This document shows, piece by piece, positions 1 through 64,000 of a stretch of 64,000 bases of DNA. A program made the translations under genes and the position numbers. The DNA lies in assembly GCA_049841135.1 (NCBI GenBank), contig JASGHK010000008.1:403272-467271 (forward strand), in the 5' to 3' direction. The notes under the pieces are model-generated. The model was not told the DNA's origin. It ran no database searches and saw only the letters and a program-made list of their open reading frames with translations. The DNA comes from Myxococcales bacterium. GTDB lineage: Bacteria; Myxococcota; Myxococcia; Myxococcales; UBA5297. Numbering within the stretch: position 1 is the first letter of the stretch; the number at the start of each line of letters is the position of its first letter.

Positions 1-606
1 ATCCTCATGGAGAACGTCCACCACAAGCCGCTGGAGGACAAGCCGGACCACGGCGCGCGCGTCGGCCGGGCGCTCGCGGAGATCCACTCCAAGGCCTACG
101 CCGCTGCCGGAACCCTCGACGCGGACCTCGACCTCGATCGGCGCACCCCCGACTTCGTGCAGTCGCTCGTCGAGCGCGCCGCCGGGAAGACGCGCGACGC
201 CTTCTCGGACCTGCGCGATGGCGTGGCGGCCCTGCTCGCCCGCACGCGCGGCTTCCTCGTCGACGCCGCCGGACCGGCGGTGCTCCTGCACGGGGACTTC
301 AAGCCCTCGAACCTGTTCGAGACGAGCTTCGGCCTCCTGGTCCTCGACTGGGAGCTCGCCTGCGCCGGCCCGGCGTTGGTGGACGTCGCCACGCTCCTGC
401 GCTGGGCGCCGCCGGAGGCCTTCGTCTCCGCGTTCGAGAAGGGCTACCAGGACGGGGGCGGCCGGCTGCCTCAAGGATGGCGCAAGGCCGCGCGCCTCTT
501 CGACCTGGTCGGCCTGGTCGAGCTGCTAGGTAACACCGCCCCGGGCACCCGCCGGGCGCACGACGTGCGCCAGCTCATCGAGCGCACCGTCGCCGAGGCG
601 GCCTGA
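1..606 (+). CDS. Phosphotransferase enzyme family protein (APH/choline-kinase-like), 5'-partial
   Basis: ORF runs in frame from nt 1. HGDFKPSNLF and LDWE motifs are typical of the APH C-terminal lobe. Stop TGA at 604-606. Confidence 0.6.
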   Translation: MLMENVHHKPLEDKPDHGARVGRALAEIHSKAYAAAGTLDADLDLDRRTPDFVQSLVERAAGKTRDAFSDLRDGVAALLARTRGFLVDAAGPAVLLHGDFKPSNLFETSFGLLVLDWELACAGPALVDVATLLRWAPPEAFVSAFEKGYQDGGGRLPQGWRKAARLFDLVGLVELLGNTAPGTRRAHDVRQLIERTVAEAA

Positions 607-609
607 GCG

Positions 610-1251
610 TCACGCCGCGGGCCGCTTGAACGCCTTGCGCGCCGCCTCGACCTCCGCGCGCACGCAGCAGCCGTCGAGGTGGTCGTCGACCAGCCCCATC
701 GCCTGCATGAACGCGTAGACCGTGGTCGGGCCCACGAAGGTCCAGCCGCGGCGCTTGAGGTCCTTGGAGAGCGCCACGGACTCGGCCGAGGTGCTCATCG
801 CCATCAGCGCCTGGCGCGTCAGCTTCTTCGGCCGGCTCTTGGGGTCGGGCTCGAAGCTCCAGAAGTAGGCGGAGAGCGAGCCGCGCTCGTCGACGAGTTC
901 GCACGCGCGCTGGGCGTTGTTGAGAGTGGACTCGATCTTCCCGCGGTGGCGGACGATCCGCGCGTCCTTGAGCAGGCGCTCGACGTCGCGTTTGCCGAAG
1001 CGGGCGACCTTCTCGAAGTCGAAGCCCGCGAAGTCCTCCCGGAAGGCCTCGCGCTTGCGCAGGATGGTCAGCCAGCTCAGGCCGGACTGGAACCCCTCCA
1101 GGCAAATTTTCTCGAAGAGCCGCCGGTCGTCGCGCATGGGGAAGCCCCATTCGCGGTCGTGGTAGGCCGCGTAATCCTTCTCGCCGGAGCCCCAGAAGCA
1201 GCGCCAGAGCCCGTCCTCGCCCTTGACCAGACCGTCGTCACGCTTCGCCAT
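610..1251 (-). CDS. tag: DNA-3-methyladenine glycosylase I
   Basis: Strong Tag signature (WGSGEKDYAAYHDREWGFP...LEGFQSGLSWLTIL). Start placed at the internal ATG (MAKRDDG) at 1249-1251. Confidence 0.85.
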   Translation of the reverse strand: MAKRDDGLVKGEDGLWRCFWGSGEKDYAAYHDREWGFPMRDDRRLFEKICLEGFQSGLSWLTILRKREAFREDFAGFDFEKVARFGKRDVERLLKDARIVRHRGKIESTLNNAQRACELVDERGSLSAYFWSFEPDPKSRPKKLTRQALMAMSTSAESVALSKDLKRRGWTFVGPTTVYAFMQAMGLVDDHLDGCCVRAEVEAARKAFKRPAA

Positions 1252-1301
1252 CCTCGTCGCTCCTCTGGACCCATCGGGCCTATGCGTCCCAGTCCCATGC
1301 G

Positions 1302-1946
1302 TCACCTACGTCCCATGTGTCCCATTCGTCCCAGCCCCCGGCGCGCGGCACGCATCAGCAGAAAGACCACGCCCAGGCTCGCCACCAGCCCTGCCGCGCC
1401 GGTGGCCCAGTCCCACGGGCCCCAAGCTGAACGGCCTGCGAGCGCCTGCGCCACCGAAGGCGCCATGGAGCCAGTCCAGGCATAGAGCGCGTTGAGCGGG
1501 ACCATGCCCAGGAGCGAAGCCACGACGAAGTCGCGTGCCCGCACTCGCGTCAGGCCGAGCCCGTAGTTGACGAGCCCGTACGGGAACAGCGGCGAGAGCC
1601 GCATCAAGAGGACGATGCCGAAGCCGTCGCGCTCCACCGCCTCGTCCACGCCGCGCCAGCGGACGTCCTTGGCGACCTTGGCTTCGATCCACGAGCGCCC
1701 GACCGTCCGACCGATGGCGAAAGAGAACGTCGCGGCGGTCACGCTCGCGAAGAGCCCGACGGCCAGGCCCCCGACCGCCCCGAAGGCAAACCCGGCGCCG
1801 AACACGAGCAGCACCTTGGGGACGAGCAGCGAGGCCGCGACCACGGCCACCGCGAAGTAAGCGCCCATGCCGAGCGCTCCAGCCTGACGCGCCCAGTCGA
1901 CGGCGGCGGCGAGCCATTCGCTCACGGGCAGCAGAGCGACCGCCAT
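1302..1946 (-). CDS. DedA/TVP38 family membrane protein
   Basis: Polytopic membrane ORF. VPKVLLVFGAGFAFG and LSPLFPYGLVNY motifs are characteristic of DedA/SNARE-associated proteins. Confidence 0.7.
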   Translation of the reverse strand: MAVALLPVSEWLAAAVDWARQAGALGMGAYFAVAVVAASLLVPKVLLVFGAGFAFGAVGGLAVGLFASVTAATFSFAIGRTVGRSWIEAKVAKDVRWRGVDEAVERDGFGIVLLMRLSPLFPYGLVNYGLGLTRVRARDFVVASLLGMVPLNALYAWTGSMAPSVAQALAGRSAWGPWDWATGAAGLVASLGVVFLLMRAARRGLGRMGHMGRR

Positions 1947-2019
1947 GGCGGCCAGCGCCAGCGCCGTGGCGAGAGCCGCGCCGCGCGCGAACTGAGCCTC
2001 GCCTGGTCTCTCCGGCCAC

Positions 2020-2274
2020 CTAACTGCTCCGCGGCTTTCTGGCCTTCGCTGCCTTGCCGGTCTTCCCGCCCCTCACGGACCCGCCCGCGCCCCGAGCAGC
2101 GATGAGCTCCGCCAGCTTCTCCGGGACGGGCCGGCACTGGCAGGCCCTGGCGTGCGCCTCGTGCCAGGCGATCCGCTGCTCGGTCGTCGGGTTCTTGGGC
2201 ATCCGGTTCTTGCGGTGCCACTCCGCGTTGATGGGCATGGAGCGGACTCTCGCGTTTCGTCCCCTTGCTCGCAA
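2020..2274 (-). CDS. Small basic conserved hypothetical protein (WH..NRMP...CxC motif)
   Basis: 84-aa ORF divergent from the quinone reductase gene. The start is uncertain (M1 or M13). I do not recognise a named family. Confidence 0.35.
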   Translation of the reverse strand: MRARGRNARVRSMPINAEWHRKNRMPKNPTTEQRIAWHEAHARACQCRPVPEKLAELIAARGAGGSVRGGKTGKAAKARKPRSS

Positions 2275-2327
2275 GCTGCTCGCCGGCTCCGTGGTTCGCA
2301 GATTGCGGCCACGAGGGGGATTCCGAC

Positions 2328-3245
2328 ATGAAGGCCATCCGCATCAACGAGTTCGGGTCGTCCGACAAGGTGCAGGTCGAGGACCTGCCGTTGCCCGAGG
2401 TCGAGACCGGCTTCGCGCTGGTACGCATCAAGGCCGCGGGCGTGAACCCGGTCGACTGGATGGTCCGGGAGAACATCTACAACCCCGAGGGTGCCGACCA
2501 GGTGCCTTTGACGCTCGGGCAAGATTTCGCGGGTGTCATCGAGAAGCTGGGCGACGGCTCGAAGACCGACCTGAAGCCAGGCGACGAGGTCTTCGGCGAG
2601 GTCTGGGGCTCGTTCGCCGAGTTCGCGCGCGTGCCGATCTCCGACCTGGTCCGAAAGCCCAAGGGCCTGACGTTCGAGGTAGCGGCGGCTCTTCCCATGC
2701 CCGCCCTCACGGCCTGGCAGTCGATCGTCGACACGGCGGGCGCCAAGCCCGGGATGCGCTTCCTCATCCATGGGGCGGGAGGCGCGGTCGGCTCGTTCGC
2801 CGCTCAGATCGCCAAGTACAAAGGCTGCTGGGTCGCAGCCACGGCCAGCCAAGCGAGCTTCCCGTTCCTCGAGAGCTGCGGCATCGACCTGCTGATCGAC
2901 TACGCGAAGGAGGACTTCGCCCAGAAGGTGCGCGACTGCGACGTGGTGCTCGACCCCATCGGTTCGGACGTGCTCGCGCGCTCGTACCAGGTGCTGAAGA
3001 AGGGCGGGATGCTCATCAACCTGCTGGGCGAGCTGAACGACGCGCAGGCCAACGCCGCAGGCGTGCAAGGGGTCAACTTCGGCATGGAGTACGACGTCGA
3101 GGACCTGGAGGAGTTCGCCGGTCTCGTGGAGCAGGGAGCCATCAAGCCGCACGTCTCGCAGGTCATGCCGCTCGACCAGGCGCGCAAGGCGCTGGACCTG
3201 AACCAGAACAACCAGTCCCACGGGAAGATCGTGCTGGTGCCCTAG
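2328..3245 (+). CDS. NADPH:quinone oxidoreductase / zinc-binding alcohol dehydrogenase family protein
   Basis: MKAIRINEFGSSDKVQVEDLPLPE...GVNPVDW and HGAGGAVGSFAAQIAK (Rossmann fold). ATG at 2328, TAG at 3243-3245. Confidence 0.8.
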   Translation: MKAIRINEFGSSDKVQVEDLPLPEVETGFALVRIKAAGVNPVDWMVRENIYNPEGADQVPLTLGQDFAGVIEKLGDGSKTDLKPGDEVFGEVWGSFAEFARVPISDLVRKPKGLTFEVAAALPMPALTAWQSIVDTAGAKPGMRFLIHGAGGAVGSFAAQIAKYKGCWVAATASQASFPFLESCGIDLLIDYAKEDFAQKVRDCDVVLDPIGSDVLARSYQVLKKGGMLINLLGELNDAQANAAGVQGVNFGMEYDVEDLEEFAGLVEQGAIKPHVSQVMPLDQARKALDLNQNNQSHGKIVLVP

Positions 3246-3312
3246 CAGTCGCGACCGCCCGAGTGGACGGGCTTGCTAAAGATAGGCAGCTAAAACGTGA
3301 CATATCCGCGGC

Positions 3313-5037
3313 CTAACCGAGCGGGTCCGCGAGCTTCCAGCCCTCTGCGACCAGCCGGTCCACGGCCTCCAACGCGGCCTGCAGCCGAGCCGCCCGACCC
3401 CCGCGGATCCACGCCCATCTCCGTCCCGACTCCCGCAGTCGCTGCTCGAAGAGGCCGGTCATCCAGCTGCGGATCCTCTCGCCGTCGCGCAGGACGTCTG
3501 CCGCGAACGGGACGTCGTCGGGATGGGTGAGCAGGTAGAGCGCGTTGCGCCGGGCGAGCGCCTCCACCGGCGCGGCTCGCCTGCCGACGTAGCGCTCGTG
3601 CCAGACACCGGTCGCGAAGGCATCGGTGTCGCAAACGAGCACCGGCCCGCCAAGGCGCGCCTCCCGGTCCTCCCAGCGGTTCTGCTCCGCGGCGATCTGC
3701 TCGAAGGCGCTGCTGGGCCAGGCAAGCTCCTCGAGCTCCGGCACCAGCCGACCTTCGAGCTGGGCGCGCGCGCGCTCCTGTGCGAGGAACTCCGCGGTGA
3801 AGGTCCAGCCGTACTCGGGCACCCAGCGCGTCGTGCCGAACGCTCCGCCGCGAACGCGGAGCGCCTGCGCCAGCTCCGCGGCCAGCGTGGTCTTCCCCGT
3901 CGACTCCGCGCCGACCAGCACCACCCGCTTCGCCAGCCCGCCACGCACCGGCTCCGCGAGCTGCGCCCAGGCCGCCGGCACGTCCTTGCGAACCAGCGTC
4001 CCGGAGATCGGCGCGAGCGCCCGCCCTGGGTCGACCGAGATCGCCTTGGCCCCCAGCCTGCGACCGAGCTCCTCGCCGTAGCTCTCGGAGGTGAAGACCG
4101 CGTCGATCGGCTCGCTCGTCAGCTGCCGCGCACCCTCGAGCATCAGGGCCACATGTGCGCGCCAGATGGCGTCGTCCTCGTATTCGATGGGGTGGTCGTC
4201 GCGGACGCCGGCCACCGAGACGTTCCGGTCCGGCGCGTGGACCTCCTTCATCCAGGCCACCCGGTCCTCCAGCGGGATGGACTCGACGCTGGCGGCCATG
4301 ACCACGACGCTGACGCGCTCGCACAGCGCCGCCGCGGTCCGCACCAGCAGGTGGTGCCCGGCGTGCGGCGGATAGAACTTGCCGATGACCAGGCCGTGGC
4401 GCGGCTTCATGTCGCGACCACCGGAGATTCGGCTTGGGCGCGGGCTTCCTGGCTCCAGGCGCGCAGGCCCAGGAAGCACATTCCCAGGAAGACGCCGTAG
4501 ACCGCTGCCGTCGGCACCAGAATCCTTGTAGAGGTAGAGCGGTATCGAGACCACGTCGACGGCGATCCAGAGCCACCACGACTCCAGCAGCTTCTTGGCC
4601 TGGCCGTACGTCGCGGCGAGGCTCAGCGCGACCACGCTGGCGTCCCAGACCGGGACCTTGGAGTCGGTCTTGCTCGAGAGCAGCGCCCAGACCGCCACGG
4701 TCCCCGCAGCCGTCGCCATCGCGAGCACCGCCCACTCGACCGAGGTCGTCCGCCGAATGGGCAGCTCCTGCCGAGCCGAGTCCTTGCGCGCCCACTCCCA
4801 CCAGCCATAGACGGCCAGGATGGCGAAGATGCCTTGGAGCGACGCGTCGCCGTAGAGCCCGGCCCACCAGAAGGACAGGAACCAGAAGGCGTTGTTGAGC
4901 AGCCCGATGGGCCAGTTGAGGATGTGCTTGCGCGCCACGAGCCAGACGCAGGCCAGCCCGGCGACGTCGCCTATCAGCTCCGACCAGCTGATCTTCCAGA
5001 GCAGCGGCTGGTTCAGGGCCGTGAAGAGCGCTTCCAT
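3313..5037 (-). CDS. pnuC-nadR: PnuC nicotinamide-riboside transporter fused in frame to NadR-type NMN adenylyltransferase/ribosylnicotinamide kinase
   Basis: N-terminal 175 aa is PnuC (7 TM, GLLNNAFWFLSFWW...IPLYLY). A Gly/Pro linker follows, then a NadR catalytic region from the internal Met at 4410 (GKFYPPHAGHHLLV, the HxGH nucleotidyltransferase motif, and Walker A VLVGAESTGKTTLA). There is no HTH domain. No in-frame stop separates the two parts. Confidence 0.7.
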   Translation of the reverse strand: MEALFTALNQPLLWKISWSELIGDVAGLACVWLVARKHILNWPIGLLNNAFWFLSFWWAGLYGDASLQGIFAILAVYGWWEWARKDSARQELPIRRTTSVEWAVLAMATAAGTVAVWALLSSKTDSKVPVWDASVVALSLAATYGQAKKLLESWWLWIAVDVVSIPLYLYKDSGADGSGLRRLPGNVLPGPARLEPGSPRPSRISGGRDMKPRHGLVIGKFYPPHAGHHLLVRTAAALCERVSVVVMAASVESIPLEDRVAWMKEVHAPDRNVSVAGVRDDHPIEYEDDAIWRAHVALMLEGARQLTSEPIDAVFTSESYGEELGRRLGAKAISVDPGRALAPISGTLVRKDVPAAWAQLAEPVRGGLAKRVVLVGAESTGKTTLAAELAQALRVRGGAFGTTRWVPEYGWTFTAEFLAQERARAQLEGRLVPELEELAWPSSAFEQIAAEQNRWEDREARLGGPVLVCDTDAFATGVWHERYVGRRAAPVEALARRNALYLLTHPDDVPFAADVLRDGERIRSWMTGLFEQRLRESGRRWAWIRGGRAARLQAALEAVDRLVAEGWKLADPLG

Positions 5038-6405
5038 CTAGGTCAGCTCGCTCCGGTAGGGGATCGCCTTGCGCTCGACGCCGAGCGTCTCGTCGAGGCG
5101 CACCGAGATCGTCGCGTCCTTCCCGAACAACTCGCGCAGCTCGGTGGCGACTTGATCTGGGTCGATGGGCGAGCCCCACGCCGGCCGCAGCGTCGCCTCG
5201 CAGGCGCCGTCGGCGCGCTGGACGAACTCGTGCTGAACCACCGCGAAGTTGTTCCGCAGCGCCCGGCCCACGTCGACTGGGTTCACCGGCGACCCGTCGG
5301 TGGCGCGGAAGACGACCGACCCGCGGCCCTCGAGGTCGACGATGCGGGGGCCGTCCGCACCCCAGACCATCCGGGCGAAGTCCCCGGTCCGGTAGCGCAG
5401 GAGCGGCAGGTACGGGTTGCGGCCACCGCTGACCACGATCTCTCCGCGCTGCCCTTCCGGGACCGGCAGGCCTTCGGCGTCCAGGATCTCGACGAAAAGG
5501 TCGCTCGCCAGCAGCGCCAGGCCGTCGCCTCCCGGCCTGCTGCAGGCGATCGGTCCCGTCTCGGTAGTCGAGTACCAGTCGAGGACCGGGCAGCCGTAGC
5601 GAGCCTCCAGCGACTGCGCCAGCGGCCGGGTCAGCGCGACCGCAGTGGAGAGCATGGCGGAAGGCTTGGCCGAGACCTCGAGCTTGAGCAGCTCGGAGAA
5701 CGAGCCCGGGTCGCCGGAGAGGAAACCGGGATCCATCTCCCGGACGAACCGGCGGCAGTCCTCGACGCCGCCGGACCAGGCGTGCGGATTGAGGTTGATG
5801 CGCGCGAAGCCAGCCTCGCGCCAGACCGAGAAGATGCTGGCATAGACCCAGACGCTCGCCTGGGCGCGCAGGTTCATGCACGACACCTGGCCGGAGCCTT
5901 CGCGAACCTTCCGGCCGTGCCAGCCGAGCGCGGTCTCGGCCAAGACGTGAAGCAGCGCCACGGCCCGCGGGTGGTGCGGGACGCGCACCGCATGGCCGGT
6001 CGTTCCACTGGTCTCGTAGACGATGAGCCGGTCGCGAGGCTCGTCCACCGGAAGGCACTGCTCGACGCGCGAGGCGATGTCCTCACGGGTCATGGTCGGC
6101 AGGTAGCCCCAGTCGCGGGCGAAGTCGAAGCCCTTGGGGACGCGCTCCTCCCAGAGCGGGACCTTCTCGCGCAAGGCAGCGATCCGCGCGACGAGCTCGT
6201 CCGGGGGCGTGAGCCGCGACGTCGGCTGAGTCGCGGCCTGTGCCTTTCGGAAATCCGCGACCACCGCGAGGTCCCCGGCGATGACATGGTCGCCGATCTC
6301 GTGCGTCCACTTCGGAGCGCTCCCGTGCTGCCGGATCCGCTCCAGCGTGCGCAGCCCGGCCTCGGTGGCGAGCGGGAACAGCCTTCGTGCCGCGTTCAGG
6401 TCCAT
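5038..6405 (-). CDS. Adenylate-forming enzyme, phenylacetate-CoA ligase / coenzyme F390 synthetase (PaaK/CapK) family
   Basis: YETSGTTGHAVRVPH (AMP-binding motif), WYSTTETG and RYRTGDFAR. Stop at 5038-5040 abuts the pnuC start at 5037. Start sits 3 nt after the upstream gene's stop. Confidence 0.75.
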   Translation of the reverse strand: MDLNAARRLFPLATEAGLRTLERIRQHGSAPKWTHEIGDHVIAGDLAVVADFRKAQAATQPTSRLTPPDELVARIAALREKVPLWEERVPKGFDFARDWGYLPTMTREDIASRVEQCLPVDEPRDRLIVYETSGTTGHAVRVPHHPRAVALLHVLAETALGWHGRKVREGSGQVSCMNLRAQASVWVYASIFSVWREAGFARINLNPHAWSGGVEDCRRFVREMDPGFLSGDPGSFSELLKLEVSAKPSAMLSTAVALTRPLAQSLEARYGCPVLDWYSTTETGPIACSRPGGDGLALLASDLFVEILDAEGLPVPEGQRGEIVVSGGRNPYLPLLRYRTGDFARMVWGADGPRIVDLEGRGSVVFRATDGSPVNPVDVGRALRNNFAVVQHEFVQRADGACEATLRPAWGSPIDPDQVATELRELFGKDATISVRLDETLGVERKAIPYRSELT

Positions 6406-6408
6406 GAG

Positions 6409-6997
6409 CTACTCCGAGCCATAGCGGGCCGCCGCCTGCCTCGCCGCCTCTGCCGCCATCTGCTCGCGGAGCTTTCGCGCCGCCTCTTCCTTGGCGCGCA
6501 TCTCGCGGATGACCTTCGCGCGCTCCACGCTCCCCAGGGACTTGAGACGGTCGGACGCCTGCGCGGTCGACTCCCCCCGCGGCAGTACCCCCAGCGCGGC
6601 GAGGAGCAACCGCGCCAGCTCTTCGCGCCGGTCGGGGTCGGAGACGAACAGGTCGGCGGCGACGAGCTTCCGAGAGCGGCCGCAGGCCGGTGGCGAGCCA
6701 GCCGCGCACCGGCTCGGCGAACGCGCCCTCCTCGACGAAGACCCGGTCGTGGCAGAGCCAGCTGGCCACCAGGGTGAGCCGCATCAGGTTGCGATCCTGC
6801 GACTTCGGCTGCTCCCAGGGGCCGACAGCCTTGTCGGGGATCGGCGTCGGAGCGCCCAGGTCCTCCAGCAGGTCCGACACCACCGCATCGACGCGCACGC
6901 CCTCGGCCTTGCCGCGCAGCCGCGGCTCGGCGAGGAACTCGCGCGGGCATTCGGCGAGCCGCCGCGTCAGCGACTCGATCAGCGGTGCTTCCCTCAT
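6409..6997 (-). pseudogene. Hypothetical protein, frameshifted (about 196 aa if repaired)
   Basis: Protein-like ORF from ATG 6995-6997 (MREAPLIESLTRRLAE...FAEPVRGWLATGLRPLS) slips by 1 nt near 6660. The downstream frame (KLVAADLFVSDPDRREELARLLLAALGVLPRGE...RYGSE, stop 6409-6411) is also protein-like. Start overlaps the stop of the vWA gene (ATGA). Confidence 0.45.
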
Positions 6998-8763
6998 GCC
7001 GTGCCCTCCTCTCGCATCCCGTAGCGCGCCCGGGAGAACTCGCGGGCGAAGGTCACGACCTCGGACATGTCGGTGACCGGATGCACCTTCCAGCCGATCT
7101 GCTCGAGGCGGTCGACGTCGTCCTGGTTGCTGCGCACGTCGATCTGCAGGACCGCCGTCGCTCCGCCACCCGCGCGCACGGCCGCCTCCCGGGCGATCTC
7201 CCAGCCGTTCTTCACTTCCTTGAGCATGTAGAAGAAGTCCGAGTCGCTCACGACGATGATGTGCGTCGGCCGCTTCATCGGCTCGCCGTCGAGGAAGGTC
7301 TCCTTCAGCCGCAGCACCCCGAAGGCGTAGCCGGTGCCCAGGTAGTTGGTCATCACCGCAAGCACGTCGCGCTCGCTGCGCACGAAGCCGTCCGTCTGCG
7401 CGTGCCGGCCCGGCTCCCCGGAGAGACAGGCCATGACCTTGGCCTTGGCGCGCAGCGCCGAGAGCGTGACCACGGCGCCGGCGAGGACCGGGTACGACAG
7501 GCCCACCGCGGGGTTGAGCATCGAGCCCGAGCAGTCGATGCCGATGTAGAGGTCGAGCGGCACGCGCTCGGGATCCGAGCCTTCGGTGGTGCCGTAGGTG
7601 CGCTCCAGCGTGGTGATGCCGGGGATGACCAGCGGGCTGTTGGCCAGCGTCCCCGTCCAGTCGATCTGCGAAACGGGAGAGCCGACGTCCCAGACGTCCA
7701 GGCCCTCGGGCAGCGGGTCGGCCGCCTGCTTTCGCAGCCGGACCGGGAACGGGACGAGGTGCGGGATGGCGCGCTCGCGGTAGTAGCGCATCACCAATTC
7801 CTTGGCGCTGGCCTTGACGCCCAGGCTCGCCATCAGCTCCACGTAGGCGTTCGGCTCGCGGTAGCGGTTCTTCACGCCGCCGTGGAGCTCACGCCCGACC
7901 GCCTTCCCGGGGTGCTCGGCGCCGGAGAGCTGCTCGCTCAGGCCGGTGATGTTCGGGTCCTCGCTGGGGTGCAGCGCGCCGCTCTCCTCGTCCTCGTCGA
8001 TCCCGGAGAGGCCGTCGGGGATGTCGTCGCTGGCGCCGGCGCCCTGGGTGTCGAGCCACTGGCCGCGGCAGCCCTTGGCTTCCGGCAGGTCGCGGATGTA
8101 CGGGAACAAGAGCGCCGCGAAGCGCCCGGCCCCGCCGAGCCAGTCCTTGGAGTAGGCGCGGATGACGCGCGCGCCCAGGTCCGCGTCGGTGCGCACGTTG
8201 GCGTCGTCCTCGGCATCCACCAGCGCGGTGCGCGGCATCCTCCAGAGCGTCTCGTAGATGCGCAGGTAGAGCGTCCAGAGCTTGTCCTTGTCGCTCCCCG
8301 GCTTCTTGAGCTTCTGGAAGACGCCGGCCATGTCCAGCTCGGCGCCGCGCTGCAGGCGGTCGTTGATGAGCAGGTCCGTGTAGAGGTTGGCGACGACGCC
8401 GGCGTAGCCCTCGCGGGAAGGCAGCCCGCGGCGGATGCGGGCGATGAGCCGGGCGTTGTCGCGCAGGTCGCCGGGCGCGTAGACGTGGTGGCCGATCTCG
8501 TGGGCGAGGATCTCCTCGCCGAAGTCCTGCAGGCCCTCCGCCTCGATCTGACGCAGGCTGATGACCACCGCGTGGTCGTCCAGGCGGATCATCGCGAACG
8601 AGCTGCTGAGCTTCTCCTGCTTCTCCTGCTCGACGGTGAGGCACCAGCGCGGGTCCTGGAGCTTGGTGAACTTGCTCCACGCCTGAAGCGCGGGCTCCCA
8701 CGCCGCCCGCCAGGACTCGAGCAGCGCGTCGGCGCGCTCCTGGGACAGCCCGGCCGCGCTCAA
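6994..8763 (-). CDS. vWA-domain protein with N-terminal HExxH zinc-metallopeptidase-like domain (DUF2201_N/DUF2201-like architecture)
   Basis: AHEIGHHVY (HExxH) in the N-terminal half. vWA MIDAS motif DLYIGIDCSGSM in the C-terminal half. Putative TTG start at 8761-8763 overlaps the TGA of the upstream gene, so the start is uncertain. Confidence 0.65.
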   Translation of the reverse strand: MSAAGLSQERADALLESWRAAWEPALQAWSKFTKLQDPRWCLTVEQEKQEKLSSSFAMIRLDDHAVVISLRQIEAEGLQDFGEEILAHEIGHHVYAPGDLRDNARLIARIRRGLPSREGYAGVVANLYTDLLINDRLQRGAELDMAGVFQKLKKPGSDKDKLWTLYLRIYETLWRMPRTALVDAEDDANVRTDADLGARVIRAYSKDWLGGAGRFAALLFPYIRDLPEAKGCRGQWLDTQGAGASDDIPDGLSGIDEDEESGALHPSEDPNITGLSEQLSGAEHPGKAVGRELHGGVKNRYREPNAYVELMASLGVKASAKELVMRYYRERAIPHLVPFPVRLRKQAADPLPEGLDVWDVGSPVSQIDWTGTLANSPLVIPGITTLERTYGTTEGSDPERVPLDLYIGIDCSGSMLNPAVGLSYPVLAGAVVTLSALRAKAKVMACLSGEPGRHAQTDGFVRSERDVLAVMTNYLGTGYAFGVLRLKETFLDGEPMKRPTHIIVVSDSDFFYMLKEVKNGWEIAREAAVRAGGGATAVLQIDVRSNQDDVDRLEQIGWKVHPVTDMSEVVTFAREFSRARYGMREEGTA

Positions 8764-9785
8764 GCGGCGCTCCCGACGCGGGCGACGAGGACGATCTTGT
8801 GGCTGTGGCGCAGGACGACGGCGAGCACCGTCTCGCTGGCCGCGAAGCCGCTCGCGCCCGCCAGCTCCGGCAGCCTGACCGTCAACCCGGCGAAGCTCAC
8901 GTTTCCGTCGTCCTCGACCATCGCCGGCCCCATCTGGCGCTCGTCGTCGGGCGGCTGCACTGCGCGCTGCAGCGTCTGCCCGAAGCAGTCGGCGTGGATG
9001 GACCAGAAGTGCTCGGCGTCGGCGGCGAAGACGTGCCGGCCGAAAGTGAAGAGGCGCGGCGGCGTGAGGAAGGGGCCGCCGAAGCCCCGGAAGCCGCCGA
9101 CCTTGCCCACGACCTTGAGCCTCGGCGGCAAGACCGCTGCTCCGGGCCGCTGCCAGGGATCGCCGAGAGCAGACTCCAGCACCGCCTTGGCCTCGCTCGA
9201 GCCGCGCGGCAGCCCCAGCGCCTCGCGCGCCAGCGAGTCCGGGAGCGTCCGCCAGGCATGGAGCGCCGAGTCGCGGTAGTGCGCCAGGCCGCAGCGCCAC
9301 GCGAGGACCTGGCCGCAGCTCAGCAGCTCGGCGACCCCCGGGCATCGCGGACCGAGCTCGCGCATGGCGGCGAGCCACTCGGATACGCGCGCCGAGGGCT
9401 CGAGTTCCAGGTTGTAGGCCGCGTTGGTGACGGCGCCGGCCACCCTGCCCGGCTCGTCCGCCAGCCGCGCGGCGAGGGTGGGGAGCAGCGTGCGCCAGGC
9501 CTCGACGACGTATGGGTGGCGGCTCGTCGGTCCGACCACGTCCTTCCCGACCAGGTCCACCGAGAGGTCGAAGAGCGCCTCGGTCACCGCATCGACGCGC
9601 TTCTCGTCCACCTTCTCAGCCGCAGCGACGGCTGGCGCGACCGCGTCCGCCAGGTGGGCCAGCAGCGCGACCGGGTCGATCTTGCGGCCCTGCCGGCGAA
9701 GCGTGGTCACGCGGGAGTTGAAGCGGTCGCGGTTGCGCTCCAGGGCGCGCGCGAGGGCGGAGTCGGCGGGGAGCGGCGGGCTCAT
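8760..9785 (-). CDS. Hypothetical protein (possible vWA-MoxR-associated partner)
   Basis: 341-aa ORF MSPPLPADSALARALERNRDRF.... Its ATG (9783-9785) overlaps the TGA (9782-9784) of the AAA+ gene. I recognise no domain. Confidence 0.5.
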   Translation of the reverse strand: MSPPLPADSALARALERNRDRFNSRVTTLRRQGRKIDPVALLAHLADAVAPAVAAAEKVDEKRVDAVTEALFDLSVDLVGKDVVGPTSRHPYVVEAWRTLLPTLAARLADEPGRVAGAVTNAAYNLELEPSARVSEWLAAMRELGPRCPGVAELLSCGQVLAWRCGLAHYRDSALHAWRTLPDSLAREALGLPRGSSEAKAVLESALGDPWQRPGAAVLPPRLKVVGKVGGFRGFGGPFLTPPRLFTFGRHVFAADAEHFWSIHADCFGQTLQRAVQPPDDERQMGPAMVEDDGNVSFAGLTVRLPELAGASGFAASETVLAVVLRHSHKIVLVARVGSAA

Positions 9786-11364
9786 CCCTTGAACTCCAGC
9801 CACTTCAGGTAGTTCGAATAGCGCTGGTGCAGGTACTTGAGCTTGAGGATGTCGTCGTAGAGGTGGCCGTAGAGCTTGCGGCCCTTGGACCACTGCCCCA
9901 GCGTGCGGGTGATGGCGTCGAGCCGGGCGCGGACCTGCTTCTCCTCCAGCCCGTCGAGGCCGGCCTCGAACTCGGCGGTGAGCTTCTCGACCGGGTCGTC
10001 GCGGTCCAGGTCCAGCCGCTCGAACTCCTTGCAGGAGAGGTCGAAGAGGTTGCGGATCCAGCTGACGTGGTCGATGCGGTAGGCGGCGTTGCCCTTGCGC
10101 TCGAACCAGGGCGAGTCGGCGTTCTGCACCAGCTTGTCGTGCAGCACGAAGGGCAGCATCTGCCGCACGTCCTCGAAGCTCACCTTCCGCTCGCCGCGGA
10201 AGAAGGCCATGGCCTTGAAGAAGACCATGCAGGTCATCAGCGAGCGCACCGACAGGCCGTTCCGGGTCTGGGTGCCGAGGTCCGCGACGGGGTCCTTGCC
10301 GGTCTCGGTGGTGGCCAGCGTCCCGGCGTCCACGCCCGAGAGCTTGAAGGTGTCCTTGGTCAGGTACTCGAGCTGCCGCGCGGCGGGCTCCATGAACTCG
10401 AAGTGGCTGGCGAAGAACTCCAGGCGCCGGCGCAGCTCGGGCGGAGCTCGATGGCCAGGATCTCGCGCTCCATCAGGTCGAGCTCGACCGGCTTGAAGAT
10501 GATCTCCGGCGGGACGACCTCCTCGGGCCGAACGTCCTCCTCGACGCGGGTCAAGAGCTCGCTGAGGAAGCGGGTGTTGAAGTGCAGCGCCTTGACCACC
10601 ACGTCGATCCGGTCGCGCAGCGCCTCGATGACCTGGTAGGTGCCGCCGCCGGCGTCGTCGTTGGCGGTCAGGTACCAGGCCGCCTTGGGGCACTCGTAGA
10701 TCTGGTCGTAGACCTCGGCGTAGTTGTCGGCCATCACCGTGAGCAGCGCCGACTGGGTGCGGGTGGGGATGCGGTTGTACTCGTCGATGATCTTCAGCCG
10801 CATGCCCAGCCAGCGCCGCCAGGCGATCTTCACCTCGTCCATCTCCTTGGCGTTGACGAGGCTCGACGGCAGCGGGTTGCCGAGCAGGTCGGAGACGGTC
10901 ATCTGCGGCTGGCCGTGCTGGATGGCGCGCTTGATCTCGCGCAGCGGGTAGCCGGAGAGCACGCCCATCAGGATGGCGATGGTCGTCTTGCCGCGCCCCG
11001 GTCCGCCGACGAGCAGGCAGCGGCGGCGCACCGCGAGGTTCAGGAGCGGCAGCAGCACGTAGCTCGAGTAGCTCTGGTCGCTGGGCAGGACGACGTCCAC
11101 GCCCTGGTCGCCGAACGCGAAGCGCTGCGGCGGGCCCTGGTTGTACTCGACGTCGTAGAACGGGTTGATGACCGCGTGGTTGGTGATCCAGAAGTAGGCC
11201 TGCCGCAGCTTCTCGTCGAGCGGCAGGCCGGTCGCCTCTCCGGAGGCCGACTCGATCTGCGCCGGGCCCTTGTAGAGATCGGCGACGTCGAAGCGCGCTT
11301 CGCCGGGCTTGGGGGCAGGGAGCGTCGGGGCCTGCGAGACCTGCTGGATCTTCTTCTTGGACAT
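9782..11364 (-). pseudogene. MoxR-like AAA+ ATPase with long C-terminal extension; frameshifted near 10436
   Basis: Walker A LLVGGPGRGKTT. MoxR-like IDEYNRIPTRTQSALLTVMAD and TANDDAGGGTYQVIEALRDRID. A 1-nt indel in the GGG run at about 10435-10437 splits the ORF track into 10360..11463 and 9782..10693. The repaired protein is about 527 aa. Confidence 0.65.
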
Positions 11365-11440
11365 GGTGGCGAGAGCTTCCCTTGGCCCTGCGATGGCGGT
11401 CAACGGCGGCCCTCCCGGCGCCGTGCTACTCCATGGCCCC

Positions 11441-12401
11441 ATGGCTGACCCGAAGCGAGGCAAGTGGTTCGAACGCGAGGTCGAGCGCGCCAGGAATCCC
11501 GAGCCCGACGACCCGGAGCGCCAGCGCCTGCTCTCGCTCGTCCTGGCCTCCCCCGACGACGTGCAGCCGCGCCTGGTCTACGCCGACTTCCTGATGGAGC
11601 GGGGCGACCCGCGCGGCGAGTTCGTCGCCGTCCAGTGCGAGCTGGCCCGCCTCGGCGGCCGCGACGCCACCGGACCGCGTGCCGAGGAGCTGAAGGCGCG
11701 CGAAGCCGAGCTGCTCAAGAAGCACAAGAAGAGGTGGGTGGGCCAGTACGCGGGGACGAAGACCCGCTACGGCATCGATGGCGGCCCGCAGTGGGTGAAG
11801 GGCAGCCCGACGACCTGGCAGTTCGCGCGCGGCTTCGTCGACTACGTCGGCATGTCGACCCGCGACTTCACCGCCAACGCCGAGGCCATCTTCGCCCACG
11901 AGCCGCTGCGGTGCGCCCACGTCACCGACCGCGACCTCGCGCCGCTGCTGAAGGACTGTCCCTGCCTGGAGAAGCTCCGCGCCTTCGACCTCTCGCGGGT
12001 CGCGCCTCAGGAAGCCGGCGCCCGGGCGCTCTTCTCGTCCGAGCGCTTCGAGTCGCTGCAGGTGCTCAACCTCAACCTCGCCCGCCTCGGCGTCGGCGCC
12101 ACCCAGGTCGCGGTGGCGGTGGGCCAACCTGCCAGCTTCCCGAAGCTGCGCGAGCTGTGGCTCTGGGAGAACGCTCTCGGCGACAAGGGCGCTGAAGCCA
12201 TCGCCGGCTGGCCGCTGCTGAGCGGCCTGAAGCGACTGGAGCTCGGCCACAACGGCATTGGCCCCCGGGGCGCGACCGCACTCGCCCGCTCTCCCCACCT
12301 CGACGGCATCGAGCGGCTCTCGCTGTTCGCGAACGACGTCGGCGACGCCGCCGGCGCGGAGCTTCGCGAGCGCTTCGGGAGATCGCATCGTGCTGCGGTG
12401 A
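11441..12401 (+). pseudogene. Leucine-rich-repeat protein with N-terminal TIGR02996 repeat-companion domain; frameshift near 12380
   Basis: DDPERQRLLSLVLASPDDVQPRLVYADFLMERGDPRGEFVAVQCEL is the TIGR02996 domain. Ribonuclease-inhibitor-like LRRs follow (LRELWLWENALGDKGAEAIA...). Removing one A at about 12378-12380 restores the ending ...RERFGDRIVLR*. Confidence 0.55.
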
Positions 12402-12449
12402 GCGGCCGGGGTATCCTCTGGAGCCCGTACCGGCACCGCCCGAGGCACC

Positions 12450-13660
12450 ATGATCAACCACTCCCATCCGCCGCGACCCTTCTTCCCCGCCCTCGTCCTC
12501 GGCTTGCTCCTCTCCTCGTTCGGAGCGGGCTGCGACTGCGAAACCACCACGGGCAAGTCCCACGAGAACCACACCGTGGACGTCCCCATCACCGGCACGC
12601 AGCTCAAGCCCTACGTGATGATGCTGGTGGACAAGTCGGGCTCGATGCTCGACCCCGCCGACTGCGCGCCGGGCGAGCCTGCACGCGCTGCGCGGACACC
12701 ACCGAGGGGCATTACGACCCCACCTCGACGAACCCCTGCAAGTGGAACGACCTGAAGGCGGCCCTGGCGTCCCGCGACCCCGCCAACCCGGGCTTCCTCG
12801 TCGCCGGCAAGGACATCGCGGCCTATGGGCTGGCCGTCTTCCCGGGTGGCTTCCCGCGCGGCGAGTCCTGCGAGACCGGCATGACGCTGGTGGGCCTGGA
12901 GCCCGGCGCGGACCACGTGGACCACATCATCGACCAGCTGGACGTGGTGAGCCCCGGCGGCGGCACGCCGACCGCGGCGATGCTGGAGCTGGTCTCCAAG
13001 CTGACCCGGCTCTCGGTCGAGGAGCCCGGCCGCAAGCGCTTCGTGATGCTCCTGACGGACGGCGAGCCCAACTGCAGCCAGACTCCGACCAACGTCACGC
13101 GCTGCCAGGAGTGCAACAGCACCAAGGACTGTGAAGGCGCCGGAAGGTGCAACCCCACCTTCCATGGCACGACCTCCTCCGCCCCGCCCTGCCTCTCGGA
13201 TACCGCCTGCCTGGACGACACCGGGCTCATCGAGCAGATCACGGCGCTGCGCGCGAAGGGCGTCGACACCTTCATCATCTGGTTCGGCTCCGCCTCGGCA
13301 CAGCCGTTCGCTGCCAAGGTGCTCAACGACGCCGCCGTCGCCGGAGGCAGGCCGCGCCCAGGCGCCACCACCAAGTACTGGGACGCCGCCAGCCGCGACG
13401 AGCTGCGCGCCTTGCTCAAGGACATCTCCAAGTCGCTGCAGACCTGCACCTTCACGCTGGACCCGGCGCCGACCGACCAGGACATCCTCGAGGTGACCTT
13501 CGTCGACAAGGCCAACGACGACGCCGAGACCACGCTCAACAAGGGCACGGACTACACGCTCAGCGCCGACGGCACGGTCGAGATCCTCGGGGACCGCTGC
13601 AAGCAGATCCAGGAGGCGGCGCCGGGGAGCCTCAACGTGCTCTTCCAGTACGTGAACTGA
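12450..13660 (+). pseudogene. vWA-domain lipoprotein with Cys-rich module; frameshift near 12690
   Basis: Signal peptide with lipobox (LLLSSFGAGC). vWA MIDAS motif VMMLVDKSGSM. The frame shifts by 1 nt near 12690 into the large 11309..13660 ORF (CTRCADTTEGHYDPTSTNPCKW...CQECNSTKDCEGAGRCNP). Confidence 0.55.
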
Positions 13661-13770
13661 CCGCCGGCGGGCGGACGATGTTGATCAACACCGACATATC
13701 TTTAGCAGCCGGCGAGCCACGGCCGCAGCTCCGCCAGAGCGGATGGTTCCCCGTGGGCGGCCTGCGCGCG

Positions 13771-14535
13771 TCAGTCCTTGACGGCGCCAGCGAGCTCGGT
13801 GAGCGGCGCCAGGCCGTTCTCCAGCGCCCCGGAGTGCGACGGTAGGAGCACCTTCACCTCGGCTGCCCGCTTCTCGAGCCGTGCCGCCAGCTCTCGCAGC
13901 GACCTGCGGTTTTGCCGCGTGTCTTGCGAGTAGAGCCAGTTGCCAGCCTCGAGCTTGCCACCGCTGCCGACCTCGGCGCTGTCGCCCAGGAAGAGCACTC
14001 CGCGCGCCAGGAAGGCGGCACTTCCCGGCGTGTGACCGGGGATGGCGAACACCTCGAACTTCGTCCCGCCGATCTCGACCGCCTCGCCGTCCTTGAGCAC
14101 GCGGCCGACCTTGAACCCTGCCGGCTTGGGCGCGGTCAACGGCGTGCGGGAGACGCGTCCCTCCGCCAGCGCCACGTCGGGCTCGAGCGCCATCACGGTG
14201 GCCTTCGGGAAGTGCCGCGCGCCGCGGGTGTGGTCATAGTCGCCGTGCGTCAGGAGGATCGCCTGGACCGCGTCGGGACCCAGCCCGCGCTTCTGGAGCG
14301 CCGCGAGCAGCGGCCCCGCGTCCTCGGCATCGCCCGCATCGATGAGCGCCACCTGCCCTGGAGCGACGTCGACGATGCAGGCGCTGACGAAGCCGTCCTT
14401 GACCACCTCCACACCCTGGACCCGCTGGCCTTCGGCGATGGGCGCCTTCCCGGCCACCGCCGCGGCGAACACGCCTGCCAGGCAGACGGCCAGCACGAGC
14501 ACCACCCCTGCGACGGTCTTGAGGAGCCTCTTCAT
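13771..14535 (-). CDS. Secreted MBL-fold metallo-hydrolase
   Basis: Signal peptide MKRLLKTVAGVVLVLAVCLAG. LLTHGDYDHTRG is the HxHxDH metallo-beta-lactamase motif. ATG at 14533-14535. Confidence 0.75.
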   Translation of the reverse strand: MKRLLKTVAGVVLVLAVCLAGVFAAAVAGKAPIAEGQRVQGVEVVKDGFVSACIVDVAPGQVALIDAGDAEDAGPLLAALQKRGLGPDAVQAILLTHGDYDHTRGARHFPKATVMALEPDVALAEGRVSRTPLTAPKPAGFKVGRVLKDGEAVEIGGTKFEVFAIPGHTPGSAAFLARGVLFLGDSAEVGSGGKLEAGNWLYSQDTRQNRRSLRELAARLEKRAAEVKVLLPSHSGALENGLAPLTELAGAVKD

Positions 14536-14646
14536 GGTGCGCGGGAGGATACCTGAATGCATCGCGGCCAGCGCTCGTCCCCTCCTGGCACAAACTCCCC
14601 ACTCCCCAGGCTTGCGGTAGGCCGCGGCTGGGCTACGCTTCGTCCC

Positions 14647-15969
14647 ATGCGAATCTTCCCTTCCCTCCTCCTCGCCGCCCTCGTCTGCGCGCCCCTGGCC
14701 AGCCACGCTGCGGATGCCAAGGTCGAACGTCCGGTCCTCAGCCTGTCGGGCGCCAACTTCCGACCCCTGCCGCTGGCCATCGCCGCGCCCCTCTTCGCCA
14801 ACGCCCAGGCGCCACGGCCCGCCGGCCAGGAGATCGACGACACGCTCCACCAGGACCTGACGGTCTCCGGCCTCTTCGACCTGCTCGACCGCAAGAGCTT
14901 CCTCGCCGAGGCGAACGAGGGCGTGGAGGTCGCGGCCATCAAGTTCTCGCGCTGGCAGGACGTGGGCGCGGAAGGGCTGGTGAAGGTGCTGGTCTCTGGC
15001 TCCGACCCGGTCACCGCCGAGTTCCACCTCTACAGCTCGGTGGGCGCGAAGGAGGAGCTGAAGAAGACCTACACCGCCCCGCTCGCCTCCGTCCGCACGC
15101 TCGCCCACCGCTTCGCGGACGACCTGTTCGCCTTCTACACGCGCGAGCCAGGCGCCTTCCAGACGCGGCTGGCGTTCGTGAAGAAGGTCAAGAACATCAA
15201 GCAGGTCTTCGTCGGCGACTGGGACGGCCAGAACGCCCGGCAGATCACCCTCTCCAGCCTGAACCTGCTGCCCGCCTGGTCCGCCGACGGCAACAAGCTC
15301 ATCTACACCGGTTACGGCTCGGGCACGCCCGACCTGTGGAGCTTCGACTTCCGCACCAACAAGGCGCAGCTCGTCTTCCACCGCAGCTCGGCCCTCATCA
15401 CCGGCGGCTGCTACAGCCAGGACGGTCGCCGCATCGCCTTCGCGATGAGCGAGGACGACGGCAACAGCCACCTCTGGGTCGCCGACGCCAACGGCGAGAA
15501 CGCCAAGAAGCTCACCGACGGCTTCGGCATCAACTCCAGCCCGACCTTCTCCCCGGACAGCAAGCAGCTGGCCTTCGTCTCCAACCGCGCCGGCACCCCG
15601 CAGATCTACGTGATGCCCGCCGAGGGCGGCGCCGCCAAGCGGCTCACCTTCCAGGGCAACTACAACCAGACCCCGGACTGGTCTCCCCGCGGCGACCTCA
15701 TCGTCTTCACCGCCCGCGACGAGCGGAACGTCTTCGACATCTTCACCGCCGACCCGGCCACCGGGAAGATCGCCCGCTTGACGCAGGACCAGGGCAACAA
15801 CGAGGAGCCGACCTTCTCGCCCAACGGCCGGCTCATCGCCTTCACCTCCACGCGCAACGGCACCAGCCAGCTGTTCGTCATGAGCGCCGACGGCAACTCC
15901 CAGCGCCAGATGACCGCCGGCAAGGACCCGGTCTACACGCCGGCTTGGGGGCCCTTCCTCAAGCAGTGA
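14647..15969 (+). CDS. tolB: TolB family beta-propeller periplasmic protein
   Basis: Signal peptide followed by repeated TolB-type blades (PAWSADGNKLIY, PTFSPDSKQLAFVSNRAGTPQIYVM, PDWSPRGDLIVFTA, PTFSPNGRLIAFTSTRNG). ATG at 14647. Confidence 0.8.
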   Translation: MRIFPSLLLAALVCAPLASHAADAKVERPVLSLSGANFRPLPLAIAAPLFANAQAPRPAGQEIDDTLHQDLTVSGLFDLLDRKSFLAEANEGVEVAAIKFSRWQDVGAEGLVKVLVSGSDPVTAEFHLYSSVGAKEELKKTYTAPLASVRTLAHRFADDLFAFYTREPGAFQTRLAFVKKVKNIKQVFVGDWDGQNARQITLSSLNLLPAWSADGNKLIYTGYGSGTPDLWSFDFRTNKAQLVFHRSSALITGGCYSQDGRRIAFAMSEDDGNSHLWVADANGENAKKLTDGFGINSSPTFSPDSKQLAFVSNRAGTPQIYVMPAEGGAAKRLTFQGNYNQTPDWSPRGDLIVFTARDERNVFDIFTADPATGKIARLTQDQGNNEEPTFSPNGRLIAFTSTRNGTSQLFVMSADGNSQRQMTAGKDPVYTPAWGPFLKQ

Positions 15970-16041
15970 CGCTCGCCCCGTCGTGATCGACGAGCCCGGC
16001 CCCTTCTCCTGGGACCGGGCTCGCTGCTTTCTGGGGGCTCG

Positions 16042-16728
16042 CTAGAACTCCACGTCCAGCGCGTCGGACAAGAAGCGCACGAACGGCACCTGCTCGCGGT
16101 AGCGCTCGACGACCAGGTCGAGGAGGCCGGCGCTCACCACGTCGCGGTCGGTCAGCGGCACGCTGATGGCGAAGTCCTTGCGCTTGAGGTCCTCGATGGC
16201 CGGGTGGTTGGGGTCATAGCCCGCGGGCGGGCGCTTGAGCGACTCGCCGATCATCCCGCAGCCGGTCTGGAACCGGCGCTTGGCGGCCGCCTTCTCCCAG
16301 CCCTTGGGGTCGGTGGCGATGGCGTCGCGGATCTGCTTGAGCGCGCCAGGCTCCGGCCGCCACAACCCCGCCCCCAGCCCGGACTCGCCCGGCTCCAGGT
16401 GCAGGTAGAAGCCGGGGTTGGCGTCCTTGGGCGCCCGGGAGTTCAGGAAGCGGGCGGCGATGCCGGTGCGAAGCGGCGCCTTGTCCGCCGAGAAGCGCGT
16501 GTCGCGGTACATGCGCATCATCGAGCCGCCGCTCGGCCTCGGGTCGGCCACGAGGTTCGGGCTGAGCTTGGCCAGCCGCGGCCCGAGGTCCCGGATGAGC
16601 TGCAGGAACGGGTCGCGCGCCACCGACTCGAAGCGCTCCTTCTGCTCCTTGAACCACTCGCGGTCGTTGTTGCGCCGCAGGTCGGTCAGGAACGCGAAGA
16701 GCTCCTTGGTGAAGTAGGCCTTGGCCAC
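16042..16728 (-). CDS. DUF2461 (TIGR02453) family protein
   Basis: MAKAYFTKELFAFLTDLRRNNDREWF...YRDTRFSADKAP matches the TIGR02453 family. Confidence 0.75.
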   Translation of the reverse strand: MAKAYFTKELFAFLTDLRRNNDREWFKEQKERFESVARDPFLQLIRDLGPRLAKLSPNLVADPRPSGGSMMRMYRDTRFSADKAPLRTGIAARFLNSRAPKDANPGFYLHLEPGESGLGAGLWRPEPGALKQIRDAIATDPKGWEKAAAKRRFQTGCGMIGESLKRPPAGYDPNHPAIEDLKRKDFAISVPLTDRDVVSAGLLDLVVERYREQVPFVRFLSDALDVEF

Positions 16729-16892
16729 GGGGTCCTCCTGGAGAGAAGCCGATGCGGTTGGTGGGTGCGTGCAGGAGCAGCTGTCTCATCCTCGCCGCTG
16801 GCGCACGCAGGCCGCAAACGGGCGGCTTGGCGCCTAGCTGCACGGCCGTGCGATGATGCGTCCGGTTTCCAACCGTACCCGGGGGTTCTTCC

Positions 16893-17183
16893 ATGGCTGA
16901 CCACGAGGACATCCAGAAGGAGCTGGAGCGGCTGCGCGCCGAGAACGAGGCGCTCAAGAAGCGCAACGCCAAGGGCCTGTCGATGAAGGTCAGCGAGAAG
17001 GGCGCCGTGTCGGTCTACGGCCTGGGCCGCTTCCCGGTGACGCTCTACAAGGAGCAGTGGTTCCGCCTGCTCGACATGTCCGAGGACATCCGCGCCTTCA
17101 TCAAGGAGAACGAGGCGCAGCTCAAGTCGAAGGAAGCCAAGGCCGAGGGGTCGGCGGCTCCAGCCTCGGAGTCCGGCAGCTAG
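16893..17183 (+). CDS. Hypothetical small coiled-coil protein
   Basis: 96-aa ORF MADHEDIQKELERLRAENEALKKRNAK.... I recognise no domain. Confidence 0.35.
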   Translation: MADHEDIQKELERLRAENEALKKRNAKGLSMKVSEKGAVSVYGLGRFPVTLYKEQWFRLLDMSEDIRAFIKENEAQLKSKEAKAEGSAAPASESGS

Positions 17184-20100
17184 AACACGCCGATGCTGAA
17201 GTGGGGGACGACCATCCCCTCCTGCAGCGTACGGTCCGGTGTCAGGTTGATCCCTACGTCCAGCGCCGCCGGTCCGATGGGCGTGACGAAGCGGATACCT
17301 GCACCCACGGAGTAGCGCAGCTGCAGCCGCAGCAGGTCGAAGTACTTCTGGTCGAGCCACAAGTTGCCGGTGTCGAAGAAGAGCGCCCCCTCGAGCGCAC
17401 CGGTGATGGGGAAGCGCAGCTCCGCGCGCCCCAGCATGAAGAGCTCGCCGCCTTCCGAGAGCAGCTGCTGGCCGCGGCTGACGCTGCAGCCGGTCTTGTT
17501 GAGGATGGCGTCGCACTGCGCGATCTCGTCCCGCAGGATCTGCCGCTGGTCCTCGGCCACGATGCCGTCGTCCAGGAAGCCGCGCATGGTGGTCGCGCCG
17601 CCCAGGAAGAAGCGCTTGGAGACCGGCGTCTCGGAGTCCACCTGAGGGTTTAAGTGGAAGACCATGCCCCCCCGCAGTGACAGCGCCAGCACGACTCGGC
17701 GCCAGAGGGGGACATAGCCGTTGGCCTGCAGAGTGGCCTTGATGAGCGACGTGTGCGGCTCGCGCTTGGGCCCGTTCTCAGGGCCTATCGACCCGCCGAG
17801 CGAGGTGACGTACTCGGTGCTGGCGAGAACCAGCAGGCCCCGATGTGGGTTGGCGGGGTCGTCGCGCAGGTCCCAGCTCACCGAGGGGCGCAGCGAGAAG
17901 AGCGCCGTGAAGCCTTCGGGGAAGCGCAGGCGCTCCGTGTCGGCGCGCGAGAGCCCTACGAGCGCCCCGGTGATCCACACGTAGTCGCCCATGACCTCGG
18001 CGGCGAGCCCCGCGGAGATGCCCTTGGGCCCGGTGACGTCCGCGCCCAGGATGGCGCCGGTGCGCATGGCGTCGAAGGCCGGGCGGTTGACCAGCTCGTG
18101 GATAAGCTCCAGGCGCACGCCCGTCTCCACCGGCAGGAACTGCAGTACGCGCGGATACTGCAGCGACAGGTTGATACGCCGACCCAGCGCCCGGTCGGCG
18201 CTGCGCTGCTTGGCGGCGCTGGAGAGAGCGACGTAGCCCAGGTTGAAGAAGTTGAGCTTGGCCCGGCCGGAGAACTGCAGCGCCCGGCCGAAGAGGTTGA
18301 CCTTGCTGTACTCCAGGAAGAACCGGGGCCCTTCGACGAACGAGTAGCCGGCGCCCAAGGTGATGGCCTGCGTGGCGCGCTCGTCGACGGTAACGAAGAC
18401 GTCCTTGGTCTCGTCGGGCACCTCCGGCGCGTTCATGCGCAGCGACACCGCCTTGAAGATGCCCAGGCGCACGAGGTTGCGCTGGCTCTGCGCCAGGTCC
18501 TCGGGGTCGAGCAGCGCGCCCTCCTCGACCGACAGGGCGCTGCGCACCACGTCTTCGGCGGTGCGCCCGGTGCCCTGCACCAGGATCCGCCCGACGCGGA
18601 CCTTGGGGCCGGCGGCGATGCGGAACTCCACCGCGGCTTGCGTCTGGTCGGCGTCATAGAGCTCGTCGTCCTCGACCTTGGCGAAGACGTAGCCCTCCCG
18701 CCCCAGTGCCTTCTGGATCGCCTGGCGCGAGTTCTCCACGTCCAGCGAGTTGAGCGGCTTTCCCTTCTTGAGCGCGACGAACGCGCAGGCCTTCTCCGGG
18801 TCCGGCGCCCCCGGGCAGCGCACCTCGGAGACCAGCGTCTGCGGTCCCTCGTGCACCTGGATGACGACCTGCGCCTCGCGGGTGCGCTCGTCTCGCGAGA
18901 TGCGCGGCGGCTCCACCTTGGCCGAGAGGAAGCCGTCGGCGCGGTAGAGCTCCACGATGCGCGTGAGCGCCTGCTGGTAGGCCGGCTCGTACCAGACGGA
19001 GGCGGGCTCCGGGGCATAGCGGGCGCGCTTGCGCGGCGGCCCGCCCGCCAGCACCTCGTCGGGCTTGGCGGGCTCGGGGATGGTCCCCAGGGCGGCCTCC
19101 AGGAGCGACTCGTCCAGGCGGTCCCGGAGGAACTGGGCGTCGAAGTGGGCGTGGCCCACGAAGGTGATGGTCGAGACGCGCAACGGCGCGCCCTCCTCGA
19201 CGTGGAAGACGATGAAGTTCTTCTTGCGGTCGGTGCCGCGGACCTCGCTCCAGCGCACCCGGGCCTCGGCGAAGCCCGAGAGCCGGTAGAAGAGCACCAG
19301 CCGGTCGGAGAGCTGGCCCAACAGGCCGTCGTCGAGCGGCTCCTCAGGGTCGTAAGAGAGGCGGCTCTTGAGCTCCGCGTCGCTGAACGCGTCGTTGCCC
19401 TGGAACCGGAAGTCCACCGCCGGCCCGGCGGTGACGGGCAGGCGCACCGTCGCGCCCTGCTCGTCCTCGGACACCTCCGGCGGGCCGAAGCGGGCCCGGT
19501 AGTACGCCTCCTCGCGGTAGCGCGCCTTGAGCGCGGCGATGCCCTTCTCCAGCTTGCCCAGGTTGAGCACGTCGCCCTGGGCCAGCCCCAGCGTCCTGGC
19601 AATCTCCTCGATGGGCAGCTGCGGGTCGCCCGCCACGTGCAGCGCCACCAGGCGGATGGGCTCGCCTTCGCTCACGCGGAAGGTGAGCAGCGTCTCCTTC
19701 TGCTCGGTCTCCAGCAGCAGGTGGTCGATGCGCGCGCGGGTGTAGCCGATCCGCCGGTAGGCGGCGAGCAGCCGGTCGGTGAGCTTCTCGACGAACTCCG
19801 GGTAGTACTCCAGGCGCCGGTCGGGGACGGCGAGCGCCTTGCGCAGCTCGGCCTCGGAGAGGGCCTTCTGCCCCTCGAAGTCGATGCGGTCGACGTAGGT
19901 GCGGCTCTCGGCCTCGACGACGACCTCGAGCTTGCCGTCCGCGCGCGGCGCGGCGGTGATGACGATGTCCGCGAACCGGCCGGTGCCGTACAGCCGTTCC
20001 AGCGTGCGGCGCACGTCCTTCTTCTCCAGCGGCGTGTTGGGCCGCAGGGTGATGAGCGCGGCCGCCTCCTGGGTGTCCTCGCCCTGGGACAGGTGCAGCT

Positions 20101-20386
20101 CGACGCTGCCGATGACGCCCGGCGGCGATGCGGCCGGCTCCGGCTCTGGCGCGGAGCTGGTCTCCGTGGCCGGTCCGAGCTCGGACGGAGGCGCGGCGGG
20201 AGGGGCAGGCGCCGGCGCCTTCTTGGCGGCCGCCACCGCGCGAAGCTTGCCCGCGACGGCGCCGGCGGGCGTCGCCCCGAGCAGGAGGCCCAGCACGGCC
20301 AGGAAGGTGGCTACTCGAGTTCCCAACGGAGTTTCAGGTCGAGGCCCAGGTCGCCCAGCGAGCTGCTGGTCGACTCGTTGTCCCAC
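17180..20386 (-). CDS. bamA: Omp85/BamA-family outer-membrane protein assembly factor (multi-POTRA)
   Basis: Long Pro/Ala-rich N-terminus, several POTRA-like modules and a C-terminal Omp85 barrel (RFFLGGATTMRGF...HFSIGVF). The true start may be internal, since the listed ORF overlaps the tamB-like stop by 75 nt. Confidence 0.75.
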   Translation of the reverse strand: MGQRVDQQLAGRPGPRPETPLGTRVATFLAVLGLLLGATPAGAVAGKLRAVAAAKKAPAPAPPAAPPSELGPATETSSAPEPEPAASPPGVIGSVELHLSQGEDTQEAAALITLRPNTPLEKKDVRRTLERLYGTGRFADIVITAAPRADGKLEVVVEAESRTYVDRIDFEGQKALSEAELRKALAVPDRRLEYYPEFVEKLTDRLLAAYRRIGYTRARIDHLLLETEQKETLLTFRVSEGEPIRLVALHVAGDPQLPIEEIARTLGLAQGDVLNLGKLEKGIAALKARYREEAYYRARFGPPEVSEDEQGATVRLPVTAGPAVDFRFQGNDAFSDAELKSRLSYDPEEPLDDGLLGQLSDRLVLFYRLSGFAEARVRWSEVRGTDRKKNFIVFHVEEGAPLRVSTITFVGHAHFDAQFLRDRLDESLLEAALGTIPEPAKPDEVLAGGPPRKRARYAPEPASVWYEPAYQQALTRIVELYRADGFLSAKVEPPRISRDERTREAQVVIQVHEGPQTLVSEVRCPGAPDPEKACAFVALKKGKPLNSLDVENSRQAIQKALGREGYVFAKVEDDELYDADQTQAAVEFRIAAGPKVRVGRILVQGTGRTAEDVVRSALSVEEGALLDPEDLAQSQRNLVRLGIFKAVSLRMNAPEVPDETKDVFVTVDERATQAITLGAGYSFVEGPRFFLEYSKVNLFGRALQFSGRAKLNFFNLGYVALSSAAKQRSADRALGRRINLSLQYPRVLQFLPVETGVRLELIHELVNRPAFDAMRTGAILGADVTGPKGISAGLAAEVMGDYVWITGALVGLSRADTERLRFPEGFTALFSLRPSVSWDLRDDPANPHRGLLVLASTEYVTSLGGSIGPENGPKREPHTSLIKATLQANGYVPLWRRVVLALSLRGGMVFHLNPQVDSETPVSKRFFLGGATTMRGFLDDGIVAEDQRQILRDEIAQCDAILNKTGCSVSRGQQLLSEGGELFMLGRAELRFPITGALEGALFFDTGNLWLDQKYFDLLRLQLRYSVGAGIRFVTPIGPAALDVGINLTPDRTLQEGMVVPHFSIGVF

Positions 20387-23300
20387 TGCATCTGCAGAGA
20401 GGTGTTGTCGTTGAAGCGGTACTCGGCCTGCGCACGGCGCCCCTTGCCGGAGATGACTGGTTGGGAGAGGCGCAGCCGCAGGTTGTCGGTGAGCACCTTG
20501 GCCTCCAGCTCGGCGGTCGGCTCGACCATCTGGCTCACGTCCGAGTACTGGGTCGAGATGCGCACGTTGAGGTCGCGGATGACGGAGTTCTTGGGCATGA
20601 ACTTCTTGAGGGTCTTGTCCAGGCCGGACGCGTTCATGATGGCCTCGCCGGCCAGGCCCAGGCCGGCCTGGGTGGACATGGCGTTCTCGCTGGTCACCCC
20701 CGTGAAGAGCAGCGCCACGATGTCGCCGCGGCTCAGGGCCGGCTCGCAGGTGAGCACCACCTCCGGGTCCTCCCAGGGGCCGATGGCGTGGAGCAGGACC
20801 TTGTAGTCGCGCACCTGCGTCTCGGCGTGCACGTCGATGTTGTAGGCGATCCGGTCGCGCTCGCGCATGCTGACCGCGCCTCGGCTGATCCAGAACTCGT
20901 TGTTGTGGAAGAAGCCGCGCCCGCCCTCCTCGGCGACGAGCGTCCCCTCCAGGCCCATGTGCACGTTGGTGCCGGTCACGTGCAGCGGCCCCTCGCTCTT
21001 GAAGGTGAGCTTGATGATGTTGTTGTCGATGCGCGCGCCGCCGCCGCCGGGGACGGTGACGTTCACGTCGTAGCGCAGGTACTCCTCACGCTTCTCGAAG
21101 CTCTTGGCCTCGACCCGTCGCCGCTTGGGGTCGTTGATGAAGGAGTCGAGGTCGAAGTCGTCGGAGTAGCGGAAGCGCACCATGTCCACGTCGCCGGCCA
21201 GGGTGAGCGCCCCGGACGTCCCGTAGAGCGCCATCGCCCCGGAGAAGGTGGTGGGGATGTTCTCGGGGTATTTGAACTGCACCTCGTCGAGCTGGGCCGA
21301 CAGGTTGTAGCGCTGAGGGACGAAGTCCTTGAGGACCAGGTCGCCGGAGGCGCGCACCCGGCCGTTGTTGACGGTCCCCTCGACGTCCCGGAGGAAGAGC
21401 TTGTTCTGGCTGAACTCGAACTGGCCGGCCACGTCGCGCCCCTGGGCCGGGGGCATGCGGGTGGTGAAGCGCCCGTTCTCCAGCGAGGCGGCGCCGACCA
21501 CCTCCGGCTTGCTCGGCGGGCCGGAGACGGTCGCCGAGACCTGGAACTTGCCGCCGGTCTGCTCGAGCCAGGGCATGACGAGTTCCAGCGCCCGGGCGTC
21601 GAAGCTGCCGTCGACCGAGACATCCAGGTCGCCGTCGAGGACGCCGGCGAGCGTCAGGCGCGTCCCGGCGGTGCCCTTGAGCGTCGCCGCCTTGAGCTCC
21701 ACCAGCGAGCCCTGGAAGCTGAGCGCGACGGGACCCTCGTTCGCGAAGCTCCAGTCGCCCTTGCCGAAGGTCAGCGTGGGCACCCAGAGGTCGCCGCGGG
21801 CCTCCTCGTAGCGGATCACGGTGCCGGTGGCCAAGGCCTCGCCCGCGAGCGCTCCTTTGAGCCCGGAGACGGACGGGAAGTAGTGCCCGAGGTCGGCCGT
21901 CGAGGCGGAGATGCCCATGGCGAAGGGCATGTCGCCCTCGAAGACCAGGCGCCCGTCGAGGAGCAGGTCCGTGCCCAGCGGCCCCTTCAGGGACATCGTC
22001 GTGCGGTCCATCTTCAGGTCCCAGGTACCGCTGCCCAGCCCGACCCCGAACATCGCCAGGTCCTTGGCCACGACGCTCCCTTGGGCCTGCACGTGGTCGG
22101 TCGGGCCGAAGAAGTGGACCTTGGCCTCCAGGACGCCGCGCATGCCCAGGAAATCGCCGTTGGGCTTGGCCAGGTGCTCGGGGAAGAGCGTGGGCGCGTC
22201 GAGGTCGAAGTCCAGGCCCTCGTCGAACATCACCTTGCCGGCGAAGGTGAGCTTGCCGCTCGGCCCCTCGAGCTCGATGGGCTCCAGGCTGATGCCCTTG
22301 CCGTCCAGCGCGTGGAAGACGAGCCGCCCGTTGCCAAACTTGCGCTCCAGCCAGGTGAAGTCCTCGAGCCGGGCGTCGACCGTGGCGTGCGGCTCGAGCA
22401 CCGGGCTGTCGATGCTGGCGGTGCCGCTGATGCGCGCCTCGGACTTGCCGCGCAGCGGGTCGAAGATCCAGTGCTCGTCGCCGATGGCCTCGACCAGGTC
22501 GGACAGGCGTCCCCCCTCGAAGCTCATGCTGGCCTTCACCGCCGGCTTGTCGGCGCCCAAGTCGAAGGCTCCCTGGGCGTTGAAGCGCGACCGGCCCTTC
22601 AGCACGGTGACCGCAGGAAAGATGAGCGAGCTGCCGCGCAGCTGGATCTGCGCGTCCACGGCCCCCAGGCTCAGCTTGTGGAAGCGGAAGTCGCGGATGC
22701 TGGCCTGGGCGTCGATGCGCGGCTGCCAGTCCAGCACGCGGATCATGCAGCGGCCCGTGAGCTTGCCGTCGAAGGGGATGCCGATGAGGTGCTTGAGATC
22801 GCCGAGGTCGAGCTCGCGTGGAAGGGCCTCGATGGTGAAGCCCTTGGTGTGCGGCTCGAAGGCCAGCACGGTGTCGTTGTCGATGAAGGTGCCCCGCGGC
22901 GTCTTCACGGTGGCCTTGTGCAGGTGCACCCGCTCGGTGTTGAAGTCCGCGATGAGGTCCACCCGCGCCTGCTCGAAGTCCAGGACGTGCAGCTTGTCGG
23001 GCTGGTCCCAGCCGCCCAGCGTCACGTGGAAGTCCCTGACGTCGATGCCCGCCGGGCCGCTCAGGTGGAACGGCACGAGCTCGCCCTTGACCTCCACGTG
23101 GCCGCTCGCGCGGTAGTCGACCCAGGCGTGCTTGATGATCAGCTTGTCGAGCAGCTTGCCGAACGGGATCTCCTCCAGGTCCACCGACGCGGAGACCGGG
23201 AAGCCCTTGCCCAGGCCGACGGTGCCCGAGACGCGGGCCTTGCCGTCGCCCACGCCCAGGTCGAGCTTGCCGATCTTCACCTTGCCCTTGTCCAGGCGCG

Positions 23301-24222
23301 CCTCGAGGTAGGCGTCCCCGACGTCGAACTCCTCGACCTTGGCGCGCGCCAGCGTCACCTCGAGCTCGGCGCTGGGGTTGTCCAGCCCGCCCTCGAGCTT
23401 CTTGAGGTTCACCACCGCGTTGCCCGAGAGCCTGGGGGCCTGCGGCCCGAGGATGGTGGAGGCCAGGTCGAGCGGCAGGTACAGCGTCGCCTCCAGGCCG
23501 AAGCTCGGCTCGCACAGGGTCTCGACGTCGCCGCGGGCGAACAGCGCCAGCTCGCCCAGCGCCACCTCCAGGTGGTTCAAGGTCAGCTTCCTGCGGTCGA
23601 GGTCCAGGGCGCTCGAGACGCGCAGGCGCGACAGCGGCAGCTGTACCTGGCCGGTGCGCACCGTGCCGCGCGGCACGCCCAGCCGGGTCGCGTACGCCCG
23701 CCGCGACAGGCGCAGGTCGAGGTCGGCTTCCTCCAGGTCCACCACCCGGTCGCCGGGGGCGATCACCTTCACGTCCGCACCGTTGACGGCCAGGCTCTCG
23801 ACCTCCAGCGCCCCCTCCACCGCGTCCAGGAAGCACCCGGCGCTGGGCTCACGCGGGGAGGTGAAGTCGAGCTTGGACAGGTCCACGCGCACCTTCGGGC
23901 GCTCCACTTCGATCCGCTCCAGTGCCAGGCGTCCGAACAAGAGCTGCAGCGCCCGCACGCGCACCAGCAGCCGGTCGGCGGCGACCAGCGGCTCGGGCGC
24001 CCCGTGAGGCGTGGCGCTGAACGAGCGGATCTCGACCTCGCCCGACAGGGGGTCCACCTCGCAGCGGCCGAGCGAGACGTCCATCGAGAGCAGCGCCGGC
24101 AGCCGGCCCCGTGCCCAGCCGCAGACCTTCTCGCCCGCCCACTCGGTGCGCAGCACGCCGGCGGCCACGGCCATCAGGCCCAGCAGGAGCAGCACGAGCG
24201 TGCGGCCGAAGTGGCGCTTCAT
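20311..24222 (-). CDS. tamB: TamB-like translocation and assembly module protein (AsmA/DUF490 family)
   Basis: About 1300-aa repetitive beta-rich protein with N-terminal TM segment MKRHFGRTLVLLLLGLMAVAAG and a DUF490-like C-terminus. Lies immediately upstream of the Omp85 gene. Confidence 0.65.
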   Translation of the reverse strand: MKRHFGRTLVLLLLGLMAVAAGVLRTEWAGEKVCGWARGRLPALLSMDVSLGRCEVDPLSGEVEIRSFSATPHGAPEPLVAADRLLVRVRALQLLFGRLALERIEVERPKVRVDLSKLDFTSPREPSAGCFLDAVEGALEVESLAVNGADVKVIAPGDRVVDLEEADLDLRLSRRAYATRLGVPRGTVRTGQVQLPLSRLRVSSALDLDRRKLTLNHLEVALGELALFARGDVETLCEPSFGLEATLYLPLDLASTILGPQAPRLSGNAVVNLKKLEGGLDNPSAELEVTLARAKVEEFDVGDAYLEARLDKGKVKIGKLDLGVGDGKARVSGTVGLGKGFPVSASVDLEEIPFGKLLDKLIIKHAWVDYRASGHVEVKGELVPFHLSGPAGIDVRDFHVTLGGWDQPDKLHVLDFEQARVDLIADFNTERVHLHKATVKTPRGTFIDNDTVLAFEPHTKGFTIEALPRELDLGDLKHLIGIPFDGKLTGRCMIRVLDWQPRIDAQASIRDFRFHKLSLGAVDAQIQLRGSSLIFPAVTVLKGRSRFNAQGAFDLGADKPAVKASMSFEGGRLSDLVEAIGDEHWIFDPLRGKSEARISGTASIDSPVLEPHATVDARLEDFTWLERKFGNGRLVFHALDGKGISLEPIELEGPSGKLTFAGKVMFDEGLDFDLDAPTLFPEHLAKPNGDFLGMRGVLEAKVHFFGPTDHVQAQGSVVAKDLAMFGVGLGSGTWDLKMDRTTMSLKGPLGTDLLLDGRLVFEGDMPFAMGISASTADLGHYFPSVSGLKGALAGEALATGTVIRYEEARGDLWVPTLTFGKGDWSFANEGPVALSFQGSLVELKAATLKGTAGTRLTLAGVLDGDLDVSVDGSFDARALELVMPWLEQTGGKFQVSATVSGPPSKPEVVGAASLENGRFTTRMPPAQGRDVAGQFEFSQNKLFLRDVEGTVNNGRVRASGDLVLKDFVPQRYNLSAQLDEVQFKYPENIPTTFSGAMALYGTSGALTLAGDVDMVRFRYSDDFDLDSFINDPKRRRVEAKSFEKREEYLRYDVNVTVPGGGGARIDNNIIKLTFKSEGPLHVTGTNVHMGLEGTLVAEEGGRGFFHNNEFWISRGAVSMRERDRIAYNIDVHAETQVRDYKVLLHAIGPWEDPEVVLTCEPALSRGDIVALLFTGVTSENAMSTQAGLGLAGEAIMNASGLDKTLKKFMPKNSVIRDLNVRISTQYSDVSQMVEPTAELEAKVLTDNLRLRLSQPVISGKGRRAQAEYRFNDNTSLQMQWDNESTSSSLGDLGLDLKLRWELE

Positions 24223-24260
24223 CGCGTCGCCGGCAGCGCCCGGACCAAAAGAGTTGCGGC

Positions 24261-25214
24261 CTAGGCCTGCTTGAGCCCTTCCAGGTAGCGGTCGATCTCC
24301 CCGAGGTCGACCTTCGGTCCGGGAGCAGGCCGGTCGCCCTTGGCGGGGGCCGGGGCGGCGCTCATGCGCTCCTTGGCCTTGGCATCGGCGGCCGGCACGA
24401 CGGCCTCGAGGCCCAGGTCCTTGGCCACGCGCTCGAGCAGCTTGGCGTCCACCGCGTCGCGCTTGGCCACGAACGCCTCGAACAGCGCGTTGTCGCACAG
24501 CGTGTTGATGACCCGCGGCGTGCCGCCCGAGTACCGGTGGACCGCGTGGACGGCCTCGACGGTGAACGGGTTGCGCGGGGCGCCGGCCAGGCGCAGCCGG
24601 TGCTTGACGTAGGCCTCGGTCGACTCCTGCGAGAACGGCTCGAGCTTGTAGCGCAGCGCCACCCGCTGGGCGAGCGGCGGGTCGAGCTTGAGGTTCTGCT
24701 CGATCTCCGGGAGCCCGAAGAAGACGAAGGAGAGCAGCTTGTGGCCGGGGACCTCCAGGTTGAGCATCCCGCGGAACTCCTCCATCAGCTCGCGGGTCTG
24801 CAGCATCTGGGCTTCGTCGATGAGGACGACGGCCTTCTTGCCCGACTCGTGGATCTGGTAGAGGCGCTGGTAGAGCTGGCTGAGCAGCGCCAGCTTCTCC
24901 TCGGCGGGCCGCTCCACCCCCATCTGGAGGGCGATGCGCTTGAGCAGCCAGCTGGCGGTGATGCCGCTGTGGATGATGACCAGCAGCGCCGCCTCGTACT
25001 CCTGCTCGGGCAGCGAGTCGAGCAGCCTGCGTGCGAGCGTCGTCTTGCCCGCGCCGATGTCGCCCACCAGCACCGCCAGGCCCTTCATGTACGAGACGGC
25101 ATGCATCAGGCGGGTGAGGGCCTGCGAGTGCTGGACGCTGTTGTAGTAGAAGCGGCTCACCGGGGCGTTGGAGAACGGCTCCTGCGAGAGCCCGAAGTGC
25201 TCGAGATAGGTCAT
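24261..25214 (-). CDS. ExeA/GspA/MshM-like AAA ATPase
   Basis: VLVGDIGAGKTTLARRL (Walker A) and VVLIDEAQ (Walker B). Overall ExeA-like architecture. Confidence 0.75.
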   Translation of the reverse strand: MTYLEHFGLSQEPFSNAPVSRFYYNSVQHSQALTRLMHAVSYMKGLAVLVGDIGAGKTTLARRLLDSLPEQEYEAALLVIIHSGITASWLLKRIALQMGVERPAEEKLALLSQLYQRLYQIHESGKKAVVLIDEAQMLQTRELMEEFRGMLNLEVPGHKLLSFVFFGLPEIEQNLKLDPPLAQRVALRYKLEPFSQESTEAYVKHRLRLAGAPRNPFTVEAVHAVHRYSGGTPRVINTLCDNALFEAFVAKRDAVDAKLLERVAKDLGLEAVVPAADAKAKERMSAAPAPAKGDRPAPGPKVDLGEIDRYLEGLKQA

Positions 25215-25224
25215 GGGCTGGCCG

Positions 25225-28200
25225 TCACACGTACCCTATCTTGCCGGTCCTCTTGCCTGTCCCGCCCGCCTTGGGGTCGGGCTTCTCGGGCCCGGTCGCG
25301 CTCTCGGGCTTGGCCGCGGGCTTGGCGGTCGAGCCATTGGCCGGGCGGCTGGGCTTGGCGGCGGCCGGAGCGGGCTCGACGGCGCCGGCCGCGACCAGCC
25401 GGTCGAGGGCCTCGCCCACCTGCCGGAAGTCGGGGTCGGTCTTCTGGACCTTGCGCAGCTGCGCGAGGGCCTCGCCGAGCTTGCCCATCTTCTCGAAGAC
25501 CAGGCCCAGGTCGAACTGGACGGCCTTGGCCGTGTCCGGGGTCACCTGCGGCAGCGCCAGCGCGCGTTGGAAGGCCTCGGCGGCGTCCGCCAGCTCGTCG
25601 CGCTCGAGGCGGCAGGTGCCGACCATGGCGAGAGCCTCGAGCTCCTTCTTCTTGCCGGCCGCAGCGGACGCGGCCTGCTCGAACTCGCCGATGGCGTCGT
25701 CGATGAGTCCCATCTCCTTGTAGGCAATGCCCAGGTCGAAGTGGGTCTCGACGTCTTCGGGCTTGACCACCTTCTTCAGGCCCTTCTTGAACTCGCCGAA
25801 GACGTCCTCGACCGACACCTGGAAGTCGTCGGTGGCCGGCGCGATGGGCCCGCCCAAGTCGCCCAGGTCCTCCTTGGCGAGCTCGCTGGCGAGGTCGAAG
25901 GCGCCGTCGGTGCTGGTCTCGGCAATCGCCGGGATGTCGGACTCGGGCGGCGTCTCGTTCTCGTCGGTGCTGCTCTTGGGCCCGGTCTCGAGCTCCTCCA
26001 GCCGGGCCATCAGCTCCTTGGCGCGGGCCGAGCCAGGGTAGGCCAGCATCACCGTCTCGAGGATCTCGCGAGCCTCCTCGAGCATCCCCTGGTCCATGAA
26101 GAAGGCGGCCTCGTCCAGCTCGTCCTGGGCCCCTTCCTCGTCCTCTCCCTCGGGTTCTGGCTCCGGCGCGGGCTTGGGCGTCGGCTTGACCGGCTCAGGC
26201 TTGGAGGCTGGCTTGGCAGGGGCCGCCTTGGCCTCGGGCTTGACCGGAGCAGCGGGCTTTGCGGCGGCCTTGGGCTCCGACTTGGCGGCCTTGGGCTCGG
26301 GCTTGGGGAGGTCGACTGGGGTCGTGGCGCTCGACGCCTTGGTGGGCTCGGGCTTGCGGGCTCCCACCGGAGTGGCGCTCGAGGCTTTGGCGGCCGAGTC
26401 GAGCACCTCCTGCGCATTGCGCAGGTTCGGCTGCGTCTTGGGTGAATGGGCGCTCTTGCTGGCGAGCGTCGGCAGGACGGAGGTCGGCTCGTCATCGGAG
26501 CCTTCGTCCAGCGGCTGGCCTTCCAGGGAGGACGGCTCGGGCTGCTGGACGACGGCGCCGAAGCTCTTGCGGATGACCCGCGGTCCGGCCGACTGCATCA
26601 ACAGCATCGGCAGGTCGGCGACCCGGGTCGCCTCGTTCTGCCCGTCCTCGTCCTCGGGGGCCCGGCGCGCGGCCGCGGGCATCGTCTGCCGGCCAGGCAT
26701 CGTCGGGTGCAGCTCGATCTCGCCGTCGTCGCCGCGGAGGGCGTTGGGGCCCTCGAGCGCGTCGCCCAGCTCCTCCGGCCCCCCCAGCTGCGCGCGCTGG
26801 TCGCCCAGGTCCTGCGCGTCGAACTGCTCCTCGGGTGGGACGGCGAACTCGGCGCTGCTGTGCTCGATCTCGACTTCCTCGTCGCCGGGCTGCGCCGCCG
26901 CAGCCAGGGCCGGGTCGAGCTCCGCCGGGGCCAGGTCCTGGAACGAGGCGTCGGGCCCATCCTCGAGCGAGGCTTCGGCGACGGAATCCCCCTCGAAGCC
27001 CGGGTCGACGAGCGGCTCCTGGTCCACCAGCTCCGGGGAAGCTCTCGGCGCTGGCCAGCGCCAGCTCGTCGTCGCCGGGGCCGGCGATGAGCTCCTCGTC
27101 GGATGGCGACTCGGCCAAAAGCTCGGGGCCGTCGACCTGAGGCTCCTCCGAGGCCAGCGACTCGGCGGCGGCGTCGAGCGCGGCGTCGTCGCTGTTGGCG
27201 ATGCTCACCGCTGCCAGGTCGACCGGGTGCTCGGGCTCCGGCGCCACCTCGACCGCCTCGTCCGCAGCCTCGACGAGGATGGCGTCCTCTTCGATCTCGG
27301 CAACCTCTTCGACCGGGGCCAGGCCTCCCACGGCGTTGAGGAACCCGGGGATCTCGGGGTGGGTCGGCTCCTTCTCGCACAGCTTCTGCAGCGCCGTCCG
27401 GGCGCGGTCCAGCTCGTTGCGGGCGATGCAGGTGCGCACCACCCGCGTCAGGCTGTCGAGCGCGGCCTGGACGTTGCCGCTGGCGGCGAAGAGGTCGGCC
27501 GCCTTCTCATGGGCGTCGACCGAGTCCGGGTCGATGGCGAACACCTTCTTGAGGTGCTCGATGGCCTTCTCGTGCAGACCGTACTTGACGTAGACGTCGG
27601 TCTCGGTCAGCAGCCGCGGGATCTGGTCGGCGGCAGGCTTGGCCGCAGGCGAAGCGGCCTGCTGGGCGGGCCTGGAGGGCTGCGCCGTGGCCTGGGCCAC
27701 GGGTTGAGCGACCGGGGCCGCGGGCTGCGCAGCGGGCGCTTGTGCGGCGAAGCGCGAGCGGACGTCAGGGTCCTCCGGCGCCAGGTCCTGGATCTTGCGC
27801 CAGGTCTCGCGCTCCTCGTCGACGCGGTCCTGCTCGTCGTAGATCTTGGCGAGCTCCTTGTAGACCGAGACCGTCTTGGCGATCTGCCCGAGGTCCTTGA
27901 AGGCCTGGGCGAGCATCGTGAGCGTCTCGACGTCCTTGGGGTCCGCCTTGAAGCAGATCTGCAGCTTGGCCAGTGCGCGCTTGGTGTCCTGCTTGGTCAG
28001 GTAGATGTTGGCCAGCTCGCGCGTCAAGTCGAGGTTGTTCGGGTCGAGGAAGACCAGGCGCTCGGCGACCTTGATGTAGTCGTCGACCCGGTTGTTGCGC
28101 TTGAGGTACTCCGCGGCCCGCCCGAACTCGGCGATGGCCTCGGGGTTCATGTTCTCGCGCGCGTAGAGCTCGGCGAGCTTGATGCGGCTGGCGACGTTCT

Positions 28201-28633
28201 CCGGGTCGAGGTCGACCATCTTGCGCAGCGTGTCGAGGCTCGCGCGGATGTTGCCGGACTTCTCGTAGTGGTTGGCGACGAGCTGGAACTGCGCCATCGC
28301 GTCGCTCATCAGCCCCAGCTGCTGGTGCAGCTCCGCCAGCTTGAGGTTGACGTCGACGAGGTTGGGGTTGAGCTTGAGGACCTGCTTGTAGACGGCGACG
28401 GCCTTGAGGAAGAAGCCGTCGGCGGCGTAGCTCTCGGCGACCTTCAGGAAGCAGTCTGCGGCGAGGGTGTTGTCGCCCTTCTTCTGGTAGAGCTCGCCAA
28501 GCTTCTGCTGGATACGAGCGTCCTTCGGGTCGACCTCGAGGAGCTTCTGGTACTCCTTGATCGCCTTGTCGTATTGGCCCTTCTGGACGAACTTCGTCGC
28601 GGCCTCGATGATTTTGTTCTTGTCGATCGCCAC
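25225..28633 (-). pseudogene. Large TPR-repeat protein (MshN/FimV-like) with acidic and Lys/Pro-rich low-complexity regions; frameshift near 27036
   Basis: N-terminal TPR block (26492..28633 frame) and C-terminal TPR block (25225..27027 frame). They are joined by deleting one C from the CCCC run at 27035-27038 (...AESFPELVDQEPLVDP...). The repaired protein is about 1136 aa. Confidence 0.6.
26139..26364 (-). repeat. In-gene Lys/Pro/Ala-rich imperfect tandem repeat (PKPEPKAAK...)
   Basis: Repeated ggcttgg/ggcctt units at the DNA level encode KPEPKAAKSEPKAAAKPAAPVKPEAKAAPAKPASKPEPVKPTPKPAPEPEPE. Confidence 0.4.
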
Positions 28634-28785
28634 GATGGAAGGCCACTCACAGTGCGTCGCCCGTTCGCGGTCGGCGAGCGAGAACAGTCAGCTTCCGGCC
28701 TTCCATAGGCCGGGGCTTCTGTCGCGGACGCAGGTGTCTCAGGTTAGCGAAAAGCCGCCGGCGGCGTCAAGAAAACGCATTGGCC

Positions 28786-28830
28786 AAAAAAACCCCGCCT
28801 GTTGGGCACTTAGCCCAATCCAGGCGGGGG
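28786..28830 (-). terminator. Rho-independent terminator downstream of efp
   Basis: On the minus strand: cccccgcctg-[19-nt loop]-caggcgggg followed by a T7 run (plus-strand A run 28786-28792). Confidence 0.55.
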
Positions 28831-28869
28831 TTGGCTCGAGCGCGACCGGGGTCGCCGCCGAGGCGAAAA

Positions 28870-29445
28870 CTAGGCCGTGGCGGTGCGGGTCAGGTACTCG
28901 CCGCTGCGGGTGTCGACACGGATGATGTCGCCCTCGTTGATGAACAGCGGGACCTGGAGGGTGTAGCCGGTCTCGAGCGTGGCGGGCTTCTGGGCGCCGG
29001 AGACGGTGTCGCCGCGGACGCCAGGGTCGCACTTGCTCACGCGCAGCTCCACCGTGTTGGGCGGCGTCACCGCGACCGCCTTGCCCTTGTAGAAGAGGAT
29101 GGAGACGATGAGGTTCTCTTTGAGGAAGTTGCGCGCCTCGCCCAGCTGGTCCTTGGACAGGAAGGTCTGGTCGTAGGTCTTCTGGTCCATGAAGTAGAAG
29201 TCTTCGGTCTGGACGTACAGGAACTGCATCTCCTTCTCTTCGATTTCGGCGCGGATGAACTTCTCACCGGACTTGTAGTTGTATTCGAGCGTGCGTCCGG
29301 AGAGCAGGCTGCGGATCTTGGTGCGCACGAACGCCGAGCCCTTGCCAGGCTTGACGTGCTGGAAGTACACGATCTCGAACGGCTCGTTGTCGATCTCGAT
29401 CTTCAAACCGTTGCGGAACTCGCTGGTATCGACCATGTCGCCCAT
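28870..29445 (-). CDS. efp: Elongation factor P
   Basis: FRNGLKIEIDNEPFEIVYFQHVKPGKGSAFVRTKIRSL...PLFINEGDIIRVDTRSGEY. Full-length match to EF-P. Confidence 0.9.
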   Translation of the reverse strand: MGDMVDTSEFRNGLKIEIDNEPFEIVYFQHVKPGKGSAFVRTKIRSLLSGRTLEYNYKSGEKFIRAEIEEKEMQFLYVQTEDFYFMDQKTYDQTFLSKDQLGEARNFLKENLIVSILFYKGKAVAVTPPNTVELRVSKCDPGVRGDTVSGAQKPATLETGYTLQVPLFINEGDIIRVDTRSGEYLTRTATA

Positions 29446-29538
29446 TGGCTTCGTCTCCTTGTGAGCGCCCTGCCAGCGCCTCGAGGCGTGGGAGCGCGGG
29501 GTTCGTTTCCGTGTCTACCGAGAGAGCGTCGCGTTGCT

Positions 29539-29901
29539 TCAGCCCAGTTCGGCCGTCACCTTCGGGGCTACGATGCGCAGCGCGTAACGGCCCTTGCCGA
29601 AGTTGCCCTCGGGCGCGAGCGCGAGCACGAGGTAGTACTGGGGAGTGAGCGGCCGCACGATGGTGGTGAGCTTGTCGGTGTTGACGACCACCTCGCTCAC
29701 CGTCCCGGCCTGCAGGCCCTGCGCGGTCTCCTTGACCTTGGTGAGGACGGTCCCGTACTCCACGAGCATCGCCTCGAAGTCGACGCCCGGGTCCCTGCTC
29801 GTCTGGGTCTCGACCGCATAGCCGTCGAACCCCATGATGCTGCAGGCGACCGCGCCCTCGACCTGTTTGAGGACACTCTCCAGATGCGCGCTGAAGGACA
29901 T
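29539..29901 (-). CDS. Roadblock/LC7 domain protein (MglB-like)
   Basis: 120 aa from the internal Met (MSFSAHLESVLKQVEGAVACSIMGFDGYAVE...). Roadblock/LC7 fold signature. Confidence 0.65.
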   Translation of the reverse strand: MSFSAHLESVLKQVEGAVACSIMGFDGYAVETQTSRDPGVDFEAMLVEYGTVLTKVKETAQGLQAGTVSEVVVNTDKLTTIVRPLTPQYYLVLALAPEGNFGKGRYALRIVAPKVTAELG

Positions 29902-30014
29902 ACTCGCCTCGGTTCTTCTTTTCCTTGAATGCTGCAGGCGCCGCCTCACCCTCTACGGGCGGGCGGCGCCGTGACACATGAAAGGCTCTAGGTACCCTGC
30001 CCTTGCCTCGCTAG

Positions 30015-30720
30015 TCAACCGGGGCGGTGCAGACGAGCCGAATCGAACCCGTCCTGGCCGAACATGTTGGGACAGGTAGTCAAGCTCGGGATCTGCCCCG
30101 TGCTGCAGGTGTTCAGGGGCGCCGAATAGACGAAAATCGGGTAGCTCAACGTGTCGGTCTCGATAGCTGCGCCAGAGGCAAGCACTCCCTTGAACTTGAT
30201 GCCGACCAGGATGGTGGCGCCTTCGGGCTCCCACAGGGCGAGCTCCTCCGCGACCTCATCGGTGAGCACGCTGAGCGAGAAGTTGCCGTCGCCTCCGGCT
30301 GCGATGTAGCCAAGTTTGGCTTCAGACTTGGCTTGGGGCGGCTTGAACCCCGCGCAGTTCGCGGTGGAATCGCGGCAGGTGTAGGAGTACTGGATTTCCT
30401 TCAAGACGAAGTCGTTGCGCGTCTTGTCCGAAATCACCGTGCCCTGCGTCTGCACCGGGTCTTTGGACATGTTGTTGGTGATCTGGACCACCAATTGGTA
30501 GGTCGGCACGAGCTTGTTGGCAGCCTTGAGCACGTCCGGTGAAACGTTGAGCTCGCCGTCCAGGCTGTAGACGTTCCCCGTGGTCCCATCCCAGCCACAC
30601 GTGTCATTGAGTTTCAGGAAGTAGACTCCCTTGAACTCGAGGCTGGAGCGGTCGGGCACACGAGCTCGACGCGACCACCAACCCCACCAGTGCGGCCGAC
30701 AGCTTGAAGGTGGACTTCAT
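30015..30720 (-). pseudogene. Lipoprotein of unknown function; frameshift near 30655
   Basis: Signal peptide MKSTFKLSAALVGLVVASSSC (30604..30864 frame) joins the 30015..30659 frame by a 1-nt shift. Confidence 0.4.
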
Positions 30721-30746
30721 GGCGTTCCTCGCGTTCCGGGGGGTTC

Positions 30747-33461
30747 TCACTGGATGCCGCCCTCGCTGGCAGCAACCACCTGGTTGCGGTTGACGATGCG
30801 CGGCGTGATGAAGACCAGCAGTTCGGAGCGGTTGTCGAAGGTCTTGCGGTTCTTGAAGAGCCATCCGAGGACGGGGATCTTCGAGAGGACTGGGACCGCC
30901 GTTTCCTGCAAGGACTGCTGTCGGGTGTAGATGCCGCCGATGACCGTGGTGTCGCCGTCCTTCACCAGCACCTGGGTCTGCGCTTCCTTCTTGGCGATGG
31001 CAGGCTGGCCATTGGCGCCGGTGAGGCCCGGGTCCGGCTGGTTGTTGGCGGCATTGATGTTCATCAACACGCTCCCGTCAGCCGTGACGTGCGGGGTGAC
31101 GGTGAGCTCCAGCTTGGCCTCGATGAAGGTCGTGTTCACGCCGGAGGCCGATGCCTGGCTGAACGGGATGGCGAAGCCCTGGCCGATCCTCGCCGTGTTG
31201 TTGTCGAGGGTGGTGATCTTCGGGGCGCTGATGGTCTTGAGCTGGCCGCTGTTCTCGTACGCAGTCAGGCGCAGGTTGAGCATCGCCGCGCCGCCGGCGG
31301 AGCCGAACAGGAAGCCGATGCCACCACCGGACCCCTGACCCGTAGCCGCTGGGAGGTTGACGGCCCAGGGAGCGCCGTTACCCGTGTCTTCCGTGCTGGC
31401 GCCGCCCACACGGATGGCGCTCGGGAAGGCGAGGCCGGTGGGATTGCCGGTCGCCGGCCCGAAGTTGACGGAGCCGCCCCACTGCACGCCGACCTCACGG
31501 GAGATGTTGGAGTTCATCTCGACGATTCGGGCCTCGATGAGGACCTGCGGCGTCTGGGTGTCGAGCTTGCGGACCAGGCCCTCGGCGCGTGCCAGGGCGT
31601 CGAGCACGTCCTTGACGATGATGACGTTCGTCCGGGTGTCGACGCTCATGCTGCCGCGCTCGGAGAGCAGGTCCTTGACCTTGGTGGCCACGTCCGCCGC
31701 GGTCGCGTAGTTGACCGGGATGAGGCGGACCTTGAGGGGCTCCTGGGTCTTGGCCGCCTTGATCATCGCGTCGCGGACCTTGCGCTCCTCCTCGAGCTCC
31801 TTCAGCGGCGCCACGCGGATGATGTTGCCGCTCTCCTCCTTGTCCAGGCCCTTCGACCTCAAGATGATGTCCAGCGCCTGGTCCCACGGCACGTTGCGCA
31901 GGCGGATGGTCACCTTGCCGCTGACGTTGTCGGCGACGACGACGTTGCGCTTCGAGACCTCGGCGATGATGCGCAGCAGGTTGTGGATGTCGATCTCCTT
32001 GAACTCGAAGGAGACGCGGCGCCCGGTGTACTTGGCCTTGCGCGGGGCTCCTGCCTGGGCGTAGCCGGGGGCCTCGGCTGCGAAGCCGCTGGCGCGAGGC
32101 GCCATGGCCTCTTGCTCCACTTCCACCTTCTGGCCGTCGATGACCACCTCGGTCGAGGCAGCGCTGCCCCCGGCGCCGAACGCCCAGGCAAGTTGGCCGT
32201 CTTCGAACGAAACGCGGTCCTCGATGGCCCCGTCGAGCGTCGCCACGATCTGCACGGTCTGAGCCTGACCGGGAGCCGTGAAGGAGCTGACCATCTTCAC
32301 CGGGCCACCAAAAGCCGAGGTGTCGAGGCTGCGCTCGAGCCGCTTGGGGAGCTGGGCGCCGCTCAGGGTGAGCACCGCGGTCCGCGGATCCGGCCGGGCG
32401 ACGTGATACTCCGTGCCCGGCGGAACGCCAATCACGACCTTCCCGGAGGCCTCGTCACCGCGGAAGACGACGTCCTTGACGTTGACGCCCTTCCCCGCCC
32501 TGGTCTCGACCTTGGCGACTTCGGCCTTCTTCGGGGTCGGAGCACTGGCCACCGGGGCCGCGAGCGCGGGGGCGCCCAGCGCCACGACCAGGCCGGACTT
32601 GGCGCGGGTCACCTGGTAGGCCGGCATGCTCTCGTTGGCCTCGATGACGACGCGAACCTTGTCGGCGTGCTTGCCGTAGCGGATCTCCTTGACCGGGGAG
32701 CCCGCCTCGCCCTTCTGCGCCTTCAGCCCCTTCTCGAAGCCGAGCAGGTCGATGGCGAGGCGCGGGGAATCCGAGAGCTCGATGACGTCGAAGGTCCCCA
32801 GCTCGCCGTCGACGGCCAGGTTGACGAGGTACTGGGCGTTCTTCTTCGAGGTCTTCAAGCCATTGAGGCGGTGGGCTGGCTGGACGACGGTCTTCTCGTC
32901 GCGGTGCGAGGTGACGACGTTGGCCTCGTTGGCAGCCGCGGGAGACGGCGGAAGCTGCTTGGCGGGCTCGGCCTTGGCGACCGCAACCACCGCCTCGGCC
33001 CTCTGCGCCTCGGGGGCAGCGACCGGCTCGGCCTTGAGGGCCTCGCCCTTGACCGCGACGAGGTCGGCGTGAGCGCCGCCGGTGACGGCGATCACCACGC
33101 TGTCGCCCACAGCGCGGACGTCGTACCGCGCCTCGTCGGCGATGGCCACGACCACCCGGCCCACCGCCGTCTTGTCGTCGGAGAACTGGGAGACCGCGAC
33201 GCCCGTCACGGGGCCCTTGCCGTCGCGCGGGCCACGGACGGCCGACACGTCGGCGCCGGCGAGGTCGACGACCACCCGAGCGGGATCGGCCAGGCGGAAG
33301 ACGGTGAAGGTCGGAGCGTGGTTGCCCGCGATGACCACCTGGGCGCCCTTCTCGTCCCCGGTGACCTCCAGCCCCTGCACCACGTTGACGGCCGCGGCCT
33401 GTGCCGAGAGCGGCGCGAGCAGGGCGGCCAGGCAGGTGATGAGGCAAGTGCGAGCATTCAT
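30747..33461 (-). CDS. pilQ: Type IV pilus secretin PilQ (AMIN domains plus secretin)
   Basis: Signal peptide MNARTCLITCLAALLAPLSAQA. Repeated AMIN-like N-terminal modules. Secretin C-terminus (NNTARIG..., VPVLSKIPVLGWLFKNRKT...LLVFITPRIV). Confidence 0.85.
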   Translation of the reverse strand: MNARTCLITCLAALLAPLSAQAAAVNVVQGLEVTGDEKGAQVVIAGNHAPTFTVFRLADPARVVVDLAGADVSAVRGPRDGKGPVTGVAVSQFSDDKTAVGRVVVAIADEARYDVRAVGDSVVIAVTGGAHADLVAVKGEALKAEPVAAPEAQRAEAVVAVAKAEPAKQLPPSPAAANEANVVTSHRDEKTVVQPAHRLNGLKTSKKNAQYLVNLAVDGELGTFDVIELSDSPRLAIDLLGFEKGLKAQKGEAGSPVKEIRYGKHADKVRVVIEANESMPAYQVTRAKSGLVVALGAPALAAPVASAPTPKKAEVAKVETRAGKGVNVKDVVFRGDEASGKVVIGVPPGTEYHVARPDPRTAVLTLSGAQLPKRLERSLDTSAFGGPVKMVSSFTAPGQAQTVQIVATLDGAIEDRVSFEDGQLAWAFGAGGSAASTEVVIDGQKVEVEQEAMAPRASGFAAEAPGYAQAGAPRKAKYTGRRVSFEFKEIDIHNLLRIIAEVSKRNVVVADNVSGKVTIRLRNVPWDQALDIILRSKGLDKEESGNIIRVAPLKELEEERKVRDAMIKAAKTQEPLKVRLIPVNYATAADVATKVKDLLSERGSMSVDTRTNVIIVKDVLDALARAEGLVRKLDTQTPQVLIEARIVEMNSNISREVGVQWGGSVNFGPATGNPTGLAFPSAIRVGGASTEDTGNGAPWAVNLPAATGQGSGGGIGFLFGSAGGAAMLNLRLTAYENSGQLKTISAPKITTLDNNTARIGQGFAIPFSQASASGVNTTFIEAKLELTVTPHVTADGSVLMNINAANNQPDPGLTGANGQPAIAKKEAQTQVLVKDGDTTVIGGIYTRQQSLQETAVPVLSKIPVLGWLFKNRKTFDNRSELLVFITPRIVNRNQVVAASEGGIQ

Positions 33462-33526
33462 CGCGGTTTCTCCTTCAGCCTTCCAAGCCCGGTCTGCGGT
33501 GCCTGCCACGTCGAAAGGGTTACGAG

Positions 33527-34097
33527 TCATTCGGAGACCTCGGGCGTGAGGAGGTTCTGGTCTTCCTGCTGGCCCGTCTTCTCGTCGCTGGGCAGCTTGA
33601 TGGGCACCGGGTTGATGTGCGGCTTGCCCATCTGGTCCTTGTAGATCTCGGTCACCACGAGCTCGCCCGCGCGGATCTGGGTCACCTTTCCGTTGCGCTT
33701 GCCGACGAAGGTGCCCCGCCGCACGATGTAGCCCCGGCCGTTGGGGTCCTCGACCATCGCCAACGGGTTGGACACGCCGCTGATGATGGCCACGAGCCGC
33801 AGTTGCTCGAAGCTCCCACTTGCACAGCGGACCGCAGTCCGGCCGGTCAGGCGTCGCGTCGGTGGAGGCCTGCTTCTCGTCCAGCGACGAGCGGAACGGG
33901 TCGCGCTTTCCCACCGGGCTGTACGCGTACTCGATGGTCGGCGCGGCGGCGACCTCGGCTTGCTTGTCGTCTGCCTTCGGCGCCTCCTTCTTGGCCGGCG
34001 CCGGAGCCGGCTTGGGTTGTGCCGCGGGCGCGGGCGCATCCTCGCCACAAGCGGCGAGAGCCAGGAGCGCCACGAGGATGGGAATTCGCACGGACAT
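33527..34097 (-). pseudogene. pilP: Type IV pilus assembly lipoprotein PilP; frameshift near 33832
   Basis: Lipobox LALAACGEDA plus YAYSPVGKRDPFRS in the 34097 frame. PilP core (LRLVAIISGVSNPLAMVEDPNGRGYIVRRGTFVGKRNGKVTQI) lies in the 33527..34048 frame. The two are joined by a 1-nt indel. Confidence 0.6.
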
Positions 34098-34117
34098 GCG
34101 TCACCTCGAAAGGTCGC

Positions 34118-34696
34118 TCACTTCTTCTTGTCGTCCAGGAAGCGGAAGGTCGTCGCCATGTAGCTCGCGCTCAACACCACCTTCTCGGCTCGGCGCGCCG
34201 GGCTCTGGAAGGTGATGCCGCTGATGTTCACGATTCGGCGCAGCTTCGAGACGCTCTCGAAGAAGACCGCGATCTCGTGGTAGTTGCCCGCCACCTGCAT
34301 CTTGATGGGGATGGCGGCGTAGAAGGTCTCGGGCTTCTCCTGCCCGGGCTCGAGCACCACGATCTCCAGGCCGCTCTTCTTGCCCACGTCGTTGAGCTGG
34401 CGCAGCAGCTCTTCGATCTCGGGGTTCCTGGGCAGCTTGGTGAGCGCCTCCGCCAGGCGCCGCTCGAGCACTTCCTTGTCGCGGCGGTACTGGTTGAGGT
34501 TGTCGGCGATGACACGCTTCTTGACCAGCTCGTCGTCCAGGGAGCGCTTCTTGGCGCGGTGCCCTTCGATCTGGGTCGTGAGGTCAGCGACCAGCAGGAA
34601 GTAGTTGCCGGCGGTCACCGCCGCCAGCAGCAGCAGGACCACCACCGCCTTGGTGGCGAGCGGGACCTTGACGAGCTTTTCCAGCAAGTTGTTCAT
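34118..34696 (-). CDS. pilO: Type IV pilus assembly protein PilO
   Basis: Single TM then coiled coil and PilO-like C-terminus. Position between pilN and pilP. Confidence 0.75.
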   Translation of the reverse strand: MNNLLEKLVKVPLATKAVVVLLLLAAVTAGNYFLLVADLTTQIEGHRAKKRSLDDELVKKRVIADNLNQYRRDKEVLERRLAEALTKLPRNPEIEELLRQLNDVGKKSGLEIVVLEPGQEKPETFYAAIPIKMQVAGNYHEIAVFFESVSKLRRIVNISGITFQSPARRAEKVVLSASYMATTFRFLDDKKK

Positions 34697-34708
34697 GGTC
34701 GGCCTCGC

Positions 34709-35371
34709 CTAGATGGTGAAGTTGGCGCTCAGAGACATCGAGAAGCTCACCACCCGGTTCTCGCCCTGCCCCGTCAGCTCGGCCCTCTTGAGCTGGATGT
34801 TGGTGAAGAACTGGCCGATCTGGTCGTTCTTGATGTCGGCGATCTGCCCCGAGGGCGACAGCTCGACCTTGCTCGTCTCGCCCCGGCGGCCCGACTCCAC
34901 CAGCCGGCCCATGCCCTGGGGCGTCCAGACCACGTTGTTCATGGCCTTCATGAACTCCGCCAGGTCGTCGTTCGACACGGCCGAGCCGTCGATGCGCATG
35001 GCGCCGCCGGACTCCTCGAGCTTGATGAGCCACACGTTCTTCGGGATGGAGGTGGCCATCGCGTCGAGCATCTTCACCGGCCCGGTGCGCCCCTTCTCCA
35101 GGGTATCGAGGACCTTGAGCTTCTCCTCGAGCGCCTTGTTCTCCTTCTCGTAGTTCTGCACCTCGCCGATGATGCGGTTGAGGTCGGCGATCTCCTTCTC
35201 GGTCCGCTGGACCTCGACGCGTTCGCGCTCTTCTTGCTGGGAGGTCTGGGAGTACCACCACCAGTTGCCGCCGATGCCCAGGGCAAGGGCCACCACGAAC
35301 AGGAACAGTTGCTTCTGTCCCGACTCGCGCTTCTTGGCTGCCTTGACCGGCAATAGGTTGATGCGAATCAT
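34709..35371 (-). CDS. pilN: Type IV pilus assembly protein PilN
   Basis: MIRINLLPVKAAKKRE... is a canonical PilN N-terminus plus TM segment. Confidence 0.75.
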   Translation of the reverse strand: MIRINLLPVKAAKKRESGQKQLFLFVVALALGIGGNWWWYSQTSQQEERERVEVQRTEKEIADLNRIIGEVQNYEKENKALEEKLKVLDTLEKGRTGPVKMLDAMATSIPKNVWLIKLEESGGAMRIDGSAVSNDDLAEFMKAMNNVVWTPQGMGRLVESGRRGETSKVELSPSGQIADIKNDQIGQFFTNIQLKRAELTGQGENRVVSFSMSLSANFTI

Positions 35372-35422
35372 CGCGTGCCCCTTGGGCTGGACTGCGTGCC
35401 TACGCGCCCTGCTGCTCCACGA

Positions 35423-36496
35423 TTACTTGTCGCCCGGCCGACGCAGCGCCAGGCCCACGCTCACCGCCGCCATCGGGGCGATGTCCATGATGTGGGCCGG
35501 GTCGAAGCGGCGGTTGTCGATCTCGATGTTCTTGAACGGGTTGAGGATCTCGACCGGCACGCCCACCCGCTGCTCGATGGTCTTGAAGAGCGCTGGGATC
35601 TTGGCGGTGCCACCCGAGAGGAGCACCTTGGCGAAGTGGCTGTCGGCGGCGGTCGAGGCGTAGAAGTCGAGGGAGCGCTGGATTTCGCCGGCCATCTGCT
35701 CGGCCACCGAGCCCAGGACGCGCTCCACCTCTTGCGGGACGACGGAGTCGGCGTCGGCGCGGTTGCCGCCGATCTTGAGAGCCTCGGCCTCGTCGTAGGA
35801 GACGTTGAGCTGCTTCTGGATCTCTTCGGTGAACTGGTTGCCGCCGATGGTCACGTCGCGGGTGAAGGTCGTCACGCCGTTCGCCAGGATGTTGATGTTG
35901 ACGACCGACGCGCCCGCGTTGATGAGGACGATGGTGTCGCCCTTGGGCATGTCGTAGTTCGCCTCGTAGCAGTTCTGCACCGCGAAGGCGTCGACGTCGA
36001 CGATGACCGGGGCGAGGCCCGCCTCGGTGACGACCGAGGTGTAGTCGTTGATCATGTCCTTCTTGGCCGCGACCAGGAGGACGTCCATCTGCCCGGCCTG
36101 ATCGTTGCCCGTCGAGAGCGGGAACGTGTCGATGTTCACGTCCTTGACGTCGAAGGGGATGTACTGCTCGGCCTCCCACTGGATGGACTCGTCGAGCTCC
36201 TCCTGGGTCATCCGGGGCAGCGAGATCTTCTTGATGATGACGGAGTGGCCCGACACGCCGATGGCCACTTCCTTGTGCTTGATCTTCAGCTCCGCGACGA
36301 GCTCCTGGACCGCCTGGACGATGGCGGTGGAGTTCATCAGGGCGCCGTCGACGATCGCTTCGGGCGGCAGCGGCTTGGAGCCGAAGGCCTGGAGCTGGTA
36401 GGCGGTCGCACCGCGGCGGCGGACCTCCTTGAGCTGAACCAGCTTGACGCCACTCGATCCGATGTCGAGGCCGAGTGCGAGCTTTGCCTTGGCCAT
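35423..36496 (-). CDS. pilM: Type IV pilus assembly ATPase-fold protein PilM
   Basis: Actin/FtsA-like fold (LGLDIGSSGVKLVQL...). Conserved PilM length (357 aa) and synteny. Confidence 0.85.
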   Translation of the reverse strand: MAKAKLALGLDIGSSGVKLVQLKEVRRRGATAYQLQAFGSKPLPPEAIVDGALMNSTAIVQAVQELVAELKIKHKEVAIGVSGHSVIIKKISLPRMTQEELDESIQWEAEQYIPFDVKDVNIDTFPLSTGNDQAGQMDVLLVAAKKDMINDYTSVVTEAGLAPVIVDVDAFAVQNCYEANYDMPKGDTIVLINAGASVVNINILANGVTTFTRDVTIGGNQFTEEIQKQLNVSYDEAEALKIGGNRADADSVVPQEVERVLGSVAEQMAGEIQRSLDFYASTAADSHFAKVLLSGGTAKIPALFKTIEQRVGVPVEILNPFKNIEIDNRRFDPAHIMDIAPMAAVSVGLALRRPGDK

Positions 36497-36603
36497 CTAA
36501 GAAGCCCTCCAGCGAGGGGGAGAGAGCCGCTGCTGCCTCGAAAACCGGCTCCCATCAGTGAGGCGCTTGGAGCGTAGCATCAGAATTCCGACCCTCAAAA
36601 AAT

Positions 36604-36843
36604 TCAGCCCTTCTTCACCGACTCCCTGGTCGCAGCGTCCTCGAACACCTTGTCCTTCTCGGAGACCTTCATCCCCAGCGCGAGGATGATCTTGCGCTTG
36701 GTGTCGAGCCGGCAGCTCTCACCGCGCTCGACCCGGTCGATCGTCAGGACCGAGACACCGGCGCGACGGGCGAGCTCGGCCTTGGAGAGGAGCTGGTCCT
36801 CGCGGAGCTTCTGCACGTTGTTGGAGGGCTTGTGCTCGGGCAT
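36604..36843 (-). CDS. XRE-family helix-turn-helix transcriptional regulator
   Basis: LSKAELARRAGVSVLTIDRVERGE is a classic HTH_3 motif. 79 aa. Confidence 0.7.
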   Translation of the reverse strand: MPEHKPSNNVQKLREDQLLSKAELARRAGVSVLTIDRVERGESCRLDTKRKIILALGMKVSEKDKVFEDAATRESVKKG

Positions 36844-37066
36844 GTTCTCCCCGTCTTTGGCCGCGGCGCGGCTTGGTTCCGTTCCCCTACCCCTGCCCAG
36901 ACCTTCGAAGGATAGTCGTCTGCTCGAAGGGGTGTCAAGAAGACGAACCCTAAGTTGCAGTCATTTATGCGTCATTGATGTGAAATTATACTGCTTATTG
37001 TAGAGCCCTTGCGGGCATCCACGAGATCTTGTGGTGGTGGCCGAGGGCGGTCTCGGGACGCGGTGT

Positions 37067-38501
37067 CTAGGTCCGGGGGGCGCCGCCTTCGCCCTTCGCC
37101 CCTTCTTGGTCGGGGTCGATGCCGTACTCCTTGACCTTGTAGAGCAACGCTCGGTGGCTGATCTCGAGCAGCTCGGCCGCCCGCGTGCGGTTTCCGCGCG
37201 TGCGTTGCAGGGCACGGCGGATGAGGTCCACTTCGAGAGCCCGAGAGGCCTTCTTGATGGAGAGGTCGGCCCCTGGCCCGCTCTGCCCCTCCACGCCGCT
37301 CGCGCCGTCGATCGCGGCGCTGCGCGGAACGATCATCAGGTCCGGGAGCCCGTCGACGGTGATGGTCTCCCCCTCGCAGAGCACCATGGCGCGCTCGACC
37401 GCGTTCTCGAGCTTCGCGGACATTGCCTGGCCAGGCATAGTCGGCCATCAACTGAAGGGCGTCGGGGGCGATGTCCTTGACCCTGCGCCCGAGCCGCACG
37501 TTGTACTTGGCCAAGAAATGGGTCGCGAGCGCCTCGATGTCCCCCTTGCGCTCCCGGAGCGGGGGCAGCTTCAGGTTGAGCACGTTGAGGCGGTAGAAGA
37601 GGTCCTCACGGAAGAGCCCGCGCGCCACCTGCTGCTGCAAGTCGCGCTTGGTCGCCGCCACCACCCGCACGTCGACCTTCTCGCTGCGCGAGTCGCCGAC
37701 ACGGCGAATCTCCTCCTCCTGCAGCACGCGCAGCAGCTTCACCTGCAGCTGCGGGGGCAGCTCACCAACCTCGTCGAGGAACAGCGTCCCGCCGTCGGCC
37801 TCCGCGAACAGGCCCTTCTTGTTGCGCACCGCGTCGGTGAAGGCGCCCCGGACGTGGCCGAACAGCTCGCTCTCCATCAGCTCCCCGGGGATGGCGCCGC
37901 AGTTGACTGGCACGAAGGGCATGCCCGAGCGGGGCGACAACTCATGCAACGCGCGCGCGACCAGCTCCTTGCCGGTTCCGCTCTCGCCGGTGACGAGCAC
38001 GGTCGTCTTTACCAGCGCCACCTTCCGCAGCTGCCGAGCCACGTCCTGCATCGCCGAGCTGTCGCCCACGAGCGACTCGAGCCGGAAAGCCCGGGACAGC
38101 TCCCCTCGCAGGCGTTCGTTCTCGCGCTTGAGCCGCTCGCGCTCCTCGGCCTTGCGCAGGACCAGCACGACCTCGTCGGGCTTGAACGGCTTGCTGATGT
38201 AGTCGTAGGCGCCTTCCTTCATCGCAGCGATGGCGGTGTCGGTGGTGCCATAGGCGCTCATCACCACCACCGTCAGGTCCGGCGTGCGCTTGCGGATCTC
38301 TCGAAGGAGGGCGATCCCGTCCATCTTCGGCATCCGCACGTCGGAGATGACCACGTCGTAGTCCCGGGCCTCGAGCTCCTTGAGCGCCTCCTCGCCTCCC
38401 GGCACCCCGCTCGCCTCGTACCCTCGGTCCTTGAGAATGACCGTGAGCACGTGGCGCATGCTGTCGTCGTCGTCGACGATGAGGACGTTGTGGAAGAGCA
38501 T
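37067..38501 (-). pseudogene. Sigma54-dependent response regulator (NtrC/PilR-like); frameshift near 37414
   Basis: REC domain (LIVDDDDSMRHVL...DVRMPKMDG). AAA+ sigma54 activator domain (GESGTGKELVARALH, GAFTDA, ESELFGH). HTH tail in the 37067..37438 frame. One extra A in gcgaAgctc breaks ...PGNVRELENAVERAMVL.... Confidence 0.7.
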
Positions 38502-38515
38502 GTCGGCCGCAGAGC

Positions 38516-39889
38516 CTAGCTGGAGCCGGCCTGTCTGAACACCAGCGTGAAGACGGCCCCGCCCTCGGTCCGGTTGCCTGCCCGGATCTCCCCGCCAAAG
38601 GTCTCCATGATCCGATGGCAGATGGCCAGCCCGAGGCCGGTCCCCGCCCCCGGCTCCTTGGTCGTGAAGAACGGGTCGAAAACCCTCGGCAGATCCGACG
38701 GTTGAATGCCCGGCCCCGAGTCCGCGAGACTCAGCTCGACCCGGCTGGCGGGGGGAGGATCCGACGCACGGCGTGCGGGCGGCGAGTCCAGGACGACTGC
38801 TCGAATCTCGACCCGCCCCTCACCGTTCATCGCGTCGCCTGCGTTGAGCAACACGTTCACCAGCACCTGGCCGAGGTGGTGTGGCTCGGCGACAACCCCG
38901 AGCGCCTCGGGGAGCTGGACGTCGAAGTCCACGTACTTGAGGCGCTTCTGCACGGAGGCGAGCCGCACCGCCGAGTCCACCGCCTCGCGGAGGCTCACCG
39001 TCCCCAGCGCTCCGTCTTGTGGACCTGGACGGGAAAAATCCAGCAGCTCCCGCACGGTCCGGTCGATTCGGCTCACCTGCTGGTCGATGCGGGTGAGGTA
39101 GTCGACGACCTCCGGCGGAGCCTTGGACTTGGCCAGCTCGAGATAGCCCAGGATGGCGCCGAGCGGATTTCCCACCTCGTGCGCCACCCCGGCGGCGAGA
39201 CGGCCCACCGTCGCCAGCTTCTCCGAGCGCACGAGCGAGTCGCGCGCCTCGCCCAGCTGTCGGTTGAGCCGCTCCAGCTCGGCGATTTGAGCGGTCACCC
39301 GGGCCCGCTCTTCCTTCAGACTGGTCGCCATGCGCTCGAAGGCGCTCCCCAGCCGGCCGAGCGTCGGTACTCCCCCGCCCAGCGGGTCGTCCAGCTCCAG
39401 CCGACCGATGCGGTCGGCAGCGGAGGCCAGCTTGTCCAGCGGCCGGGCGATGAGGCGATTGAGCAGAACCGTGCCGACCACGAACGTCGCCAGGGTGCCC
39501 AGCAGGATGTAGGCGGCCAGGAGCGACGTGGCGCTTCGACGCTCCTGGTGCAGCGCCGCTCGCTCGACCGTGACGGACCCGCCTCCTGGCAACGGGCTCG
39601 CGTTCGCCGCGACCGACGCCGGCAGCGGCGAGATGCCCACCTTCAGCTCCGGCCCCGTTACCTGCACGGCCAGGGAAGCCGGGCAGGTGTCGAGGCCCTG
39701 GTCGCTGCAGGCCGCGCCGACACAACGCGCGACCACCTGGGATGCGAGCGTCAGGTCCCGCCGGCCACGAAGATCGAGCGCACGCTTCAAGACCCCCACA
39801 GAAATGACGATCTCCAGGCCTGCGCCGAAGAGCAGCGCCAATGCGAGCGCCACGGCGATCTGTACGCGCGTTGAATAGCGGGATCCCAT
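38516..39889 (-). CDS. Sensor histidine kinase (HAMP-HisKA-HATPase), PilS-like partner of the adjacent sigma54 regulator
   Basis: AHEVGNPLGAI (H-box) and GTGLGLAICHRIMETFGG (G2 box). N-terminal TM segment. Confidence 0.7.
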   Translation of the reverse strand: MGSRYSTRVQIAVALALALLFGAGLEIVISVGVLKRALDLRGRRDLTLASQVVARCVGAACSDQGLDTCPASLAVQVTGPELKVGISPLPASVAANASPLPGGGSVTVERAALHQERRSATSLLAAYILLGTLATFVVGTVLLNRLIARPLDKLASAADRIGRLELDDPLGGGVPTLGRLGSAFERMATSLKEERARVTAQIAELERLNRQLGEARDSLVRSEKLATVGRLAAGVAHEVGNPLGAILGYLELAKSKAPPEVVDYLTRIDQQVSRIDRTVRELLDFSRPGPQDGALGTVSLREAVDSAVRLASVQKRLKYVDFDVQLPEALGVVAEPHHLGQVLVNVLLNAGDAMNGEGRVEIRAVVLDSPPARRASDPPPASRVELSLADSGPGIQPSDLPRVFDPFFTTKEPGAGTGLGLAICHRIMETFGGEIRAGNRTEGGAVFTLVFRQAGSS

Positions 39890-39931
39890 CCGCCGCCAGT
39901 ATCCACGCCCCGCGCCCGGCCGCCAAACACG

Positions 39932-40724
39932 TCAGGCGAGGTCACGCCTGCGAAAGATGGCCGTGGCGATGACCAACAGGCAGGCGATGTAGCACAGGGC
40001 ATAGCCGACCCCGAATGCCGTCTGCACGGTCAGGACCTCGTGGCCGTAGAGCAAGCGCGGGAGGGGGTCGAGCGTCGCAAAGTCTGGAAGCAGGTAGTAG
40101 AGACCGTTCCCCACCCACCGGGTCATCTCGCTCTCGCTCTTGGACAGGAAGTACTTCACCTCACCGGTGAAGTAGCCAGCCACCGAGAAGCCGAGCGAGG
40201 CGATGAACGAGACCGTCGACGAGGTGAAGGTCGAAAAGAGCACCGCGGCCGCTGCCACCACGGCCACGCGAACAAGGACCATCAACAGCGTCACCGCGTA
40301 GTTGCCCCACGAGAACAGGAAGCCCCCCTCCCAGCGGTAGAGCTGCACCACGGCCGTCGCGGCCACCATCATCAACAGCAGGTTGAGCCAGGCGGTCAAC
40401 ACGACGCCCAGGTACTTGCCGACCACGTACTCCGCCCTGCCGGCCGGCTTGGCCAGGATGGGATAGGCCGTCCGCCGCTCGACCTCTCGCGCGACCGAGC
40501 CCACCCCCAACAGCACCGCCAGCATCATCCCCGCGAACGGAGATGGCGCTCAGCGAGAGGTCGGTGATGATCCGCACGCGGTAGCCGAGACTGAGGTTGG
40601 ACAGCACGACGGAGAGCAGGATGAGGGCGATGGCGAAGAGGACGAGCCCATAGAGGATGCGGTCGCGAATCGCCTCGGAGAGCGTCGCCCGCGCCAGTGC
40701 GAATATGAGACGAATGCGGCTCAT
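39932..40724 (-). pseudogene. ABC-2 family transporter permease; frameshift near 40538
   Basis: MSRIRLIFALARATLSEAIRDRILYGLVLFAI... (40161..40724 frame) joins ...FAGMMLAVLLGVGSVAREVERRTAYPILAKP... (39932..40528 frame) by deleting 1 nt. Confidence 0.55.
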
Positions 40725-40737
40725 GCGTTGCTTGCCT

Positions 40738-41616
40738 TCACCTTGAGTTCACCTTGATTTCGCTGGGCCGCTTCACCTTCCATCGCCGTTCGAGCTTGCG
40801 ACAGGTGACCTCGCCCGTCGCCGGGTCGTACTCGAACTCGGACGAATCGTGAAGGAGCAGCCCAAAGAGCCGGGAGTCCAACTCGGCGAAGCCCCATGGC
40901 AGCCCGCCGCGGATCCTTTGGAACTCCGCCACGGCCTTCTCAAGCAACTGCACGTCTCGCTCGTATCGGAACTGCACGACCTTGTGCTCGAGGTCCGCGC
41001 GCGTCTTCTCGTCTGGCGCCTGCTCGAGCATCGCCTGCACGAATTGGATGGCGCTGTCGACGTTGCCGGCGGTGGCCAGCAGGCGTCCGACGAGGACAGG
41101 CAACCACTCCGGGCGGCCTGGGACCGCGACCGCCAGCTTCAGGTACTTGGCTCCTCGCTCGTAGTCCTGAAGCTCGTACCAGTAGTTGAACGCCAGGTTG
41201 AACGGGATCTCCCAGCGAGGGACGTTGTTCTCGACCCCCTTGAGCAGGAGCTCGTTGGCTTCCTCGAACCTCTTCTTCGAGGAGATGACCATCGCCGGAG
41301 CGAGGTAGGCGTAGCCATACTCCGGGTCGAGGTCGGTAATCAGGTTGGCGAGGGGAAAGAGGTGCGGCTGAGGGCCCTGGACTCCGCCGATGTACTGAAC
41401 GAGCTTGAGCCAGTAGAAGTCTGCGAGCGTCGTCGGCTGCCCGAGCGAGAAGTGTCTCAGAAACGTCCCGTTCGGCAGGTAGAGGACGGAGTCGCCACTG
41501 TCCGAGGGGCTGGCTGAGGCAGCGCTGGCGTGGAGGCGGTGAGTCGCAGCTCCAAGCCCGATGATCGCGATGAGGGAGAAGAGGTGGGCTCGCAACATCG
41601 CGACGCACACTAACAC
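40738..41616 (-). CDS. Secreted hypothetical protein encoded upstream of the ABC-2 permease
   Basis: Signal peptide. 292-aa ORF with helical-repeat character. I recognise no domain. Confidence 0.4.
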   Translation of the reverse strand: MLVCVAMLRAHLFSLIAIIGLGAATHRLHASAASASPSDSGDSVLYLPNGTFLRHFSLGQPTTLADFYWLKLVQYIGGVQGPQPHLFPLANLITDLDPEYGYAYLAPAMVISSKKRFEEANELLLKGVENNVPRWEIPFNLAFNYWYELQDYERGAKYLKLAVAVPGRPEWLPVLVGRLLATAGNVDSAIQFVQAMLEQAPDEKTRADLEHKVVQFRYERDVQLLEKAVAEFQRIRGGLPWGFAELDSRLFGLLLHDSSEFEYDPATGEVTCRKLERRWKVKRPSEIKVNSR

Positions 41617-41635
41617 AGCCCTCGAGGGGCTGGGG

Positions 41636-42151
41636 CTAGTAGGTGTCCAGGCCGGTGACTTGAACGACCTGCTCGCGGTACTGGGGCAGGATGACGATTC
41701 CGAAGGGCGGGTCGGCGGCGTTGCCTTCAGTGTCTGGGTGGACGTTGCCCCACTGCTGGTAGGTCCCGTCCCCGTCGATGTCGCCGACCGCGCCCAACGA
41801 GAAGGCAGACTGGTAGGAAGGATCCACCACCGCTTGGTACCGGAAGTAGACCTGGCCCTCGGGCCGATAGCCCATCGACTCGAACGCTCCCGATGGGTCC
41901 GACCACGCGACCTTGGCGTTGATGGGGTCAGAAGGGGGGGACTGGTCGCAGGAGAGGAACCGGTCTGCGCTCGAGAAGTAGCTGAACTCGGCGGTCTGGA
42001 TCGACTTGAGGTTTGGTGCCGCCTCCGCCGAGCGCGACCGGTACTGGTACTTGAGGAACATCGGGATGGCGATAGCCGCTAGGATCCCGATGATCGCAAC
42101 GACGATCATCAACTCGATGAGCGTGAAGCCATCTCGCTGACGGGTGGCCAT
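41636..42151 (-). CDS. pilA: Type IV pilin (prepilin N-terminal methylation motif)
   Basis: [23 protein letters not shown] class III signal. Confidence 0.8.
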   Translation of the reverse strand: MATRQRDGFTLIELMIVVAIIGILAAIAIPMFLKYQYRSRSAEAAPNLKSIQTAEFSYFSSADRFLSCDQSPPSDPINAKVAWSDPSGAFESMGYRPEGQVYFRYQAVVDPSYQSAFSLGAVGDIDGDGTYQQWGNVHPDTEGNAADPPFGIVILPQYREQVVQVTGLDTY

Positions 42152-42159
42152 AACCTTGC

Positions 42160-42200
42160 CGAGGAAGGAAAGGCACGGGCGCCGTGAAGCACCCGTGCCT
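42160..42200 (-). terminator. Hairpin (terminator/attenuator-like) between the two pilin genes
   Basis: ggcacgggcgccgtgaagcacccgtgcc is an imperfect inverted repeat located just downstream of the first pilin's stop. It is followed on the minus strand by cctttcc... No strong T-tract. Confidence 0.35.
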
Positions 42201-42217
42201 TTCGATTGATTTCGAAC

Positions 42218-42754
42218 TTAGTACACGTCGTCCTGACGAGAAGTGACGCCATCGTTCATGAGGAGCGTGTCCTTCTTGCTGAGCACGCTGCTCGCGGCGC
42301 AGCTGTCGCCAAGGCCGTTGATGCAGCTGCCGGCGTTGTTGGCCTTGCAGTACGCCCAGCAGGAGTAGCTCTGGTCGCCGTCGACGTCGCCCATGGCGTG
42401 CGCGGTGAACTGGTCGGAGTCGGCCGCCTCGACCTGGTACACGAAGAAGACCGAGCCCTCAGGACGCCAGGCCAGGGTGTCGAAGTAGTCGCAGGAGTTG
42501 ACCGCGCACCAGGAGGACTTCTGGTTGGTGGGCGTGCCGCGGGGCTGAGCAGCGGCGACGACGAACGTGTCGCGCGAGCCCTGGTACGAGATCTCGGCGG
42601 TGCGGATGGCCGCGACGTTGACCGAGCCCTCGGAGCGCTTCGACCGCAGCTGGTACTTGATGAAGTTCGGGATGGCGATGGCAGCCAGGATTCCGATGAT
42701 GGCCACGACGATCATCAGCTCGATGAGGGTAAAGCCGCGAATCAGCTTCTTCAT
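42218..42754 (-). CDS. pilA: Type IV major pilin PilA
   Basis: [31 protein letters not shown] with a Cys-rich C-terminal D-region. GGAGGAAG RBS 8 nt upstream of the ATG at 42752-42754. Confidence 0.85.
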
Positions 42755-42862
42755 TTGTCTTCCTCCTGAAATCCCCGCTTGTTCGGCTTCTCCGAGGCGT
42801 CCCTGCTCCCTCCACCATTGAAGGGGGCTTGGATGACCAACCGCGGACCGGTCGGAAGCGTT

Positions 42863-42878
42863 AGCAACGCGCATGCCG
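42863..42878 (-). promoter_or_regulatory. Putative sigma54 (-24/-12) promoter for pilA
   Basis: The minus strand reads cGGCATgcgcgTTGCT against the consensus TGGCAC-N5-TTGCA, with correct GG-GC spacing. It lies about 110 nt upstream of pilA, consistent with a PilR-type activator nearby. Confidence 0.4.
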
Positions 42879-43055
42879 GGTGGCCCCTTATACGTGAGCG
42901 CGCTAGGTGCCCGCAAATTCTCGGGACCTACCTCGAGCGCCAATGTGCCACCTGTGACAAAAAACGTCAGCGAGGGTGCCCTCGACTGCCGGAACACGTC
43001 GCTTGCCCCGCTTCGAACACAGCCTAGAATCCTTGGCCGCGTGGAGGTTCGTGAC

Positions 43056-44015
<960 letters not shown>

Positions 44016-44038
44016 AGCACCTCGCCCAGCCCACTCCC

Positions 44039-45903
44039 ATGGCGTACGTCGACCTCGTCTGGAGCCTCACCGTCCCCGCGCTCGCCCTCATCGGCTGGCC
44101 GGCGGTCGCGCTCTTCAGACGACGCTTCGCGCTCGATGGCCGCACGGCGGTCGCTGCGTCCTTCGCGGTCGCCCTCCTGTTTTGCCAGGCAGGAGCGATG
44201 CTGCTCGGGTTCCTCGGGCTGCTGCGCGCCTGGGCGGTGATCGCCTGGACCGCCACAGGATTCGTCCTGGCCAGCGGCATCGCTTGGCGTACTCGCAAGG
44301 CACCCGCGCTGCCAGCGCCACCGCTGCGCTTCGACCTTGCCGCCGGCGCGACCATGCTGCTCTTCGTCCCGTACCTGCTCGCCGCCACCGTCCCGCCCTG
44401 GTATCGCGACGAGCTCGTCTATCACCTCGCGCTTCCCAGGCTCTTTGCGATGGCGGGCGGCTTCGTCGTCACCGACGACAACATGTACGCCTCGATGCCC
44501 TTGGGCTGGGAGTCTCTCCTGGCCGCACTGCACGCGCTCGGCGCGGCGCCGGATCGCTTCCCTCCATTCAATCCCCGGGCCTTCGGCGCTTGGACCACCT
44601 TCGCCGCTTCGCTCTCCTGTGTGGGGCTCGCCAGGGCTACCGGCGTGGGCGAGCGTCTCGCTCGCTGGACCCCCGTCCTCTTCCTGCTCACGCCGACCGT
44701 CTTCGAGTTCGGATCCAGCGCCTACGTCGAGCCCTATCTCCTGCTCCTCACCACGCTGGCGCTCACGGCGGTGCTGCGCTCGGAGGAGGGCGACGCCTTC
44801 CTCCCCCTCGCCGGGGCCTTTGCGGGCGCCGCCTGTTCGGTGAAGTACCCTGCCCTGGCGTTGGCGCTGTTCTGCGCAATCGTCCTGCTCATGGCCAGGG
44901 CCCGCGTGTCCGGGCGGTTTTCCGGTTATCGCGCGCTGGGGCTCTTCTGCCTGGCCGCCGCGCCCTTCGCCCTCCCCTTCCTCGTCCGCAACCTCGTCGA
45001 GCGCGGCAACCCGGTCTTCCCCTTCTTCTTCGACGCCTTCGGCGGCCGCGGCTGGGACGAGTGGCGGTCGTGGGGCTATTCGACGTTCCTGTCTCGCTTC
45101 GGGGCCGGCCACACCCTCGCCGACTGGCTCGCACTGCCTTGGCGCACCTTCACCTGGCGCGACCTGAGCTCGGGGTTCGAAGGTTCTCTCGGCCCCGTCC
45201 CGGGACTGGGCGCCCTGGCCTCGGGCTTCTGGGCCTTGAGGGCACGAGGCCCTGCTCGCGTCACTGCAGTCTTCGCGCTCGTATGGGCGGTCTTCTGGGC
45301 ACTCTCGACGCAGCAGCTGCGGTTCTTCCTCGTAGCGGTCCCTGCTCTGCTCGCCCTCCTCCTCCTCACCCTCGAGAAGCTCCGGCGGCAGCCGCTGTTC
45401 CTGGCTCTCGTCATCGCCGGGGCGGCCGTCTGGACCCTGCCGCCGGCGGCGCAGGTCTGGAACCGGCAGCGCACGACCGAATGGCTGGCGGGCCGCATTG
45501 ACCGCAAGGCCTTGCTCGACGAGCAAGTCTTCATGCACCGGATCGAGCCGGACCTGGAGGCGCTCGTGCCGCCGGAGGGCCGAATTTGGCTCGTCTGGAT
45601 GAGCAACCACACCTACTACCTGCGCCGGGACTCCAAGCAGGACTCGGTGTTCGAGGCCTACCGTCTCGAGGCATTGCTCGACGAGGCCGGCGACGACGCC
45701 ACGCTCTTGCGCTCCTTGCGCTCCGAGCGCATCTCGCACCTGCTCGTCGACGGCGGTCTGTTCCTCAACGGCGACAACGCGGACCTATGGCCGGGGCGGA
45801 CGGCGAAGCTGCGGACGCGGTTCGACGCGCTCGTCGCCTCGGGAGCACTTTCGCCGCTGCGCCGCTGGGGCCGCGCGACGCTCTACGAGGTCTCTCGCCG
45901 CGA

Positions 45904-45907
<4 letters not shown>
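44039..45907 (+). CDS. GT-C-fold integral membrane glycosyltransferase-like protein (ArnT/PMT-like) with C-terminal soluble domain
   Basis: 622 aa with 11 or more predicted TM helices followed by a roughly 200-aa hydrophilic C-terminal domain. The call rests on architecture only, with no clear motif match. Confidence 0.45.
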
Positions 45908-47501
<1,594 letters not shown>

Positions 47502-47576
47502 TCACCGTTCCCCGTCGGTCCCAGCCCGTCCAGAGCGCCCTTTCCAGGCCCCTGCGCCTGGCGCTATCGTGGGCCC

Positions 47577-48428
47577 GTGGAGCGCGACGAACTCCTCGCC
47601 TTGAGCCTCGCAGAGCTGCGCGAGCGCTTCCTCGACCAAGATAGGGCCGTGCCCGAGCCGCTGCTCGAGGCGCTGCGGGCCGACTCGCGCCGTGGCGCCC
47701 AGGATCTCGCCCGGCGCATCGAGGCCAAGCGCCAGAAGAACCGAGCCGAAGGACAGCGCCTTCGCCACCTGCTCAAGTTCGAGACGGACCTCTGGGACAA
47801 GGGGGTCCGGCTGGTCGCCGGAGTGGACGAAGCGGGGGCAGGTCCTCTCGCCGGCCCGGTCGTCGCCGGAGCGTGCATCCTTCCCCAGGACTTCCGCCCC
47901 GTCGGTATCGACGACTCCAAGAAGCTCGACGGAAAAGCCCGCGACGAACTCGAGGCCCAGATCAAGCAAGGCGCGATCGCCTGGGCGGTCGCCCAATCGG
48001 AGGTCGAGGAGATAGACCAGCTGAACATCTACCGAGCCTCCTTGCTCGCCATGCGCCGGGCGGTCGAAGCCTTGTCGCAAAAGCCGGATTACCTGCTGGT
48101 GGACGCGCGGACGGTCCCCGAGACCTCCATTCCCCAGCGGGGGATCGTCCACGGCGACGCGCTCTCGATGAGCATCGCGGCCGCGAGCATCCTGGCGAAG
48201 ACCGCTCGCGACCGCCTGATGGAGGCGATGGGGCGCACGTACCCGGGCTACGGCTTCGAGCTCCACAAGGGCTATGGCACTCCCGAGCACTCGGAGGCGC
48301 TCAAGCGCCTGGGCGCCTGCCCCATCCACCGGCGCAGCTTCGCCCCGGTTCGAGAAGTGCTGGGCATCGGCCCTGCCCAGGGAGAGCTGTTCGGCGCCTC
48401 ACCCGCCAAGGCGAGAAGGAGCCCTTGA
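47577..48428 (+). CDS. rnhB: Ribonuclease HII with N-terminal extension
   Basis: [24 protein letters not shown] and DDSKKL...[15 protein letters not shown] catalytic motifs. GTG start proposed at 47577. Confidence 0.8.
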
Positions 48429-49064
48429 GCGCGGACCGCGAGATCGGCGAGGTGCTCTCCGAGTTGGGATTCGCCGACCCCGCCGCCATGAAGGCAGCCC
48501 GCTTGGCGCTCGAAGCGGACGGGCTCGCCCATCCAGGCAAGTCCCGCATCAGCGAAGGGAAGCTTGCGAGGGTCCGCGCGCTCCTCGACACTCGGTTTGG
48601 CCGGGTGTGCAGCGACCCGACCTGCCGGTCGGCGCTCGCCCGACAGAAGCCCTCGGCCACCCTCCTCCCGGTCCCCAAGACCGCCTGCGAGTTCTGCGGC
48701 GGCTCCGACAATCGCAAGGAAATGCGCAGGCTTGCGGCCCTCTGCCGCGCCCGCGGCATTCAGCGGATCGTCGTGGTCGGCGGCTCGCCCTCGGTTCGGG
48801 AGAGGCTGCGTCGCCCTCAAGCCCGCGGAGTGGGAGCTGCGTCTCGTCGAAGGGACGGAGCGACGGACCCTGGACAAGGCGCGTGCGGATTTGGAGTGGG
48901 CGCAGATGGTCTTCGTCTGGGGCTCGAGCGAGCTGGACCACAAAGTCTCCAGACTCTACACAGACACCTCGAGCCCTTTCCGTCGTAAATTGGTGCTGGT
49001 GGCACGTCGCGGTATCGCCGCCCTGCTCAACGCTGGATCGGAACACGTCGAGAGGACGCCATGA
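48425..49064 (+). pseudogene. Hypothetical Cys-containing protein; frameshift near 48810
   Basis: TTG start overlaps the rnhB TGA. ...CEFCGGSDNRKEMRRL...RIVVVGGSPSVRERLR shifts by 1 nt into ALKPAEWELRLVEG...SEHVERTP (48564..49064 frame). Confidence 0.4.
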
Positions 49065-49429
49065 ACGAACCGAACGGCTACCCCAACAAGCGCCGCTTCC
49101 CGCGGCTGGCTGTCGCCGTCAAGGTGGAAGGCTTCTGGTGGGACCTGGAAGGCGGGCGGCGCAAGCTCAACGCTTTGATGACCATGGTCTCCGAGGGCGG
49201 CGTGCAGCTGCGCTCGAGCGAGCCCATCCCCGCAAACGCGCGCGTCGAGTTCGCGGTCAAGCTCGGCACCTTGCGCAAGTTCGATGTGAAGGGGCTCGTT
49301 CGCTGGTGGCGCCGCAACGGCGAGATCCGCGACCTGGGCGTCGAGTTCGAGGAGCCGGTGCGCCGCCTCGGAGCCTTCGTCGAGAAGGAGCTGGTCCCCG
49401 GCGCCATCAAGAGCGAATCGGCCGCCTAG
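49061..49429 (+). CDS. PilZ domain protein
   Basis: KRRFPRLAVAVKVEGFW...GGVQLRSSEPIP is an RxxxR...D/NxSxxG-like PilZ signature. ATG overlaps the upstream TGA. Confidence 0.65.
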   Translation: MNEPNGYPNKRRFPRLAVAVKVEGFWWDLEGGRRKLNALMTMVSEGGVQLRSSEPIPANARVEFAVKLGTLRKFDVKGLVRWWRRNGEIRDLGVEFEEPVRRLGAFVEKELVPGAIKSESAA

Positions 49430-49439
49430 CAGCGGCAGC

Positions 49440-49754
49440 TCACGGCGCCCGCCCCAAGCACCCCTGGACGACCACCGCGCCCGCGGTCGCGGAGCAGCGC
49501 ACCGTCCGGCCCACGCACGCGCCCGCCTGACGCAGCGCGCTCCCTTCGTCGGCGACCTCGGAGGCGACCCGCACCGTCCTCAGGTCCTGCGCGGCCAACC
49601 TCTGCCCAGGCACGACGTCCCGAGCGAAGGCGACCACCTCCACCCGGCCGGCGAGCGCCTGACGCCATTCCAGAAAGACCGGGACCGCGCGGCCCGATAC
49701 CCAGGCCGCCCCGGCGATGGTGCCGTACAGGACCGATTTGGCGAGTAGGCCCAT
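49440..49754 (-). CDS. SAF-domain protein (FlgA/CpaB-like), small
   Basis: 104 aa. VEVVAFARDVVPGQRLAAQDLRTVRV...GRTVRCSATAGAVV is SAF/AFP-like. Confidence 0.45.
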   Translation of the reverse strand: MGLLAKSVLYGTIAGAAWVSGRAVPVFLEWRQALAGRVEVVAFARDVVPGQRLAAQDLRTVRVASEVADEGSALRQAGACVGRTVRCSATAGAVVVQGCLGRAP

Positions 49755-49756
49755 GG

Positions 49757-50119
49757 CTAGTCCCGGCTCCAGTCGTCGGGTCGCTCGCTTTGCAAGCACT
49801 CGACGGCGCCCTCGACCAGCATCGGCTGCACCAGGTCCCCTCGGACCACGTCGGCCAGGACCCGGCGCTCGGCGACGCACTCCGCGCGCCAGGTGGGGAT
49901 GGTCGCCGGGCTCTCCACGGGGAGCCACTCCGAGGTGAGGCTCTCGGGATCGATGCGCCCTCCCCTGGCGATATCGCGGTCGAAGCGGAGCCGCTGCTCC
50001 CGGTGGGCCGTCCTCCGGAGGAAGCTCTTCAGGCCCTTCACCGTCAACGCCGCGGAGCCGCCCGCGGAGACCACGAAGAGGACGATGGCCACGAGGATGC
50101 GCAGAGCCTTGCGGAACAT
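49757..50119 (-). CDS. Membrane-anchored SAF-domain protein (FlgA/CpaB-like), small
   Basis: N-terminal TM segment (ILVAIVLFVVSAGG), then RFDRDIARGGRIDPESL...VLADVVRGDLVQPMLV. Confidence 0.4.
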   Translation of the reverse strand: MFRKALRILVAIVLFVVSAGGSAALTVKGLKSFLRRTAHREQRLRFDRDIARGGRIDPESLTSEWLPVESPATIPTWRAECVAERRVLADVVRGDLVQPMLVEGAVECLQSERPDDWSRD

Positions 50120-50165
50120 GGCGGCTGGCGTCCCAAGAGAGGTCGAAGCGGCGGGTGAGACGGGA

Positions 50166-50465
50166 TCAGCTGGCGTTGCGGCCGAGGGCGGGGATTTGGA
50201 GGATGCGCTCGCGGATCTCGTCGAGCAGGACCAGCGCATCCTCGATCTGCGGCATCGCGCCGTCCCGGAGCAGGGCGTCGACCTTTTCCAGCAGCTGCCG
50301 GATGCCTTCCAGCTCCTTGCGCTGGAGGGCCTCGGAGTACTTGTCCACGAGGTGCCGCGTCATGATGAACGCAGCCTGAGCGTTTCCCCGCTGGTGCTCC
50401 AGTTTCGAGACCTCACTCTTGCTGGAGCTGCCGTTCGACAGTGCCATGAGCCCGATTTTTACCAC
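50166..50465 (-). CDS. Hypothetical small protein downstream of anti-sigma factor
   Basis: 99-aa helical ORF. No confident family assignment. Possibly an FlgM-like regulator. Confidence 0.3.
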   Translation of the reverse strand: MVKIGLMALSNGSSSKSEVSKLEHQRGNAQAAFIMTRHLVDKYSEALQRKELEGIRQLLEKVDALLRDGAMPQIEDALVLLDEIRERILQIPALGRNAS

Positions 50466-50528
50466 GAAGCGCGCACCATTGCCCGCCCTCCTTTAGGTGG
50501 CAGTGCGTGGGGTGGTCCGTTCTGGCGG

Positions 50529-51367
50529 TCACGGCGCGGCGCCACAGGCGGCGCGGAGCTTCGTGGCGTAGGGGGAGTGCGGGTGGTCCGCCAGGAAGCG
50601 CACGGTCTCGGACCGGGCCTCGGGGACTCGCCCGAGCGCGCACAGGGCCTGGACCCGAGCCGCCACCTGCTCCTCGCGAAGCGCGCCCCTGGGGAAGCTG
50701 CGCACGTGCTCGTCGAGCAGCTCGAGGGCGCCCGCGGCATCCTTGGCCCTCAGCCTCATCTGGGCCTGGCTCACCAGCCGAAGCTCCTCGGCGAGCTGAC
50801 TCTCGGACGACTCCGCCGGCGGCGCTGCGGGACCTGCAGAGGTAGAAGGCGCGGAAGCAGGCCGCGGTGGGTCGCGCAGGTCGAGCGGGGCAAAGACCGC
50901 GCTCTGCGGCTGCTGGACCGCCCGGAAGCGCGGGGCCTGGGCCGCCGGGACCGGGACGAGCGCCGGCTGACGCTCCGCCTGCGGGACGAACTCAGTCGAG
51001 CCCCCGGCGCAGGGATCGGCACCCCGGGACCCGCCGAAGGCGCCTGATAGCCATGCAGCGGAGAGCCACGCAGGACAGGGAGTGGGGCCGGTGCTTGCGC
51101 GGGCGTCTTGAGCACCACGAACACGACGGCGCCAACTGCGGCGAGAACGGTCACGACCAGTGCCTTGATGACCGCCGAGCCCGCCCCTGCCGCCACCGGC
51201 ATCTTGGGCAACGACGGTGCCGGCCGCGCCGGGGCTGGCACCGACAACGGCATTCCCAGGACCTGGGAGAGCGACTGCTGCACTCGGTGACGATCGCCCT
51301 CGGTGGGCACGCCGTCCTTGCGCGCAGCCTCCAGCAAGGCCCTGGCCTCCGGAGATAGCTCACTCAT
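50529..51367 (-). pseudogene. Anti-sigma factor (single TM, TPR-like C-terminus); frameshift near 51003
   Basis: MSELSPEARALLEAARKDG... plus TM KALVVTVLAAVGAVVFVVL in the 50771..51883 frame. The C-terminus is in the 50529..50774 frame. Adding one G to the G5 run restores ...PAPGGSTEFVPQAERQ.... ATG overlaps the sigma factor TGA. Confidence 0.5.
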
Positions 51368-51960
51368 CGTCTTCCCCGCTGGTATCGGACCACCGCCTCG
51401 TTGAACTGCTCGCGGGCTGCGCGCAGCCGCGAATAGACCGTGTTCGGATTGGCGCCGACGATCTCCGAAATCTCCGGCGCCGAGAGCTGCTCCAGGTCCG
51501 CCAGCACGAGCACGTCGCGCTTCTCCTCGTCCATGCCCTCGAGGATCTTCTCGAGGAGGCGCAGCCCCTCCGTCCTCGACGCCGCTTCCTGGGGCCCGGG
51601 CCGGCGGTCCGCCCATCCTTCGTCCAGCGGCTCGCTCTCGCCCTTCCGCTGCCTCGCGCGTCGGTGATCGTGCGCCACGCGCAGCATGATTCCGTAGAGC
51701 CAGGTCTTGATCGCCGAGCGCCGCTGGAAGTCCGGCAAGCGGCGATGGACCACCAGGAACACATCCTGGACGGCGTCGTCGAGAGCCGCCTCCTGCACTC
51801 CCAACCGCCGCAGGCCGGTCCACGCGAAGGCGAAGTAATCCTTGAAGATCTCCTCGAGACGCGGCTTCGGCTCCGCGCCGCACGCGGCCGTCCCTTCCAC
51901 ATCTGCGGGCAGAGCGAGTCCCACATGTGCTGGGTGGCCGCTACCGCGACGATCCGTCAT
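51364..51960 (-). CDS. ECF (sigma-70 family) RNA polymerase sigma factor
   Basis: Region 2 (FKDYFAFAWTGLRRLGVQEAALDDAVQDVFLVVHRRL) and region 4 (DVLVLADLEQLSAPEISEIVGANPNTVYSRLRAAR). Confidence 0.8.
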   Translation of the reverse strand: MTDRRGSGHPAHVGLALPADVEGTAACGAEPKPRLEEIFKDYFAFAWTGLRRLGVQEAALDDAVQDVFLVVHRRLPDFQRRSAIKTWLYGIMLRVAHDHRRARQRKGESEPLDEGWADRRPGPQEAASRTEGLRLLEKILEGMDEEKRDVLVLADLEQLSAPEISEIVGANPNTVYSRLRAAREQFNEAVVRYQRGRR

Positions 51961-52842
51961 CGGAAGCGCACCTCGAGCCCCAGCCGCGCCCGCCCGAACA
52001 CCGGAGCCGGTCCCCGCGAACCGTCGTCCCCGGGATCCAGCCGAGGCCCCACCAGGGTCAGCCCCAGCCCCACCTCCAGCCGCAACGCCAGCCACGACGA
52101 GAAGCTCCAGCCCAGCGCCGCACCCGCGGTCAGCCCCAGCCAACCGTGTACCACCCGCCGGTCCGTGTCGACGAAGCGAATCTGCATCCGCCCGCCCTCG
52201 AGCCCTGCACACAGGCCGATTTCCGGGGCGTCGGTCACCGGTTGGCAGGCGTGCAGACCCGCCCCGACGAGCTGGTACTCGAGCCCGCCCACGGTCTGCG
52301 GGAACCAGTACGCCGCCGAGAAGCTCGACACGCATTCGCCCGACGAACAGGCCTGCCGCCAGCCCCGGTCCCGGGCTCGGAGCGCGCAGCGTCCCCAGGT
52401 CACCCGCCAGGAACGCCCGGAGGAGCCAGCGGGGCGGCTCGGGCTCCGGTTCCTCGGCTCGCAGCGGGGTCTGGGGCGGGGCCACCGGGGGCGCGCTCTC
52501 CAGCGCCAGCGCCAGGGCCAGCGCCGCGACCTGACCGAACCTGGCGCACGAGGCGTCCTGCACTTCGCGGACCCCGGAATCGTCGCCTGCGTCGACCTCG
52601 AGCTTGAGCGTCCAGGCCTCGCCACGGCGGCCGACCGTCCCCCGGGCGAACACCGGCACTCGGCCCGGCGCCGCATCGGGCGCCATCCGCTCCAGCGCCT
52701 GGAGGACGGCGTCGCGTCCGGGGCATCCCTCGGGCGCCGACCACTCGAGCCCGACCACGGCCTCCGCTCCGTTCGCCGCGGCGGGCGGCAGAGCGAGGGC
52801 GGACAGGAGAAGGAGCCAGCACGAGGGCAGCCGGGGACGCAC
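51957..52842 (-). pseudogene. Outer-membrane beta-barrel-like protein; frameshift near 52300
   Basis: GTG start with signal peptide MRPRLPSCWLLLLSALALPPAAA. C-terminal amphipathic strands end in ...LGLEVRFR. There is a 1-nt shift between the 51364..52980 and 51957..52676 frames. Confidence 0.4.
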
Positions 52843-52912
52843 GGACGAGGAGTCTACCGCCCCAGGCCGGCGCGTCGACCGCGCCCTATCGTCCTCGACG
52901 AGGAGCGCCGCC

Positions 52913-53323
52913 ATGGCCACGAACCTGCAGATCAAGAGCTTCCGCTCACCCGACGAGCGCCGGTCGTTCGCAGACGGCAAGGGCTACCTCGACCTCCTCC
53001 GCATCGGAGGACAGGACGTCGGGCTGGCCGTCTTCCAGCCGGGTTGGAGGTGGTCGAGCCACGTCAGGCCCCTCGCCGGGACCGACACCTGCCAGTCGGC
53101 GCACCACGCCTATGTCGTGTCCGGACGCCTGCACGTGGTGATGGACGACGGGCAGGAAGGCGACCTGAGCCCGGGGGACTTCGCGCTCATCGAGCCGGGC
53201 CACGACGCCTGGGTCTTGGGCGACGAGCCCTGCGTCATCTTCGACTTCGCCGGATTCGCGGACTACGCGCGCCCCGCGGCGGGCCAGGCGACGGCCTCGG
53301 CCGAGCCTGCGCCCGTGCACTGA
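52913..53323 (+). CDS. Cupin domain protein
   Basis: 136 aa. HHAYVVSGRLHVVMDDGQEGDLSPGDFALIEPGHDAW is a cupin-2 motif pair. Confidence 0.6.
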   Translation: MATNLQIKSFRSPDERRSFADGKGYLDLLRIGGQDVGLAVFQPGWRWSSHVRPLAGTDTCQSAHHAYVVSGRLHVVMDDGQEGDLSPGDFALIEPGHDAWVLGDEPCVIFDFAGFADYARPAAGQATASAEPAPVH

Positions 53324-53633
53324 CCGCTCAGCCCATCGCCGCCAGGCGCTGGAGCGCGTGCGGCTCGCCGGCCACGAGCAGCGTGTCGGACTGCGTCAGC
53401 TTCCGGCGATACCCCCGACGGCAACTGGTTGGATTCGTTCATCACGTCGGCTCGCCCGCCTTCTGCGCGGGCGAGCGAAGGCCATGGCGCTTCGCGCAAC
53501 CGGTGCGACGGGAGTGACGGGTGGGCAGGCCCTCGGCATTGCAGCCTGCAACGGCGCACGAGCCTCAGCGTGCGCGACGCAATCATCCCCCGCCGGAGAG
53601 ACGCCTAACCCGTGGAATTCACGACGCGAATCG

Positions 53634-53649
53634 TGGCACGCCGGCTGCT
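53634..53649 (+). promoter_or_regulatory. Putative sigma54 (-24/-12) promoter of the kdp operon
   Basis: TGGCACgccggcTGCT has correct GG(-24)/GC(-12) spacing. A CACGAcgcgaaTCGTG inverted repeat lies just upstream. The promoter sits 33 nt before the first KdpF-like ORF. Confidence 0.4.
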
Positions 53650-53682
53650 GAGGTCCTTGGGAAGCAGGCTTTAGGAGGCCAC

Positions 53683-53772
53683 ATGCTCGACGTGGTGGCG
53701 GGCCTCGCAACGCTCGCTTTCTTTGCGGTCGCTTGGCAACTCGCGCGGGCCTGCGAGCGCCTGGGAGCGTGA
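53683..53772 (+). CDS. KdpF-like 29-aa hydrophobic peptide (first copy)
   Basis: MLDVVAGLATLAFFAVAWQLARACERLGA. AGGAGG RBS 8 nt upstream. Confidence 0.4.
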   Translation: MLDVVAGLATLAFFAVAWQLARACERLGA

Positions 53773-53776
53773 ACAG

Positions 53777-53866
53777 ATGTCGTTCGACCATGCAGTGGGC
53801 TTGGCGGTGGCAGCGCTCCTGCTCGCCTACTTGGGGTACGCGCTGGTGCGGCCGGAGAGGTTCTAG
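53777..53866 (+). CDS. kdpF: KdpF potassium-transporting ATPase subunit F (29 aa)
   Basis: [29 protein letters not shown] has the size and pattern (...ALxxxExF) of KdpF. Lies directly before kdpA. Confidence 0.5.
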
Positions 53867-53874
53867 GCGAGGCC

Positions 53875-55597
53875 ATGTCCTTCCTCGGTTGGGTCCAGAA
53901 TCGTCCTGTTCGCCGCGGTGGTGGCGGCGCTGGCCAAGCCGGTGGGGCTCGCCCTGTTCCGCGTCTTCGAGGACGAGCGGCGCCCGTGGCCGCGCCTGGT
54001 CGTACCGGTGGAGCGCGCCCTCTTCCGTATCGGCGGCATCGACCCGAAGCGCGAGCAGACCTGGCTCGGGTATGCAGGCGCGCTGCTCGCTTTCAGCGCG
54101 TTCGGCGTGCTCGCGACCTACGCGCTCCTCCGCCTTCAGGGCTTGCTGCCGCTCAACCCGCAAGGGTTCTCGCCCCCCAGCGAGCACCTCGCCTTCGACA
54201 CCGCCGCCAGCTTCGTCTCGAACACCAATTGGCAGTCGTACGGCGGCGAGTCCACGCTCAGTTACTTGGCGCAGATGTCGGCGCTGACCTGGCAGAACTT
54301 CGTGTCCGCCGCCAGCGGCATCGGCGTGGCGTTGGCGGTCAGCCGCGGCCTCACCCGGAAACCCTCAGCGGACGGGTCTCCGACCTTGGGCAACTTCTGG
54401 GTCGACCTCGTCAGGGGAACCTTCCTCCTGCTGCTGCCCGCCAGCGCGCTCGTCGCCTTGGTGCTCGTGTCGCAGGGCGTGCTGCAGAACTTGTCGCCCT
54501 ACCTGGAGACCACCACGCTCGAGGGGGGCAAGCAGGTGGTGGCGATGGGCCCGGTCGCGTCCCAGGAGGCGATCAAGATCCTCGGCACCAACGGCGGCGG
54601 GTTCTTCAATGCCAACAGTGCCCACCCCTTCGAGAACCCCACGCCGCTGACGAACTTCCTGCAGCTGGTCCTCATCTTCACCCTCCCCGCTGGCCTCACC
54701 TACACCTTCGGGCGGATGGCACGCGACCAGCGGCAAGGCTGGGTGCTGTTCGCGGCGATGACGGTGCTCTTCGCAGCCGGGGTGACGGTCGCCTACGCCG
54801 CCGAGTCGCAGCCCAACCCGGCCCTGGCACCACTCGCAGCCGACCAGACCGCCGGCAACCTGGAAGGCAAGGAGACGCGCTTCGGCATCGCCACGTCCGC
54901 GCTCTTCGCGACCGTCACCACCGACGCCTCGTGCGGCGCGGTGAACGCCATGCACGACAGCTTCACGCCGCTGGGCGGACTGGTGCCGCTTGTCGACGTG
55001 ATGCTGGGCGAGGTCGTCTTCGGCGGCGTCGGTGCCGGGCTCTACGGCATCCTCGTCTTCGTCCTGCTCTCGGTCTTCATCGCCGGGCTGATGGTCGGCC
55101 GCACGCCGGAGTACCTGGGCAAGAAGATCGAAGTCCGGGAGATGACCCTCGCTGCGCTCTACGTCCTCGTCTTTCCGGCGCTCGTGCTCGTCCCCTCCGC
55201 TTGGGCGTCCGTCTCGGACTGGGGCACGCAGTCGCTGGCCAATGCCGGCCCCCACGGGCTCACGGAGATCCTCTACGCCTTCACCAGCGGCGCGGGGAAC
55301 AACGGCTCCGCCTTCGCCGGGCTCAACGCCAACACCCCCGGCTGGAACGTAGCCCTGGGCTTCACCATGCTCGCGGGCCGGTTCTTCATGATGGTCCCGG
55401 CGCTGGCCATCGCCGGCTCGATGCGCGCCAAGCGAGAGTCGCCCGCCGGCCCGGGGACCTTCCCCACGTACGGCCCGCTCTTCGCGGCGCTGCTCGTGGG
55501 CGTCATCGTCATCGTCGGAGCGCTCACCTTCTTCCCGGCGCTCGCGTTGGGACCCATCGCCGAGCACTTCGCGGCGCGCGCCGGGAGGACGTTCTGA
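53875..55597 (+). pseudogene. kdpA: Potassium-transporting ATPase subunit A; frameshift near 53900
   Basis: ATG at 53875 (MSFLGWVQ...) is one frame off from the KdpA body ([20 protein letters not shown]...[27 protein letters not shown]...). A likely lost A in the aga(a)tc run causes this. The rest is intact to the TGA at 55595-55597. Confidence 0.8.
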
Positions 55598-57633
55598 TGA
55601 GCGCCCCCGCATCCCTCGTCGATCGCGCGCTGCTCACGCAGGCGCTGCGCGACAGCCTCCGCAAGCTCTCGCCCCGTGAGGTCGCGCGCAACCCGGTCCT
55701 GTTCGTGGTGGAGGTGGGCAGCGCGCTGGTCACGCTGGTGGCCGTTCGCGACCTCTTCGCCCCTGCCCGCAGCGAGCCGCTCTGGTTCACCGCGGCCATC
55801 GCGCTCTGGCTCTGGTTCACGGTGCTGTTCGCCAACTTCGCCGAGGCCGTCGCCGAAGGCCGCGGAAAGGCCCAGGCCGCCTCGCTCCGACGGATGCGCA
55901 AGGAGACCCAGGCGCGCCGCCTGGTCGACGGCCGCGTGGAGGTCGTCTCCGGCTCGCGGCTGGCCAAGGGCGACACCGTCGTCGTCGAGGCGGGCGAGCT
56001 CATCCCAGGCGACGGCGAGGTGATCGAAGGAGTCGCTTCGGTGGACGAGTCCGCCATCACCGGCGAGTCCGCGCCCGTCATCCGCGAGAGCGGCGGCGAC
56101 CGCTCGGCCGTCACCGGAGGCACCAAGGTCCTGTCCGACCGCATCGTGGTGCGCATCGCCTCCAATCCGGGCGAGACGTTCCTCGACCGGATGATCGCCC
56201 TGGTCGAGGGGGCTCGGAGGCAGAAGACGCCCAATGAGCTCGCCCTGCACATCCTCCTCGTCGCCCTGACGATCGTCTTCCTGCTCACCTGCGTGACGCT
56301 GGTGCCGCTGGGGCTCTACTCCGGCCTCCGGCTCTCGACGACCGTGGTCGTCGCCCTCCTCGTCTGCCTCATCCCCACGACCATCGGCGGCCTGCTCTCC
56401 GCCATCGGCATCGCCGGCATGGACCGGCTCATCCGCAAGAACGTCATCGCCACCAGCGGCCGGGCGATCGAGGCGGCGGGCGACGTGGACACGCTGCTGC
56501 TCGACAAGACCGGGACCATCACCCTGGGCAACCGCATGGCGACCGAGTTCGTCCCCGCGAGCGGCGTGCTCCCCCAGGAGTTGGCCGACGCGGCGCAGCT
56601 GGCGAGCCTGGCCGACGAGACCCCGGAAGGCCGCTCCATCGTGGTGCTCGCCAAGGAGCAGCACCACCTCCGCGGACGCGACCTCGCCGCGCTCGGCGCC
56701 CACTTCATCCCCTTCTCGGCGCAGACCCGCATGAGCGGCTGCGACCTGGATGGCCGGCACATCCGCAAGGGCGCGGTGGACGCGGTCGGCGCCTGGGTCG
56801 CTTCCCAGGGCGGCTCCTTCCCCACCGACCTCCAGGCCCGGGCGCACGGCATCGCCGACGAGGGCGGGACGCCGCTGGCCGTCGCCGACGGCCCGCGCAT
56901 GCTCGGGGTGGTGCGGCTCAAGGACGTGGTCAAGGGCGGCATCCGCGAGCGCTTCGCGCGCTTCCGGGCCATGGGCATCCGCACGGTCATGATCACCGGG
57001 GACAACCCGCGCACCGCGGCCGCCATCGCCCGCGAGGCGGGAGTGGACGACTTCCTGGCGGAAGCGACGCCCGAGGCCAAGATGCGCCTCATCAAGGCCG
57101 AGCAGGCCAAGGGCAAGCTCGTGGCGATGACGGGGGACGGGACCAACGACGCCCCGGCGCTGGCCCAGGCCGATGTCGGGGTCGCCATGAATTCCGGAAC
57201 CCAGGCCGCCAAGGAAGCCGGGAACATGGTCGACCTCGACTCGAACCCCACCAAGCTCCTGGAGGTGGTCGAGGTGGGCAAGCAGCTGTTGATGACCCGC
57301 GGCGCGCTGACCACCTTCTCCATCGCCAACGACGTCGCCAAGTACTTCGCCATCCTCCCCGCGGCGTTCGTGGCGGCGTTCCCGGAGATGGCGCCGCTCG
57401 ACCTGATGGGCCTTCGCTCGCCGCACAGCGCCATCCTCGCGGCGGTCATCTTCAACGCGCTCGTCATCGTGGCGCTCATCCCGCTGGCGCTGCGCGGCGT
57501 GCGCTACCGCCCTCTGGGCGCGGCAGCCATCTTCCGGCGCTCGATGCTCCTGTACGGGGCCGGTGGAGTCGTCGCGCCCTTCGTGGGGATCAAGGCCCTG
57601 GACCTCGTGCTCGGGGCCTTGGGGGTGGGATAG
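55597..57633 (+). CDS. kdpB: Potassium-transporting ATPase subunit B (P-type ATPase)
   Basis: DKTGTIT phosphorylation motif, [25 protein letters not shown] overlaps the kdpA TGA. Confidence 0.9.
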
Positions 57634-57636
57634 GCC

Positions 57637-58221
57637 ATGAAGACGCTCGTCCTCGCGCTGCGCGTCGGGCTGCTCACCTTGCTGGCGACCGGCCTCGCCT
57701 ATCCGCTGGCCATGACCGCCGTGGCCCAGTTGCTGTTCCCGGAGGCCGCCAACGGTTCGCTGGCCCGCGACGACGCCGGTGCCGTCGTCGGCTCCAAGCT
57801 CGTCGCGCAGCCGTTCACGAACCCCTGGTACTTCCAGCCACGGCCCTCGGCTGCCGGGGTGAAGGGCTGGGACGCCACCGCCTCGGGCGGCAGCAACCTC
57901 GGGCCCACCTCCCGAGAGCTGCTGCAGGTGGCGACGCAGCGCCTGGCCCGCCTCGAGCGCGACAACCCGGACGCACCGCGCCCCGTGCCCGCCGAGCTCG
58001 TCACCGCGTCGGCGAGCGGCCTGGACCCCCACCTCTCCCCGCGGGCGGCGCTGTGGCAGGTCGCACGGGTCGCCCGGGCGCGAGGCCTCGCCTCCGACCG
58101 GGTCCGAACCCTCGTGGAGGACCTGGTCGAGCCGCGCGATTGGGGCGCCTTCGGCGAGCCGCGCGTCAACGTCCTGCTGCTCAACCTCGCCCTGGACCAC
58201 CAGTTCGGCGCGCCGCCCTAG
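57637..58221 (+). CDS. kdpC: Potassium-transporting ATPase subunit C
   Basis: Single N-terminal TM segment, then SGGSNLGPTS...SASGLDPHLSP, which is KdpC-like. Confidence 0.85.
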   Translation: MKTLVLALRVGLLTLLATGLAYPLAMTAVAQLLFPEAANGSLARDDAGAVVGSKLVAQPFTNPWYFQPRPSAAGVKGWDATASGGSNLGPTSRELLQVATQRLARLERDNPDAPRPVPAELVTASASGLDPHLSPRAALWQVARVARARGLASDRVRTLVEDLVEPRDWGAFGEPRVNVLLLNLALDHQFGAPP

Positions 58222-58230
58222 GAGCCCCCC

Positions 58231-58554
58231 GTGGAGCCGCCCACCCTCCTGCGCATCGACCCGGAGAAGGACCCTCGAGCCCTGCGGGACTACCTCGACG
58301 CCCATTTCGCCCAAGAGAGGGCCGGCCTGCTGCGCGAGCTGCTCGTCCACCTGCTCGCCGTGCTCAGCGTGTTGGTCTGGGCCTGCGCGGTCTGGCCCCA
58401 CTGCCTGGGCCGGGTCGGCAGCGACGCAATCCTCGCGGCGTGGGCCATCTTCGCCGCGGCGACCGTCGCGGCGGTCGCCGCAGAGGCCCGGTGCCGCCAG
58501 CGGTGCCACGGCCTGCGCGACCGGGATGGCGTGGAGCCTCCCTCTCCATCCTGA
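58231..58554 (+). CDS. Hypothetical two-TM membrane protein between kdpC and kdpD
   Basis: 107-aa ORF with two hydrophobic helices (LLVHLLAVLSVLVWACAVW, AILAAWAIFAAATVAAVAA). GTG start. Confidence 0.3.
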   Translation: MEPPTLLRIDPEKDPRALRDYLDAHFAQERAGLLRELLVHLLAVLSVLVWACAVWPHCLGRVGSDAILAAWAIFAAATVAAVAAEARCRQRCHGLRDRDGVEPPSPS

Positions 58555-58597
58555 TGCCGGGAGAAGGGGCCTTTGCGCGATGTATGCTCGCCGCCCC

Positions 58598-59759
58598 ATG
58601 GCCGACGACCGCACCAGAGCGGGCGACTTCCTCGAGGCTCGTCCAGCGGGCCAAGCGCGGGAAGCTGCGCCTCTACCTCGGCTTCGCGGCGGGCGTCGGA
58701 AAGACCTACCGGATGCTCGAGGAGGCGCACGCGCTCGTGGACCGCGGCACCGACGTGGTCCTGGCGCTGGTCGAGCCCCACGGCCGCGAGGACACGGCGC
58801 GGCTCGTGGCCGGCCTCGAGGTCGTCCCGCGCCGCGTGGTGGAGTACCGGGGCGTGCGGGTCGAGGAGATGGACCTCGAGGCCGTGCTCGCCCGCCGCCC
58901 ACAGATCGCCGTCGTCGACGAGATCGCCCACACCAACGTGCCGGGCAGCAAGAACCGCAAGCGCTGGCAGGACGTGCTCGACCTCCTGCAGGCCGGCATC
59001 AACGTCATCGGGGCGCTCAACATCCAGCACCTGGAGAGCCTCAACGACCTGGTGCAGCGCGTCACCGGCGTCGCCGTCCGCGAGACCGTGCCCGACAGCT
59101 TCCTCCAGCAGGCCGACCAGATCGTCAACATCGACCTCGCCGTCGAGGACCTGCTCGAGCGGCTGCAGGGAGGCAAGATCTACGCGCCCGAGAAGGTGGC
59201 CTGGGCGCGCGAGCACTTCTTCCGGGAGCCCAACCTCGCCACCCTACGCGAGCTGTCCCTGCGCGAAGTGGCCGAGAGCCTCGAGCGCACCGCGCGCGCC
59301 TCCCCATCCGGCCGCCCCACGAACGGCGAAGGCAGCCGCGCGCGCGGCCGGGTGATGGTGTGCCTGTCCTCGCACCCGCCCCACGCGGCGACGCTCTTGC
59401 GCCGCGGGTCGCGGCTCGCCGGGCGGCTCAACACCGACTGGTTCGTGGTGTACGTCGAGACCCCCGGCGAGGCCCCCCACCTCATCGACGCCGAGGCGCA
59501 GCGGCACCTCTTGGCCAACATCGAGAAGGCGCGCGAGCTCGGCGCGGAGTTCGTGCGCCTGACGGCGGCCGACCCGGTGGAGGCCATCCTCGACTTCGCC
59601 CGCTCCCACGGCGTGGGCAACATCCTCATCGGCCGCTCGCAGCAGCCCTGGTGGAAGCAGGTGCTGGGGCGCTCGGTACCGTTGAGGCTGGTGCGCGAGG
59701 CGTCCGGCTTCGACCTGCAGATCGTCTCCTTCCCGGACGAGGAGGAGGGGCGGCCGTGA
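58598..59759 (+). pseudogene. kdpD: KdpD N-terminal sensor domain plus USP domain protein, with no kinase domain; frameshift near 58642
   Basis: KRGKLRLYLGFAAGVGKTYRMLEEAHAL...ALVEPHGREDTA is the KdpD N-terminal domain. A C-terminal USP-like domain ends with TGA at 59757-59759. The ATG frame at 58598 (MADDRTRAGDFLEAR) is off by 1 nt from the body. Confidence 0.6.
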
Positions 59760-61591
59760 GCTTCCGCACCCGGCTCCTGCTGGCCCTGGCCCCGCTCGGC
59801 CTGTCGCTCTTGGCCGTCGCCTGGCTGTCCAGCAGCGTCGTGGCCCGCCTGGGCGAGAGCTCCTCGCACATCCTGGCCGACAACTACCGCAGCGTGCTGG
59901 CGGCGCAGCGGATGAAGGAGGCGCTCGAGCGCATCGACAGCGGCGCGCTCTTCACCGCGCTCGGGCAGGCGGGGCGCGGCGCGGCGCTCGTCGCCGAGCA
60001 CCGGCGGGCCTTCGAGGACGCGCTGCGCGTCGAGGAGGGCAACATCACCGAGGCCGGCGAGGCCGAGGTCGCCCGGACCCTGCGCGCGCAGTGGACGGCC
60101 TACCTCGGCGCCCTGGACGCGTTCCTGGCGCTGCCCACCGACAAGCGCGGAGCCGGCTACTTCGAGCTGCTCGACGCGCGCTTCGCCGCGGTCCGCGCCG
60201 GCGCCGACCAGATCCTGGCCCTCAACCAGGACGCCATGTCGCGCAAGAGCGACCGCGCCCGGCGGGAGGCGGAAAGCTTCGTGCGCGCCGTCGCCCTCGC
60301 CGCCCTCGCGCTGTGTGCCTTCGGAGTGTGGGCCTCGACGGCGCTCACCCGGCGCTTCCTGCGGCCGCTCTCCGTCGTCAGCCAGGCCGTTCGCCGCTTC
60401 GGCGAAGGCGACGTGCAGGCGCGGGCGCGGCTGTCCGGCAAGGACGAGCTCGCCAAGCTGGCCTCGGACTTCAACGACATGGCCGACCACCTGGAGCGCT
60501 ACCGGCGCAGCTCCCTGGGCGAGCTGCTGCTGGCCCAGCAGGCCTCACAGGCGGCCATCGACGCGCTGCCCGACGCGGTGGTCATCCTCGGGCTGCACGG
60601 CGAGCTGCTCAACGTCAACGCCGCCGCCGTCTCGCTCTTGCGCATCGCGCCCGAGGCGCCCGAGCCCCTCGCCGGCCTCGCTCCCGCCCTGCGCGCCACC
60701 TTCGAGCGCCTGCGCGCCCACGTCTTCGCAGGCAAGGGCGCCTACGCCCCCAAGGGCTTCGAGGAGTCGTTCCGGGCCCAGACGCCGGAGGGCGAGCGCA
60801 CCCTCTCCCCGCGTGCGGCGCCGGTCTACGGCGAGGAGCGCCAGGTCGCGGGCTGCGCGCTGGTGCTCTCGGACGTCACCCGCCTGTTGCGCGCCGACGA
60901 GCTCAAGAACGACCTGGTGGCCTTCGTCGCGCACGAGTTCCGCACGCCGCTCACCTCGCTGCAGATGGCGGTGCACCTGTGTGCCGAGGAGCTCGCCGGC
61001 CCCGTCACCGAGAAGCAGGCCGATCTCCTGTTCGCGGCGCGGGAGGACTGCGAGCGGCTGCAGTCCATCGTCGAAGACCTGCTCGACGTCTCGCGCATCC
61101 ACGAAGGTCAGCTGTCGCTCGCGCTCTCGGAGCTCGACGGCGAGGAGCTGGTGCGCCAGGTGGTCCTTGCGCACGTTGCGGCCGCCGCCGACCGCGGCAT
61201 CCAGCTCGTCTGCGAGGCCCTGCCCGGCTTGCCTCCGGTCATGGCCGACGCCGCCCGGGTGCGCCTGGTCTTCGACAACCTGGTCGGCAACGCGCTGCGC
61301 TACACGCCCGCTGGTGGCCGGGTGAGCGTGCGCTCGCGAGCCGAGGGCGACCAGATGCGCTTCGAGGTCTCGGACACCGGGCCCGGCATCCCCAAGGAGC
61401 TGCAGGCGCTGGTCTTCGAGAAGTTCTACCGGCTCCCCGGGACACAGCCGCAGGGCGCTGGGCTGGGGCTGTTCATCGCCCGGGAGATCGTCCGGGCGCA
61501 CCACGGAGCCATCGGCGTCGAGAGCGAGCCCGGGCGAGGATCGACCCTCTGGTTCACCCTGCCGCTCGCAGGCAGGACTGGAACGACCTGA
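59756..61591 (+). CDS. Sensor histidine kinase (2 TM, HAMP, HisKA, HATPase), probable separate kinase half of KdpD
   Basis: GTG overlaps the upstream TGA (GTGA). AHEFRTPLTSLQMAV (H-box) and GAGLGLFIAREIVRAHHGAI (G2). Confidence 0.7.
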   Translation: MSFRTRLLLALAPLGLSLLAVAWLSSSVVARLGESSSHILADNYRSVLAAQRMKEALERIDSGALFTALGQAGRGAALVAEHRRAFEDALRVEEGNITEAGEAEVARTLRAQWTAYLGALDAFLALPTDKRGAGYFELLDARFAAVRAGADQILALNQDAMSRKSDRARREAESFVRAVALAALALCAFGVWASTALTRRFLRPLSVVSQAVRRFGEGDVQARARLSGKDELAKLASDFNDMADHLERYRRSSLGELLLAQQASQAAIDALPDAVVILGLHGELLNVNAAAVSLLRIAPEAPEPLAGLAPALRATFERLRAHVFAGKGAYAPKGFEESFRAQTPEGERTLSPRAAPVYGEERQVAGCALVLSDVTRLLRADELKNDLVAFVAHEFRTPLTSLQMAVHLCAEELAGPVTEKQADLLFAAREDCERLQSIVEDLLDVSRIHEGQLSLALSELDGEELVRQVVLAHVAAAADRGIQLVCEALPGLPPVMADAARVRLVFDNLVGNALRYTPAGGRVSVRSRAEGDQMRFEVSDTGPGIPKELQALVFEKFYRLPGTQPQGAGLGLFIAREIVRAHHGAIGVESEPGRGSTLWFTLPLAGRTGTT

Positions 61592-61606
61592 GGCCCGGCC
61601 CCGCGT

Positions 61607-63028
61607 TCAACCGCCCCCCGCGCCCCCGCCCTCGTCGTACTTCTTGCGCTTGCGCCACAGCGTGGAGGCGTCGATGCCCAGCACCGCCGCGGCGGCCTCC
61701 AGCGTCTTGGTGCGCGCCAGCACCTTCTGGACGTGCTCCTTCTCCAGCGCCTCCAGCGTCCAGTCGCCGCCCACCTGCGGCCCCGCCGGCTTCCCCTCGC
61801 GCATCCGCTCCGGGAACGCCTCCGGCTCCAGGAGCGAGGCGGGCCAGAGGATGAGCGCCCGCTCGAGGGTGTTGCGCAGCTCCCGGACATTGCCGGGCCA
61901 GGGGTAGCCGCGCAGGAGCTCCTCGGACGCCGGCGAGAGCTCGGGATTCTGCCGGCCCAGGTTGAAGGCGAAGAAGCGAAGGAAGCGCCGCGCCATGGGG
62001 ACGATGTCCTCGCTGCGCTCGCGCAGCGGCGGCACCAGCACCTCCACCACGTTGAGCCGGTAGAGCAGATCCTCGCGGAACCGGCCGGCGCGCAAGTCCG
62101 CCTCCAGGTCGCGGTTGGTGGCGGTCACCACCCGCACGTCGGCGGTCCGGGTGCGCGACTCGCCGACGCGCTCGTACTGCTTGTCCTGCAGGAAGCGCAG
62201 CAGCTTGGCCTGCAGCCCCGCGGCGATCTCTCCGACCTCGTCCAGGAAGAGCGTCCCCCCGTCGGCGGCCTCCACCCGTCCCGGCTGGTCCCGGACCGCG
62301 CCGGTGAAGGCGCCGCGGGCGTGGCCGAACAGCTCGCTGGCGAGCAGCTCCTCGGACAGCGTGGGGCAGTTGATGACCCCGAAGCTCTTCCGGGCTCGCG
62401 CGCTCCGGTCGTGCAGGGCCCGCGCGAGGACGGTCTTGCCCGTGCCGGTCTCGCCCCGCAAGAGCACGGGAGCGTCCGAGGCCGCCGCCCGGTCGAGCAT
62501 CTGCAGCGTCGCACGCATCTTCGGCGACTCGGTGGAGAGGTCCACGTCGGGCGCCGCGCTCGCCAGCATCGACTCCAGGTCGGCCAGGCGGTGGGCCGTC
62601 TGCACCCGCTGCGCGCAGCGGTCCACCAGGAGCCGGATCTGCGCGGGCGTGAAGGGCTTGGCCAGGTAGTCCCACGCTCCGCGCTTGATGGCCTGCACCG
62701 CGCTGTCGATGGTCGCGTAGGCGGTGATGACCACGATGGCCAGCTGCGGCGAGGACTCCAGCAGCTTGGGGATGAGGTCCAGCCCGCTCTCCGTCCCCAG
62801 CCTGAGGTCGACGAAGGCCAGGTCGAACGCGCGGACCTGCTGTGCCACGAGCGCGGCCTCGCCCGAGCCGACCGCCTTGGCCTCGCACCCCAACCCCTCC
62901 AGGCAGATGGCCAGCGTCGTGCGGATGTTCTTCTCGTCGTCGACGACCAGGGCCCTCAGGCCCGACTTGGCAACCGCGTCCATGGGCATGATGGCCTGAA
63001 GGGGACGCCTGGCTGAGGCTGACGTCAA
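61607..63028 (-). CDS. Sigma54-dependent response regulator (NtrC family)
   Basis: REC domain (LVVDDEKNIRTTL...FVDLRLG), GETGTGKTVLARALH, GAFTGA, ESELFGH, C-terminal HTH (AAAVLGIDASTLWRKRKKY). Start may be at M13 or M15. Overlaps the stop of the upstream hybrid kinase. Confidence 0.8.
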   Translation of the reverse strand: MTSASARRPLQAIMPMDAVAKSGLRALVVDDEKNIRTTLAICLEGLGCEAKAVGSGEAALVAQQVRAFDLAFVDLRLGTESGLDLIPKLLESSPQLAIVVITAYATIDSAVQAIKRGAWDYLAKPFTPAQIRLLVDRCAQRVQTAHRLADLESMLASAAPDVDLSTESPKMRATLQMLDRAAASDAPVLLRGETGTGKTVLARALHDRSARARKSFGVINCPTLSEELLASELFGHARGAFTGAVRDQPGRVEAADGGTLFLDEVGEIAAGLQAKLLRFLQDKQYERVGESRTRTADVRVVTATNRDLEADLRAGRFREDLLYRLNVVEVLVPPLRERSEDIVPMARRFLRFFAFNLGRQNPELSPASEELLRGYPWPGNVRELRNTLERALILWPASLLEPEAFPERMREGKPAGPQVGGDWTLEALEKEHVQKVLARTKTLEAAAAVLGIDASTLWRKRKKYDEGGGAGGG

Positions 63029-64000
63029 GGACCGGGGCCGTGCGGCGCGCTTCGCGTTGCGGAATGCAAGGTGGCCGGAAGCTCAGCCGCCGCGGTGGCC
63101 GTCCCCACCAGCCGCATCAGCGCCTGCAGGTCCGGCGGCTTGCAGACGTGCGTGTCGAAGCCGGCGTCCAGCGCCCGGCGCCGGTCGTCGGGCTGGCCGT
63201 AGCCCGTGAGCGCGACCAGGAACGCGCTCGCGGTCGCGACCTCGCTGCGAAGCGAGCGGGCCACCGAATAGCCGTCCATGACCGGCAGGCCGATGTCGCA
63301 GATGACGACCTCCGGCCGGAAATCTCGGGCCTTCTCGACCCCCTCCCGCCCGTCGCGGGCCACGAGCACCCGGTGCCGGTCGAGCTCGAGGATCTCGCGC
63401 AGGTTCTCGGCCGTGTCCCTGCTGTCTTCGATCACCAGGACCCGCTTCTGCCTTCGGCCGGCCTGGAGCGAGAGGGCCGGCAGGCGGCTCCGCTCGGCGT
63501 GCGCAGGGTCGTCCAGGGGCAGCTCGACGGTGAAGCGGGCGCCGCGCCCCGGCCCCTCGCTCCTGGCCTCCACCGTCCCGCCGTGCAGCTCCGCCAGCCC
63601 CTTGACCAGCGCGAGGCCCAGACCCAGCCCTCCCTTGCTGCGGTCCAGCGAGCGCTCGGCCTGTGCGAAGGGGACGAACAGCCGCGCGAGCGTCGCCGGG
63701 TCGAGGCCCACGCCGGTGTCGACGACCTCGAGCCGGGCCAGGCACCCGGTGTCGGCCACCGAGATGGCGACCTCCCCGCCCTCGGGCGTGAACTTGGCGG
63801 CGTTGGTCAACAGGTTGCTCGTGATCTGCGCCAGCCGCGCCGCGTCGGCGAAGACGGGGACGCGCTGGTCCGGCAGGTCGAGGCCCAGGCGGTGGTGCGC
63901 GAAGAGCTGGCGGTGGTCCTCGAGCGTGCGCCGCACCACCTCCCCCAGGTCGACGTGCTCGCGCTGCAGGCGGATTCTTCCCGCGAGATGCGCGTGGCGT
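63025..64000 (-). CDS. Hybrid sensor histidine kinase (HATPase plus receiver domain), 5'-partial, continues beyond the window
   Basis: HATPase (LLTNAAKFTPEGG...DTGVGLDP...GGLGLGLALVKGLAELHGG) followed by REC (VLVIEDSRDTAENLRE...DIGLPVMDG). The reading frame is open upstream to nt 64000. Confidence 0.7.
   Translation of the reverse strand, partial: RHAHLAGRIRLQREHVDLGEVVRRTLEDHRQLFAHHRLGLDLPDQRVPVFADAARLAQITSNLLTNAAKFTPEGGEVAISVADTGCLARLEVVDTGVGLDPATLARLFVPFAQAERSLDRSKGGLGLGLALVKGLAELHGGTVEARSEGPGRGARFTVELPLDDPAHAERSRLPALSLQAGRRQKRVLVIEDSRDTAENLREILELDRHRVLVARDGREGVEKARDFRPEVVICDIGLPVMDGYSVARSLRSEVATASAFLVALTGYGQPDDRRRALDAGFDTHVCKPPDLQALMRLVGTATAAAELPATLHSATRSAPHGPGP

Follow-up and report, generated by a model that had tools for sequence, protein, structure and literature searches.

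A five-gene MoxR–vWA–ligase core with linked pnuC and nadR genes in a Myxococcales bacterium and its distribution across bacterial phyla

MoxR-type AAA+ ATPases are encoded together with a vWA partner carrying a full MIDAS in NorQ/NorD, CbbQ/CbbO, CoxD/CoxE and RavA/ViaA, with the midasin MIDAS–Rsa4 pair as a eukaryotic example, and those MoxR–vWA pairs whose function is characterised are mostly activases or metal-insertion chaperones. Other systems act via a C-terminal glutamate: LysW/amino-group carrier proteins, Pup, and alpha-tubulin with the tyrosination cycle at its ...EEY end. In the known carrier systems, the ligases are of the ATP-grasp or PEARL kind and the carriers are small (~50–100 aa), and NDT-like N-glycosidases are of a kind used in peptidyl-nucleoside pathways. 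MoxR–vWA modules are also central to ternary conflict systems of the VMAP, iSTAND, FtsH and beta-propeller types, whose description (Kaur et al. 2020, PMC7159879) makes no mention of an ANL ligase, NadR or PnuC. Finally, a two-gene module of PnuC and a NadR-like enzyme can on its own turn imported NR into NAD+ (PMC13464706). The locus analysed here lies in a 64,000-nt stretch of DNA from a Myxococcales bacterium (the window) and encodes five core proteins, P1 to P5, followed by PnuC and NadR.

Layout of the operon

All seven genes of positions 3313–11364 are located on the minus strand:

P1, 9782–11364, minus strand: MoxR-like AAA+ ATPase, 527 aa after repair of a 1-nt deletion between 10445 and 10444 (located against the related locus L005)
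P2, 8760–9785, minus strand: orphan protein of 341 aa, probably an adaptor; helical repeats form its N-domain, and its C-domain is all-beta
P3, 6994–8763, minus strand: 589 aa, comprising a zincin-like HExxHH domain at the N-terminus and a vWA domain with complete MIDAS at the C-terminus, joined by a disordered linker
P3 HEIGHH, 8485–8502, minus strand: residues 88–93, putative zinc-binding/catalytic motif
P3 DCSGS, 7522–7536, minus strand: residues 410–414, MIDAS DxSxS motif of the vWA domain
P4, 6409–6997, minus strand: orphan protein of ~195 aa with a Lys/Arg/Ala/Glu-rich C-terminal tail ending in Glu; 1-nt insertion (a surplus A) at 6668/6669
P4 C-terminal Glu codon GAG, 6412–6414, minus strand: directly followed by TAG
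P5, 5038–6405, minus strand: PaaK-like adenylate-forming ligase of the ANL superfamily, 455 aa, with a family-specific N-terminal extension of ~100 aa
PnuC, 4407–5037, minus strand: nicotinamide-riboside transporter encoded by its own gene; 1-nt insertion (a surplus T) at 4521/4522
NadR, 3313–4410, minus strand: HTH-less bifunctional NMN adenylyltransferase/ribosylnicotinamide kinase, 365 aa

Together they form a tightly packed seven-gene operon. ATGA overlaps connect P1 with P2 (stop 9782–9784, ATG 9783–9785) and P3 with P4 (6994–6997), and a TTGA overlap connects P2 with P3 (stop 8760–8762, TTG start 8761–8763), the TTG start agreeing with the 589-aa call of NCBI for P3. The P4 stop (6409–6411) and the P5 ATG (6403–6405) are separated by 3 nt, the P5 stop (5038–5040) directly adjoins the pnuC ATG (5035–5037), and in the corrected frame the pnuC TGA (4407–4409) overlaps the nadR ATG (4408–4410). 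The overlaps, the gap and the adjacency listed in the preliminary description are thus all present, but its six genes become seven, as PnuC and NadR separate after frame repair. Inside the gene string we found no promoter-like sites and no excess of terminator-like sites; together with the verified couplings, this makes the proposed single transcript and co-expression plausible.

The PnuC–NadR fusion reported previously is an artefact of the extra T, which shifts the pnuC reading frame. Once this is corrected, PnuC reads '...LVPTAAVYGVFLGMCFLGLRAW...VAT*' and is ATGA-coupled to a separate nadR gene, and the two genes are likewise separate in every related locus that has both. Repaired PnuC matches TIGR01528 over positions 2–186 of 187 with 93 bits (cut-off 42.45); the unrepaired fusion ORF covers only positions 1–151 of 175 of Pfam NMN_transporter.

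Three of the seven genes carry a 1-nt indel: those already noted in P1 and P4, which lie near their reported positions, and the additional one in pnuC. This could be taken as decay, with the genes being pseudogenes and the pnuC–nadR juxtaposition meaningless. However, each indel is a single base within otherwise intact conserved coding sequence without additional stops, and every gene of the operon is intact in a relative at ~84% nucleotide identity, as are the other loci save for a few probable assembly frameshifts. Moreover, flanking genes also show frame changes, roughly one per few kb, and a sister MAG, whose locus-tag prefix is adjacent, carries a nanopore ('ont') bin label. All three indels are therefore probably sequencing errors, as the preliminary description had considered for its two, and with the linkage of core and pnuC–nadR seen again in 30 of 82 loci, decay is extremely improbable.

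Core proteins and their conservation

P1 matches Pfam AAA_3 (4.3e-8, 33.6 bits, cut-off 27) and AAA_lid_2 (3.6e-6), and its nearest solved chain is 2r44, which we take to be a MoxR-type protein. Its sequence shows the Walker A (GGPGRGKT) and Walker B (IIDE) motifs and an arginine motif (ALRDRI), which identify P1 as an AAA+ ATPase of the MoxR class whose ATPase motifs are intact. It is ~200 aa longer than a typical MoxR, and its AAA_3 match is weak; the surplus does not form the single C-terminal extension of ~190 aa described before, but is spread roughly over ~110 aa at the N-terminus, an insert and ~110 aa beyond the lid domain.

As described earlier, P3 joins an HExxH domain to a vWA domain; the motif reads HExxHH, and the MIDAS site is complete. 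Both HEIGHH and DCSGS are invariant in 24 diverse homologues. HEIGHH lies on a helix (residues 79–95) preceded by three short strands, a zincin-like arrangement, and may confer zinc-binding or catalytic activity; the domain matched neither a peptidase family nor a solved structure, and its peptidase activity is putative. DCSGS is located within the vWA fold, whose nearest structural neighbours include NorD, the midasin MIDAS and Rpn10, with NorD of the NorQD complex being the closest bacterial one.

P5 matches Pfam AMP-binding (1.2e-10, 41.3 bits, cut-off 29.9), and a profile search against the PDB returned phenylacetate-CoA ligases (1.5e-24 and 3e-23). It shares their core fold and the conserved motifs TSGTTG, TE, YRTGD and GR, as well as the A10 lysine (K446), present in 28/28 sequences. 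These features support the adenylating enzyme of the PaaK family proposed for this gene and mark P5, by homology, as a PaaK-like adenylate-forming ANL ligase with intact catalytic motifs. Relatives of P5 act on small aryl acids, not proteins. In contrast to PaaK-family enzymes, P5 has its own N-terminal extension, lacks a paa-pathway context and remains far below every equivalog cut-off (e.g., 25.7–37 vs. 646–700 bits for PaaK); its top NCBIfam match, a DVU_1553-family ligase (7e-25), is also far under cut-off. P2 and P4 matched no housekeeping family in the profile libraries, and for P4 there were zero matches in any library or among PDB sequences. Both are orphan families restricted to the P1–P5 system, and P2 is a probable adaptor.

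Gene order was compared in a sample of 82 loci. P1-P2-P3-P4-P5 are colinear in 51 of them, in at least ten phyla and thus far outside close relatives: Myxococcota, Planctomycetota, Acidobacteriota, Nitrospinota, Desulfobacterota, Bradymonadales, Rhodothermales, Bacteroidota, the Verrucomicrobia/Kiritimatiellae/Victivallales group, Gamma- and Alphaproteobacteria, and Abditibacteriaceae. Median identities are 67% for P1 (56–78% over 65 loci from many phyla), 53% for P3, 43% for P4, 39% for P5 and 35% for P2, an uneven pattern which suggests old co-inheritance under strong constraint rather than recent transfer. Partial sets also occur, namely P5-P3-P4 without nearby P1 and P2 in Bradymonadales-type loci, and P1-P2-P3 without P4 and P5 in some others. 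In 11 Pirellulales loci, P1 is immediately preceded by a gene for a radical-SAM/SPASM enzyme, and in eight Planctomycetota loci P1 and P2 are separated by a gene for an NDT/TIR-like N-glycosidase; both accessory genes are in keeping with protein modification and nucleotide chemistry as a common theme.

P1 and P3 share with the known MoxR–vWA pairs the encoded AAA+/full-MIDAS partnership and the structural neighbours of the vWA domain, and likely also the principle that the MIDAS holds an acidic residue while the ATPase remodels a client. One could thus imagine that P1–P3, with P2 and P4 serving as adaptors, work in the manner of NorQD, CbbQO or CoxDE, as an activase or a chaperone for metal insertion dedicated to the maturation or reactivation of a single enzyme. 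This client might be P5, or else an NAD-dependent enzyme whose gene lies outside the locus. The kinship to NorD, the activase or chaperone role of most characterised pairs and the strong conservation, which fits a housekeeping-type assembly function, all point this way. Nevertheless, we consider this very unlikely: some loci have P1-P2-P3 but no P5, the cluster has no metalloenzyme client in its vicinity, no other evident client recurs there, and the N-terminal HExxHH domain of P3, the terminal Glu of P4 and the PnuC–NadR linkage would be left unexplained. Furthermore, P2, P4 and the ligase P5 are fixed extra operon members that the known pairs lack.

Linkage to NAD metabolism and comparison with conflict systems

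NadR matches TIGR01526 (1e-45) with 156 bits, under the equivalog cut-off of 341, as well as AAA_28 (1.5e-22) and CTP_transf_like. Among PDB entries it matches 9x6f at 1e-25 and the NadR structures 8x7f, 1lw7 and 6gye, and with the motifs PPHAGH, ISGTLVR and GAESTGKT its designation as an HTH-less NadR holds. The pair resembles PnuC and NadR salvage modules, including that of phage NARP3 (PMC13464706), in combining a transporter with an HTH-less NMNAT/RNK enzyme that has both catalytic motif sets, and in the translational coupling of the two genes. It differs in its sub-threshold NadR score, in its chromosomal location and in its attachment to a five-gene MoxR–vWA–ligase core in many phyla.

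A pnuC–nadR pair lies beside the core in 30 of the 82 loci, corresponding to ~55% of those with 3 kb or more of flanking sequence, whereas ~45% of such well-sampled loci have none nearby. Its distance to the core is ~0–1.4 kb (4.2 kb in one locus), and it takes three placements: downstream of the core, either on the same strand or convergent to it, or upstream and divergent. Recurrence in many phyla and in three arrangements gives good support to a functional tie between NAD metabolism and the core, rather than a chance proximity, in agreement with the tie suggested previously.

This link, and the suggestion of a stress or defence module made earlier, raise the question of an anti-phage or abortive-infection system acting on NAD+, in which the MoxR–vWA pair would control an effector that acts on NAD+ or nucleotides by depletion or modification, and PnuC–NadR would afterwards restore NAD+ or shield the cell from the effect. 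Conflict systems built on MoxR–vWA have been described, and their third component often carries a TIR or deoxyribohydrolase domain (PMC7159879); the gene inserted between P1 and P2 in eight Planctomycetota loci encodes a domain of this type and matches a PADLOC 'TIR effector' model at 2.2e-11. In addition, PnuC with a NadR-like enzyme is a proven NAD+-restoring pair in phage–host conflict (PMC13464706), and the taxa are mostly large-genome, socially complex bacteria. As in the ternary systems, the core has at least one further conserved protein and is enriched in Planctomycetota and deltaproteobacteria-like lineages.

However, the resemblance to ternary systems noted in the preliminary description does not extend to the defining features of the VMAP type (PMC7159879), and membership was rejected. 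The P1–P5 system has no VMAP-C, iSTAND, FtsH or vWA-fused propeller, the vWA domain of P3 is C-terminal without variable effector domains behind it, the P-loop of P1 is canonical instead of GXXXTAKS, and the architecture is constant, with highly conserved rather than diversifying sequences. Apart from P-loop noise, the core proteins match none of 5027 PADLOC models, and homologues were found neither in 2.9 million viral contigs nor in 72,556 plasmids. A recognisable toxic effector is absent from most loci. Among 102 flanking proteins of 17 loci, only a few matched, as generic kinases or ATPases; defence genes were not overrepresented, and the system lies outside defence islands. In the window itself, the flanks encode housekeeping functions (TolB, Tag, DedA and an ADH) and are syntenic with the relative at ~84% nucleotide identity. 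Defence is thus not the best-supported function and appears rather unlikely.

The C-terminal glutamate of P4 and a proposed mechanism

P4 terminates near-invariantly in Glu or Glu-Trp: among the complete copies in our loci, 68 end in E and eight in EW, with one exception. The family comprises 1055+ clusters, and among the 120 listed, most proteins are ~193–200 aa long, 103 end in E and 15 in REW. EW-type ends arose in at least five separate lineages, and the terminal Glu is kept where the adjacent P5 is absent (loci L015, L053, L055 and L063).

With a strictly conserved Glu at the end of a flexible charged tail, and with an ATP-dependent ligase and a metallopeptidase-like domain encoded beside it, P4 is reminiscent of LysW, Pup and alpha-tubulin, and the E/EW dimorphism recalls the precursor trimming of Pup-Gln and tubulin-Tyr. 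In contrast to these systems, P5 belongs to the ANL superfamily and is neither ATP-grasp nor glutamine-synthetase-like, proteasome and lysine/arginine pathway genes are absent, and we found no sequence similarity to P4, which with ~195 aa and a conserved globular part also differs from the ~54–64 aa of LysW and Pup.

P4 might accordingly be a carrier protein, LysW-type or pearlin-scaffold-like, with its Glu as the attachment point on which a cofactor or another small molecule is built, with P5 loading, accessory enzymes tailoring, the HExxH domain releasing the product, and PnuC/NadR supplying or moving a nucleoside building block. Besides the Glu, the adjoining ligase and the metallopeptidase-like domain, the Pirellulales radical-SAM/SPASM enzymes, which are of the peptide-maturase type, and the NDT-like N-glycosidase in eight loci would suit such a pathway. 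Still, tailoring enzymes are absent from most loci, a 195-aa P4 with an ANL ligase is unlike known carrier systems, MoxR–vWA has no known role in such pathways and proteins of secondary metabolism are not usually as highly conserved as P1, so that we regard this reading as unlikely.

We instead favour, at a probability of roughly 40%, an uncharacterised, widespread and chromosomally inherited system in which the five-gene core would be a remodelling and ligation machine for the P4 glutamate, with a two-gene NAD+ supply. By analogy to NorQ/NorD, CbbQ/CbbO and midasin–Rsa4, the MIDAS of P3 would grip a client carboxylate while the P1 hexamer remodels the client with ATP, and P2 may act as adaptor. 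P4 would be the dedicated client held by its C-terminal Glu, a role that we infer from conservation alone; P4 has further invariant acidic residues, which could be an alternative MIDAS ligand. P5 would adenylate a carboxylate in the same pathway, most plausibly the terminal Glu of P4, and ligate it to a nucleophile, and the putative peptidase domain of P3 may trim or reverse this step, which would explain why genomes encode either ...E or ...EW. The process would consume or depend on NAD+ or an NR-derived nucleotide, supplied by PnuC and NadR (NR to NMN to NAD+). In its behaviour, the P1–P5 system would thus come closer to a conserved cytoplasmic machine for maturation, tagging or carrier functions than to an immune system that diversifies.

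Operon structure and single-base indels

The operon occupies positions 3313-11364 on the minus strand of the window, which has a G+C content of ~70%. The overlaps and adjacencies reported in the preliminary description were recovered exactly; its densely packed operon stands, whereas its count of six genes becomes seven, pnuC and nadR being separate. The first five genes encode the core proteins P1-P5 and the last two a module leading from nicotinamide riboside (NR) to NAD+.

Genes and junctions of the operon (window positions)
9782-11364, minus strand: P1, MoxR-like AAA+ ATPase
9782-9785, minus strand: ATGA overlap of P1 and P2, a 341-aa orphan protein
8760-8763, minus strand: TTGA overlap of P2 and P3
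6994-8763, minus strand: P3, 589-aa HExxH and vWA/MIDAS protein
6994-6997, minus strand: ATGA overlap of P3 and P4
6409-6997, minus strand: P4, orphan protein ending in Glu
6406-6408, minus strand: 3-nt gap between P4 and P5
5038-6405, minus strand: P5, PaaK-like ANL adenylating ligase
5037/5038, minus strand: stop of P5 abuts start of pnuC
4407-5037, minus strand: pnuC
4407-4409 and 4408-4410, minus strand: pnuC TGA overlaps nadR ATG (correct frame of repaired pnuC)
3313-4410, minus strand: nadR

Three-frame translation and alignment to the locus of a relative with ~84% nucleotide identity (L005) revealed three single-base indels, two of which had been recognized as frameshifts before and the third missed.

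Single-base indels in the operon
Between 10445 and 10444 (region 10436-10449): P1 MoxR gene, one base missing
6668/6669 (region 6661-6676): P4, extra A
4521/4522 (region 4513-4527): pnuC, extra T

The extra T at 4521/4522 produces the single reading frame that had been taken for a PnuC-NadR fusion. In the correct frame, PnuC continues through its last helix to its own TGA (4407-4409), and the two are distinct genes in every relative that has them. Since each indel is a lone change amid otherwise intact, conserved coding sequence, flanking genes also show frame changes at about one per few kb, and a sister MAG whose locus-tag prefix is a neighbouring one carries the label of a nanopore bin, we infer that the indels reflect errors of sequencing or assembly and not pseudogenization. 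The contig thus seems to contain indels at a nanopore-type rate, roughly one every few kb. Searching the window by tblastn with the relative's ORFs also gave frame switches at ~12350-12680, inside the gene at 12354-13657, and at ~2280-2315, near the start of a zinc-type dehydrogenase gene (2265-3245); both are probably further indel errors, in one of the two assemblies.

Within the gene string, a scan for promoters and terminators yielded nothing above chance: promoter-like sites were absent and terminator-like ones were not in excess. Rfam searches detected no riboswitch or other RNA in window positions 1-20000 or in seven loci, and no common motif exceeded shuffled controls when 56 regions upstream of P1 were searched by k-mers. 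The divergent neighbour at 11309-13660 (plus strand) encodes a protein with leucine-rich repeats (LRR_6), and the region after it matches nothing in Pfam; a segment of the window (11692-12361) lacks a counterpart in the otherwise syntenic L005.

Conservation of the gene set and linkage to NAD+ salvage

A combined pattern and tblastn scan of one genome per species identified relatives of P3 in at least 331 species. Carriers include Myxococcota, many Planctomycetota, Acidobacteriota/Thermoanaerobaculia, Nitrospinota, Desulfobacterota-type lineages and Bradymonadales, as well as Verrucomicrobia, Kiritimatiellae, Victivallales, Rhodothermales, Bacteroidota, Gamma- and Alphaproteobacteria and Abditibacteriaceae. 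The complete colinear series P1-P2-P3-P4-P5 is present in 51 of 82 non-redundant loci, many of the remaining ones being cut by contig ends. The gene order is thus kept across many phyla, far outside close relatives. An origin by chance or a state of decay is effectively excluded.

Compared with the window proteins, homologues show median identities of 67% (P1), 53% (P3), 43% (P4), 39% (P5) and 35% (P2). Conservation of P1 is near that of a housekeeping protein. Recent horizontal transfer was considered as the cause of the high P1 identity and rejected, as P2, P4 and P5 of the same loci are far more diverged; these very different rates indicate unusually strong constraint on the ATPase. The architecture and length of P3 are constant in 80 loci and 120 listed homologues.

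pnuC and/or nadR adjoin the core in 30 of the 82 loci, or ~55% of the loci whose flanks extend 3 kb or more on each side. Where both are present, they follow three main arrangements: downstream on the same strand (5 loci), downstream and convergent (6), or upstream and divergent (14). Because independent rearrangements preserve the linkage, gene order provides strong evidence that pnuC-nadR is functionally connected to the core. The link to NAD metabolism proposed from the window therefore passed the test against chance juxtaposition that had been set beforehand, and the operon holds as a functional unit.

Two reduced versions of the core were found. Bradymonadales-type loci (L018, L024, L025 and L050) carry P5-P3-P4 without P1 or P2 nearby, the flanks available in L025 and L050 extending for as much as ~9 kb, and some Acidobacteriota and Nitrospinota loci (L019, L051 and L064) carry P1-P2-P3 without P4-P5. 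The neighbours of both versions are unrelated genes that give no clue. Other recurrent neighbours, namely a radical-SAM gene, an insert resembling nucleoside 2-deoxyribosyltransferases (NDT), kinases and sensor kinases, are lineage-specific only.

Lineage-specific genes beside or within the core
Radical-SAM/SPASM enzyme, ~335-360 aa, directly upstream of P1 in 11 Pirellulales-type loci: L028, L037, L038, L040, L041, L044 (6224-7279), L046, L047, L052, L057, L070
Insert, ~330 aa, between P1 and P2 in 8 Planctomycetota loci: L034, L037 (7939-8907), L039, L043, L059, L060, L075, L080

The radical-SAM/SPASM gene often lies between a divergent pnuC and P1, and its product bears only a generic resemblance to peptide and protein maturases; it could modify P4, whose tail in these loci ends in SASRYGE. 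The C-terminal domain of the insert matches nucleoside 2-deoxyribosyltransferase (Pfam, 4.9e-7) and a TIR-effector model of PADLOC (2.2e-11) and contains the motif NVYLEVGYA, while its N-terminal domain matches no family. No other effector-like gene was seen in any version of the system. In the acidobacterial locus L003, P3 and P4 are separated by an insertion of three small genes (11890-12536), of which one is AF2212-like, and a BrnT/BrnA toxin-antitoxin pair lies just upstream of P1 (6425-7019); the operon therefore tolerates small mobile insertions.

The encoded proteins and their relation to known systems

P1 is a MoxR-class AAA+ ATPase with Walker A and B motifs, an arginine finger, a MoxR-type lid and matches to MoxR profiles. 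It scores 33.6 bits against Pfam AAA_3 (cut-off 27) and 27.1 bits against AAA_lid_2 (cut-off 22.7), and the sole solved chain that it matches is 2r44 (3e-5). The repaired protein has canonical motifs (Walker A GGPGRGKT, Walker B IIDE, arginine motif ALRDRI). Its ~200 extra residues are distributed over both ends and do not form the single C-terminal extension of ~190 aa described before.

P3 belongs to a family of more than 2900 members without a Pfam model. Its C-terminal domain has a Rossmann-like vWA fold with an invariant DCSGS...T...D MIDAS motif (DxSxS...T...D), and its N-terminal helical domain carries an invariant HEIGHH on a helix following a small sheet. No peptidase family or structure was matched by this putative HExxH peptidase domain, and vWA matches dominated both fold searches. 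P2 has a helical-repeat part and, C-terminal to it, an all-beta domain, with a confident structure model that has no close neighbour among solved structures. Scans against Pfam, NCBIfam, PADLOC and PHROG returned nothing for P2, P3 or P4, nor did profile searches of the three against PDB sequences give a significant match; when 24 P3 homologues were scanned at E up to 10, a single weak VWA match appeared. The profile searches proposed earlier for the two orphans, P2 and P4, thus ended without a match to any family in Pfam, NCBIfam or PDB sequences.

P5 falls into the PaaK-like branch of the ANL superfamily, with conserved core motifs (A3 TSGTTG, A5 TE, A7 YRTGD, A8 GR) and the A10 lysine, K446, in 28 of 28 sequences. 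It scores 41.3 bits against Pfam AMP-binding (cut-off 29.9) and matches PaaK profiles from the PDB down to 1.5e-24. An assignment as PaaK orthologue was rejected (25.7 bits vs 646 for TIGR02155, 37.2 vs 700 for NF041878), and with 87.8 bits against a cut-off of 300 for the DVU_1553 family, P5 remains far under every equivalog cut-off. Repaired PnuC matches TIGR01528 with 93 bits (cut-off 42.45) over positions 2-186 of 187, while the unrepaired fusion ORF covers just positions 1-151 of the 175 in the Pfam model. NadR combines an N-terminal nucleotidyltransferase (NMNAT) with HxGH and ISxTxxR motifs and a C-terminal P-loop kinase (RNK) (CTP_transf_like and AAA_28 matches; motifs PPHAGH, ISGTLVR and GAESTGKT) and matches NadR-type PDB chains at 1e-25 to 1e-8. 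It aligns to TIGR01526 at 1e-45 over positions 2-316 of 325, yet scores under the equivalog cut-off; its match to the full NadR profile begins at position 64, and the HTH domain is absent.

Literature searches for this gene combination returned no description of the set. VMAP-type ternary conflict systems have a third protein with an alpha/beta VMAP-C domain of ~7 strands and 6-7 helices, and other MoxR-vWA systems have an inactive STAND NTPase, a double FtsH AAA+ or a ~4-bladed propeller after the vWA, frequently with the P-loop GXXXTAKS (PMC7159879). Neither group accommodates the present operon: P2 (helical repeat plus all-beta) and P4 (helical) are not VMAP-C-like, none of the iSTAND, FtsH or propeller components occurs in the window or the loci, and the P-loop of P1 is canonical. 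In contrast to VMAP-type systems, the vWA domain here is the C-terminus of P3, the architecture is constant, and P1 and P3 are highly conserved. With third components, variable effectors and diversification all absent, the operon, likened to ternary systems before, is not a member of them.

An NAD-centred defence or abortive-infection system could be seen in the MoxR-vWA core, the NDT/TIR-like insert and the NAD-restoring pair. This reading, raised already in the preliminary description, is not supported by the wider data and we regard it as unlikely: in PADLOC 2.0, P2-P5 have no match, and P1 and NadR only P-loop-level ones (E ~0.004-0.009); P3 homologues are absent from viral contig and plasmid collections; the flanks are housekeeping and syntenic, with no enrichment of defence genes among 102 flanking proteins from 17 loci; and the architecture is fixed and highly conserved. 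A classical activase or metal insertase would fit the similarity to NorD but explains little besides, and is very improbable. The system is real, widespread and uncharacterized, a variant of the MoxR-vWA machines with two orphan families. It appears to work like a MoxR-vWA chaperone pair and also contains a standard NR salvage pair.

The C-terminus of P4 and a possible mechanism

P4 is a helical protein of ~195 aa whose family comprises more than 1000 clusters. Among 120 listed database homologues, most are ~193-200 aa long, and 103 end in Glu and 15 in Glu-Trp; the two exceptions resemble read-through or frameshift products. The copies in the related loci have the same endings (REW rather than RE in L001, L008, L010, L015, L036 and L077), and a conserved Lys/Arg/Ala/Glu-rich stretch precedes the terminal Glu, which is kept even in loci without an adjacent P5. 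As judged by P3 distance, the EW ending arose in at least five separate lineages; therefore, the two endings seem interchangeable, and the comparison suggests that the terminal Trp may be removable or otherwise equivalent.

LysW-type carriers and Pup are proteins of ~54-64 aa with a C-terminal Glu (or Gln) and a cognate ATP-grasp (LysX) or GS-like (PafA) ligase. P4 has only the C-terminal Glu in common with them; it is far longer and its adjoining ligase is of the ANL type. The likeness to LysW, Pup or tubulin C-terminal chemistry is one of functional analogy only. Biosynthesis on a carrier protein would accommodate the terminal Glu, the ligase, the peptidase-like domain and the radical-SAM enzyme, but tailoring enzymes are absent from most loci, which leaves this explanation rather improbable.

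In NorQD, CbbQO and midasin, the MIDAS grips an acidic residue of the client, which the ATPase remodels. MoxR-vWA pairs as a class are described in the same terms, with capture by the MIDAS followed by remodelling (PMC7159879), and the PnuC and NadR-like pair of phage NARP3 forms a self-sufficient NR-to-NAD+ module (PMC13464706). Our main reading, to which we assign a probability of roughly 0.4 and all of whose mechanistic links we infer, is a composite of these activities. P4 and P5 are the sole conserved candidates for a dedicated client, and the terminal carboxylate of P4 would be the obvious handle. Either this Glu or a different carboxylate of the pathway may be activated and ligated by P5, as suggested by an adenylate-forming ligase encoded beside a protein whose C-terminal Glu is invariant. 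The HExxH domain of P3 might trim or reverse the ligation, because HExxH and MIDAS share one protein; this would make sense of the E/EW dimorphism. The attached self-sufficient module of PnuC and HTH-less NadR implies that the core may consume or depend on NAD+ or an NR-derived nucleotide.

A more specific proposal, which we consider speculative and doubtful, is that P4 serves as tag or carrier of a previously unrecognized bacterial protein-ligation system. ANL-type P5 would activate its C-terminal Glu, which the HExxH domain of P3 would expose or remove (E vs EW); the P3 MIDAS and the P1 ring, aided by P2, would recognize and unfold or remodel the conjugate, and the reaction would be coupled chemically or regulatorily to NAD+ from imported nicotinamide riboside. 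If true, Pup- or LysW-like logic would have been built from entirely different parts in at least 10 phyla.

MoxR-vWA pairs are among the commonest poorly understood bacterial ATPase systems, and here one occurs in a fixed five-gene set with two experimental handles, the invariant C-terminal Glu of P4 beside an adenylating ligase and the recurrent linkage to NR-to-NAD+ salvage. Should the proposed ligation be confirmed, the operon would encode a previously undescribed C-terminal protein modification or carrier system; should conflict underlie the NAD link, it would encode a novel immune or stress module centred on NAD. In both cases, the family merits a name and a curated model.
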